Shown here: positions 1 through 64,000 of the stretch, piece after piece
Layout: each line of letters opens with the position of its first letter
Position numbering within the stretch: the stretch's first letter is position 1
DNA from: Convolutriloba macropyga
Lineage: Eukaryota
NCBI RefSeq assembly: GCF_964194025.1
Contig: NC_134478.1
Span: 20,956,001-21,020,000 of the forward strand
Length of the DNA: 64,000 bases
Reading direction: 5' to 3'
Translations under genes and position numbers: made by a program
Notes under the pieces: generated by a model
The model's input: the letters and a program-made list of their open reading frames with translations, nothing else
Database searches by the model: none
What the model was told of the DNA's origin: nothing

Positions 1-2630
1 AAATGAATCTGAAATCCCGATATCTGAGTCGCGAAATACCAACCAAGCGTCTCTCCCTTGTCAAAATCCATAACATTTTAATGAATTAAGACAATCTAAT
101 CTGTCAATCAAGGCTAAGTCACACATTCCTTTCCCAATTAACACTATTTTTTTTAAATATTTCACGTGCTCAAAAAACAATTAATCAACAGTTGCTTTCT
201 GCCCATTCTCAATCTACAAATCATTCGGTCACTTATTCTATAAACTCAATTTCAACTTCATCCAAGATGAGCCAAATCTAAGCAATGAAAGGGAAGTCCG
301 CCCCTAAAACGTTATCCAGAACTTCACCCCGCGTATCTTTTACAACGGTAACAATGATAAACACGCCTCAATAATAACCTTCTAATTCAAACATCAGTGC
401 TCCTCTGACAGACAGCCCTCAAGTTCTGTCATTTGATAATGCGGCCGGCAAGGTCTTCAACGAGAACATCGCAGCTTCCCTGACGAGCAAAGATGCAGTA
501 CTTAAAGAGGTACGAGACTGCATCATCAGGTTCGATGAAGAACAACTGAAGCGACTCACCCAGAGCGGCACAGTTACCGGCGTGATCTTCACGTTACAAG
601 CAGCTGTGTATGTTTGGATGAGAAGGTGCTCATCTCGAACACTTTAAAAGAAGCAGCAATCGAAATCCTCCATGCCATTCACCCAGGGCAGCTGGGAAAA
701 GGTTTGTATGGCACAACACTGTTGGTGGCCATACATGAACCGCAATCAACTTGTGCACTCCATGCATGGAGTGCGAACATTGCGCTGCAATCGGTAAAAA
801 CCTAAAAACGATTATTACCGCTAAGCAATATTAACCTCATAAAACATGCATAGTCTGTAATCAAGAATATCAAATAGATTTCGCAGGGCCCATTAATAAT
901 GAAAAAGAACATGAAATTTTTGTTTTAACATGTATTGGCAGATTATCTAAGTATCCATCCGCAGAAATTTTTGAAAATGCAAACGCCTTAAATGTAATAA
1001 AAATTTGAGATAATTATATACAACTTCAAGGAGTTCCAGGTTCTTTAAGAATTGAACAAGCTCGTTGTCTCATAGATAATCAAGTAAAAAATTTTTGAAT
1101 CAAAAATGACAAACTTAATTACAGCCCCAGCAAAAGACCACCGGGCAATCGGCTTAGTAGAAAGACTTATTAGTAATATAAAACAACGCCTTGCATGTAC
1201 AAAAGAAGCACATAAGAATTAAATAAATTCGTACACCATTAAAGCAGCACTTAAGACAATACTGTATCAGCTTTGCATATGCAAACATTAAATTACTGGG
1301 ATTTCGCCTTTCAAATCTCATTTTGGTCGTAGTGCTAACACTCCGCTTAGCATTATTAGTAAAATACCTAAGTATTCCAATTTAAGATATGATAAAATCC
1401 TAAATCACTATTTGGACGAAGAAGTAGTAACCCCCAATGAAAGTCCCCCTGAAAAACACTGGGGAACATATCGCAGTGAAGAGGAGATGGAACGTAAAAT
1501 GTGCAAGGCGACGCAAGAGGCACAAACAAGATAACGAAAAGCCAATGATAACGAGCCTCGCTTCCTCCGACGCCACCCCAACAAACGGTCGGAAAAAATT
1601 TAGATGGCCCGAACGAAGTGTTGGCCCCTAGATCTTTTGTCCAAAAAACATATCAATGCACTTCCGTAATCCGCGATCCCTAAAAGTTAAGTATGACAGT
1701 ACGCATTAGCGAAATCGCGAAATTCGGTACCAGGAATGAACGCAAGACAAAACTGCTTCAGTACAGAAACAGACGAGGACCCTGCATACTCAAAAATTCA
1801 ACTGAGGCCCAAATTGTGAGCCACACGAAAGAAATTACAAGAATACCAAAGGGAAATCGTAAAAAGAAAAACCGGAAACGGGATAATGCAAGCGTAGTTT
1901 CATCAAACCGATCCAACATTGTTCGCTCAATGCGATTGCGAATGACGAGAATTCCGGCAAACCTTGCTCCATCAGAATCAAGTACAGAAAATACTGCCGA
2001 TCTCGCGCCGCAAACTACAACTTCCCACGCCTGGACAAATCTCGTCACGCAAGAGTCAGTCGACCAACCAGTGATCGCAACGCCACCTACCAGCACAGCT
2101 CAAGAATTGCAATTACCGTCAACTTCAGTCCCTATAGAGGCCCTTCAGCAATTTTTACCACACATCAAAACGAGCAAGAGCCCAAAATATTTGCGATTTG
2201 ACAACGATGATTCGTCTGGCGAATCGACGAATTCCTGTTCCCTAAACTAGATGCATTCTAGAAAAAAGAGAAGAGTGGGTGACATTGAGTCGTTACACCC
2301 TTCTGTTGCACAATCAATTGCGGACACTGCAGCTCAGGTTGAACCAATTTTCGTTACATACACATCGCCAGTCATTGGAGAAGTATCACCAACAGATCCT
2401 CGCATCCGACCAGCAGATTACAGCCTCAATGAAAATTTATTTATTGATGAGGAGGTTTCACAAAAAAACTCGAAACTTTAAATTTGTTAATTTAATAATC
2501 ACTAGCTATCATAACCAGTAAATATATTGTTGATAATTAAGTAACCGGTGAACAAAAATTAATATGTTATCAATATTGTCACTAAAAAATTCAATAGTGC
2601 AACTTTTAATTGTTCAAAAATGGGGAGAAG
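1..2630 (+). mobile_element. Degenerate Ty3/gypsy LTR retrotransposon, 3' part of pol (integrase) and downstream region
   Basis: Frameshifted integrase: ILHAIHPGQLG...WWPYMNR zinc-binding region, QIDFAGP, SKYPSAE, GVP..LRIEQA. Many stops; begins before the window. Confidence 0.85.
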
Positions 2631-3054
2631 TAATAGTATATTCAGATTATTTTAGTGCAGTAAAAATCCTATACGATGTACTTATTTTATTGTTCTACCT
2701 AATCTTGGAAGACAATTATAAGGAGTCATGTTATGTTCACTTAGTACCCTCAGTTATTCAAGTGTCAATCTGTTCCCGCGTCGGGAAAAATATTGTTTAT
2801 GTGTTGTGACTTTTACTGATCTATATTTATCTAGTTTTCATTCTCTTCATTCATTTTGCATCTTGCGATCAGTTGCCCAATTTACTTTATTTACTTACAA
2901 CTGTATTTATATACTTATCAAGCAAAGTAGATACGCAAAAGATAGGAAATTCGCTGAGCGAATTCTATTTTGAAATTGTGTTGTGCACTCGCCGTGCAAG
3001 ACAACACAACAGATATACTGATAGTGATTTGGACCGCAAATTGAGTACACAACA
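2631..3054 (+). mobile_element. Probable 3' LTR of the gypsy element
   Basis: Follows purine tract AAAAATGGGGAGAAG (~2616-2630) and ends in ...ACAACA. Partner LTR is not in the window, so boundaries are approximate. Confidence 0.45.
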
Positions 3055-3887
3055 TTGATTGTGTACGACAGACGAACAACACAGTACTGCTTATTCCTGA
3101 ACAATTTATGAGACTGATGTTTCCCAAAACATTCAAACGTTGGGGCTGGTTTTCATAACCAAGGAAGGATTAACAAATTATTATTTACTGCTTAGTGAAG
3201 CTACCCTTCTGAGAACTGAGTTGAAGAGACAGGAATTATTTTTAACTTTATTTCTAATCCTGCAACACTTTTGCTGCTTCAGATTTGTTAGAAACTCTAC
3301 TTAGAGTAGCATCATCAAAACTAGACAATGTTTTGTTCTTCCCTTACTGCAAGACTGATCTCCGGCAGATAAAATAAAACCTTTAGATCATTTGAGCGAC
3401 GTTTGCAAATAGAAGTTTAATTGTTGCCTAACAATGAGGCCGACAAAAAGTATCTCCTACTCCAAATTGAAGTCAGCCAACATATGCGGAATGGCTATAA
3501 AATTTTTCCGATTCTGCATCGAACACTTTCATAACCGCGTTACGCAAAATGATGAGTTGCAGTGAAGAACCGGCAGCTACGTAGATGGAAGCTCGAGTAC
3601 CTTGCTTTGATTAGGTCTTTTCAACAAAAATACCCAAAAAGGCAACGCTATTCTATCACAAGTTCTTTAGTGGCCGACAGTTGTATCGCTTCCGCGATGG
3701 GAGGCAACTTAGTCTAGCATTTCCAAATTAAAAATGCCTTCCTCAAATGATCAGCCAAACTATCTATCCTGTTCATAGCCCCGATTCGATAAGAATTTTC
3801 TTTTTCATAGCCCGGAATTGATAAGAAATGCTTAGCAGCCCAAATGAAGGCACGAGTGGAGTGGCTCACATTACCATCAATCTGAGT

Positions 3888-5793
3888 AAAACATAGCCGG
3901 CAGATTGCCGGAAAATAGCCGCGATAGACGCTTGTGGCGTTACATGAATTGAAGGGCTTTTCAAAATAAGGATCTTTTCCGTTTGTGCCCCCTCAGCTTA
4001 GTGGGCGCATATTATTTGCACCCCCCAGATGCACGTGCAATATTTGGGGGGGGGCACAAACGGAAAAGATCCCAAAATTGATATTCGAAATCAAAAACTC
4101 AAGACTCTAATATTCAAGAATTAGGGCATATGTTTGGCACTACTTAGATGCACACTATTGACCTTTAATAAGTAAATGTTCATAAAATTGAAAGTTTCAT
4201 AAGTGAGCTTAGAAGTCATTTTTTTGAGTGAGGTAAGTCATTGAAAAAGTCAATTCAAAGAAGTCACGGTAAGACGAAATGAAAATCTGTTAGACAAAGT
4301 AAAAAACATAGCAGGACAAGTCCTGACGTACAATTCAAAGAATTTTCATTGATTGAACAGGACTATGAATGGATTGGGAAAACCATTTAGAAAAAAATCC
4401 AATCCAAAAAATCGAAAAAACGGAAAAATCAAAGCGCAATTGCCGCATGTGAACAAAAAACCACTAGCGAGAAACCGAATTTTTGTTCGAACACCGTTTT
4501 CTAACTCTACTTCAAATTTAGAGCGAAAAAAATTCACGCCGCAAAACCACTCGCTTTTCCGCTCCACTTCCTGTTTCGGCGTGACCAAAATCACTACTCC
4601 AATTTGACTTCAAAAATCATGAAAATGTGTGAACAGATCTTAAAAAAAATTGCCGGAAGAATTCCGAAAACGACTCGAAGTGAAAATCCATTTAAACGCC
4701 ATCCAACTACTCATCAAACAAAACGTGCCTTCACTAATTTATGATTATCTTGAAACAGAGTCATCAAACAAAAAAGTAAAAACAATAAAATCAAATCTGT
4801 TAAAATATGATAAAAAATCTGATCAAATTTTGTTATAAATTGAGATCCTGAAAAAACTATCTCTGCCAAAATAACTTCATCAAAACAACTAATAATTACA
4901 AAAACCACTTATGTCAATTTTGAAAAAATACTTTAGGCTAAAATTATGAAAATAGCTCTAAAAACAACTTTCACTGAAAAACTGGAAAAAGTTACTAAAT
5001 TTTTTAATATTTCAAAAACAAATAAATCTAACACAAAATTCCCTTCAGCCAATAGGGTATCCAGATGCTCGCAAAACAATAGACAAGTCATAATAGGCAA
5101 AGAAACAAAAAAACGAAAAGCTGCAAATAATTAAGAAAAATAGTTCCAATTTTTGCCATTTTTTCATATTTCTCAACAAAAAAATGATTCTTACCCACAA
5201 AACTGTTACCAATTGTTATCATAAAATTGCTCAAGTATAAGGGGTTTCTTCAATACCCATTTGAGCCAGTAAAACAAAATAATCGTCAAAAAAACGCAAA
5301 AATTAGCCCGAAAATCAGCAAAATACATTAAAAATCTCCGAAATATCATAAAATTCATATGAATTTCCAGAAACCTTCAATTCACTCCCGAAACCAGCCT
5401 AAAATTAAAACAAAATCATAATCGAACCTCTTAACCAAAATAAATAAAAAATGCTTTAAAATGCCGCACGTGAACAAAAAAATTTCGCTCGCTTAGAGAA
5501 AATTTCTTCACACATCAATTTCTCGTTCTTTCAAAAACAGCGGTATGAACAAAAACCACTCTTTTCGCTCCGCTCTTCACTTTTGTTCAGCGCCAAAATC
5601 ACTCCAAATTTTTTCACGCGTTTCATTTTCGGCTTAAAAAATCACTCCAATAAAATTGACTAGAAAAGGGCTTCTCCAATACTCCTCTTCGAGTCGTAAA
5701 AAGACAGCGCACCAAAACAGTTGAAATTCTTTTAATTTTACAAAATTTAGGAGCGCTATAATAGCCGCCTAGAATTGAGGACGCGGCTATTAA
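3888..5793 (-). mobile_element. Helentron-like non-autonomous element (HINE-type), copy A, with nested insert
   Basis: Terminal AAAACATAG + hairpin CCGGCA-gat-TGCCGG. Subterminal inverted repeats ATAGCCGCG (3915-3923) / CGCGGCTAT (5782-5790); extra inverted copy ATAGCCGC at 5761. Confidence 0.6.
3970..4072. mobile_element. 103-bp mini inverted-repeat element
   Basis: Perfect 23-bp inverted repeat GGATCTTTTCCGTTTGTGCCCCC (3970-3992 / 4050-4072); flanks CAAAATAA / CAAAATTG. Confidence 0.6.
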
Positions 5794-6009
5794 TCAACGG
5801 AAGTCCTATGTCTCGGACACTTGCCCACGGAATGTGACGACTGGAAATAGGACCACGGAGATGATATTTTTATGTTCTATAGGTTTTTGGAAACATAAAG
5901 AATGCGTTTGACACGATAGCTCAGGAATACAGTAACAATTTGAAAAGTATACTCTCAGATCATGGAGATAGAGATCCACGTAAATTGATTTTTCAACGGA
6001 ATAACGATT

Positions 6010-7487
6010 AAAACATAGCCGGCAGATTGCCGGAATAGCTGCGAAAGAATAGACCAGCGTGCAATATAATAGAGATAAACAGATACAGATCTAAATTGAA
6101 AAAAAATCGACGCCGCTCAAAAAAACTAGGTAAAAAGCATTATGCGATAAATTAATAAAGCTTGTTGAAATGCATTCCTCAGAATGCCTTTTATTAGGGA
6201 CATTTACTGCACATATGAGTTCCTCTGACCTTAAACAAATTCGAATTAAACTTAAATTTTAAAGTGCAGAAGTCATTTTATTGAGTGAGGTAAGTCACGT
6301 ATGACAAGAATCTAATCACGCAAATAGCCTAAAAACTTTTGCTAAAGAGAGTGAGAAATGACGTCACCCGCCCAAATGCCGTTAGTGAGAGGACGAAGTC
6401 ATTCAGAAAATTTGACTTCTTCAGCTTTGCTGTGTGAACAAATGTAAAACGAAAAAAGAGTGTCAGACGACGAAACAAAAAACATAGCAGGACAAGTCCT
6501 GACGTACAATTCAAAGAATTTTCATTGACTAAACAGAAAAGCTAGACCAAGAATGGACTATGAGTGAATTGAGACAACCATTTTTAAAAAAAATCAGATC
6601 AAAAAATAAGAAAAAAACTGAAAATCAATGTCAAAATGCCGCATGTGATAAAAAAACCACTAGCGAGAAATGAAAATTCAATTCAAACAAAAAACTAGGC
6701 CTAGAATGAGCTGTGAATGGATTGGGAAAACTATTTAGAAAAAAATCCGATCCAAAAAATCAAAAAAACAGTAAAAATCAGAGTGAAATTGCCGCATGTG
6801 AACAAAAAACCACTACCGATAAACCGAACTTTTGCTCAAACACCATTTTCTCACTCTACTTTAAAATTAGAGCGAAAATTCACGCCGCAAAACCACTCGC
6901 TTTTTCGCTCCATTTCCTTTTTCGGCGTGACCAAAATCACTACTCCAATTTGACTTCAAAAATCATGAAAATGTGTGAACAGATCTTAAAAAAAAAGACA
7001 GCGCCCCAATACAATTCAAATTCTTTGAATTGTAAAAAACATAGCAGGACAAGTCCTGACGTACAATTCAAAGAATTTTCAGTGACTAAACAAAAAACTA
7101 GACCTGAAATGAACTATGGATGGATTCGGAAAACCATTTAGAAAAAATCCGATCGAAAAAATAGTAAAAACCAAAAAAATTGACGCATGTGAACAAAAAA
7201 ACACTAGCGAGAAACCGAATTTTTGTTCAAACACCGTTTTCTAACTCTATTTCAAATTTAGAGCGAAAAAAATTCACGCCGCAAAACCACTCGCTTTTCC
7301 GCTCCACTTGCTGTTTCGGCGTGACCAAAATCACTACTCCAATTTGACTTCAAAAATCATGAAAATGTGTGAACAGATCTTTAAAAAAAGACAGCGCCCC
7401 AATACAATTCAAATTCTTTGAATTGTAAAAAACCAAGAGCACCGCAATATAGCTTCGCTCAGCTTACAGCTTCGCAGCTATAAAAAA
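6010..7487 (-). mobile_element. Helentron-like non-autonomous element, copy B
   Basis: Same terminus and hairpin as copy A. SubTIR ATAGCTGCGAA (6035-6045) / TTCGCAGCTAT (7471-7481); partial inverted copy at ~7449. Confidence 0.62.
6477..7432 (-). mobile_element. Two tandem copies of a second HINE-type element nested in copy B
   Basis: Each starts AAAACATAG + CAGGAC-aa-GTCCTG hairpin + TACAATTCAAAGAA and ends TACAATTCAAA-TTCTTTGAATTGTA (7010-7034, 7403-7427). Third copy starts at ~4303; decayed internal copy at ~10310-10590. Confidence 0.7.
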
Positions 7488-9193
7488 GATGTCCCTTGGG
7501 AAATGACAAGCCTCAAGCTGCCCATGCTCAGAAATTCTCAAATAACACCAGCTTTCAAGTCGAGCCTTTTGAACATTGCCGCACTGCGCCCACAAACGTT
7601 TGACATGGGCACATATTGGGGCTAAAGCTGTCTTTAAAAGAAACGCACCAGATTCGTCGTAGAAAAAGCGAAATACATTATTGCAGCCTGAGATTATTTT
7701 GCTCCCTTTTGTACAGCATTGATGACTTCCAAGGAAAATTTCACAAGATTAGTTAAAGATTGTAGGGGAAAATTAGATATTGTTGCACTAAAACCAGCAT
7801 CCAAAATTGCTGTTCACTTTCATTAATTGCTTCGTGCTAAAATTTCGCTGCAGGAATAAAGAACCATAATTTTAAGGTTTCAAAGATCCAAAATGCCAAT
7901 ACAAATTTACTTGCTTTCTTTTGAGAGAAATCAAAAACAATAGAAGTTCAATTGTTTCAATGCAAATGGCTCGAAATTTGTTGACTCTGTTACGCCACAG
8001 GGGAGCTTTTTCTTTTTTATTACATTTAGCCTTTTAATCTACGCCACTGGGCTCCACTTTTTCTCCAGAAAAATTTCCCTGGATATGACAATCTCGGATG
8101 TTAAACTTATGACGCGGTTCAGAATCTCTGGTTTACCAGACACTTTGTATCAACAGTTTGTCGTTATGCTTACATACTCATTCCTCATGTTAATAAAACC
8201 CAAAATACACCACACCTGTTTCTCATGAATACATTTGTAAAAAGTACAATATCAAGTCATTTATACACAGATGCATTTAACGATCAATAACCTCAAACAA
8301 CATTTATGATCACTGACATCAACTTAAAATGCGTTTGAAAGCTTCACTGACTTCAATGAGTCACAAAATGTCAATAATTCACTCGAACAACTAACTCTTT
8401 CACGTAATCTTTAGATAAATGAATGACATTAAGATATATATTTAATTTATTATCATATCACAAGTAACAACATCCAAACCCCACAATGGCAGATAAAGCA
8501 AATAAGATCGTAAATTAATTTAGTTCAAAATAAAATACCACTTTTCAGTTGCAATGCAGATAATACAATGACAATTAAGCAGGAATAATTGGAGACTATA
8601 CATCAGAATCAGATGAATGAAGAATTAATTCAATTTCGCATGATTGAAATGTGATGTTTTGGCAAAACGGAGCAAAGATTACAACTGAACATTTTTCTTT
8701 CGATCGATTTCTCCAATAGCAGATAATATTTTCGATACCGTAAAAATGGCACAAACAAAACATCAATATATTCAACCTTGAAACGCAAGAGCATCGGAAA
8801 CCATATTTCCAAACAAAACTTTCAGCACAATCGGCTTTGCGATTAGCAAAATAGCAACTAATATATATACTAATTCAAGCTATATTTCGTCGGTATTGCT
8901 GCCCCGAAAGTATCAAAAAGAGAACAGAATTATACTTCTTCCAAAAGAAATTAAAGTAAAACGACACCTGTAACAGCTTACAAGACTTCAAGTTAGTTAG
9001 CATCAAACAATAGTAACCTAAAACCGTCAGCAATGCTAAAAAAACACAATCTTGACATGAGATAGCTATACACATACTTAGGAATACATCATTCAGTTCA
9101 AGTTGCTATTGTTCCTCATAGCACTCATTGTCTCTACATTTTTTGTATATCTCGCATTAGTCGCAGATTCTTGTTTTCACTGTTCCCTGATTT

Positions 9194-9330
9194 TCAGTTC
9201 TCCTTCTTGGACTTCTTCGGTTTGGGGGTATTGTTGACCTTGGGCGACTTTCTCACATGTGCCGGCAGCCATTCGTCCACGACTACTCCATTTTTGTGAG
9301 CGGTGCCCTTCTCAATGTATTTCTTACCAC
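9194..9330 (-). CDS. SSR1: TRAP-alpha, last coding exon (cytosolic tail)
   Basis: TTTAG acceptor; phase 1 completes AGT, then GKKYIEKGT...VDEWLP...SPK basic tail and TGA at 9196-9194. Joined CDS is 861 nt = 286 aa + stop. Confidence 0.92.
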
Positions 9331-10847
9331 CTAAACACCCAAAATATACCGATGACATCAAAGTGACAATTTGCTCACAAACGCCGGATAACGGCGAGGG
9401 GTGGTTATCGTGATTTGTAGGTGCCACTCAAATGATTTTCATAAGGAATGTCGGCACAGATCATTGTTCACTAAATTTGTAGCTGCCTTATCCTTGGATC
9501 TCTTCTTAATCAGGGGATCTGTCATCCAGCACATTTACATATTGTCATCAAGCACATGTACGTTTACTATATACTTTTTCATAATCATTCTCACTCTGTG
9601 ACATATCAATGCCTGTCAAATTCAGATTTTCTGGTACCACACATTCTATATTTCGAAACCATTCCCTCGTAAAAAAATGCGTGCCTGTACTTTTTGGATG
9701 GAAGAGGTAAAGAAATCTAAGATAAACTTAAGCATCCAATAGATTGCCAAAAAATACCGAAATAGATGGACTGGCCGTTATTTATTCATGAAAACTACAA
9801 ATACCTATTTGATGAAATTACACAAAACTATTGTAAAAAACAAACTTAACCAAATAACGTCGGAAAACTTGATCTTGACCGGTTATGACCGCTATTAGGA
9901 TTTACATTGAAAAATGACACCAATTTTGGCGCACATTGAATTTGAATTTTATTACTAAACTTCCGTCACTTGAGTTCTGCTGCTAAAAATTATGAATGAG
10001 ACAAATTTATATACGGTATAAGGAGCCCAGCTTTAGCTTAATTGAAGGTACGTGGGTTGAGCGGGGGGGGGGGGGGGGGGGGGCTCGAGACCGCTGGCTT
10101 ACGGTCAAAAGATGTACAGGGATGGGAAATGGGGGGGGGGGGCAGAGTGGTGGTTCAAACTCTTAGATCCGCCCTTCACAACATGAATAAGTCTTCGAAA
10201 CAGTTTCCGCGAATCGCATACTTAGAGTCCAAAAAGCCAAAAAGGTCTGACAAACTTACTGCACTCCGGGCGTTACCTGTTTATCTAGTTTTTGAGGACG
10301 AATAGTCAAAGGGTAAAACAAAAAATGGGTGAAGCAAAAAATCGCATTAAAAACACCACTGGATTATTATAATTGTTACAAACTTCGTTTAAAAGCAATT
10401 ATTCAAATTATAAGTGAACAAAAAACGGTATCGAGAGAGTTGATTTTCTGTTCAAACACCTTTTTTTAAAAAGTGAACACCTTTCGTATCGCAAAATCAC
10501 TCGCTTTTTTACTTCGTTTCCTGTGTTCGATGTGACTAAAATCACCCATCAAATTTGACTTCAAATGTACCATCAAAATGGGTGAATAGATCTTCAGATC
10601 CTATTGAAATCTATGAGTGAAAAGCAGGTGAGGACAGAAAAGCAGATTGCCCTTCACATCATGATTCTTAGATAACAACTGCACGGCAACTTGAAACCCC
10701 GGGTTTAACAAACTGATCCAATTCTTTCGACACAAAGCCACGTGAAAACAAACCGACTAATGTCGGATGAATTGTTCTCCAATGACAGGCGGGGAGGGGG
10801 GTTTATACTAGGGGTTTAGCTAAGGATTTTTTTGGGTGCAAAATCTC

Positions 10848-10920
10848 GGACATCATAGGTGCTCGAACCCGCTACTTGGAGTTTAACAGTCTAACATCTT
10901 AACCACTAAGCTGCAACCGC
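10848..10920 (-). pseudogene. tRNA-like sequence (probable SINE head or tRNA pseudogene) in SSR1 intron 2
   Basis: Minus strand: A-box-like GCAGCTTAGTGGTTAA, loop CTGTTAA (GTT), B-box GGGTTCGAG. Acceptor and anticodon stems pair poorly. Confidence 0.55.
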
Positions 10921-11200
10921 TCTGCTCCTCAACCGATCACAATCGCTTGCACGACGCACGTTTGCAATAATTGCCTCAAATCGTTGCTCGAGAGCAATTA
11001 AAAGCGAAGCAAACGGAAAAAACATGCGGAAAAAGTCCTGCAAAACAATTTTAAAAAAAGATCATTATATTAAGAACAAAAATTGGAATTTCGAATTCCG
11101 TTAGTTGATAGAATAACGGATATTTTTAAGATAAGAAAGTACGAAATGGGCGCAAAAATTGTCGCATAGGCTGAGAAATAAAGAAATCAAACCAACTTAC

Positions 11201-11639
11201 TAAGTTTGGCCGCCCCTCCAAGAGTATAGTAGTACACAATAACAGCAATGAGCACCATAATGGCACCGAACAGCACGTAGAGCATAATGGCCTCGGCGTC
11301 AAAGGCATCATCAACCTCAATAAAGTTGATAGTCTTGTTCAAAACTGTGTGCATGTACAGGCTCTCAGTCTCGTCATAGTAGTTGGCCTCAATAACAAAG
11401 CCGAAAGGTCGTCCGGCGAACCTCTCCGAGGTCTTGAATACGTAGGAGAAGGTGGCTTCTCGCTCGGAGTCCACAGTTCGATTGAGGAACATGGCTGTGT
11501 AGTTCTGGAGGTAGTAGGAGAAGTCCATGGGGTATCGGAGAGAGGCGTCAATCGTTGCCACTTTGTAACTGTGTTTGTTCTCCCCTGTGTTGCGGAATGA
11601 TATGAGACACGTGATAACTTTACCAGCTGGCAACTCCTC
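11201..11639 (-). CDS. SSR1: TRAP-alpha, coding exon 2 (luminal domain + TM helix)
   Basis: TTTCAG acceptor, then EELPAGKVITCLISFRNTG...ASLRYPMDFSYYLQNYTA...EATFSYVF...FAGRPFG, matching the conserved TRAP-alpha core, then a TM segment. GTAAGT donor at 11200; 439 nt, phase 1. Confidence 0.95.
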
Positions 11640-14479
11640 CTGAAACACATCCACACACACACATTCGAACCCTTACCCCATGAACAAAATTGTTCTCATG
11701 AGTAGCATACATGAACAAAATAATGTGTCTCTGCAGTTATATTAAAATGCAGTAATATTTTTTTACAGGCAGATGTAGGTTAAGAATTTTAATTACTTGG
11801 ATATGATATATTGTGTTAAATATGTAGACAATCAAATACAATAGTTTCGAAAAGAGGCGCAACTATTCGTTAATGAGCTTTCTTTTGAAAACCTTACTCC
11901 AATATTCCGTATGAGCTATATCTTAGTTTATTACCTTAAGCCTTTTTTCTTCATTATATATCCTATGAGTTGCTCTCAGCTTCCATAAATGAATTTAGCC
12001 CGGAAGTTGAAGTTGGCTTACTTTTCACCGTTAACGTTCATAAGTTAAGGTCATTGACATGCAAGTTGACCTATAAATGAGATCGACGAGGTTAACAAAT
12101 TTCTGTTCTTAATGTTAAACCACAAAAAGAGTTCTTCGGCATCCTCCTTGCATTTTATTGTTTTCCTTGCACTTGGTAAAACAGCATAAAAACTCTCAAA
12201 ACTAGTCATTAACATATACATATTTTGCTGTACTCTAAACACAATCCAAACGTACAGTATAATACAAAGAACAATAAAGTGCAAATACTGAGCATGCAAA
12301 CTGAACTTAGTCAGTGGTGCAAAATAGTGACTACTGTTCAAATAAAGCCAGCTCAGTGATCAAACACAAAGCATTGTGAATTCAACAGCTGCTGGTTGGT
12401 TTATCTAAACCACAAAAATTACAAAAACAGCTCTAAGTGTTTTAGTATAACATTTGGTGTTTTAGTTTAACATAGAGAGAACTAAAGTATGGAGTACGAA
12501 TAAACTGTGCGTACTATCAATCTTCTTCGCAGTGGAAAACTCGCAGTCAAGTTGAGTAAAATTTTGTTTTATTCATAGAGAGAAGCTTCAGATAATAACT
12601 GACACGAATGACGCAGATCACGCACCTTTTGTACACGTCACGAGCATTTTGAATATCACCACGGAACTTCTATAGAAATTCAAGCGTAACCATAACTGCC
12701 AATGGTGTCGTTAAGCGAACTTCTACAACAAGCCTCTAAGATGTCCCCCCTATGACCTAAATCCAAATCCTGATGCACTCTCTAGCTGTTTATAATACGT
12801 TTATGTTCAGGCAATTAGAACAAAATTAATAAGACAATGGCAAAAAATTGCAGACCTAATCTATTAAAACTTCGTTCGAGAGCAGCAACTAAACTCAATA
12901 CCTGCCAAAATACGAAAAAATTTTTTGCTCAATCAAAATTCTAACGTCGGTCAGGAAACAAGAGCGCTGATTTCTCAACAACACCTCTTTGGGTCTAATT
13001 GCTTCAAGCCCCAAGGAAATGGGGCTATGAACATTAAACAAGCCCTACTTTTTAATGCCAATGTTTGTCGACCGATATCATTTGTGGGGCATTGAGACAC
13101 AAAAAGGGTATCATTAAAATTTTTCACAATTTCGACCATTTCAATCTTAGTATCACTTTATGAGCATTACATATACAATTCTTTTAACCGCTTAAAACGC
13201 AGTAGTGGGTAAATGGTAAAGTTTTAACAAATTAAGTTGAATTTTAGCAGGTTTGTTGAGTTTTAGCAAGTTAAGTTGAAGTCAAGGCAATTTGAAGTTA
13301 AGCTGGTTTTGAGAACAATAGTTTAAAGGACATTACAAACTTTTGATAATTTGTGCTCATTAATTAAATTAAATCATTTTTGCCACTGAATATCTCAAAT
13401 ATCTCCAACTAGATTTCTGCTAGCCTGTAAATTGGCTGTACGATATATTTGTAAGGAAAGATTTCGTTTTCAAGATTCGTTTCAAAACCACCGCGAATCT
13501 TAGCTTTTCTGACAGTTCTTGTTGTTTGTGCCGGCCTCTGCTTGTACATTTAATTTCAAGTCAGAATTCCCTCAGATTCTAAGTTCTTAGTTCCCCCTTT
13601 TCGTACAATTTTGACGATAAACATTGCTATTCAACACCCCAATATTTAAGTGTCAACAATTTATATCGAGGTTATACTAATTTTTCAATTTTTTATTTAC
13701 TTTCGTTGATTGTATTTCACGACTTGCCCAGTTATGTAATCATATTTTGTTGTCAGTGTTTTCGTGTTGACCAAATGACGTCATGCTCGGTTCAGATCAG
13801 CTTTTATTCATTCATGCAATTTTTGGTTGACCCGCCTGCAAGACTTCCATCTTCAAACTAACTGGAGCACCACGGTTTTTCATTTGCCAGGATGGTGGTT
13901 TGGTCACACGTGATTGATCCTACTGTCAAAATGACCCTTTGTCTCACTGAAGTTGATTTTCGCTAACTTGGGGTTGAGGTCAATTAAGGATATATTACCT
14001 CAATTGAAGGTTCCCTGATTTACAATACACAAGTTTAAATCAATTTGAATTTTGAGACTACAGGTCTGCAAATCAATCTCTGGTATTTTTATGCAATCTG
14101 CCAGCTATTTTTAATTTATTTCAATGTTTATTTTAATGGTTTATCTCTCTTATTTTTTTTTCATTTAGCGAAGAGAGGAGCCCTTTTGATCTTATTCGAA
14201 TGAATTCTTTCAAAGGAGCAAAAATTAGCAGCAAAAACTTGTCACCATAACCCATTAAACAGTACAGATTTTTAATCATCCTGATCGTTATGAATTCAAG
14301 ATATTCTCCGGATATCTTGTCCTTTGCCTGTCGAACAGTGTCCAATGTCAATGCAACTGTCCAGGATTAACAGCCGCATCCTCGGAAATCTCAAACGACT
14401 CACAGTTCTAAATGTACGTTCGCGATAGCTTTTTACTATGTAAATAAAGAATTGAATTGAGAATAAGAATTAATTGCTT

Positions 14480-14815
14480 TTTTTTTAATTCTTCCTAATT
14501 TACACTAATCAGTTTGAAGTCTGCTAAACCAAAATTTTCAGTGAGAGGAGTTTCTGATGGAAGGCCATTGATGAAGATGAGGAAGAGCAGAGAACCTAAG
14601 ATTGACTCTTGTGCAACGCCACTTGTGATTTCTAATTTTTCGGACAATGCATTATTAATCTTGACGCATTGTTTCCTTCTATTAAGGTAGCTTTCAATCA
14701 GCTTTTAAAGATTTCCTCCAATTTCAAATAAATGCAGTTTTTCAATTAGTTAGCTGTGGGGGACGTTGTCGAAGGCCTTTGCAAAGTCTAAGTAGAGGAC
14801 TTTTATTGCATCGAT
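14480..14815 (-). mobile_element. CR1/L2-type RT fragment, paralogous to 15750-16050
   Basis: YLDFAKAFDNVPH and SGVAQESILGSLLFLIFIN; near-duplicate of the adjacent LINE RT segment. Confidence 0.8.
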
Positions 14816-14869
14816 GAGTTAACATATATTTATACACTATACTTTCAAGCTCATCATCAGATGATTCAG

Positions 14870-17800
14870 ATAATTGTGGATAGTAAAAGTTCAGGCTTTA
14901 GGGTCTTCCTAGGAGTGCTCCAAGGCACCCTTGTTTTCGTGTCCTATTTCTAATCGATTTTCGATAGTGGGTTGCACATCCCACATTTATATAAGATTCT
15001 CCACGTGCATTTGTTGTTAAAGTCGAATCTTGTTTTAAAAAATCCAATATCACTCACAGTTTCTTTGCTCGATAGTTGTGTTGAATTGGAAGGAACTTTG
15101 GAAAAGCTGTTGTAAAGTAGTTTGGCTCTGTGAAGAAGTTTTCATCAATCTTCCTTAGGCAATTTTTTGCTATTTTTAATTTCTCTCTTGCGCTTTGTCT
15201 AGTCTTTTCAAAGTGTTGATATTCGAAGTTTACTTTGACGTCGAATTCATTGTCAAGTAACGATAGTAAAAGTAGTAAATCGTGCATTTCGACATACAGG
15301 CTTAGTGGCAACAGTTTAAGTGCTATTAGCTTTTCTTTGTAGCTGCAGTTCCTTCCACTTAGTATCCATGAAGTGGCTCTTTTTGTAGCTTTTCAAATTT
15401 CTTCATCTGCTGTCTGTTTGGGAGCCAAGATTGAGAACAGTATATAGTATTCGCAAGACATAGCCAGTGTAGGCATTCAGTTTATTTTTAATGAGAAAGC
15501 TGTCGGTCATGCTACGTTTTATTTGGTAGAATGCTTTTGTTGCTTTCGAAAGCCGGTGATTACAGTTGCTATTCCAATAAGACTTTTGAAAACAATCAAA
15601 CCAAGGTCCTGTTGACTATCAACCTCTCCTGGCTCCTAATTTTTCAGTGAGGCTTTTTGTTCGCTTTTGAGAGAGAGAAGTTTACATTTTGATGCATTAG
15701 TGTCATGTGATTTCGATCGCACCAGTTTTCGATTCCTTCCACGCTCTTTTTTAATTCTTCCTGATTTACGCTAATCAGTTTGAAGTCCTCTGCGAAACCG
15801 AAATTTTCAGTGAGAGGAGTTTCTGATGGAAGGTCATTGATGAAGATGAGGAAGAGCAGAGGACCTAAGATTGACCCTTGTCGCCGCTAGTGAAGCATTA
15901 TTAATCTTGACGCACTGCTTACTTCTATTAAGGTAGCTTTCAGTCAGCTTTTAAAGATTTCCTCCAATTTCGAATAAATGCAGTTTTTCAATTAGTTTGT
16001 TGTGGGGGACTTTGTCGAAGGCCTTTGCAAAGAATAAGTAGAGGACTGACAACTATTTTGTTTTCACATCGTCAAGATTGGCGTACAAAGAGTTTAAAAA
16101 AGTAGTAGTTCAGTTGTAGCGGACCTCCTCTGTCTAAATCCAAATTGGCTTTCAAGAAATTGTCTGTGCAATGTGAGTATATTCGTTTGAAAATTATTCT
16201 CTCCAACAGCTTTGAGACGCAGCATAAAAGACTTATAGGTAATGTGTTTGTTGATATGGTGTCTAATCCATGTGTACAATTGGTTTACTAATGCGTCAAC
16301 ATTACTAAAACAGAAGGGTTTGAAGGCGTTTTCCTCAACGGCTTGATTCAGTTTTTTTTCCAGTCAGCTCTTTTGAAAGCAAATTTACGGCACGTGTTTG
16401 GGTTTTGGACAACTGTACAGAGAAACACAACACAAAGTTAGAATTGGTAAGTGATCTGAACACCTCTTCTTGTTTACATCGAAGCTCCTGTGAAGGTTTT
16501 GATGTTGATAGCATTCTATAACTGGACGTGGATTATTTGTGAGGACATCTAGCGTTTGATTTGATATGTTCGAGAAGCCTGATTCTATCAGTCTATCCAG
16601 AATCTCTGATTCATAGTTATCATAAGAGTTCATTGCTTCTCAATTTGTCCCTGAGAGTTCGATTTCGCCCACAATCAGAGTGCATTGAATCATTTCCTGA
16701 CTTGTTAAGTTGCATAATTCAGTCAGTAGATTTAAAAAGATTTCAGTAGTCCATTGATAGCGACTTCCGTGCGGGGGATTATACATGCAGACCAATAGAA
16801 TTGAGATCTCAATGATTGTTAATTTTAGTGCCATAAAATCGTCATGCGTTAGTTTTAGGTCACTTGTTTCAAATGGAATGCCTTTTTTGACAGCTACTAA
16901 AACACCGCCGTGTTTTGATTTGCGTTCAGTTGACTGTCTGTCCTTTCTGTTGATTACATAGTTTGGTGTAAAAAGCGCACTATCTAAAATTTCAGCCGTC
17001 AGCCAGTTTTTCGTGAGACAGATGATATCAAAGTCGAAAGCTGTCAGGCAGTTCGCTAATTTCATTCGACGCTCGGGTTTCAGAATACTACGGACGTTGT
17101 GAGATAAAATTCTTATTTTTTGTAGTCAGCTTTCATCGGATGACGATGCGCCAGCAAAATCGTTTTCAATCAGGTTTTCTCAATCAGGTATTCCACCCAT
17201 TTGTCACCTGGTTTGGTCGCAGCGACCAGGTTTCGGACTCTAACATTTGTGTTTGAGAACATGTGGTTGTCAATCAACAGTCGTCTTTTTCTCAGACACT
17301 CATTTTCAATTTTTAACTGCTCTGGTGTAAGCTCAGAGCTTATGAAGACTCGTCAACAGTTTTAAAGCCTGAAGGCTGATTTCAGCATTAGCTCTTTGCT
17401 AATAGGGCTTACTAGATTTATGAGGATGGTTCTTGGACCCTTTTCTGGGTTTTATTTTCCAATACGCGTGACCTTACAGAGTCGTTTGTCTTCTACTTTT
17501 AGGTAACACAAGATCTCTTCAATAGCATTAATATCGGCATGAAGTCTTTCCTCTGGTGACTTCGATTCATTTTCTGGGATTCCTCTTAATCGGATACCCA
17601 TTCCATTGTCATTTGCGTTTGGGTAGAACACTTTCCCTTTTGCAATTGTCCCCAAAGAAGCGGCATAAGATTGCGGTTTTAATTTTAACTCTAAGAGTTC
17701 TGCTTTGATTTGAGTTAATGAATTCGTTTGATTTTTCAATTGGCTTATTCAGTGTTTCCAATTTCAAATAGAGATCATCTAGTTTTCCATCCATCTTTGT

Positions 17801-18080
17801 TGAGAGAGCCTGACTTAGGTCTCCTGACCGCTTTTTACTGTACAACAGTTGCAAACCTGGAGTATATATGAATTTATTTTGATTAAGACTTTAATTTCTA
17901 CTGTAAAGCTCGTGCATTCTGGAGTCATGTGTAACGTTTATTGCAAAAAGTGCATACAAATTGTTCTTTCTTTAATTTGCTGTTACATAAATCGCAATAT
18001 ACTGATCTGGGTGTCATTTCAAGGCTTTGCACTTCAAGTTTATATTTTTTGTTATAGGTTGTGTAACTTCTAGGCACTTC
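14870..18080 (-). mobile_element. Degenerate CR1/L2-type LINE with internal deletions, in SSR1 intron 1
   Basis: ORF1 with Cys-rich N-terminus and IRLRGIPE; APE endonuclease (DIICLTKNWL, KHGGVLVAVK, YNPP, SDH); RT remnants (QFGFR, AKAFDKVPH, QGSILGPLLFLIFINDL). Confidence 0.88.
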
Positions 18081-18576
18081 AGCACGAGGTAATGCGAGCA
18101 AGGGTTAATGCTTTTCTTGCTAACCTTAGCCCAAGAACTTAATCAATGACACCAGTTTGCAGGAAAAACATATTTTACTTATTGGTACCGTGAACCTTAC
18201 TACGGAAGGCAACCACTAACAAAGTCACTTTAATCCTTTTTCATGGACGCTGCTTCTGCTTGATGTTTCAGATCACCGTAATATTTCCTAATGATCGTCA
18301 AAGTTTTGATTTCAACTTTCCAATACTGATGAAGCTCTGAATATTGAGAGGTAATTAATTGCGGCTCCTTTTCTTTGGCAGTAGACTATACCACTGATGA
18401 ATACTAATACGTTCATCAGCGTTTAGCGGTTGTCTCGGATCTGACGGGTGCTTTGTGATCGAGTTGTTAATAACGTCGTGCCATAAAATAATTGTTTCAC
18501 CAACCGGGATTTCACCTAGACGATTCTGTATCACTTTGAGTTTCGCTTGGCTTCCTGGATGTAGATTGAGACCCGG

Positions 18577-18663
18577 GACCGCAATAACATTTTTGTCAAA
18601 TAATTGTCGGTTTGTATGAGGCCCGTGACCGCAATAATATTGTCAAATAATTGTCGGTTTGTA
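18577..18663. repeat. Short tandem duplication (~50-bp period)
   Basis: GACCGCAATAA..TTGTCAAATAATTGTCGGTTTGTA occurs twice. Confidence 0.8.
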
Positions 18664-18829
18664 ACTTGGGACTGATATATACTGCTGGCTCCAAGAATAA
18701 ATACCCTAACAGAGTACAAAATTTCAGAGGCCACAGCTGCTGCCTCGCAGATCATCGATAACTATTTAATAAGTTTATCACAACAATTAGGCTATATCAA
18801 ACTATATAGCAGCTCCTATATCAAACTAA

Positions 18830-19620
18830 ACCCTTTAGCCTTTATATATGTAGAGCCTTTATGTATGTAGAGCGAACAATATTGTAACCCTAGACCGTTT
18901 CTCTTCTTTTTTCTATGTTCGAGTGAACATAAAGCTACTGACTTCAGTCTTTCATCATAGGGAAGATGCTTAATCAAGCTGCAGTCCGTATGCTTTACTG
19001 TACTCTTTTTATTGAGTATTTGGCTCCATAAGTGCGTATTCAATAACTGTTCAATAACTTTGGTCAATGAGGCCTCCTAGATCTCGTACAGATGCGATAA
19101 TCTTTACATTTTAATTGAAACTCCTGGTAGCAACTGACATGACGCATTTTTTTCTAATAGAACAGGAGCACGTTGTTATCTGACCATTCTTGAAACTTGA
19201 AGGTCCAAAGCTTATCCTTGACAGACTTTTGATATCTCAGAAGTTCATAGCCTCCGCAAAGAGATACTATTGAGCATTAAAATTTTATAAAACGTAACTG
19301 GGCCAAAAACCGATACATCGAGTCACTCTACTGACCTTTCTGCATCTAGATCAAAATTCTCCAAGTACAACTATTTGATACCGGTCATCGCGGAATGCCT
19401 TTATCCGGGCTAGAAATCTCCCTTGAATTTCATTTTCTAGGATTTAGACGAGCTTCCCGTGGGGGACACTGCCAGCAGCTCTGCTGGAGTCTAACGATAT
19501 ATTGTCTTTTTTCCAGACCAGAGCTCCAGGCCACTAATCAAACTTTCAGCATTTGTTTCATAGCTGATTTCCTTCTAATGAATCTGCATAGTTTTTCACT
19601 GAGCAAGTAATGTTCGCCTT
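18830..19620 (-). mobile_element. Old CR1-type RT 3' fragment
   Basis: SVPHGKL, GIP...FGP and C-terminal LPYDERLK..LCSLEHR motifs. Confidence 0.65.
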
Positions 19621-19831
19621 TCGCACATATCAAAAATCATAGTGATGCTGATGTTCTATTCAAATACAATCACTCAATGGTCTCTTGGTACGTTGACGAA
19701 ACTTGAAGATTGGAGCGAAAACTAAACAATGGTCCATAACTAAAGCCGAGGAGCCACCCCTCAAAAAAAATAGAAGAGCCGCTTACTTTTTCGAATTTTG
19801 GGCATGAGGTATAAAGAGAAATAAGACTTAC

Positions 19832-20116
19832 ATCAGAATGGTCAACCAAAATATAGCTCATCTCAACGTCTGATGCAGGTCCAACTCTTCCAGTAGCGGT
19901 AGCATCCGTTCCAGTTGAGCCAGTTTCCTCTTTCTTCCCTTCGGTTCCAGGTTCAGGCTGCCCTTCTTCAATTACCTCATCTTCAGTCTCGACGTGAACT
20001 TCAGCATCCGCAGGAGCTTCTTTGTCAGCCGCAACGAACACGCCAAAATTCGTGGCCGAAAAAGCTCCGAAGGTTAAGAGCAGTGCGACGACAAGAATTA
20101 CTTTCGAGATTTTCAT
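19832..20116 (-). CDS. SSR1: TRAP-alpha (signal sequence receptor subunit alpha), coding exon 1
   Basis: ATG at 20116. Hydrophobic signal peptide (MKISKVILVVALLLTFGAFS) then acidic stretch (ETEDEVIEEG), as in TRAP-alpha. Ends ...DHSD|GTAAGT donor at 19831; 285 nt, phase 0. Confidence 0.93.
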
Positions 20117-20438
20117 TTTCTATAAATTGAAGATTCTGGAAATCAGAAAAACTGTATCTGAAATGGTTAGCAAGGATTTAGAAAAATTAATTGCAATTGG
20201 CTCGACAAAAAGATGAACAATCAATTAATTTAATTGGTTTAAAAAAATCAATTATTGCAAAAATTGAAATTATAGATGAATTAAATTTTACATTCTATTA
20301 ATAATTTTTTGCGTACGGTTTAAAACAAAAAGCCCAGATCTAAACTCAATCCTGATTTCAAAAACAAATGTTTTCGAGTTTGCGTTCATCGTAAGGTTAA
20401 AACTGCTTCACAAATTGTTAAGGAAAAATAGGTAAAAT

Positions 20439-23400
20439 CACTGCGTTGCTTGCGATTGCCACATGCACTTGACACCAGCATGCACTGGCTTGACACAAGT
20501 TGCTATCAACGGCATCGCCGAACTTGGAATGAACGCTATGCTTTTTTGCAACAAATGCGTGGAGAAAAACGAACGCGAGACCTTCATACGGTGCAGAACG
20601 AGTGGTAAACTGTAATAAAAACTTGAGCAGTTCAACTTCGAGGCGAAAATGGAACAGCTAAAGACGAGTTTGACCGAGTTAATAGAAACTAAAGTTGAAG
20701 AAGCGATGAAAACCACGTCCGCGAACGTTGAAGACACCTATGCAAAAGTAGTTGCTAGGAGCATTCCCAAAAAGAATGAGACAAGCAATTCGAAAAACGA
20801 CGACAAATATGACGATCACAACATCAAGAAGAGTTTCCGAATCCACGGCATCCCCGAAGATGTCGAAAATCACGTGGTGAGAACCTTGTCCACACAACTG
20901 AAAAAAATAACGATGTTCTTAAGACTATTGACGTCCAACCTCAGATAGTGGGAATGAAGAGACTCGGAAAATTTAGCAAGGAACGTGCGAAACCAAGAAC
21001 ACTTCTGGTTACCGTATCAACGGAACACGAAACCAGAATGATCCTAGCAAAAAGCTTTGAAAATCGAGACAAACTCGTGAACGAAAATTTTTATCTCACG
21101 TATGCCTTAACTAAAGAAGCGCTGAAACAAAGTCTCTGCCTCAAACGCGGGAGAGAGCTATTCAATGGCGTTATGCCTCGAGAGGAACTGAAGATAAGAA
21201 ACTTTGAGTTATTTAACAGTAACAACAGGGTGGATCTTAAGTCGAACGACTTTGTAGGTCCTGAATCAAGCTCACGACTATACCACATGAATGTTTTGCA
21301 GATCATCGCACGAAACCTGCTGAATTACGAAGGACGCTTCCTTCTATCAAATGCTATCAGCTTATGCCAGCCTGCCGTGATTTGTATCTATGAAACATGG
21401 GTCAATAACAATATAATCGATTCCGAATTACTGTTTAGTGACTACTTAATCTTTCGCTCAGATGGAAAATCCACCGAAGACAAGAATCCATATGGCGGCA
21501 CATTCATTGCTATCGAAAATGCCCTCAACCGTCGTCGATTGGAATTGGATGACGTCGACAATTGTGCTATCTTCGAAATTCAAGTAAACAAGAGCAAAGT
21601 ATTTATATTCTCCTTCTACAACCCCCCAAAGACCAGCCCCTATCAATACTCAATCGAAGGCTTTGAGAAAATTTTATCTTGGTCCCAAAAAACTGCATAG
21701 TCTTCATCTGTGGAGACTTGAACTTCTCCAATACGAATTGGATGAACTGGACCAGTACTGACTCTGAAGAAAATTCAATACTTGAACTCTTCGAAAACAG
21801 ACTCTTCCGTCAATCGATTGACTTCCCAACCTGTAGCAAGAACGTTCACCGAAATTGCAACGTGTTTTCAAAAAATACAGATGCTTTTACGAAAGTTTTC
21901 AACTGTTCTGACCACATTGGGATCAGTAGCACAATCGAATTACCGCATATAGTTCAAAATAGTACCAGAGAATTGTATTGGAGTTTTGGTTCAGCTGATT
22001 TTGAAAAAATAGCCAGTTAGATGGAACAAACTCCCATCCTGCCAACATGTTTCATTAGCACTGTCAACTTCTATGAAGAACTCGAAGAATACCTGGCGAA
22101 CCTCATACGCAGGAATGTCCCATCGAGAACTAGGCACCGTCAATCTCTCCCTCCCTGGATCATACCAAGCACGTCACATCTGTTACAAAAATTAGAGACC
22201 CAAAAAAGAGGCTTGTTTTGAGACCTACAAGCTATCGGAAAACCTTCGTAGCTAAACTCCAAAACTTGATATCTGAACTGATTGAACAAGATTGTAAAGA
22301 ATATCAGAATTGCTTGCTAGGATCACGAGCAACCGGACTGATCTTTAAGCATCTCAAAAGTCTGACAAAGGACTCAAACTTTCCATCTGAAATGGAGTAC
22401 GACTGCAAAACTGCATATACAAGCCAAAACCAGGCCTCTCTTTTTAATCTTTTCTTCAAATCAGTGTTCTCCGCCGAAGAACCTTTCAGAATCGAAGATA
22501 TTAAAGTTGAGAATCCAACGCTGACAAATTTCAGCATCTCCAAAGCCAATATCAAGTCCATCCTTCTAGAAGTAGATATAACAAAGACCCGAGGCCTCAA
22601 TGCCATCCCGCCAATCTTGTACCAGCGAACGTCCGAGCAGATGAGTTCAACACTTCACAAAGTTTTCAAAAACATCAAGCGACTAGAAAGATTGCCCAAG
22701 AAGTGGAAAGTAGCCGCAGTAAGTCCCATCTACAAAAAGGCGACAGGAAACTGATGAACAACTATCGCGGAATATTCTTCCTTAATATAGACAGCAAATG
22801 CTTTGAGCAATGCATGTATGAGCCTTTCTACAATCATTTTGTTGATCATCAGCACGGTTTTGTTCGCAAAAGGTCGACATTCAGCAACATGATAAAAATT
22901 ATTCAAAGAGAGTGCATCAGTCACTGGAGTGCAACAAGGAAGACAATGCAGTCGCTTTTTACTCCGACTTCTCAAAGGCGTTTGAACGCGTGCCGCGCTG
23001 TCCACTACTAGAAAAGTGTGCTTCAATTGGAGTCGTTGGTTGCTTCCTCGAAATTCTCCATGATTACCTGTCTGGAAGGGAACAGTTTGTTCGAATGAAT
23101 GGTTGTTCCTCTGCAACTCTCGAAGATACAAGCGGTGTCCCACAGGGCTCCCTGCTCGGGCCCCTACTAATTTGCATCTTCATCAACGACCTACCTGACT
23201 TGTTGAATTTCAGCGAACCATTCATCTTTGCAGACGGCCTAAAGCTCCTTTTCACAGGAAAATCCGACTGGCAAATTCATGAAGACCCGAACAGCATTCA
23301 GCACTGGGTGAAGACTAACAAAATGGATCTGGCAATTGAAAAGTGCGCTGCACTAAAAATCCACCACCACTCCAGAGATCTGATGTTAGGCACAAGCCAA

Positions 23401-24124
23401 CTGCACAGCGCTGACTCCATCAACGATCTTGGTATTTTTGTAACTAAAGACATGACCTGGTCTCTACACTTCTCCGAAAGACTCAAGAAAGCCAACAGAG
23501 CTCTTTACCTGCTCCAAAGAAACGATTCAACGAATGTCAATGTGTCTGTCAAACTCGGATTTTATAAATCTTTTCTTCTGCCAATACTGCTCTACGGAAT
23601 GAACTGCGTACGGTTGAGCCGTGGTTCAACTAGAGATTTAGAGAGCTTTCAAAAACGTGCCTTGAACTGGGTCTGCTATGAATCCAATCGAAGCTACCTC
23701 CAACGGCAACGCCTCATCAACGTACTACCACTTCCACTCTTCATGCAGTGCAATGACATTCTGCTCATGTCCAAACTACTTGTTGAAGGAGAACATAACA
23801 TCACATTCCGACTTGCAACCATGAATCTGGTGAGTCCACAATGATTTTCAAGCTAAACAAGTGCAAGAAAGAAAAAACTCGTGGAGAATTTGAATACCGG
23901 ACATGCAGAATCATAAACAGAATAAACGAAAAAATCCAGTTTGCCAATCCTCTCGGTCTAAAATCGCGAATACTCAGACTGAAGTGGAAGTTTGTCGACA
24001 ACAGATTCTCTGATTCCAACCCTTGCACATGGCCATTTGGACATCGTTCTAATCAGAAGTTACGTGAGAAATCCCTCTGGTGTCAAACCCCAGGAAGCCA
24101 CAACAACAACAACAACAGCAACAA
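20439..24124 (+). mobile_element. Near full-length CR1/L2-type LINE (ORF1 + EN-RT ORF2, frameshifted)
   Basis: ORF1 starts within a PHD-like finger and has FRIHGIPE. EN: ETW, YGG, YNPP, GDLNF, SDH. RT: NYRGI, QHGF, DFSKAFERV, GVPQGSLLGP, FADG. (AAC)n tail at ~24101-24124. Confidence 0.93.
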
Positions 24125-24309
24125 ATTAAGAAATGCCCCTCCTCAATATTGACCGGTTCGGGGCCCTCCCAGCACTACGTCCTCATATAGCATTTCATAT
24201 TGCTTAAATCTATCATTAAAATGATAATATATACAAACATCAGCTGAGAAGTAAAAAAAGACAGATAGCATTAGAAAACAAACAAAAAATGACAAAAGCA
24301 GATGAGTCA

Positions 24310-25590
24310 AACTAACAGCCTCCCTCCGTCAACCACAGCTCCTATCAAGGCTTCTACAATTTCGCGCCGCCTTGACCCACGAATGCAGATGATTGAACTC
24401 CTCAGGAAAGCAAAACTGATTTTTGTCCTTAAATATGATATGTTATCAGTGTAGCTGTCCTCTTTTCGCGCAGAGAGCTTTGATGCCAGTTGTTTCAGCG
24501 CTTTTGAAGCTGATGGGCCAGCTCCACCATGGCCTGCAAAGACAAGCGGAAAAAATGTTGCCTTCTCAACCTGTTATTCTTTGTTCATATTTGTTCTTTT
24601 TAATAGATGCATGGTACTTGTAGGCTTCTCTACTGCTTTCAGGGCAACTTTTTGTTGAACCTCGATTCCCAAAGTCCGTTGGCCTTGGTATCTAATCTTG
24701 CATCACCATCAGTTGTCGTTGATTTAAGAGCAAAGGATTCCTCTTGCAACGGCTGAAGATGAGGTTCGATTTCGAAATCATGACAGACATCACCTAATAA
24801 TATTGCAATGGAATCGCGGAGTTCATTATGTCTCATGTATACGATCCTCTTTTCGGACGGTGAAGGGCATGTGCAACAGTGAAGTTTTCATTGCATGCGC
24901 ATAGTGATGGCATCTTCACTGGGTCCTAGCCATAGCGAAGGGCAATGCCATCACGAAACTCGCTTTTCGTTAGGTCAAAGTGATATCTTTTCATTGGCAT
25001 AGCGTTCAACCAGCTTGATGTACCCTTTTCACTAGCTGAGTCAAGTGGGCAAATCTTTTTATTATTCAATTCGCTCTTAATTCTCTTCCACTTTGATTTG
25101 ATAGCTAGCTCTTTCTTCTTTTTTTTCAGGTATGATTTTTTGTTGCTTTAGTTTGACTTCGGACAGAGATATGGTTAAGGGACTTGACAGTTGAACTGAT
25201 CGTTTTTATTCCTTAAGGCGGTCTTCAGGTTTAAGGATGTTCAGGCTACCCTCCCTTCTCCGCAACGAAAATATATCCCTGTATTTTGGATTGTAGGCGG
25301 GATTCTTTAACAGATTAGGTAATAGCTCATCGTTGATTGTTTTCGCACATTCTTTTAAAAGATGTTCAATATTGGTTATTGTACGTGCTAGAAAAGTCAA
25401 TTTGTGCTGGCCCAATGAAGGGAACGATTTTAAAAAACTTTGAGGTGAAATTTTGCCATGAGCGGCCAGCTTTGTCAACAACAATTTCTGTGGTTTTAGT
25501 GATCTTTCTACAAGTTTTTTCTGCATTATCAGAACCTATTGCACTACCAAGTACTCTACAATCGTCACCTGTTTCGAGTTTGTGGTGAAC
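24310..25590 (-). mobile_element. CRE-like non-LTR retrotransposon 3' fragment (restriction-like endonuclease)
   Basis: SSWLNAMP...EFRDGIALRYG, C-x-C...HAL knuckle, RHNELRD, EPHLQPL, ARLD..ANGLW. Confidence 0.78.
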
Positions 25591-25929
25591 AAAAATCTGC
25601 TGTGCTTTTCAAATGTTAAAGTACAAAATGTAGATGTATTTACATTTGTCTGAGACAACAATTTGAAAAATCCTATGGAAAATCTAAAAAAAATTGAACC
25701 GAAAATTTTCATATACAAAATTTAGCTTTTTTACAACTTCATATTCACGTCTGTTATCATTTCATTTAAAAAACTTTCCTTTTCGGGATTGTTCCATTTT
25801 AATGGCATTGTTTTATTATTCCTAGAGTAATTCAGGTTTTTGTCCTAACCCTCCGCGTCCTTGTTGTGGGTGTGTTGCAAATTTCGTTTTGCCAAAATAA
25901 TTTTAGCCCCGTAATCCGGTCAAAAATAT

Positions 25930-28300
25930 GATTTGAACAAATATTTTAGCTGGAGTTCCCACCCCCGATAACCTTAACGCGTGTTTAGCCCAGGCTTCAA
26001 CTTGCTGAGATATATATAGCTTCAAAGGTAGTCAATTTGTACTGTGCGACGTGCATCCAGAAATTTCTATTCAGTGCTACTCGTGGAAACACAATATTTA
26101 GCAAGGTGTTGACCCATATATGAATCCTTCTTTTGTGGTCCTCATATCCGAGTGGTAACAAACCGGTTTGTCTGCCCACATAGATGGATAGTCTTTTAGA
26201 TTTTATTTTATATGCAACTAGAGGCTTCATGTTTTTATCGAAAAATGATTTTCGGGTGGGAGAAATGACTATATTGTCACGTTTTGAATACCATTTGCTA
26301 GTCGCATAGATTTTCAATGATTTGCTCAAACAATTATGTGTATAGTTGCCTCTATACTTTTAAATGTTAGTTTTTCATGACATATGGTTTTTTGATGTTC
26401 TTTTGATTGTATTTTCAATTGATCTTTACCAACAGTTATAATCTTGTCTCGGACCATTAATCTGGATACTGATTTTGTTCCCATCATCCTTGTTCTTTGC
26501 AAGTGCCTGATCGAAAGCCATCCAACTAGTTGTCGCCTTTAATATTTGTGAAGCGTTTTTTGAACGCAGTTTTTCTTATGCTGAAGCGGTGTAAAGCTGC
26601 TAATATTCAGTTTTCTTCCTGTGTTAGTTGGGTTTTGAAACCAAAGACAGCTAATTGTCCTATCCATGCTCACATTTACGTTGATATCAAAAGCCAAATT
26701 TACTTCGTCGTTCCTTTTCTTTATTTTAAATTGCAGGTACTCGGGCATTGGAGCTGCAAATGCAGCAATCAACATCAAGTGTTTCGTACCGGTCTGGGTC
26801 ACCACTAACTGTTCAAACAAAGCCAGCTACAAAATGTTGAAAAGTTTGTTCAATTTTCGCGCATCCTCCCCCGCTGGTTGTTGCTACAGGATATACAAGT
26901 CCCAACAACTTCCTGTATAATGGCATAGGTCTTTTTTAGCATTTGGCATGAAAACAGTTTCTGCATAAGCAATATTCTGCTCCATTTCCTCAGAAAAACA
27001 CTTTTCGTGTCACATTTACATAGACTTTCACTGAGCTCTTGTTTATATAGTGATGCGTCAAACTTTTTCATCAACAATTTGACTAGTGTTACAGCCAATG
27101 AGCCACCCATAGCTAGGCCAACTGATTTCACAAAGCAGATGCTGTGAACGCTGGAGCCAGGGTTCTTGAGTACAACTCCCTTGTAACAATTTCTTTAGCT
27201 TCTCCAAGCGGCACATTGGTACACAACATTGTCGAAAGAAATTAACTCCAAATTTTCTCTGGTATCTTGAGTAATGGTTTCAGTGTTCGAGCTTGATTGG
27301 GTTTCGAAAAAGTGTTTCAAACATCTGTTTAAATTTGCTACAAGGTATTAAAAGTGCAGTACAGGATGGAGAGTGTAGTTTTGTGCATTTTTGCTAAACC
27401 ATGATGCCTGTTTAGTTGTGAACTAGTTTCTTTCATTATTTGATATATTTTTTACTGATTTCCGCGGGGTTCATCAATTGCTGGAAGCTTTCATTTTTCT
27501 GTTAATCAATATTTATCACAGTTTCAACGTTTTGGTTCTTGATGGTTTTGAACTGATCAGAATTAAAGCAAATCCGCAAGTTTTCTTCTGTACGTTGATA
27601 TTGTCATCACGCAGAGTCAGCAACCTCTGTCAGACATTGTCGCAAGCCAATCCTTAGCTTTTAGATGACCTGGTACTAATATCACCCCTCTGTGCACCAG
27701 AGTTACGCTTAGCTTTTGCATACCATTTTGCGGACACTTCAAGCTTTTAGAGATTCTTTATCTTCTTTTGTTGATCTTGCTCAATTGAATCTTGATTGAA
27801 CTTGTCTCTGACAGAGTGCTCTGTTTCGAAAGATAAGACTGTAAGTAAAAACTTTGGAAATTCACTTCTATCCATTATCACAAAATTACTATGAGTGCAG
27901 CTCCGCAACGTTCTGTCTTGTCACGCTGAGAGTTCATCAAACTTTCCATTTAGACTTATTTCAAGTATTGCGAAGTGATTGCTCATATCTTGCCTAATGC
28001 AGCTAACATTCGGTCGCCTCAGTTCTGGTCTCAGATTTTCCCTAAAGTTACTCTTTTTCCAATCATGTTTCCTCTGTACAGTTTACGGCGGTTACTCAGA
28101 AAAAATTTCCCTCCCAGCATCAAAAAATCCTTAATGACGTTACTGTTAGTGTTGTTTTGAAGATTTAATTCGACAATAACAGATTAATTGTGTCTTTTCA
28201 AAATGTTAAAGGCCTTGTAGTGGAGATTTCCAACGGTAAGCTCACACAGTCAAACCTAGAGTAATACATATGAGATGATTTTTAATCAGAACTGCACTTA
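25930..28300 (-). mobile_element. Degenerate Penelope-like element (RT + GIY-YIG)
   Basis: GLAMGGSLAV (RT motif B), LQF...LAFDINV, PLQHKKN, VAYKI...IYVG..T (GIY-YIG) and terminal EAIYI. Confidence 0.8.
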
Positions 28301-29481
28301 CAAGTCGTCTGCCGGTAGCCATTTTTAAAGCTCGTGAATCACATTTTTTTAATTACAACATCTTCTCTCTTTCTGGTGGCCAAACTCAACAATTCCTTAT
28401 TTTGATTCCAGCAAGAATTCTGTAAGTTTTTTCTGGTTGGCATCAATTTTTGTAACGGAACTGATGGTTCTGAATCTGATTAAAAAATTTCAAACAATCT
28501 GATGAAGCTAGCTGATAGAATTACAACTGTTATTCAAAAAAGGTTTGCCATAAAAATACCCCTGCGAGGTGAAAACTCTGAAAGAATACAATCTTTAAAC
28601 GATCTTCTCAACCATAGGACGGACGTGAGCTGGCAATTTTGCAACTCAAATTGATTGTCTGAAAATGTAATTGGTACCCAAAAAACTAGAAATTGAATCA
28701 AACTCAGCTACAACGAAATCGACAACCTGAAATTTTACTTAAAGGAAAGGCATACAATTTGTACAATGCAGAACAACAAAATTAAAAAAAAACCGTCGAT
28801 TAATTAAGTCCCATAGTACTAGAAATTGCAATTGTGGTTACTTCTGTTGATAAATAGAGTGTTTTCCTTCTTCTCTGTTTTCTCTGATTGACCTTAGGGT
28901 TAAATAGATCAAGAAGGAAAAACTTCTTGTTTTACTTTTGTTTGCTATCACTGATCTTCAGATTACAAAGATTTTAAGAAAATTTTGTCGTTCCTACCTA
29001 TTCATCAGTTTCCCCTCATTGAACTTCAGGTTACCCAGAGTTTAGGAATATAATAAGACTCCTACCTCTTGACTTTGTTCGAAGTGACCTTTAGGCTACA
29101 CAGAATTCGAATAGAAACTTAGGTCTTGCTCGTTCTTAACTTTGCTCGCAGTGACCCTCAAGTTACACAGATTTAAAGAAAACAATAAGTTTACCGTCTA
29201 CTCTTTACTTTGCTCGCAGAGGCCTTCAGTTTACACAAACAATCAAAATCTAAGGCATTAACTAAAAAGCAAATAATTTCAATGACGTCTAAACCCAATA
29301 ACAATATGCTGGTCCCCAAAAACAGTAACAGCAAATCAAAAGATCAGAAAACTAGAATTTCTTGTGCAACTTCTTCGAGCATAATGGGCAGAAACAAATT
29401 TTCTGTCAGAAAACATTTTGCTAACAAATCGAAGGTTATGTTTTCGATAAAAGCTCTATCAGAATCTAAAAAAACTGCTCC

Positions 29482-29482
29482 A

Positions 29483-29554
<72 letters not shown>
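29482..29554. repeat. (TA)n microsatellite
   Basis: ~36 dinucleotide units with one CA interruption. Confidence 0.97.
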
Positions 29555-29557
<3 letters not shown>

Positions 29558-29559
29558 CG

Positions 29560-30800
29560 CTGGAAAAAAATAAGATGGATGTTGAATTAAATCTTTTATA
29601 ATTACGGCTCTTGATGAGCAACTCAAAAATCTTGTCAAAACAACCATAACAACCGTTCAGAAAACACAAAATTTGATCCTAATGCACACAGCATATGAAT
29701 TCATTTGACACATCCATCTCAAGTCGGCAAGTCGCTTGAAAGACTCGAAGTTCCACGATAGATCAAAATTATCAGCCCTAAGCTATTTTTAACAAAGACA
29801 AAAACAAAAGAAAACAAAATTGAAATAAAAGGTGTGAACTGATTAAAACGAAATGGATCCCAGTTTTTCATTTCATCGGCATCTTGAATATGAATAGAAA
29901 GAAGCAAAGAGGCTGACGCATGAGTTAAAACTCAAAATGTCAGCAAGTGAACCAGGAATAAAAAGATTGGCTACTCCAAAGAGTATAAACATAATCAACT
30001 TCATTGCTCAAAACCTGCTTGATCTAAACAGAGAAGTAATTTCGCTAATAGTCAAATAAATTGCAATGATGACATAGTACGTTTAGCAGAAACATGAAAA
30101 ACTAATCAGGGTATTGAGACGTTTTTTCTAACTTCATATTTTTTACAGAAAACAATAAGAAAATAACTGATCTAAAAATGGAAAGTGGAGGATTTCTAAT
30201 TGCTGTAAAATCATCTTCTAAAAAAGAATTTGTTGCCAATGTTTTTTAGCTATGATGACTTCATTGTTGATACAATTTTTGTTCCATTGTCTTCGTTTTT
30301 AGTCTGCTGTATCTACAATGTGCCAGAAAAATGCAAATACTGGTGGTCAGGAAGTGATGTGAAAAATCTTCAGGAAATGTTAAAGCACCTAATTTGCACA
30401 CTAATTCAAAAACCGTAACAGGAAACAGGAGTTGAAAATAAAATAGAGAAATTTTGTGGGCGGACATGTACTTAACAAAGGAATGCCGAGAATTGCTTCT
30501 ATATCAATCTCTCAATTGTTGATCCAAGTCGGCTAGAACTTTTTCTATGCAGCAATCGCGACATAGTTCTCAGTTGCCATTATGGTTTTTATCTGCATAA
30601 AAGCCATAGTATCAATGACATTATGTGCTCTGACAATTTTAAAAACTTCATTCAACTAAATCTCTGAATTGATGCACCAAAAGTAAAGACAATTCCCTTA
30701 ATGGTTTTGATTGGAAAGAATTTATTAACCACATAACAAGTGATCCTTTCAAACATTTTTGCTGTAGCAATGTTGGTTGCTGTTTCAAGATTTTCTACAC
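29560..30800 (+). mobile_element. Decayed CR1-type LINE fragment (ORF1 end / endonuclease)
   Basis: Remnants LAET, GGFLIAVK, CIYNVP..KYWWS parallel the EN domain at 16640-17065. Confidence 0.6.
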
Positions 30801-33800
30801 CTAACGACGTCTTCAGCACGGTTTCTTTTTCTTGTTTTAGGACAATTGATAGAAAATTGTGAAACTCTTGTTCAAAAAAACTTCGTTCGTTCTGAGGAGC
30901 AAGAAGCCTAAAAAACCAGAAATTATGTCATTGTTAATGAATTGTTTAAAAATTTTACTTGAAAATTAATGCTTAATTTTGTCTTTTCAGTTTTGAATGA
31001 TATAATGACCTTTTACTGGAGACTGCCTATGGCAATGTTTCAGAGTCATGCCTTGCATGTTATCCTTTAGATATCGTACGTTCAAAACTGCACCCACCAG
31101 CCATCTACTGGCAGCCAATTCACAAGCTCAGGAGTAGATTTTGGCAATTTCAATAACCTCAATATTCCTGGTGGCAAAGCTCAACACTTTCTCAAAATTA
31201 TCCCACTCAAAGATCTACGCAAATTTGGTTTTTTTCTGTCGATAACGATTCGAGTAACGTCACTGACGGTTCTGAATCTGATTAAAAAAATTTCATACGA
31301 TCTGAAAAAGCTAGCTAATAGACTCGCAACTGTGGTCCTGAAAACATTTGCCAAATTAGCGCCGCTGCGAGGTCAAAACTTTGCAAGAGTTCAATCCATG
31401 ATCAATTTATGCAAACCAAAGACGGACATCAGTTCGAACTTTTGCAGCTCAAACAAGTTTTTTTAAAATAAATGATACATGAAATTTAGAGAAGAAATAA
31501 ATCTCAACTACAACAAAATCTACAACCTGAAAACTTACCTGAAAGCATGCAAACTGTACAATCCAGAATTTCGAAAGAAAAAGATTGAGCAATTTTGTGC
31601 CATATTAGTGGGAATTGATGCTCTAGTCCCTTCAGTTGATAAACAGAGTACTATTCCCTCTTCTTCTTTCCCTCTGAGTGACTTTCGGGCTACATATAGA
31701 TCAAGAAGGAAATCAATTTTTTGTACTCTCATTTGCTCTGAATGACCCTTAGGTTACATAGAGAGAAAGAAAATTTTAAGGTTCCTGCATACTCTCTAGT
31801 TGTCCCACAGTGACCTTGACTTAAAAAAAGAGTTTGAGAAAATATTAAGAGGTCCCTGCCAACTCTTTACTTTTCTCGCAGCGAATTTCAATTTCACATA
31901 GCTCAAAAAAATACTACGGTTCCGGTGAACTCTTTACGTTGCTCGCGGTGTCCATTCGGTTACAGAGTGTTAAAAAAATCAAGGTTCCTTCCTGCCTGCC
32001 CCTTATTTTGTTCTCGCTGACCATCAAGATACACAAAGACATACAATTAAAATCAAAGCCATTATGTGAAAATTAACAAATTCAATAAGAATAAAACCCA
32101 ACGAAAATACACCAGTCGCCAAAAAAGTAACAGAAAAAAAACCATCAAAATTTTTGTGTGCATCAATAAAAATAAAACCCAACAAACACACGCCAATCTC
32201 CAAAAAAGTAACAAGAAAAAAACAAACAAAAATTTTGTTTGCATCTTTTTCAAGTTTAGCAGAATTTTTCTCAATAAAATTAAGACTAAAATCTGATTGT
32301 ACTAATTTCAACAAGAGTTGTATCGACGTCCTAATTAAATAAGATAAAAACCTACTGAAAACATGAAAGAATTGAGCTGGGAAAGACATAATATGTCAGC
32401 TAAAATTGAAACTTTTGATAAAACAGCTCTCAATGAGCAATTCAAGGAACACCAAAAAAACTACATTTTTCCGTGTAAAGAAGAGAAAATTAACATATCT
32501 CTGGATATTGTGCAAAAAGAATATAAGTTTCTACATTTCGTTAAATTAGTTGGAGCTCGCAATACAGAAAAAATGGCAAATTTTTAGTCGAGAACTCTTA
32601 TAATTAGAATGAGGGGAATACATGAGTCAAAAAGCAAGCAAGCTGCTGAAGGATTACTAGAGGACCTCTAAAACGTAAAGCAAATAATCGATAATCTTAA
32701 CTTTGAGGACAAAAAATGATAAAACAATTTACTTAAAGAAAAGGCATACAATTTTTACAAGGCAGAACAACAAAATTTAAAAACCGTCGAATAATTAAGT
32801 CCCATAGTACTGGAGATTGCAATTGTGGTAACTTCTATTGATAAATAGAGTGTTTTCCTTCTTCTCTGTATTCTCTGATTGACCTTCGGGTTATATAGAT
32901 TAAGAAGGAAATACTTCATGTTTTACATTTGTTTGCTATCACTGACCTTCAGATTACAAAGATTTTAAGAAATTTTTGTCGTTCCTGCCTATTCATCAGT
33001 GTCCCCTCATTGAACTTCAAGTTACCCAGAGTGTAGGAATATATTAAGATTCCTACCTCTTCACTTTGTGTCCTTTGTGTCCTTTTTTACTTCGAAGTGT
33101 CCTTTAGGCTACACAGAGTTCGAATATAAACTTAGGTCTTGCCCACCTTTAACTTTGCTCGCAGTGACCTTCAAGTTACACAGATTTAAAGAGAACACTA
33201 CGTTTACCGTTTACTCTTTACTTTGCTCGCAGAGGCCTTCAGTTTACACAAACAATCAAAATCTAAGGCATTAAATAAAAAGCAAATAATTTCATTGACG
33301 TCTAAACCCAATAACCTCAATCTTCCTGGTGACAAAGCTCAACACTTTCTCAAAATTATCCCACTCAAAGATCTACGAAAATTTGTTTTTTTTTCTGTCG
33401 ATAACGATTTGAGTAACGTCACTGACAGTTTTGAATCTAATTAAAAAAAATTTCAAACGATCTGAAAAAGCTAGCTAATAGACACGCAACAATGGCCCTG
33501 AAAACATTTCCCAAAATAATACCCCTGCGAGGTCACAAATTTGCAAGAGTTCAATCCATAATCGATTTTTGCAAAACAAAGACGGACATCAGTTCGAACT
33601 TTTGCAGCTCAGACAAGATTTTTTTAAAAATAAACGATACATGAAATTTAGAGATGAAATGAATCTCAACTACAACAAAATCTACAGCTTGAAAACTTAC
33701 CTGAAGGCATACAAACTGTACCATCCAGAATTTCGAAAGAAAACGATTGAGCAATTTTGTGCCATATTAGTGGGAATTGATGCTCTAGTCCCTTCAATTG

Positions 33801-34499
33801 ATAAACAGAGTACTATTCCCTCTTCTTCTTTCCCTCTGAGTGACTTTTGGGCTACATATAGATCAAGAAGGAAATCATTTTTTTGTACATTTTTTTGCTC
33901 TGAATGACCCTGAGGTTACATAAAGAGAAAGGAAATTTTAAGGTTCCTGCACACTTTCTAGTTGTCCCACAGTGACCTTGAATTAAAAAAAAAGAGTTTG
34001 AGAATATTTTAAGAGGTCCCTGCCAACTCTTTACTTTTCTCGCAGTGAACTTCAAATTCACATAGATCAAAAAAATACTACGGATCCGGACAACTCTTTA
34101 CGTTGCTCGCAGTGTCCGCTCGGTAACAGAGTGTTAAAAAACTATCAAGGTTCCTTCCTGCCTACCCCTTATTTTGTTCTTGCTGACCATCAAGATACAC
34201 AAAGACATACAATTAAAATCAAACCCACTACGTGAAAATTAACAACTTCAATAAAAATAAAACCCAACGAAAATACACCAGTCGCCAAAAAAGTAACAGA
34301 AAAAGACGATCAAAATTTTTGTGTGCATCAACAAAAATAAAACCCAACAAAATATCCAAAAAAGTAACAAGAAAAAAAACAAACAAAAATTTCGTTTGCA
34401 TCTTTTTCAAATTTTGCAGAATTTTTCGCAAAAAAGTAAAGACTAAAATCTGATTGTACTAATTTCCACAAGAGTTGTATCGACGTCCTAATTAAATAA

Positions 34500-37400
34500 G
34501 ATAAAAACCTACTGTAAGCATGTAAGAATTGAGCTGGGAAAGACATAATATGTCAGCTAAAATTGAAACTTTTGATAAAACAGCTCTCAATGAACAATTC
34601 AAAGAACACCAAAAAACTACATTTTTCCGTGTAAAGTAGAGCAAATTAACATATCTCTGGATATTGTGCAAAAAGAATATAAGTTTCTACATTTCGTTAA
34701 AATTGTTGGAGCTCGCAACACAGAAAAAAATGGCAAATTTTTAATCGAGAACTCTTATAATTAGAATGTGGGGAATACATGAGTCAAAAAGCAAGCAAGC
34801 TGCTGAAAGATTACTAGAGGACCTCTAAAACGTAAAGCAAATAATCGAGCATCTTAACTTGTAGGACTTGGATGCACAATGCAGAAAAACAAAGAGAAAG
34901 TAATTCTTGTACACAAAGCAAGCGAAATGAGTAGAAACCTCAAACTCAAATACGCAAGTTGCTTGAAGGACTATAAGTACAGTGGTATAAGTACATCGAA
35001 ATATATCATTTGTGAAATGCCTAATGGAGACGCTATAGGAAAACAAAAACTTTATTAAAGAGGTGAATTAAAGACAAAAACAAAATAGGTCCAATGTTTT
35101 TACAAAGTGAACACCTTGAACTTGAGTGAAGGATGGTGATGCTTGAATTTTACACCAAATGTCAGTGAGGGAAACCAGGCGAGTTAAGACTGACTACTGC
35201 AAAGATGCACAAACATACCCACCTTCACTGATCAAAGTCTGCTAGATCTAAACAGACAAACAAAATTTTCTAAAATTCTATCAATTTGCAGTTATCACAT
35301 AGCTTGCAAAACATGGTTAACTACTGAGATCGGTCTTGTGGTTTGTTCTATCTTCAAATTTTTTGCTTGAAAGGTAAGAGTACAACTGATCTGAAAACTA
35401 AACATGGGGAGTAATAAGTGCTGTAAAACAATCGCTTAAACGTGAAACCCGGATAGTGCTTTATTGCCAAGATAACTTCCTCTTTGTTAGAATTTTAATT
35501 TTGTTTTTTTTTCTTTTTTAGTGTTCTGTATCTACAGTGCTTTTGAACAATGCAACCACTGGTGGTCAGTAAAAGACTACGGAAGTCTTCTTGAAAACTT
35601 ATAAGCACTTATTTTGCACACTAATTCAATAACCGTAGTAAGAGTCGAAATTAAATTACCTAATTATCGTGTCCTCAACAAGGAAATACGAGGATTTTCT
35701 TCTATATCACAATAAAAAACAATCTCTCAATTTTTGATGCAAGTCAGATAGATGTCCTCTTATGCTACAATCCGGTCATAGTTTGCGGTTGTCATAATTT
35801 TGAGCGGTAAAAAACCACAGAAATGATAATAAACCGTGCTCCGATCATCTTTGAGTCTTTTTTGGACTAAATTTCCAAAAAGATGCACAAAATTTTTGAA
35901 AAATCGAAAAAACTCTTCTTGAATTATACTGGTTAGAAATATTTTTATAACAACTTTTTACATAATATTTTCAAACTTTATTGCTACAGTAATGTTGATT
36001 TCGTTCTAGAACAATTGTACACAGCTATGAAACAATTTAAGACCAATCAATCCGGTTGTCACCAAAATTTCCGGCTAGTTATCAATCATAGTTCTGAGAT
36101 GACACACCCCATATGACAGGAAAAGATAAAGCCACAAATATTTATGAACCAACAAAAAAGAAAACCAGAAAAAGTAGTACTTTATCTATTAAAGCTGATG
36201 ATTCCTAATAATCACTAGCAAGGTATCCTATCACATATTGGAAACTAATTTAATAAAATGATGTTTTACGAGGGAATCATATCTGATATAACATGCTATT
36301 GACCGACCCTTAAGTCAATTACCAGTCCAATAAGTCTTAAACCGCATATACAAAAAACTGAGGAAAATTATTTTTTCAAAATGAAATTTACGCACTTTCA
36401 AGACTCAATTTTTGTTTTTAATTGTTTGGTTATCAAAAAAGCCGATTCACAACATTACAGTTGATCTCTTTTTAATTGTGCAATATTTTAAAATGAATCA
36501 TTCAAAGAAAAAACTATTCTGTATCTTAATTTAGCGAAACTTTTTAAAACCGTACGAAATAACGATTTGATATAAAAAACTTCAGAAAATCGGTGTCCGG
36601 GGAAAGATAATTGAGCCAATTTCTAAAAAACGGGCTAAAAATTTGAAAAACAAAAATAATGTTTTTGGTTTAGTAGAGGTCTCACAAGATCAAATACTCG
36701 GACCTCTTTTGGTCATCACAATTAAGAATGATTGGTTTGAACAATTTGACGATATCAATGATTTTCATATGCAGATGGTATGAAACTAATAAGTGACAAG
36801 CAGGATGATACAGAAACGCGGGTTTAAAAAATTTCAATTCTTATAAAGGAACTTGTAATGAATTTTTAATACAGCAAAACCGACCTGCTAATGGTTAGGG
36901 GTAAGATAGGGGCATCTATAGATCACCATCTGCTAGATAAAGACGCAATTTTGTGCTCCAATTTTAAGCAATTTTTTCTCGGAAAAACTGCGCGTTCAGG
37001 TATAAAAGGGGATATAAAAAGTGCATTCAAACTCAATTTAACGTTTCTCCAAAACTTGCAGCAGAAATCAAAGCTAAACATTTCTCTCGGTTACGTTGTG
37101 CCAATAAATACCTACTGCTCCTTCAGGTATAAAAGGGGGTATAAAAAGTGCATTCAAACTCAATTTAACGCTTCTGCAAAACTTTCAGCAGAAATCAAAG
37201 CTAAACATTTCTCTCGGTTACGTTGTGCCAATAAATACCTACTGCTCCCAGAAATGGTTCCAAACAAGTGGTAAATAAAAATTTTGAAATGCTAGAAAAC
37301 TGCTTTAACACGGAGTTCAAACGGAAAATGGAATTATAAATGGCGCCTCTTTACTCAAATATTACCCTGTCACAGTCTTTATATTGAAGTGCACGACTAT

Positions 37401-37805
37401 TGTACCTTTTTGCTCGGAAAGAAGGTAAGTATGACATTAAACTATCAAACCAGGATTATCTTTAAGAAAGTAATACCTGTCAACATAGCCATGGAGAATT
37501 ACACTTGAGCAAAAAGTGGCTAGTAAGGACTGACAAAATTTTTTTCCTTCGAACGAAATTCTTTACATTCAAGGTCCAAAAAGTGCAAAAAAATTTATAT
37601 AAAAATTTTTTGTAAAAACAGTGTCTTAAAAGTAGAGTTTTTCCTGTAATTGTAACACAGCGGATAACAATTGTACCTTGCGCATTATATGTAAATTTGG
37701 ATACTAAAACGGCAATCAGCAACTAACAGACTCGGACATAAGAAGGGACTCTAAACCGTAAAAAGCAATCTGAAAATCAGATTCTATTACCACTACTACT
37801 ACTAA
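34500..37805 (+). mobile_element. Heavily decayed CR1-type LINE with (ACT)n tail
   Basis: ORF1 IRMWGIHESKSK; EN remnants at 35230-35860; RT remnants (LYLNLAKLFKTV, ILGPL); CACTACTACTACT at ~37791-37803. Confidence 0.7.
36995..37249. repeat. Tandem duplication, ~127-bp unit x2
   Basis: TTCAGGTATAAAAGGGG...AATACCTACTGCTCC repeated head-to-tail. Confidence 0.9.
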
Positions 37806-38289
37806 ATTTATGACCCTAAGGTTTCACAAAAGGTTATATAGATGAAGGAAATGCAGCAGGCTCAAAGAGACTCGATCCAACAAAAGTAGAAATTCATAAT
37901 AAAACTAAGCGTAACTCGCATAAATTAACATTCAGTAAAAAAGTATTATTAGCAAAAAACTAATATAAACCATGGTTAATCATCTTTATGCGGACGGCAA
38001 CAAGTACAGAGACCTCTTTTTGCTGCCAGTTCCTGAACGTATTCTCAACTTCTTTATTGCGAGAAATCGTTTCTAAGATCTATGATTACGAAAGATCTAT
38101 CAAAGTTACTACGCTTCTTGGAGATTTTCGAATTGAAGCAAGCGAAGGACAGGAACGTTTTTTCAGAGCCGTAGGATGCTAAAAGGGTCAAATACTAAAC
38201 AACAAGAACGCACTGGAGGCATATTGAATAACCTTAGCCAGAAAAAAAAAGCGTCATAACGGTTAAGTGCTGTCCTTTGAAAGAGGTAC

Positions 38290-39820
38290 AACAATTACAA
38301 ATCCAATAAATCCTAAATTGCAAAACAAAAGATTAAAAAAATTTTTTTGATGTAATTTCCGGACTTTCAATACACCTTTTCTGCTATAAACAGGTTGGTT
38401 TCTGAATAAAAAACAAGTGACAACGTTGCAGCTTATTTCTTTATAAACAGCATGTACAAATTGTTAAACTTAAAAATGAAGCAGACAAAGGCATAAGTAT
38501 TGTGTATCTAAATTTTGCGAAACATTTTCACAACGTGCCAGACACCGATTTGGTAATAAAACTCCAGAACATCGGCGTCGGAGGAAAATTATTTGAAGCA
38601 GTTTCAATATAACTAGTAAAAAAAGAAACAGTTTTTATAAAAAACAATGAAGTATTTGGTTTAGAAGAGGTCCCACAATATCCAATACTCGGACTTACTT
38701 TCTTCATCATTTTTAATAATGATTTTCTTGAACATTTAGACAATCTCAATGGTTGTTGTTTGAAAGTAGTAAGTGAGAAGCAGTGTAATACAGAAACTCC
38801 TACTTCAAATTCATCAATTTCTTGTAATGGAACTCAAATGAAATTTTAGTACAGTAAAACCGATCTACTAATAGTCAAGGGAAACATAAGGGCATCCATT
38901 GGTCACCATCAGCTGGATCAAATGAAAAACTGACGCCGTAATGTGCTCTAAATTAGATCAATTTTTTTCTGGGAAAAACTAATCGTTCACGAAATATAGG
39001 TGAAAATAGCTTTTTTCAAACACAAAATAAAAATTTCTGAGTCTTCAAAAATTTTTAGCTGAAATCAAAACTCTAGACTTCTTCCGGTTACGAAATGTCG
39101 CAAAGTACCTACTGCTCTTAGGCATGATGTCCATATCAGTCGCAAATGAAGAAAATGAATTGGTAAAAAACTGCTATAACATGAAGCTCAAATAAAAAAT
39201 GCAACTATAAACAGCGTCTCTTCTTTCTAATACTACTCTGTCTCAGCTTTTATTTTAAATGTAAGAATTTTTGTACCTTATTGCTTTGAAAGAAAGTAAA
39301 TTTGACATTGAAAAATCAAACCAGAAGTTATTTAAGAGAGTATTACCTTTCAAAATAGCCAAGAAAATTTACACATATGTAAAACTTGACTGAGGACTGA
39401 CAAAAAATTCTTCCATCGAACAACAATTCAATCCAACCTAGTTTATAAAATGTATGCAAAAACAAAAAAGTTTTTTAAAAAATTGTGTTTAAAATGTTTC
39501 ATTATTTCTGTAATTGAAACACAAATTTAACTAGCGTCATATATATAAATAGGGAAACTAAATCAGCAATCAGTAGCTAACAGACTCGTCGGACAAATGA
39601 AGGATTTCTAAACCCAGAAGAACGATTTTAAAATCATATTCTCCCGCCACTGATAACCAGAAAGAAGCAAGAAAAGATCAGGAACGTTTACTCAGAACCG
39701 TAGGACGCAAAAAAGACCAAACGCTAAAAACCAAGAAGGCACTGGAGTCATATGCCGTAGACTTAACTCGAAAAAAGAGCGTCCAAATGTTTAAGTGCTG
39801 TCCTTATAAAGAGGTACATT
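38290..39820 (+). mobile_element. Diverged duplicate of the LINE RT 3' end plus flank
   Basis: VYLNFAKTFHNVP RT remnant colinear with 36500-37790; 39676-39818 repeats 38145-38290. Confidence 0.7.
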
Positions 39821-39859
39821 TTTGACCTGACCAAATTATGAATGCTTGATGTAGTCTCC

Positions 39860-40430
39860 ATGACCAAATGACGGGAACCCACAATTGCTCATGTTTTACG
39901 ATGCGCATAGAGTGGATACACTCACCTTAGACACAACTTTTGCAATTCGAGGGCCAATATACTCGACCACGAACTCGGTGAAGTAGAATTTGAACCATGT
40001 CTTCAGACTTTGCTAAGGGAACCACTCAAAAATCAAAGCACAACAGCAATTCAAACTAGATATCAAGATATCATGTGAGAGCAGATTCTCCAAGACCTTT
40101 TCATCTAAACAAATTTAACCCTCATGGTAAAAGCTGTCCAAGATAAATCGCGTAAGCCTACAAATATCAGGAGCAAAAACAAAAATAAAAAAATGAACAG
40201 CGAATCAGAGATGTCGAGCAAGCCACTTATAATATTTTGATCTTCTCTTGCACTGGAAAAGCTACTCCCTCTGCTCCTAATGTCATGAAGCGCCTAACTT
40301 GGAGTCTGTGCGGACATCATCGCGTACATAAAGACAGAAATGAGGTTCGATCTATTGCGAAGTTCAATCATATGCATCCTCAGATCTCAAGCACTCCGGC
40401 AACGCGAGATCGTGTATTGAGCTATTTTTG
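39860..40430 (+). mobile_element. CRE-like REL-domain fragment
   Basis: TIAHVLRCA.SGYTHLRHN...VEFEPCLQTL...KLDIK, homologous to the 24640-24900 motifs. Confidence 0.6.
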
Positions 40431-41699
40431 AAGACGGGACGTTGCTGTCCTAATTGTGCAGCTCTTCTCACCTATGATCCTCTTAACTGATTCAATAAAA
40501 TTTTGTCAATTTGAGAGTGTACTTATCAACATTGTATAAGCTAATCTGTATATTTTGCATTCGATGCTAAATCGAGTTTTCCTACTGCCAAAATTTTATA
40601 ATGTATATAGGAATTGATCGGCAGCCCCAAACTGGCAGAGTACCCTATACGGGGTGGCAATTCTTTTACTGATCTTTTAAAAATCAGATCAAACATTTTC
40701 TCCGACAATCAATTTCAACAACAAAATATGTCAAACTTCAAAACATTCTTACAGAAGATTGCTTTTTAAGGTCTTTTTGGCTAGTTCCAGGTTTATGACC
40801 TGGGAGAATGTTGCTTTCATTTTTTGCAGTTATCTTAAAATTAATTGTGTCGTTCCAATATGTTATTGCAAAAAGATTAGCAGTTACACGGGTAAGCAGC
40901 TTTTGTGTAAAGATACAGTAGTGGACTTGCTTGTTCCTTCTTGGGAATGATCAGTGCCAGATATGCGCACAGCTGCTGCAAAGGCTCAAGAAATAAATTC
41001 AAGGAAAAATAGCGAACTCAACCAAATTTCTATTTGCTCCTGCCTATAGGCGTAGAGATGCAATGAAAATTCGAACCGTCTTTAGAAATTTTTTTGGGAA
41101 CATTACAATTAACAAAATGTCGCAAAACAAAAAAAATAAAACTAATCTTTAAGTTTTTCCGAAACGAAATTAAGTTTTAATTTCAAAAGTGTACAAGAAT
41201 AATAGCGACAAAGTATACTACACTGATGAGAGGGGTTGAATGAGAAAATATTGCTCATGATCAAAACTCAATTATAGATGTACCCTCAAATGTTTCACTC
41301 ACGTAATGAAAATTTTAGAGCCAAAATTCGGAGCTAATTGTATTTAAGTTGCGAATGATTTCCAAAAAACCTACCGCTAAAAACCTACCGCTAAAACCTA
41401 CATAAGAAAACTATTTTTTTTGTAAATATCGGACTTAACTATCTCAACCAAATATAGATTAGTACAAAATATACGGCCCCATTTCAGCCCCAAGAGAACA
41501 AGGGACCAAGGTTTTTTTATGAGAGACCAATTTGTGAGAATATTTGTTGTATTGAGTCCATTTCTGTTCGTTTTGTTTAGTCAATTTGGGAGATTAATTG
41601 TTGTGCTGAATGAAGTAACAGATCTCTGTCAATACCAAAATTTGTATTTCAAAAGAAAGAAAAGTGGCCGGTTTATCGGATTTAGTGAATTCACTTCAC

Positions 41700-43110
41700 A
41701 TCGTTGTAGGAAATCATAGTAAATATAGCTTCATTTGATTAGATGTACCTATTTAGGTGACTATGAAATGCAATGATCAACCAATCATTGAGTAACTCAG
41801 GTTAGGGAAGGGACACTGTGATATCAGTAAAGAAATGTTTGGGCATCATCAGGAACATCAAAAGGGGTTAGGCTTACATAGGTAGAATGAACGATTGAAC
41901 AAAGTAGACTCCTCAAGGACTTCAGTAACCTTAAACACATGATGCTCTATGACCTGGCGTTTTAATCAAATGGGATAATAACTTTTTTCATCGGGGTGTG
42001 AAGTGAACACCGAAAAGCTCTTCACGCCATCTTTAAGTTTGTTTTAGTTATAATGTTCGATCAGTGTTTAAATAATTGAATTGAGGACCTTAAATAATTC
42101 TCAATTGTAGAGTCGCCAAAGGATTTTGTTTAGAAACAAACTTCTTACGATTAGAAGATAAATATGTAGCTAGAGAGGCAATCAGACCAATACTGGCGTT
42201 GCAATTTATCAGTTAAATAATTATAGTATTTTGTTGTCTCAATACCTACAAATTAGGATTTAACAGAGGGCTTGTTTTAACCCTTCTTCCATTTAAGAGA
42301 AATAGTTTTATGAAGTTACCATCCCTCCCCGAAGTAAAATCTCTCAGGAAGCTATTGCAAGCAGACTTGTGGAATTGTATAATAGGCCTCCACCCAAAAT
42401 TATTCAAGTTCTGCACTGCCGACCACAGAGGGATTTTTCTGATTGGAGGACAGCTTTTAACAGTTTTTTCGAATAACAAGTTTCGAATAACAATAACAGT
42501 TTTCGCACAATTTTTTCATTGACTGCTTCTTCGCCATCGAAATCTCAAAAGCTTCTGAGGGTGAAAACTTATTGAAATCGGGAAGCAGTTGCCATTAAGA
42601 AAGCACCAGTAAAACATTTTTATTTCAATGAATCACAAAAATGGGACAAATATCCTGAAAACTATGCCTAATTCAAGCATTATCAGTAAGAAACACTCAT
42701 TAACTGGGCGGAGAGATCGTACAATAATTATGTATGTGACAATTCCTTGGCCAGAGAGAAAAAGCCGAAGATTTTTGCTATCTCGAATTTGAGAGAAGGA
42801 CTTCTCGACGAAGAGATTGCTGAAGACTTGAAGCGACAGAAATATATGGGTATGGCTGTCACTTTGGGCGCTGCCTTAGACTTGAAGTTGAACATCTCCA
42901 CAACCAACGAACACAAAGATGATGATGTTCGGTGTAGTACTAGATCAGTAGTCAACATGAGAGAAGAAGTGTGAACATAGAAACATAGGTAAAACGACAT
43001 AGGTGAAGCGTTAGATACTCTCCCTTTGAGCCAGCGCCTATTAACCGATTAGCAACAGAGACACACTGCAAGCAGAGTATTGCGTCAGAATTGTGGCCTA
43101 GAAAAACCCT
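41700..43110 (-). mobile_element. Very old Penelope-like relic
   Basis: Faint colinear PLE motifs (RP, LTTDLV, PSLKFEIAKIFG resembling PxLWxRYxDDIF, IPL, SFLRD). Diverged paralog at 44930-47120. Confidence 0.45.
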
Positions 43111-46100
43111 AATGTAGCGGATGTGCTCAAATACAACGAAATCAATAGAATTTCAAAGACTAACTGTTGATTATGAGAAGACTCTTTAAAACTCATTTTT
43201 TAAATATTTTTTCGGCTTTGGTACTATTCAGTATGTAAATTACAGATTATTGTAATGTGCAATTTTTTTCAACAGATCAAGAGAATAAGAAAGACTGAGC
43301 GAAGGTTTTTTTAATGCTATTGTAGTATATTTTGGAAAACTTAGGCAATTATAGCAAATATACTAACATTGTTTGAGTTTACAGATTTTTCGATCTGAGT
43401 TAGAGTCAAAGCGTAACGGCTAATTGAGTTACAATTTTGTAGAAAGTTTTATCAGCAAAAATTAAACTAGATAAAATATGACAGTTCTGCTTATTTATCA
43501 AATGAACGGCTTCAGAAACATCAATGAAACTGAGATTTCTCAGCTCAAATAAAGAGGTCACTTTATAAATTAGGGAAGAACTTGTTTTAACCATGGATTT
43601 TTGCAAGAGTTTTGGCCTAAGATTTATTTAAGAGTTTTGTTGTGGGAATATGGAAATGAATACATCTCTTTTAAAATTTTTCGGGGCATAAGTGCCGATT
43701 GATTTTGATATTTTTTCAACCTTGATTTTTTAACCATGACTGCAAGCTTGAATTTTACTTCTTTTTGACTCAAAACTGGCTGAATTTAACACTCAATTTA
43801 CCCTTTCTTTTGGTAGGGATCAGGTTTTGTTCACATATGCAAGTTGGGGTGCAGCGTGCGTGTATTTCTATATCGCTCATCTATTTGATTAAAATATATT
43901 TTTTTAAAAAATAAGGTGTTTTGATATAAAATTCAATGTTTTGACATAATTGATTTGGTCAACTTCCAATTTAGCTTACCACTGTGAACAAAATTTTGCG
44001 TCAAACCTGTAGTTTTGATGAGCGCCCAAGATCAGCTTTGATTAACAGCCGCATTCTAGGGCGGTGGCCTCTGTGAATAATTTTGTACGAGAATTGCCCC
44101 TTTTTCCAACTGCAATTTAGTTTGATAACTCCTTATACCTTTAAATTACGCAGACAACCAGATTTTTGTTACTTTGTGACATAAAAAAAGAGAGATCAAA
44201 AATCTAGTTAACCGATCAAGCAGATTGTGTAGATCAGAGCGGATCAATGACCACTATCCAAAACTATCCACTATCCAAAACTTCGACACCCAGAAAATCA
44301 AAGAGCCACAACTACAGAAGAGAGCCAGACGTTGAAGCTGAAGGAATTAGATAGCATTCAAAGATGCTGCAGCACTGGACGTAAAGCCTCAACTCGTTAA
44401 GAAAAAATTTGTGCAAAAGATTTTTCCAGTACAAAACGAGAAAACAGCTTTGAATTTAGTCCTGCCAGACCACACTGGAAGATCTGGCAGATTCTTTATT
44501 GTACCAATTGTGCTTGATTTGACTCACAATTCTCGTGTCGGAGTGACACGAGTACTTAACTCCAAAAATAGTGAATAAAAGGTTACAAAACGCAATACTT
44601 GATCAAAATGAAAGCCACAAACTTAATCAGAGAGGACAAGAAAAATTGAGTCTATTGTAGTGACTCAGATTTAAACTGAGGGAAGGAATTGTGTACAGAA
44701 ACTGTCGTAACACTAAGAATGGTGTTGGTGCTAAAAGTTTAATTAAAGCGTTTTTCGAAAAAAAAACTGAAAAATTACTAACGTCGAAATATTCCTAAAA
44801 CCAAAGCAAATTCCAAGTTCGAAAAAAAACGATAATAATGGCGAAGTAAAGGAGGCTATTGAGAGACTATAATTATATAAATATATAAAATCTGATGAAG
44901 ATTCATTTTTATGTCTCCTTTCAGTTTTTCACCTACGTAATGAAAGCCTTAGAGCCCAAATTAGGAACTGATGGTATCGAGAATGACCTCACAAGACCCA
45001 CACCTAATAAGCATTTTTTCCATAATTATGAAAATTTTTGTTAAAACTCTGATTTAACTGTCTCAACCAAATATAGATTAGCAGTATATATATGGCCCAA
45101 ACTGAGCCACAAGAGAAGGGGAGACCGAGCATTAATTGTGTTAAGTCAATTTTTGTGTTGAGTCAATTTGTTTTGACATACCCAGATGGGTGACTATAAA
45201 ATGTAGCGATCAACCAAAAACTAAGTTTATCTTGTTATGGAAGGAAACATTGTTAACAATAGAGACGACTGCGCACATCGCCAGGACGATTGCCTTCTCA
45301 GAGTGTTCAACGTCCGCACTGGTTCCAGGAGAAGAATAGTGAAGCTACTCTGAGGGCAAGGTTATCTACTCGTAGAAGAATGGCAGGTCAGGTTAATCTA
45401 GGTAAAGAGGACGAGTGTTATATGTAGAGTTCTCAAGGTCTGCGGTAGCAACTACTGAAAAAGCTGATGCGCAACTGATTAGAATTCTATTCAAGGGGTT
45501 TATAACTCGTACCTTTGGGTTGTGCAGTGAGCACCCCAAGTTCTTCATGCTATCTTTAACCTGGTTTTAAGTTTATTGGTTGATCCAGTTGGTAAATATT
45601 TTAATTGAGGACCTGGTATAATTGAATTGAGGACCCGGAGTCACCAACTTGTTTTGTGTAGTAAGAAATCTCTTATGATTAGAAAATAACTATTTGAGTA
45701 GAAAGGTAGTAAGAACTATACTGGCGTTAATTTTTGTCACTTAATTATTTAAAGTTTTATATCACCTCAATAAGTTCAAAAAAGGATTGCCGGAGTGCTT
45801 GACATTAACATTTGTTCCATTTAAAAGTAATAGGTTTATGAAATTCATGCCCCTCCCTGTTGTATGTTCTTTCAGGGAGCTATTCTAAGTAGTCTTGCGG
45901 AACTGTGAACAAGATATAACTCCATTATAGCGGCGGGTGCCTTTTTTAGGAACCATAAATGACACAACAGCTTTTGAACATATTTTCGTTTCGCAATTGT
46001 TTATTTTTCTGTGCTGTTCAGTGGCACGGTTACGGGACCAGTGTTTTAAAAAATTTTTGTTAGGCCGTCTTTTTTTTTCTGACAACAACTGCCAGGCCCG

Positions 46101-46117
46101 TAGATTACTGTTGAAAA

Positions 46118-46951
46118 CCCGAGTCAAGGAAAATTCGGAAAATATGTAAGATAAGCGGTAAAATTGTTTTTGCTTTCATCGCAAATTTCGTACATAATTT
46201 TGAGATAAAAAGCGGTGAAATTATGTAAATTCACCGTTATAATGAGCGGTAAATTTACAAAAGGTCACCGCATTTCACCGCCCTTACAAGGGTTCGAACT
46301 TCTCACCTCCTGCATGTCAAGCAACTCTTCTTCCACTGCGCCATTTTTCACTGACTTCTAGTATTTTTCTTTTGAATGTAAATCGAGCTCAATCTACTTT
46401 CTGTCGAACATGTGCGTTGAATTGTAAGATTTGTGATTCTTAGCGGTGAAATTACATATTTTAGTGGTGAAATGTGGTGATATTTTGTAAGTTCACCGCT
46501 TGCTCTAGTGGTGGAATTGCAATAATTCACCGCTAAGAAAAAAGTGTCAAAGAGATGTAAAATTAAGGTGTAATTTTATGGGGGAGGCTGAAATCTACCA
46601 TTTCCTCCCCTTCTCTCCATTAATGTCCCCGCATTCACTGCTGAGCTCACACAATTTTCACACTCTTTTTTTCTAAATGGAGAATTTATGTAAGTTAACC
46701 ACTAAGTTAAGCGGTGATTTTTTGTACGTTCATCTCAATCACCGCTTATCTCACAAAAATTGGACACTTTTTTCAGAGGGCTGAACTTATGTAAATTCAC
46801 CGCTATCAGGCGATAAAGTTTTTTTTTCAGCGCATTCACCGCCTGATTTATATAATTTCACCGCATTCACCGCTTATCTTACAAAATTTCCCGCATTCAC
46901 CGCATATCTTACATAATTTTGCGTTGAATGGTGGTGACACCTCGACCCGGA
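46118..46951. mobile_element. CACTA/EnSpm-like non-autonomous element
   Basis: Termini CCCGAGTCAAGG / CCTCGACCCGG(A), AA on both flanks, many TCACCGC/GCGGT subterminal repeats. Confidence 0.7.
46280..46346 (-). pseudogene. tRNA-like segment inside the MITE
   Basis: Minus strand TGGCGCAGTGG (A box)...CTTGACATGCAGGAGGT..GTTCGAACC (B box); no intact acceptor stem. Confidence 0.5.
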
Positions 46952-47955
46952 AAAAAGTTAATTGGGAGTCACAAATCAATTACTGCAATCAATTATTGAA
47001 CTTCCAATGGATTTTTCCAAATTCTTGATGGTTAGTAACACATTTTCACTATTTGGAAACAATGAACATGGCTTCCAGAATGTTAGCGACTCAAAGATTA
47101 GCCAAATTGTCAAAAGTAGGAACCATCGGTCTGTTTTGTCTGATCCATTCCCATTCTTCCGTCTGGCCCATACTTAAGTCCATTTTGTTTGCTGTGTCCT
47201 ATAATGTTTGATCTGGCCCACACCCACACAGCTGTATGCTTAGACTGGCCCAAACTCATACATCTCTGTTTGGTCTGACCAATACACTGGCCAATACATT
47301 TGTCTGTTCGGCCTGGCGCATTCCTGTTCATTGGTAGGGCTAGATTTTATTGCCTCTTTGGAGAGATAATATCAAGCAAATTTGCTCTAATCATCATCCA
47401 AACAAACTATCTGGACTGATCAAAGCCAAATATGGTTTATGTGTCCCAGAGCCTGGCTTGCGTCTGTTCTCTCTGGGCTAAGGTCTGACTTGGGTCTGTG
47501 TATTCTGGCCCCGAATGGCCGACGTCTGTTCGATCTAACGATTATTCTATCCCACAAAAAGCTTAGATACTATTTTGCTGAATCGCAGACCATTTATTTG
47601 TTGCCTAAAAAGCGTGACATGCGCAAAACAAATCAACTGTTTTTTTCCAATTTTGCAGGTGTGAACTTACTGGACACGGCATTATTGGAAGGAAACGTTG
47701 AACAACAAAAATTAAAATAACCATAAAAAATTCCTCGTTTTTATACTTCGTTAATCTATTTCCCGGCCTCTGTATTTCTAGCAGACTACACTGTGTGCGT
47801 CAAAGTGAACTCATAGAAAGATCCTGACATGAAATTCAACAAATCATAAAACTCTTCTGACAATTCTGTCTAATTAATGTTTGATTTGGTCTCGTCGGCA
47901 GACATTTCTATAACGAACACAATTCAGAAGCCTAAATTGACAAGTCTTCACTATC

Positions 47956-48182
47956 CCCGGGTTGCCCGTCTTACAACTTTCCTTGATTTCATACAAAGTC
48001 ATATATGATTTGTATGATTTCTTAGTAATCGTAAAAGAAAATCAGATTTTTCCTGGTAATCATACAAGGATAATGTATGATTTCTTAGGTTCCATGCAAG
48101 AATCGCGTACTAGGAAATACGTTAAGATTTGTATGACATCATATATGATCCTTGTAGGATTACCGGGAAAGGTCAACACGGG
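47956..48182. mobile_element. CCC-ended MITE
   Basis: Imperfect TIR CCCGGGTTGCCC / GGTCAACACGGG; internal TATGAT repeats. Confidence 0.55.
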
Positions 48183-48810
48183 GCTTTGCCAAATTTATTC
48201 AGTTTATGAGAGAAATGTTATGTGAAGTGAGTTAGAAATCCATGAGTGATGTGTAATATTCATAAAAGTTCGTTTTTGATCTGATTGTTGTAACATGAAT
48301 GTCCATTTCTCTCCTTCTCTCCCCTTCATCTCTCTCTAGCTCTTTTTGTATAATAGCCAATAATCTATCAGCATGTTTTGACAGTCGAGCACCACGGGAG
48401 TAGAAGCTGTGAAATGATTTGCTGAAAAACAATAAACAATATTATTCTTCAAACTGTTGGGAATCTTAGCGCACCTGACCAAGTAAGCTGTACAACACTT
48501 TGCTGAAAAAAAGAGGTTTTCAAGCCTCATCATTGTAAGTTTTAAATTGCAGAAATTTGCTTTCAAACATTTCTATAAACTTTTCTGAGGTGAATTCGGG
48601 CCTCCGCATTGGAAATTTTTTGACATGTTATGTGATTTTTCCTGGGTTCAAATCTTGATTATCTATCTAACTAGAAGGGCTTTTCTTAGCGCTGCGAATC
48701 ATGAATGCAAGTTAAACTAAAGAGCACTGAAGTAGTTTCACCCCTGGTCGAGGTGTTTGTTAATGATCAGACAATCAAAAACGCACGGGGGGGGGGGGGG
48801 GGGGGTGCGT

Positions 48811-49077
48811 CCCGGGTCGAGGTGTCACCGCTAAAAATCGCTAAAAGATGTAAGATTTGCGGTGAATTTGAGTAAAAGTGTAAGAGTTGCGTTCAATGCG
48901 ATGAATGCAGTGAAACAAAAATTTTCACCGCAAAATTCAACGCAATTCTTACAAAAATTCACCGCTTTCAGCGCATTCAACGCTAAAAGATGCGGGCGCT
49001 TTGCGGTGAAAAAAGTTTTTTTTCACCGCTATTCACCGCTAATCTTACATTATTTTTTGTCAAAACCTCGACCCGGG
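48811..49077. mobile_element. CACTA/EnSpm-like MITE, same family as 46118-46951
   Basis: Perfect 13-bp TIR CCCGGGTCGAGGT / ACCTCGACCCGGG, 2-bp GT duplication, TCACCGC repeats. Confidence 0.8.
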
Positions 49078-49078
49078 G

Positions 49079-49274
49079 TAATCAGTAACCTGGTTGCTAC
49101 TCCAAAATGCATTTTAAATATTACACCAAAAAGGATGCCCTCAGAAAGTTATAGGTGGTTCAATTCCAAGGTAATATGTACATATTACCTTATAATTGAA
49201 CCACTTATAACTGAACCACCTTTTTGGTGTAATATTTAAAATGCATTTTGGAGTAGCGACAAGATTACTGATTA
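49079..49274. repeat. ~196-bp near-perfect palindrome (foldback MITE)
   Basis: Arms pair from TAATCAGTAA / TTACTGATTA to the centre GTAATATGT|ACATATTAC, with one bulge. Confidence 0.9.
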
Positions 49275-49329
49275 TCATGGTTACAATGTGGTAGAGTGTT
49301 ATGGTGTCATCTCATATCATATAGCAGTC

Positions 49330-50600
49330 TTTGCGTTTTGATATACTTACCTTCAGCACAATTTTAGCAGTGAATAAACAGTACTGAATCGAATCCCGGA
49401 ATGTCCCTCAAGAAAAGTGACCAATATCGTTAAATTCACTTGTTTCAACCCCTTTTTTGGCTAGAGGTTGGAATAAGGACTGCTTGAAAGTTATCAAATG
49501 TTATTTATCAATGACCTTTTTTCAAAGTTAGATGCTAATCTATCAGGGTGAAAGGAAACGTCAACTATAACTATTATAAGTGAATACAATCGTTCCTTTC
49601 CGCCCATTGTCTCACGGAGAATCTGAGCAAGATTCACAATTAATGTATTGAAGCTGATTTTTGCATGATTTGTCAACCAGCTGAACCAAAAAACTAAAAC
49701 TGTTAAATTACCATGGCAAGTTGTGAACCGTAGTTTTTTTGGTATCTTCATCGTGAAATTTTTCCACTTTGGCGCTGGCCCCTTTTTTGATCAAGATTGG
49801 AAACTCAATTACTGGATGAAGCGAATTTTTGTATTTTGGCAATTGTGATAACTTTTTAATGAAACTGAATGTTAAAATAAGGCGATAACATCCCGTACTT
49901 AACATCAAGTGAATATCAGTACTGCGCAAGTCTACGTATCAGTACTGATTCAGAGCTATGATCATAACACATTCAAGACTTGTCAGACTTGGCCAATACT
50001 TGGCAAGTCTTAGCCGAGTCTTAGCCAAGTGCGATATTAAAGTTACGTACCGGGATCGAACCACACCTAGATTGTTGTTCTCCAAACAGCGCCAAATCAA
50101 CTGTTGCAAATTTCTCTTTTGCGCCGTTAAAATACGCTTGAAAGAAGCAAATCTCATGTGAGAAAGCGAGCAAATTATATTACATGGGAGACTTGCATTT
50201 ACAATTGCCCAGTACTGATTTACACTTGGAGTTCGGTACGGGTGGTAAAAAAATTGAGAAGTATCTGCGAAAAGCAGGTCACCACCCATGTTGAGGTCCC
50301 AGATGGAATCAAATTTGTTCAGACCGATGTATGAGGGGATTCGTGTGTTCAAATTTACGTAGTCTGGAATTATAGAAAAACGCACATCTGAACTTGAACG
50401 CCCGAAAAGCTGGAAGTGAACGCACAAAATTTTGGACCTGATCGCACAAAAGTCTGGACTTGAACGCGCATAATTCTGGACATGAAGGCTCTAATTTTTG
50501 TCAGTAGAAAAAGTCTATACCTCTTAGATGATTTCAGGGATAAAAAACACAGAAATAGCACACTTTTCTCAAGATCTTTTTCTGTGGAGGAGGTGAGTTT
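49330..50600 (-). pseudogene. Coding-like relic, possibly a further protease-domain exon of the same locus
   Basis: 162-aa ORF with YIG...FFYHPY...AIV...IICSL, loosely like the S1 middle region. Frameshifted continuation ends at a GTAAGT donor (~49331). Confidence 0.35.
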
Positions 50601-51799
50601 CCGCATTCAAAGTTTCTAAGACATATCTAGCGAGTTTTCCTGTTTTTCAATTATTGACTAATTATCTCAATGAAAGTCTTTTTTTGTTAACTCCTCTTGT
50701 TTCATGATTAATGCCAGCTTTTGCAAGCATTTGTACAACGAACGTCAAATTATTCAGTCCAAAAAATATTAATTGATCAAGTTTTTAGAAGCTGGGTGAA
50801 TTTCAATAACTCTGTGGTAGAAATTAAAAGTCATGAACGATTAATACTAAGGCAAAACGTTCCCAGGAGTCGAAAATCCAATAATTACATTTTTTCATGA
50901 AATCCATTTTGTCAAATTTTATTGTATCTGTAAAACAAATTCAAATGAACCGTATTTTTTTGTATAAGGCTGGCAATAAATGCAACATTAATGACCAGTA
51001 ATTGGATGTCCACTTGTAAGTGCTTACGAAAATCCAGTATTGAAATCACTCACAGTTATTTTGTTTTTAAAAAGATAAAAAGAATAATTTTGGTCGGACT
51101 GTTCTGATAACAACACCAACATGAATTAGTCTGCCTTTTAAAAAAATTAAGCATATTTTGTGGCTAAAATGACAATTGTGTGTTTGAAAAAAGTTGTTTG
51201 AATACAATAGCTGGTTGCAAAAGCGATGATTTTATTCAAGGAAGATCACTAATTATCTCAATGAAAATCAGACTTTCAGGTTGAATCACACTAGATGTTT
51301 TTATAAGTTTCTCAAAATTTTCATCATTTCAATTTTGCCTGGGATTATTTCTTTTTCACGCATAATTTATTGCCTAAGTTTTTGATCGGCATCATACTCA
51401 AAATCCGGGTAGTGTCAGTGTTCAGAGGGGTTTTTTGTATATTATTTTTGTATTTTCCTGAATCATTGAGAGTCAACTAGGGCTCTTTTTATTTATGAAA
51501 CAATCGTAAATGCCCGTTTTTTTTCTTTTTTTTTAACCGAAGACAACTGCCAGGAGTGAAGTTAAATCCCTCCGGTCATTTGGACAGAAACATTTTAAAT
51601 GCACCTTTTTCCTTCGTTTTGTCAATTTATACGTTTAATATTAGCAGAAGAATCAAAAGTGAAGGTTGCTTAATTTGGAAGTGCAAGTTGAGCATTTGCT
51701 TATAAGAAGAAAATAGCGGACACACAGTGCCCATTAATAGAATTTCCCACCGATTTTTTAAATAGGAAGCTGTACTGTGTAATAATGGACAATAAAGAT

Positions 51800-52360
51800 T
51801 TTTTAGTCTTTTTCATACTTCGAGGCCTCAACATGAGTCGCCTGATTGAGTTCTCGCCTAATATCCATATCCAGTTTGAGGCCGTAAAAATCCAATTGCT
51901 ATCTATCTGCCAGTTTATGCCAATTACAAAAATGATGAATAAATTGGAGGTTCTGGAGGCTGATCAGATAAGCCGTGAACTTCCACCACAGAAATGAGAC
52001 CTTTTGTGGTTACTAAGCAAGTTATACGATACAGAGAAACATTGGGAACATATCATTGCTAAAAATGGAAAATTCGAACGGGGATAAAAATGAAAAGAGC
52101 CCTTACAACTTTTGACGTCCACTTGAGATAACACCCAGCTGAACAAACTTCTGCGTAGGTTCATCAAAAAACAGAATTGGACCTCCGCTATCACCTCTCA
52201 TAACGGTCTCTCTTCCACTGTCCTGACAGCTGGCCACAGGTATAAAATCAGTAGGATCAATCATTTCGGGGTCTGTGGACCCTTCGAGATGACCACCCTT
52301 GACAGAGCCACGGTTGGATCTGTACTGATGAATTTTATCTATCCAATATGCTTTCCTCGC
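51800..52360 (-). pseudogene. Trypsin-like (S1) serine protease, end of one domain and start of a second, disrupted
   Basis: RGDSGGPILFFDEPTQKFVQLGVISSG (GDSGGP at 52195-52178), frameshift, then FPFLAMI...HFCGGS (51996-51979)...IDSNWIFTASNW..ILGEN with an in-frame stop. Confidence 0.75.
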
Positions 52361-52494
52361 TTTAAAAAATTATTTCAAGTTAAACCTAGGACGACTCAAA
52401 AATACTACCAAATCTTTTCAAAATTATCGCTTTAGATGAGAAAAAATTTCAAATTTGAAGAAAAGATAACACGAGCAAAATAGATCACAGACAA

Positions 52495-52945
52495 CCCAGG
52501 TTGAGGTGTGCGCTCGAAATCGCCCTAGTCTACACCATTTCGAACGCAAACCTGTCCATTGTGAGCTCGAAATTACAGGGCATATCGAGTGCACGAGCTT
52601 ACTCGAGTTTTATCAGAGGCGGAATCGAGCGCACTTGAGTCTGATCAGAAGCAAAATCGAGCGCACTTGAGTCTGATCAGAAGCAAAATCGAGCGCACTT
52701 GAGTCTGATCAGAAGCAAAATCGAGCGCACTTGAGTCTGATCAGAGGCGGAATCGAGTGCACTTGAGTCTGATCAGAGGCGGAATCGAGCGCACTTGAGT
52801 TTGTTCATAAATGTTTCAAGTCTGATCTTAAACGTTTCGAGCACAACTGGGTCTGAACATAAACGGCTCAAGCGCAAGATAGTCGATAATCCGGCGATCC
52901 AAGTTTTTCGATGATAGGACATTTCGAGCGCTGAGAACGCGCAGC
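52495..52945. mobile_element. CCC-ended MITE-like element carrying a minisatellite
   Basis: Left end CCCAGGTTGAGGTGT resembles the 48811 TIR; GCGCTCGAAAT / ATTTCGAGCGC inverted pair; right end decayed. Confidence 0.45.
52612..52800. repeat. 32-bp minisatellite, ~6 copies
   Basis: AATCGAGCGCACTTGAGTCTGATCAGA(AGCAA/GGCGG) at 52623, 52655, 52687, 52719, 52751, 52783. Confidence 0.95.
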
Positions 52946-54705
52946 AGATTCTAAAATTTAACAGCATATGCAACCAAACAACAATGAAATTTTTCTCCTC
53001 ATTAACAATTGAATCTCTACATTCCGACAGTGCACTTACACGATAAGAGAATGTTTCTCCACAACAGGAAAATGAACACTTCGTATGAGAGATATAGACC
53101 ACAATCACCTCCAAACAAGAGAAACGGATGATTTGTAGCCGTCTGATAGACCCTCACTGTGATGCAAAATCTTCTCCAGAAGCGTTTGCTGCTTGCCTCG
53201 CTCCTGATCCTACCCTTTTGTCTATGCATCAGCGCAAAAAAATTTAATTTAGTTTTCCCTTTTTATACTATTTTCCTAATAAAAAACAATTGATCTGTTG
53301 AGCAGAGATTTTTACTGTCATTATTGTAACAATTCGCCTGCAGTATTTTACAATGTCGGTTAGTCCTTTCCAGTTAGATAAACTTGCTTCACGCGCAGAA
53401 ATAATCAGCGCTCTCTACAGAAATTTTAGATTGTAAAACGTGCTCATATGGTGCTACCTGCAATAGACAATCTTTGGGAAAACAAAAAATTGTGTTTCAT
53501 AATAATGTAGACAGTTTTTACTACTTTCTTGAAAAAACTTTCTTACACCTGATTTTGTAGATGTTTTGAAAAGCTGTAAACTTATATTTGAGAAAAAGTA
53601 GATATTAAAAGTTTAATTGTTTTTGATTTTATGGAAATTGTGATTACCTTGAAAAAAGATTAAAAGTAATATGTAAAAAACACATGAGACCTTTTGGTAA
53701 AAATTGAAAACTTATTTTCTGTCGCTTATATTTCCTGTATCATTGTTCCCTCCAGTTTTTCTCACTATTTCTCAACATCCTCAAATTAAGAAAGAAATCG
53801 TGACATTCTAGATTTCATTTTCAGATATTCAAATAAAAAGGTAACAAAGTTTGCGGAAATATGTACTGCTTTGGTGTCCTCAATCTCATATTTAATGTCT
53901 TTTCAAAATTCTATTACAGGTTGGCAATTTTTGTCATCCAAGTTTTGTGTTAGAATTTTTCGCAAAACATTGAAATTCACCAGTGTTTCTGATTATTTTT
54001 GTCTTGCATAATTCGAAAAAAAATTGTGAGAAGAGGTTGCATTAACAGAAAAAATCTTCAATTGGCCAGATCACTGGAATGCTAGGAAAATTATGAGCTT
54101 GTTTGAGGTCATTTTAAAATCTGCAAATCACGTAGAGGTATAATTGCATAATATGTAAAACGAGCAACTTCAGTTTTTTGTCGTCCTGCAATACGGTGCC
54201 AAAAACGGTCCTGCAATACGGTTCATTTTTTTTTTAATTTTACAACCCACTTCGGCTTCTTAAATAGCTTACCTGTCACTAAATAGCCATGAAAGAAGAA
54301 CATAGTTTATTTAAGTTGAAGTGTTTTACTTCAGCTAAGCGCGTTTTTGGTCAAGAACGTATTCGCAACGCAATTTTACTCGACATTGCAGGGGAAAATC
54401 ATATGGTGCAGTCATCTTCCCGCTGCAACAAAAATGCTGACTTCCTCATTGACTCATTCCGGGAAAAGCATTCTCGGAACCCTCCGCTTCAATGGGAAAC
54501 ATTAGAAGTTCATTTCAAATTGTGGATGGAAATAGTGTTGCCTACCAAATGGGAACATGAGGAAAGTATTGAGGGCTCCTCAGTACAATCTAAACGGGAA
54601 CGTAAATCATCGAATGCGCAACTCAAGACCAACTGGCAAAACGAGAGATAGATCAATTAATACATTCTCGCAATAAACCTTGAACTCAATGCGACAAACT
54701 GCTTC

Positions 54706-55316
54706 TGTTGGGTTATGGGTTTTCGCAAGCGGTATAAAAATCGTTTTTAACTAAGTCGAAAAAATTAACTCTTCAAAATGAGAGAATAACAAGAATGATA
54801 TTTTAAAGTAGAAATTAGAGATTTACAGGAGAGATCTGATTATTAGAACAAAATGGTGATTTGATTTTGTGGATGAAAAAGGACTCAAAAATCAGCTGTA
54901 TATATGCCCACTATCAGTGTGAAAAAAGTCAAGATACAAGACTAATCTTAGCACCGTGATTTATAGTGGGGGTCGAAAGGGTTACCCAATAAGGTTTGCT
55001 TCTTCAAATCAGTCGCAATGGGAACCATAAATGGAATGCATTTGCACTTTTCTAAGAATTCATTCACACTTCCGGAGATATCATCATCATTTAATACATG
55101 CTGGGAAGATTTTACATCACTTAATCTAACTCTAATAATAGTTATCTAGATTCACCAATTTGAACCGAATATTGATTCTCATTACGATTTCTTGACGATT
55201 CATTTATATAATTTCTTTGATCAAAGTCATATTGCTTGTCTTTCTAATCTGGTAAGTCAAACTTTCTTTCAAATTCTCACTAAGTTTAAGACTATAGTTT
55301 GATTGATATTCTAACA
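54706..55316 (-). repeat. 3' LTR of copia element (611 bp)
   Basis: TGTTGG...CTAACA; preceded on the minus strand by the PPT at 55317-55325. Confidence 0.95.
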
Positions 55317-58300
55317 CCCCCACTCAGACTTGAGCTGATTGCGTAGAGTCTGTTCCCATCAAAACTGCTCTGAATGTTTCCACTTTCGGAACGGGTAAAG
55401 ACTTTGTGAAGATGTCCGCTGCCATTTTGTCTGTAGGAACGAAATGAATTGAAATAGTCCCATACTCCTTCTTGTTCCGAATGAAGTGAAACTTTGTCTC
55501 GATGTGCTTGCTCCTCTTGTGCATGACTGGGTTTTGGCAAAGTCTGATACAACTTTGGTTGTCGTCTCCAATTTCTATTGGATGTTTCTGTTGGATGCCA
55601 AAATCCTCTAGAAGTTGTTTCAGGTAGAGTGTTTCCTGAACTGCTGCTACCATGCCCTGATATTCTGCTTCTGATGAAGAAAGAGCAATTGTGGCCTGCT
55701 TGTTGACACCCTCCTGGGTGCTGCGCAACGTCCGTTGAGCTTGAAGTAATAACCCGTTGTTGATTTTCTGTCGTTCACATCTCCAGACCAGTCTGCATCA
55801 CTTTCCCTCACTAAATCATAACTAGCCTCTTTTGTGTAAGTAAGTTTTAAACTTTTTGAACCTTGAAGATATCGCAGAAGTTGTTTTCCACATAGCCAGT
55901 GTTGATTGGTAGGTGCGTTCATGTGCCTGGACAGAATGTTGACTGTGAACATGATGTCTGGCCTCGTCTGTTTGGCCACATAAAGAAGTAATCCAACCAA
56001 GCTTCTCTAGATCCTCTGGTTCACTTCTTCGTATCCGTTCTGTGCTGTTTGATGTTTCAAATTCAAATCAGCTGGAGTTCTTGAGGTTTTGCATTGATCC
56101 ATTTAAAACCTCTCAAACATTGTTTCTATGTAGCGTCCTTGGTCGACTGTGACTTTGCCCTTCTTGTCTGATTCTTAGGTCCACAAACCAGTGTAGTCTC
56201 CCTCTGTCTTCCATGTGAAATGTTGCTTCTAGTGCCTTCTTGACATCGGAGATCACTGTCATACTTCTTGATGCTACTATGATGTCGTCAACCCAGACCA
56301 AGATTAATGTGTGATCCTCTGCCTCTGATCTGCGAACAAGTGGTGATCGTTCGTTCCTACTTCTGGTGAACCCCTGTCTCAGTAGGAAGTTTTCCAGTTC
56401 TTTGTACCAGTTGTTAGCAGCCTCTTTCAAACCATAAATTGATTTACTTAGTCAACATACTAGTTTCTCTCCATCTGATCCGCGTTTTACAAACTCCTGT
56501 GGCTGTTCCAAATGCACTTCTTCGTCGATTGGTGAGTGCAGGAAAGCAGTCGTGACATCAAATTGGTGAATCACGTGGCCCTGCTACGCTTACAGCTGAA
56601 GTAGAATCTTGAATGTCCCTGGCTTACAGGTAAGCGCAAAGTCTCAAAGAAGTCCAGTCCTTCCACTTGTTTGAAGCATTTCGCCACATAGCGTGCTTTG
56701 TATTTGCCGACTTGGTCCCCAATTTCAATTTGTAGACCCATTTGCCCGGTATGACGTCCCTGTCTGTGGGTGGTCTCACTAGGTCCCAAGTCTCGTTGCG
56801 TTGTCGTTGAGCGCCTTGACCTCGTCATTCATTGCCCGGTACCACTGGTCTTATTTGTCAGCTTGCTTGGCTTTGTAGACTGTTCTGGGTTCCACATAGT
56901 CACCCTCAGTCACAGCAAGATGGGTCCTGACTTCTCCAACAAATTGTGGAACATTCCTTACTCGTGTCCCTCGTCTGGGCTATGCCCTGCCGCTTGCTCA
57001 AGTGCCTCTTCAAAGAAGCCAAATGTCTGTGAGAAGTCCTCGGTTTCACTGTCTTCCAGTGACTCAGAGTCTCTGAGACTCCCTCTTGTTGCAGTAGACT
57101 CTTCATCCTGTGCTGCTTGCTCAACATCTGGGGCATCTCGTCCCAGTGTAGTTTCTTGAGTGTTCAAGCCCACTGCGTCATGCCACTCTTCCTTTATTGC
57201 AGTAGATGTGCCCTGCTCCTCTTTGTTGCCATCGTCTTGATGACCATCATCAGGGTGCCAGATCCCCAGTTATTGTGACCCCTCATCTAGTAGGTCGGGC
57301 GTCTCTGTTTTGTAAGGGATTGAGCCCACTCCGGGTTCCTTGATGATCACATCTCGAACTGCCACAACCTTGCGTGTGTTGGGTACGTAAACCAGGTATC
57401 CGTTGTCTCCCTCAGTGAAACCCACAAACTTTCCTTCCAGTGCCTTGGGTTAAAGTTTGCTGACATCTCTGTCCCGCTTCCTCATGAAGAATGTGCAACC
57501 AAAAATAGATAGTTTACTAATTGAAAGCTTAGGTTTTAAACCTCGCATCAGCTCTGCTGGGAATTTTTCTCCTCGTCTCACAACCAAGTTCTTGATTCTT
57601 GTTGCGTGAAGAATTGCTTCTCCCCACATCATCTTGGGAAGTCCTGAGTCAATGAGCAAACATCTTGCCATCTCCAGCGGTGTCCTGTTGCACTTCTCAG
57701 CTAACCCATTCTGTTGTGGCGTCTCTGGTATGGTCTTCTCCTGTAGAAAGCCTGCATTTAAGCAGTATGTCATGAATTGCTCTGAGAGAAACTCCTTCGC
57801 ATTGTCTTGCCTCAACTTCTTGGGCGTCCCCACACTGAGAACAAATTTCTTCAGGCTGGCCAATGCTTCACTCTTTGCCTTAAGCAATTCCACAAACACA
57901 AACTTCGTGTACTGGTCTGCAAACACTATGCAGAACCGGAACCCTGATAGTGACTCTACTCTGAAGGGTCCCAGCACGTCTGTGAACACCCTCTCCAGCT
58001 TCTCTTCTGCTTGGGTCTCTGCCTCTCTTGGTACTGGAGTCTTTGTGATCTTGGCCAATGCGCACACATTGCATACATCATCGAGTTCCCCAACGGTCTC
58101 TGGTGCATTCCCGACCACATCCGCTTGATTCAAATGACCAAATCGTCTGTGCCACTTCCTTGTACTGTCAAGTTTCACGCTGTTGGAACTCATTTTGAAT
58201 TCTAGAACGCTGCATGGTAAGTAAAACAAATTTTTTTCTTGTGTGAGTTTTACCCGAGTTCCCTTCTGGAGTTTCAGGCAGCTGTTTCCTTTCTCGAAAG

Positions 58301-59606
58301 TCAAGCAATGTCCCCACTCCGTGCATTTTGAGACTGATAGGAGGTTTGAAGAATATTCCGGCACACACAAACATTTTTGAGTTCGCATTGGAACTCCCCT
58401 TTGTTTGAGGTTATGCTGATCCTCGCACAGCCTCTGCCCACCACTCTGGTAGCCTCTCCGTTGAGATTTCTGACCACTGATTGAATGGGCATAAAGTCTA
58501 GGAACGCATCAATGTGCGTCACTATGTGATCTGTACAACCACTGTCCACTAGCATGCCTGCTCTCTTCCACTGGGTAAGAGCTGCCCAGTATTCCTCGTC
58601 TGGTGTAGCCAATGTTGGACCTATTGCCACTGACTCCTGTTTGCCTCCATCTCTTTGTCTCTTGCATGCCCTGTATAGGTGACCTTTCTCACCACACTTG
58701 CTGCATTGTGCTGTCTCCTTCCTCCTGTAGTCTTTGGCAAAGTGTCCAGGGATCCCACACACAAACCAGTTTCCTTTCTTGGGTCCCTTCTTGAAGTCAC
58801 GCTTCACTGCCAGTGCCACTGAACCACTTTGTCCCTTGTGCATTTGTGCGGTGCTGTCATGGAATTTCTGCAGCCTTTTCCTCAACTCTGTGACGTTCGT
58901 TGCCGGGTTAAAGTTTTCCTGTATAACGAAACTTTCATACCTAATTGGCAGACCATTGAGGAACAAGGCGTTGAAGAGGATCTCTGAGACTGCTTCCCCT
59001 GCTTCTTGTAGCCTTGTGAGCAACTCCTGTTCTCTGATGAAGAAGCTATCCAAATCCTCAGCATCCTCGAGCTGCTGTCAAGCAAGCTGTGCCATCAAAA
59101 GTCACCACTGTCGGCGTCTCCACACTCTGAAATCTCTCTTGCAAAAGCTTCCAAGCCTTTACTCCATGTCCGATGCCGTCATCTCCCACACAGTCATGTC
59201 TCATCAGCATGAGGGTTGTTGCACTTAGAGTCAGTGCCATTTGGCACTAGACTTTGTTCGGTTTCTCCTTGATGTTTGCAACTTCCTTCTCTTATGCATC
59301 ATTCAGCACCTTGTGGTTCCTCTTCTTGTCATTGCTCGCCCCATTGGCTCGCTGGGTTGCTCCTCAGTCCCAAGTAGTGATTTGTAGAGTCCCTTCGTCT
59401 GCATCTTTGCCACAAATCTTGTGCTCCAGATTCGAAAATCCTGTGCCTTTCCTGTGTAGGTCAGCAGCTTCACTGTCTGTTGATCCATCGCAGTTTGAGC
59501 AGGCAAAACAGTTGTGAAAAGAAAAGCTAATAAGCAGAAAAAGATTATGACTGTCAACAACAAATTTGTTTTGTTTTAGAAATTATTTTTAAGACTTAGA
59601 AAATTG

Positions 59607-59620
59607 CTGGGCCCATCGCC
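59607..59620 (-). promoter_or_regulatory. Primer binding site (copia-type, half-tRNA-iMet)
   Basis: GGCGATGGGCCCAG immediately after the 5' LTR; 12/14 match to the copia-type PBS GGTTATGGGCCCAG. Confidence 0.75.
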
Positions 59621-60232
59621 TGTTGGGTTATAGGTTTTCGCAAGCGGAATAAAAAGCGTTTTTAAATAAGTAGAAAAAAATTAATTTCTCAAACTGAGAG
59701 ATTAACAAGAATGATATTTTACAGTAGAGTTTAGAGATTTACAGGAGAGATCTGATTATTAGATCAAGCTGGTGATTTGATTTTGGGGATGAAAAAGGAC
59801 TCAAAAATCAGCTGTATATATATACCCATTATTAGTGCGAAAAAGTCAAGATATAAAACTAATCTTAGCACCATGATTTATAGTGGGGGTCGCAAGGGTT
59901 ATCCACTATAGTTTGCTTCTGAAAATCAGTCGCAAAGGGAACCATAAATGGAATGCATTTGCACTTTTCTAAGAATTCATTCACACTTCCGGAGATATCA
60001 TAATCATTTAATACATGCTGGGAATATTTTACATCAATTAATCTAACTCTAATAATAGTTATCTAGAATCATCAGTTTGAACCGAGTATTGATTCACAGC
60101 ACCATTTCTTGAAGATTCATTTATATCAGTATTGGTGACTTGATTCAATTTACCTCTGTCAGATTAATTTGGTAAGTTAAACTTCCTAATAGTACTAAGT
60201 TTAAGTCTTCAACTCGAATCAAAATTCTAACA
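59621..60232 (-). repeat. 5' LTR of copia element (612 bp)
   Basis: TGTTGG...CTAACA; direct repeat of 54706-55316. Confidence 0.95.
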
Positions 60233-62384
60233 GCTTCAGACTGCAGAACCAGCCAATTATATAAAATCATGCTTTAGAGAAACATGGAAGTTGCATAAGT
60301 TTGCCCTCGAACTTAGATCAATATTAATTTTTGATCAATTTGCCTGTTTTATCAGGAAACAGAGGCGTAGGCAAAGTGCAACAAATTTCTTGGGAAATAA
60401 AAGGAACTTGTGGACAGCTGCCAATTGGTGAACGAAAAAGTATTCTCATCAGCGATATTTGCATTCTAAATTTTTATCTACTAAAAGGCAACACAGGTTG
60501 CTCTAGAAAACTGTTTATCCACACCACATGTTAACTATTGTGATTAAAAATGAAAACGAGTGTATTAAATCCACAGCAAAAATTATCCGCTAAGTCCTCG
60601 GCCTCAAAACAAAAGCAATCAATTTGTCACATCTGCGAAACAGCAGCCTCGCTCAGGTGCAAAACGAACAGACTCAACACGACCAACTGTGAGGTCGACA
60701 CTCGTCAAAATATTATAAGGCTTTGTGTTCAGCCGTGGGAAAAACCGTCACAATTTTGGTGTTCAAACCCTCTTTTTGTCGTTATGCCGAAAACCTAATT
60801 CCCAAAATACAAAAAGAAACAATAATCATGGAGTCAAAAATGTCTCCTCCGAAACTCCCTATGAAGACAATTCAGTCAATTGCCGCACGAACGACAATGA
60901 ACACTGCGATACGAACTGCCACAATTCCGATCAAGTTTATATTGCTAAAGTTTCAGATGGAGCTACAAACTAAATTGACCGCTCCATTTAGACTTCGATT
61001 CGAGTGGGTATTAATAAAACTCTGACGGCAGATTCGAGGAGCATGTGCTTCATAAATTAAGCAATCCTATACATCTGATGTTGAGAAACACTGTAACAAT
61101 CCAATATGTTTGAAAAAAAACCTGAAAAAAGAATTTAAGAAAATTTCTAATCAGCTATAAAAATGCCTGACCCGATACAAACTCTAGTAACATGCATCAA
61201 CTGGTACACGGAAGCTGCAATAATAAAAGTTATTTTTGATTGTCAAATATCCCTAATGGTGCTTGATCTGTTTTCTGCTCTTGATCTTTTTTGTCACTCA
61301 AAAGACCAGTTCCGATCAGGATGAAGACGATGTTCGCCTGGACGAATTTGCTACTGAAGAGGAATGATTGAAAGCGGTACGCAGTGACATCTATATCAAA
61401 AATATACATGTGAAGCAATCCAAAACGGCAAGGAGAGGGAAAACGCAGGAAGAGGGCTAACCGTGTTTTATACCGGCCCCTTTTATTGGCCGAATGATCC
61501 CGCGTATCACTGTAAAATTGGCTAACAAAAGAATTTCCGGGAAATGATTCATAGAGATTTTGGAGGGATTGTATACATATTAGTGCCAGGCTCAACTCTG
61601 ATAAGACTTTCACCAAAAAATACTTTAAAAAGAGACCGGTAGTGCAGAAGTTTGAGTCCGCAGCTAAAATATAGCTAATGTGTCGTTTAAGACGAAAGAA
61701 ACACATCAATTGCAGCTTATGCCCCACTAACGAGGGTCTTTTCAGCAGGAAATTACAGACACTGTAACAATAATTCTGCATCACAGCAGACAGATCCAGA
61801 GAAGGAGAGACGGAGAGAGGGAAACACCGAAAACGTTACATTACTAGAACGACACGGGAGTCCATTTTAAAGAACTACCCTAAAATTACAGAATTACTAC
61901 TGAATTTTCAGCACCACCCCATAACTACTTATAATACAGAACAAACAGAACTGTGAATCACTATTTTCGGACGCCAAGGGTATCCCAAAAACTGGAAGAA
62001 CAAGAGGAAACGCAGTTCGCCAAAAGTCTTTTGTTTCAAAAGGAAGTATTTGGGCGATTCATTAGCATTGTGTCCAACCATCCTTCAGGGAGTTGTAACC
62101 CTTGCTGTGCCCACAAATCATTGAAACTTCTTTCACAGTTCCTGTATCTCCAATAGTTCCTCAAATGAGATATGCCTCTGTCACCCACCCGCTTTTGGAA
62201 TCAACAGGCAAAAGCTTTAGGTATGTTTTGGAGGCAGAAAAATGAGAGCAAGAGTCTGATGACTATTTAAAACCAAATCGCAAACAAAATCTCCATAAAC
62301 CAAAGAAACAATTCTAGATCTTTTAAAATTGACGTTTACTTGATTGTTTGATATCGTAACAATTATATTTGTTTTATTTAATAT

Positions 62385-64000
62385 ATATCCAGGAACACAG
62401 ATTAATTTGTGAAAATGATACTAATATTAAATTGCATGGCACGCAATAAATCTTTCATTGAACGCAATAAATTGTCTGGTTAAAATACAAAAAATGTTGT
62501 GTTTCCTTATTTTTTGTTAACATAAAGCTTTACTGTTCATGAATATGACCTTATAGACTGAGCTAATAGCACTTTTGATTGATCTACGCATTTAATTTGA
62601 AAAACTACTTCGTTCCAGAAATGGAAAACTACTTTGTACAAACGAAATCAGGAAACGAATTCAGAAAAAAAACACCGAGTTCTCATTGAAAACAATAAAT
62701 ACTATTTTTAATAGCATAACAGAAATAATACATAACAACGTGTCAACGTAGACAAATCAGATTTGTTTCTAAATTTATAACAACAAACTAAATAAACTAA
62801 GAGAGAAATTTATTTGGATGCAACCAAAATGTACTACGATTAAGGTCTCTCCATTATATCCAGGAATACAGATTAATTTATGCAAATTATAATTATATTA
62901 TATTCCATAGTACACAATAAACCTTTCATTGTACGCAAAAATTGTTAGTTGCGCTCAATATTCATTGAACGCAATAATTGTCTGGCTAAAACACAAAAAG
63001 TGTTGTATTTCCTTTATTTGTTAACATAAAATTTTTTTGTTCATGAGTATGACCTTATAGACTGAGCTAATAGCACTTTTGATTGATCTACGCATTTAAT
63101 TTGAAAAACTACCCTCGTTCCAGAAATGGAAAACTACTTTGTACAAACGAAATCAGGAAACGAATTCAGAAAAAAAACACCGAGTTCTCATTGAAAACAA
63201 TAAATACTATTTTTAATAGCATAACAGAAAAAATACATAACAACGTGTCAACGTAGACAAATCAGATTTGTTTCTAAATTTATAACAACAAACTAAATAA
63301 ACTAAGAGAGAAATTTATTTGGATGCAACCAAAAAGTACTACGATTAAGGTCTCTCCATTATATCCAGGAATACAGATTAATTTATGCAAATTATACATA
63401 TATTGTATTCCATAGTACACAATAAACCTTTCACTGTACGCAAAAATTGTTAGTTGCGCTCAATATTCATTGAACGCAATAAATTGTCTGGCTAAAACAC
63501 AAAGTGTTGTATTTACTTTTTTTTGTTAACATAAAGTTTTATTGTTCATGAATATGACCTTATAGACTGAGCTAATAGCACTTTTGATTGATCTACGCAT
63601 TTAATTTGAAAAACTACTTCGTTCCAGAGATGGAAAACTACTTTGTACAAACGAAATCAGGAAACGAATTCAGAAAAAAAACACCGAGTTCTCATTGAAA
63701 ACAATAAATACTATTTTTAATAGCATAACGGAAATAATACATAACAACGTGTCAACGTAGACAAATCAGATTTGTTTCTAAATTTATAACAACAAACGAA
63801 ATAAACTAAGAGAGAAATTTATTTGGATGCAACCAAAATGTACTACGATTAAGTTCTCTCCATTATATCCAGAAATACAGATTAATTTATGCAAATTATA
63901 CTTATATTATATTCCATAGTACACAATAAACCTTTCATTGTACGCAAAAATTGTTAGTTGCGCTCAATATTCATTGAACGCAATAAATTGTCTGGCTAAA
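62385..64000. repeat. ~505-bp tandem repeat (satellite), continues past window end
   Basis: ATATCCAG.AA.ACAGATTAATTT at 62385, 62856, 63361 and 63865 (periods 471, 505, 504). Confidence 0.96.

Follow-up and report, generated by a model that had tools for sequence, protein, structure and literature searches.

We show here that a clade of Penelope-like elements (PLEs) encodes a PHD finger within the catalytic domain of its reverse transcriptase (RT), inserted between motif B and the YxDD of motif C. The feature is real and conserved, and apparently it is undescribed both at this site and in this clade: no published PHD finger between motifs B and C of a PLE, or in this clade, was found in the openly accessible literature searched. 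By its sequence the finger is of the Pygopus/LINE-ORF1 type. The best explanation, to which we assign a probability of about 0.5, is that such a finger was gained once and in frame, and that it would tether the element's enzyme to nucleosomes carrying methylated H3K4.

The window, by which we mean the whole 64,000-nucleotide stretch of Convolutriloba macropyga DNA analysed here, holds a decayed and 5'-truncated PLE copy on the minus strand at 25603..28182, running from about codon 35 of the RT-endonuclease (RT-EN) ORF into the 3' UTR (blastn match 28089-25603). A DNA alignment with the intact copy L066 covers 28182 to about 25600, with 74% identity over 2575 aligned columns, and no ORF1 match adjoining the copy was found. 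All parts lie on the minus strand. Motif B (GLAMG) is intact at 27105..27119, its codons mapping to G457-G461 of the intact protein P0001. It is followed by a frameshift-broken remnant of the PHD finger, V505 to C546, at 26886..27001, the intact equivalent of which is Pfam PF00628. Codon mapping places motif C at 26822..26833. The C-terminal GIY-YIG endonuclease region is decayed and lies at 25941..26225, both limits being approximate (I787-Y788 map to 26185-26180; the intact equivalent is PF01541 at 774-851). The 3' UTR/pseudo-LTR occupies 25603..25940, where the hammerhead-like motif known from intact copies has decayed.

An earlier note, made from the letters of the window, had proposed a PHD-like finger with two frameshifts directly after motif B. 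The peptides it quoted are found in minus-strand translations of the window, the two frameshifts correspond to deletions of 26 nt and 10 nt within the insert in the alignment to L066, and the YxDD is decayed as described, YVDD having become FVAG (26833-26822). However, LCKCD, which had been taken as the first zinc-ligand CxxC, aligns to a linker that reads FSRCD in the intact copy (27009..27023, minus strand; alignment to L066 and codon mapping), and the true pair, C498/C501, is deleted just downstream of it. The pattern that had been read in this copy is thus genuine in five of eight ligands (C517, H522, C525, C543 and C546) and coincidental in its first CxxC; C514 is replaced by Tyr, W520 by Cys and W541 by Gly. 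The motif-B frame of the window gave no PHD match against Pfam, and the PHD segment of the window scores -0.7 bits (iE 0.46) against the PHD profile of the clade. This segment alone is not above chance; the proof of the insert comes from intact relatives. The window copy is dead. It is part of an inverted block of 11 kb or more (24169..35652, no strand assigned) that exists twice on this contig as a segmental duplication. The second block (L135), at a distance of about 110 kb, is about 90% identical (93% in the DNA search of the genome) and has most lesions in common; the duplication took place after the death of the copy.

Intact relatives are present in the same genome. A DNA search of its 1.18 Gb, in which the best 40 of 548 candidates were scored, recovered the window itself, its twin and copies of about 66% identity that span the insert, and the family forms a ladder of successively older copies. 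Among the 56 matches listed, stop-free frames occur in 13 copies of family A (869 codons) and two of family B (885 codons), the latter being 58% identical to family A and carrying the same finger. RT motif B, PHD finger, YVDD and GIY-YIG follow one another in one unbroken frame, which is the continuous ORF that the earlier note had suggested looking for. In P0001 (868 aa, from L020) Pfam places RVT_1 at 334-482, the PHD finger at 498-546 (PF00628, 26.8 bits against a cut-off of 24) and GIY-YIG at 774-851, with RYVDD at 563-567; the endonuclease is C-terminal and not N-terminal as in Chlamys or Naiad. Pfam detects the PHD finger in 11 of 12 ORF2 proteins, five of them above the cut-off. A phmmer search of PDB with the whole protein gave no match. 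A full copy measures about 3.9 kb. Its pseudo-LTR is followed by ORF1 (about 218 aa) and the RT-EN ORF, and its 3' UTR ends at a constant position. At the 5' start, 104-453 bp of the 3' end are joined to the body in nine of the 12 copies examined, the other three being truncated or rearranged, and read depth climbs toward the 3' end of the element.

In an AlphaFold2 model (115 sequences; mean pLDDT 91, pTM 0.85) the insert follows the motif-B helix (463-474) and precedes the strand entering YVDD (561-564), with pLDDT of 68-91 in the insert blocks and 75-91 in the PHD blocks. The finger is predicted to fold as a unit of its own, leaving a TERT-like RT intact. The best matches in the fold search are TERTs (E 4e-7; Z 15.2, rmsd 4.3, 382 aligned), and residues 773-857 have I-TevI as best match. 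No PHD chain was among the matches listed for the whole-model searches, where RT matches fill the lists. The clade shows that a telomerase-related RT can accommodate a folded domain of 60-90 residues in the loop just ahead of its catalytic YxDD, and this tolerance bears on RT evolution and on the sites at which reader domains can be fused to RTs.

The finger is not confined to this genome. It is present, at the same site, in 26 of the 57 matches from the first protein search and in 10 of the best 150 representatives. Among 38 metagenome loci, 23 contained both motifs and one the finger (L178, an independent contig). Four finger-bearing proteins probably come from other genomes, because the best candidates scored in the own genome match them at only about 46-58%. 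The insert could in principle be a one-off nested fragment or a chance Cys pattern in a decayed copy, in line with the window segment alone not exceeding chance and with the partly coincidental pattern read there. The 15 stop-free full-length frames, the contig L178 and the database proteins with the finger in the same place refute this, and we regard its probability as negligible.

In the first protein search, motif B and YxDD are 95-121 aa apart in proteins that carry the finger and 33-46 aa apart in those that lack it; a short linker at this place had been taken as the PLE norm. The sister group lacks the PHD finger and has a span of 33 aa. In trees computed with the insert removed, the 16 finger-bearing rows among 151 form one clade (SH 99), and in a chosen subset of 41 rows all 17 PHD rows do so (UFBoot 100 / SH-aLRT 99); rows without both motifs, too short, near-duplicate or visibly decayed were omitted. 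No loss of the finger was seen among the 17 rows of the PHD clade, whose terminal branches reach 0.53 changes per site. One gain with no sampled loss fits these trees.

Selection has maintained the finger. Its pN/pS is 0.25, 0.23 and 0.32 in the three pairs of families A, B and C, compared with 0.31-0.40 for RT and thumb, 0.34 for the endonuclease and 0.60-1.55 for the flanking linkers; only pN/pS is quoted because synonymous sites are saturated between these families. By this measure the finger is under purifying selection like the RT, while the linkers drift. Within the lineage, the widely shared changes in the finger number six nonsynonymous and four synonymous, a small count that is at most suggestive. 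The C4HC3 pattern is kept in 19 of 20 families, the exceptions noted being Gln for His in one family and His for the last Cys in one, and in 10 of 19 the final two ligands stand closer together, as CxC. The objection that the Cys/His spacing might not be conserved therefore falls away, and the earlier suggestion of a distinct lineage holds, as the insert marks one clade with purifying selection on the finger.

By its motifs the element is a Penelope/Poseidon-type PLE; the trees contain no named clade references. All 11 PHD-clade proteins compared have a CxxC between the GIY and YIG equivalents together with two His (CCHH), and all 11 lack a CX2-5CxxC finger in the RT-EN linker. FDKG is the first DKG match in nine of the 11; in the other two the regular expression caught another DK first. 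There is no insertion-in-fingers domain (IFD), the spacing between motifs A and B being 62-63 aa versus 62-65 aa in PHD-less relatives. These are the features that the accessible part of the literature gives for the Penelope/Poseidon clade, namely a C-terminal endonuclease with CCHH, DKG, no linker finger and no IFD (PMC8557442). As far as that description goes, the likeness comprises an RT followed by a C-terminal GIY-YIG, a CxxC in its core with two downstream His, pseudo-LTRs and 5' truncation. The present clade is set apart by 62-88 additional residues that separate motif B from motif C and include the PHD finger, by the presence of ORF1 upstream, and by GPKH in place of GxKF/Y.

PHD insertions as such have been published in PLEs. 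In the accessible text, five families of Chlamys elements from Chlamydomonas carry a PHD finger, located between RT2a and RT3(A) in three families and within the endonuclease in two (Craig et al., 2021, PMC8557442), and in the portion of its supplement available all five mentions of PHD are Chlamys rows. In both groups of PLEs the finger has been inserted into the one protein that unites RT and EN. In contrast to the clade described here, however, the Chlamys endonuclease is, on that account, N-terminal and lacks CCHH, and its PHD fingers do not lie between motifs B and C; the two are presumably independent gains. The earlier belief that the architecture was uncharacterised therefore stands for this site and clade, for which no report was found in the literature searched, where Chlamys was the only relevant case, but not for PHD capture by PLEs in general. 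Our finding is a variant of a known theme, the capture of PHD fingers by retrotransposons including PLEs, and the Chlamys case beside it suggests that PLEs have acquired such fingers more than once, independently.

Where the finger came from is suggested by profile scores. Among 27 PHD fingers scored in the own genome, a set that does not include the host Pygopus gene, those of LINE ORF1 type reach 35-46 bits against the clade profile and those of host genes at most 32. Because the LINE ORF1-type fingers score best in the genome, an ORF1 of the CR1/L2 type is the likely donor; a host gene is a possible donor as well. A candidate for the donor type is a young LINE family (L132:4756-5631 and 2101-4752) with an N-terminal PHD finger in ORF1 and an APE-RT ORF2. 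PHD and esterase domains in the ORF1 of CR1/L2-type LINEs were reportedly noted by Kapitonov and Jurka in 2003. They are also mentioned in the accessible text of a later study (Schneider et al., 2013, PMC3905857), and esterase ORF1s are known in some PLEs according to the parts available (PMC3905857, PMC5408684). The PHD subtype is the same in the LINE ORF1 fingers of this genome, the best scorers, and in the PLE finger, and the PLE's own ORF1, probably SGNH-like, may be compared with the esterases. A difference is that the PHD finger of the LINEs sits in ORF1p, that of the PLE inside the polymerase.

In PDB the best sequence match of the clade's PHD profile is the PHD finger of Pygo2/Pygo1 (E 1e-8). 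In Pygo1, the pocket for K4me2 is walled by W366, Y341 and D352 with V350 and A356 at its base, and mutants of W366, V350 or A356 have destroyed or strongly reduced binding, according to the accessible text (PMC2726290). The equivalent of W366 is Trp in all 20 PLE families, against 10 of 27 other PHD fingers sampled in the own genome; that of V350 is Val in 18 of 19 families by spacing, and that of A356 is small in 19 of 19. The remaining pocket positions vary: Tyr or Phe stands at the place of Y341 in 4/19, the E360 position is acidic in 10/19, and the D352 position is Asp in 2/19 and aromatic in 8/19, where the aromatic residue could complete a cage. Loop 1 is basic (net positive) in 16 of 19 families, replacing the acidic loop of Pygo, and neutral or acidic in three (P0084, P0019 and P0129); the whole finger has a net charge of +5 to +10 in eight of 19. 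Measured against Pygopus as far as it is described in the available text (Fiedler et al., 2008, PMC2726290), the finger thus shares the C4HC3 spacing, the long loop 2 and the V350/A356/W366 equivalents, but differs in the poorly kept Y341, D352 and E360, in its basic loop 1 and in the CxC last pair. Histone binding is likely on these residues, even though a basic surface should disfavour the basic H3 tail, and the finger may act as the chromatin reader that had been proposed. In the mechanism that we propose, a single in-frame gain would have placed a PHD finger of the Pygopus/LINE-ORF1 type between motifs B and C of the RT in a Penelope/Poseidon-type clade. The conserved Val/small/Trp pocket would take methyl-lysine, and the finger would bind methylated H3K4 and so tether the RT-endonuclease to nucleosomes during insertion. 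Gain of the finger might then raise integration efficiency or bias integration sites to H3K4-methylated chromatin. Only tentatively do we extend this to a finger that was captured from a LINE ORF1 once, was never lost, and from within the RT palm couples TPRT to marked nucleosomes.

In RT structures the B-C loop faces away from the template cleft. This speaks against a finger repurposed for nucleic acid, that is for element RNA or for target or nucleosomal DNA, where it might aid template holding or processivity. Fusion to a polymerase, the charge of the finger and the basic loop 1 would suit such a role, but the three families with a neutral or acidic loop 1 would not, and what is conserved is the Trp, the Val and the small residue rather than charge; we consider the idea unlikely. 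Rather unlikely, too, is that the finger binds a protein other than H3, for example a cofactor supplied by the host, some methylated protein that is not a histone, or what the element's ORF1 encodes. The nearest solved relatives do use a second surface for partners, as the available descriptions of Pygo with BCL9 HD1 indicate; the PDB matches include an MLL1 PHD3-Cyp33 construct, and the model retains the loop-2 helix (H530-534). The conserved positions, however, lie on the K4 pocket, and the loop-2 sequence differs between families. Finally, the finger might be a tolerated passenger, conserved only since an unfolded insert would wreck the RT. Such a passenger would account for the kept zinc ligands and core residues and would agree with the functional PHD-less sister families and with a linker length that varies by about 26 aa. 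It is nevertheless improbable: none of the 17 rows has lost the finger, although deleting it in frame would lead back to the condition of the sister group, and the pocket Trp is invariant here even though the fold can do without it, 17 of 27 other PHD fingers lacking this residue. At odds of about one in two, methyl-H3K4 tethering thus ranks above the protein-partner, nucleic-acid and passenger readings. A point against any need for tethering is that the sister PLEs spread without a finger.

Insertion sites give little additional guidance. The 3' flanks of 39 young copies have a GC content of 0.35 versus 0.37 for the window and a CpG o/e of 0.93 versus 0.80, and several of them are inside other repeats. 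No target sequence was common to the 39 flanks, and they gave no sign of promoter-like targeting, flank composition being a weak proxy for it. A complex prediction of the P0001 PHD finger (484-560) with the unmodified H3 tail of the own genome, run without alignment or controls, gave 0.24 against a mark of 0.34 and is counted neither way. A young family-A copy (L068, C2:76363895-76369468) lies within the 3' end of another PLE family, and several other family 3' flanks start with PLE-like or other repeat sequence.

Chromoviruses of the Ty3/Gypsy type carry a chromodomain on their integrase, so that the enzyme of integration bears a module of the histone-reader type. If methyl-H3K4 tethering is true, a chromatin-reading Penelope clade would be the PLE counterpart of chromovirus targeting. 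A reader-type module on an integration enzyme is common to both; element class, domain and position differ, and targeting by the PLE is hypothetical. The clade bears on how PLEs choose insertion sites and on the role of transposon-borne PHD fingers, and with its young intact copies, PHD-less sister and both acidic and basic finger variants it offers a clean natural test.

The upstream ORF1 of intact copies (L069:814-1470, L061:821-1426) encodes about 200-218 aa, is 51% identical between families and has a basic C-terminal tail. Its fold is probably SGNH-like: the model (pLDDT 64) has the SGNH domain of OatA as best match (Z 8.3, rmsd 3.3, 132 aligned), tied with a response regulator and a GDSL lipase at 7.7. 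Foldseek returned nothing significant for this model, and the sequence had no usable match in Pfam, ESM Atlas or PDB. The alignment has visible candidate Ser, Gly, Asn and His blocks, which may be the S-G-N-H blocks of an SGNH/GDSL hydrolase. A canonical-looking 5' splice donor is present at the ORF1 stop in both families (L069:1465-1480, GAG/GTATGT; L061:1415-1430, GTG/GTAAGT). ORF1 and ORF2 share a frame in family A, with a single TGA between them, and are out of frame in family B. Three families, namely A, B and a third one present in L068, have a conserved hammerhead-like motif of the form CUGACGA-hairpin-GAAA in the pseudo-LTR. Its hairpin is preceded by one additional base and has a 5-nt loop that varies; the Rfam search for a hammerhead ribozyme, a pseudo-LTR feature of EN+ PLEs, gave no match for the element.

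Elsewhere in the window, 11187-11672 and 19670-20119 (minus strand) are exons of a host TRAP-alpha gene, the first matching Pfam PF03896 and the second being a signal-peptide exon by its look, with no Pfam match; the PLE copy lies about 5.5 kb upstream. Further PLE fragments, comprising ORF1-like, pseudo-LTR and ORF2 N-terminal pieces, are found at 18400-18621, 20361-20421 and 30780-30960, respectively. A decayed LINE with an RT (Pfam RVT_1) occupies 20619-24152 on the plus strand, and a Copia-like LTR retrotransposon with integrase and GAG-pre-integrase lies at 55292-59077 on the minus strand. In the genome, small contigs (L102-L107, L109-L113 and L124-L129) with 53-64% GC, against 35-46% in the large ones, contain frames reaching about 2,860 aa in which the PHD finger is of another type, and these may be mobile elements belonging to a symbiont or a contaminant.
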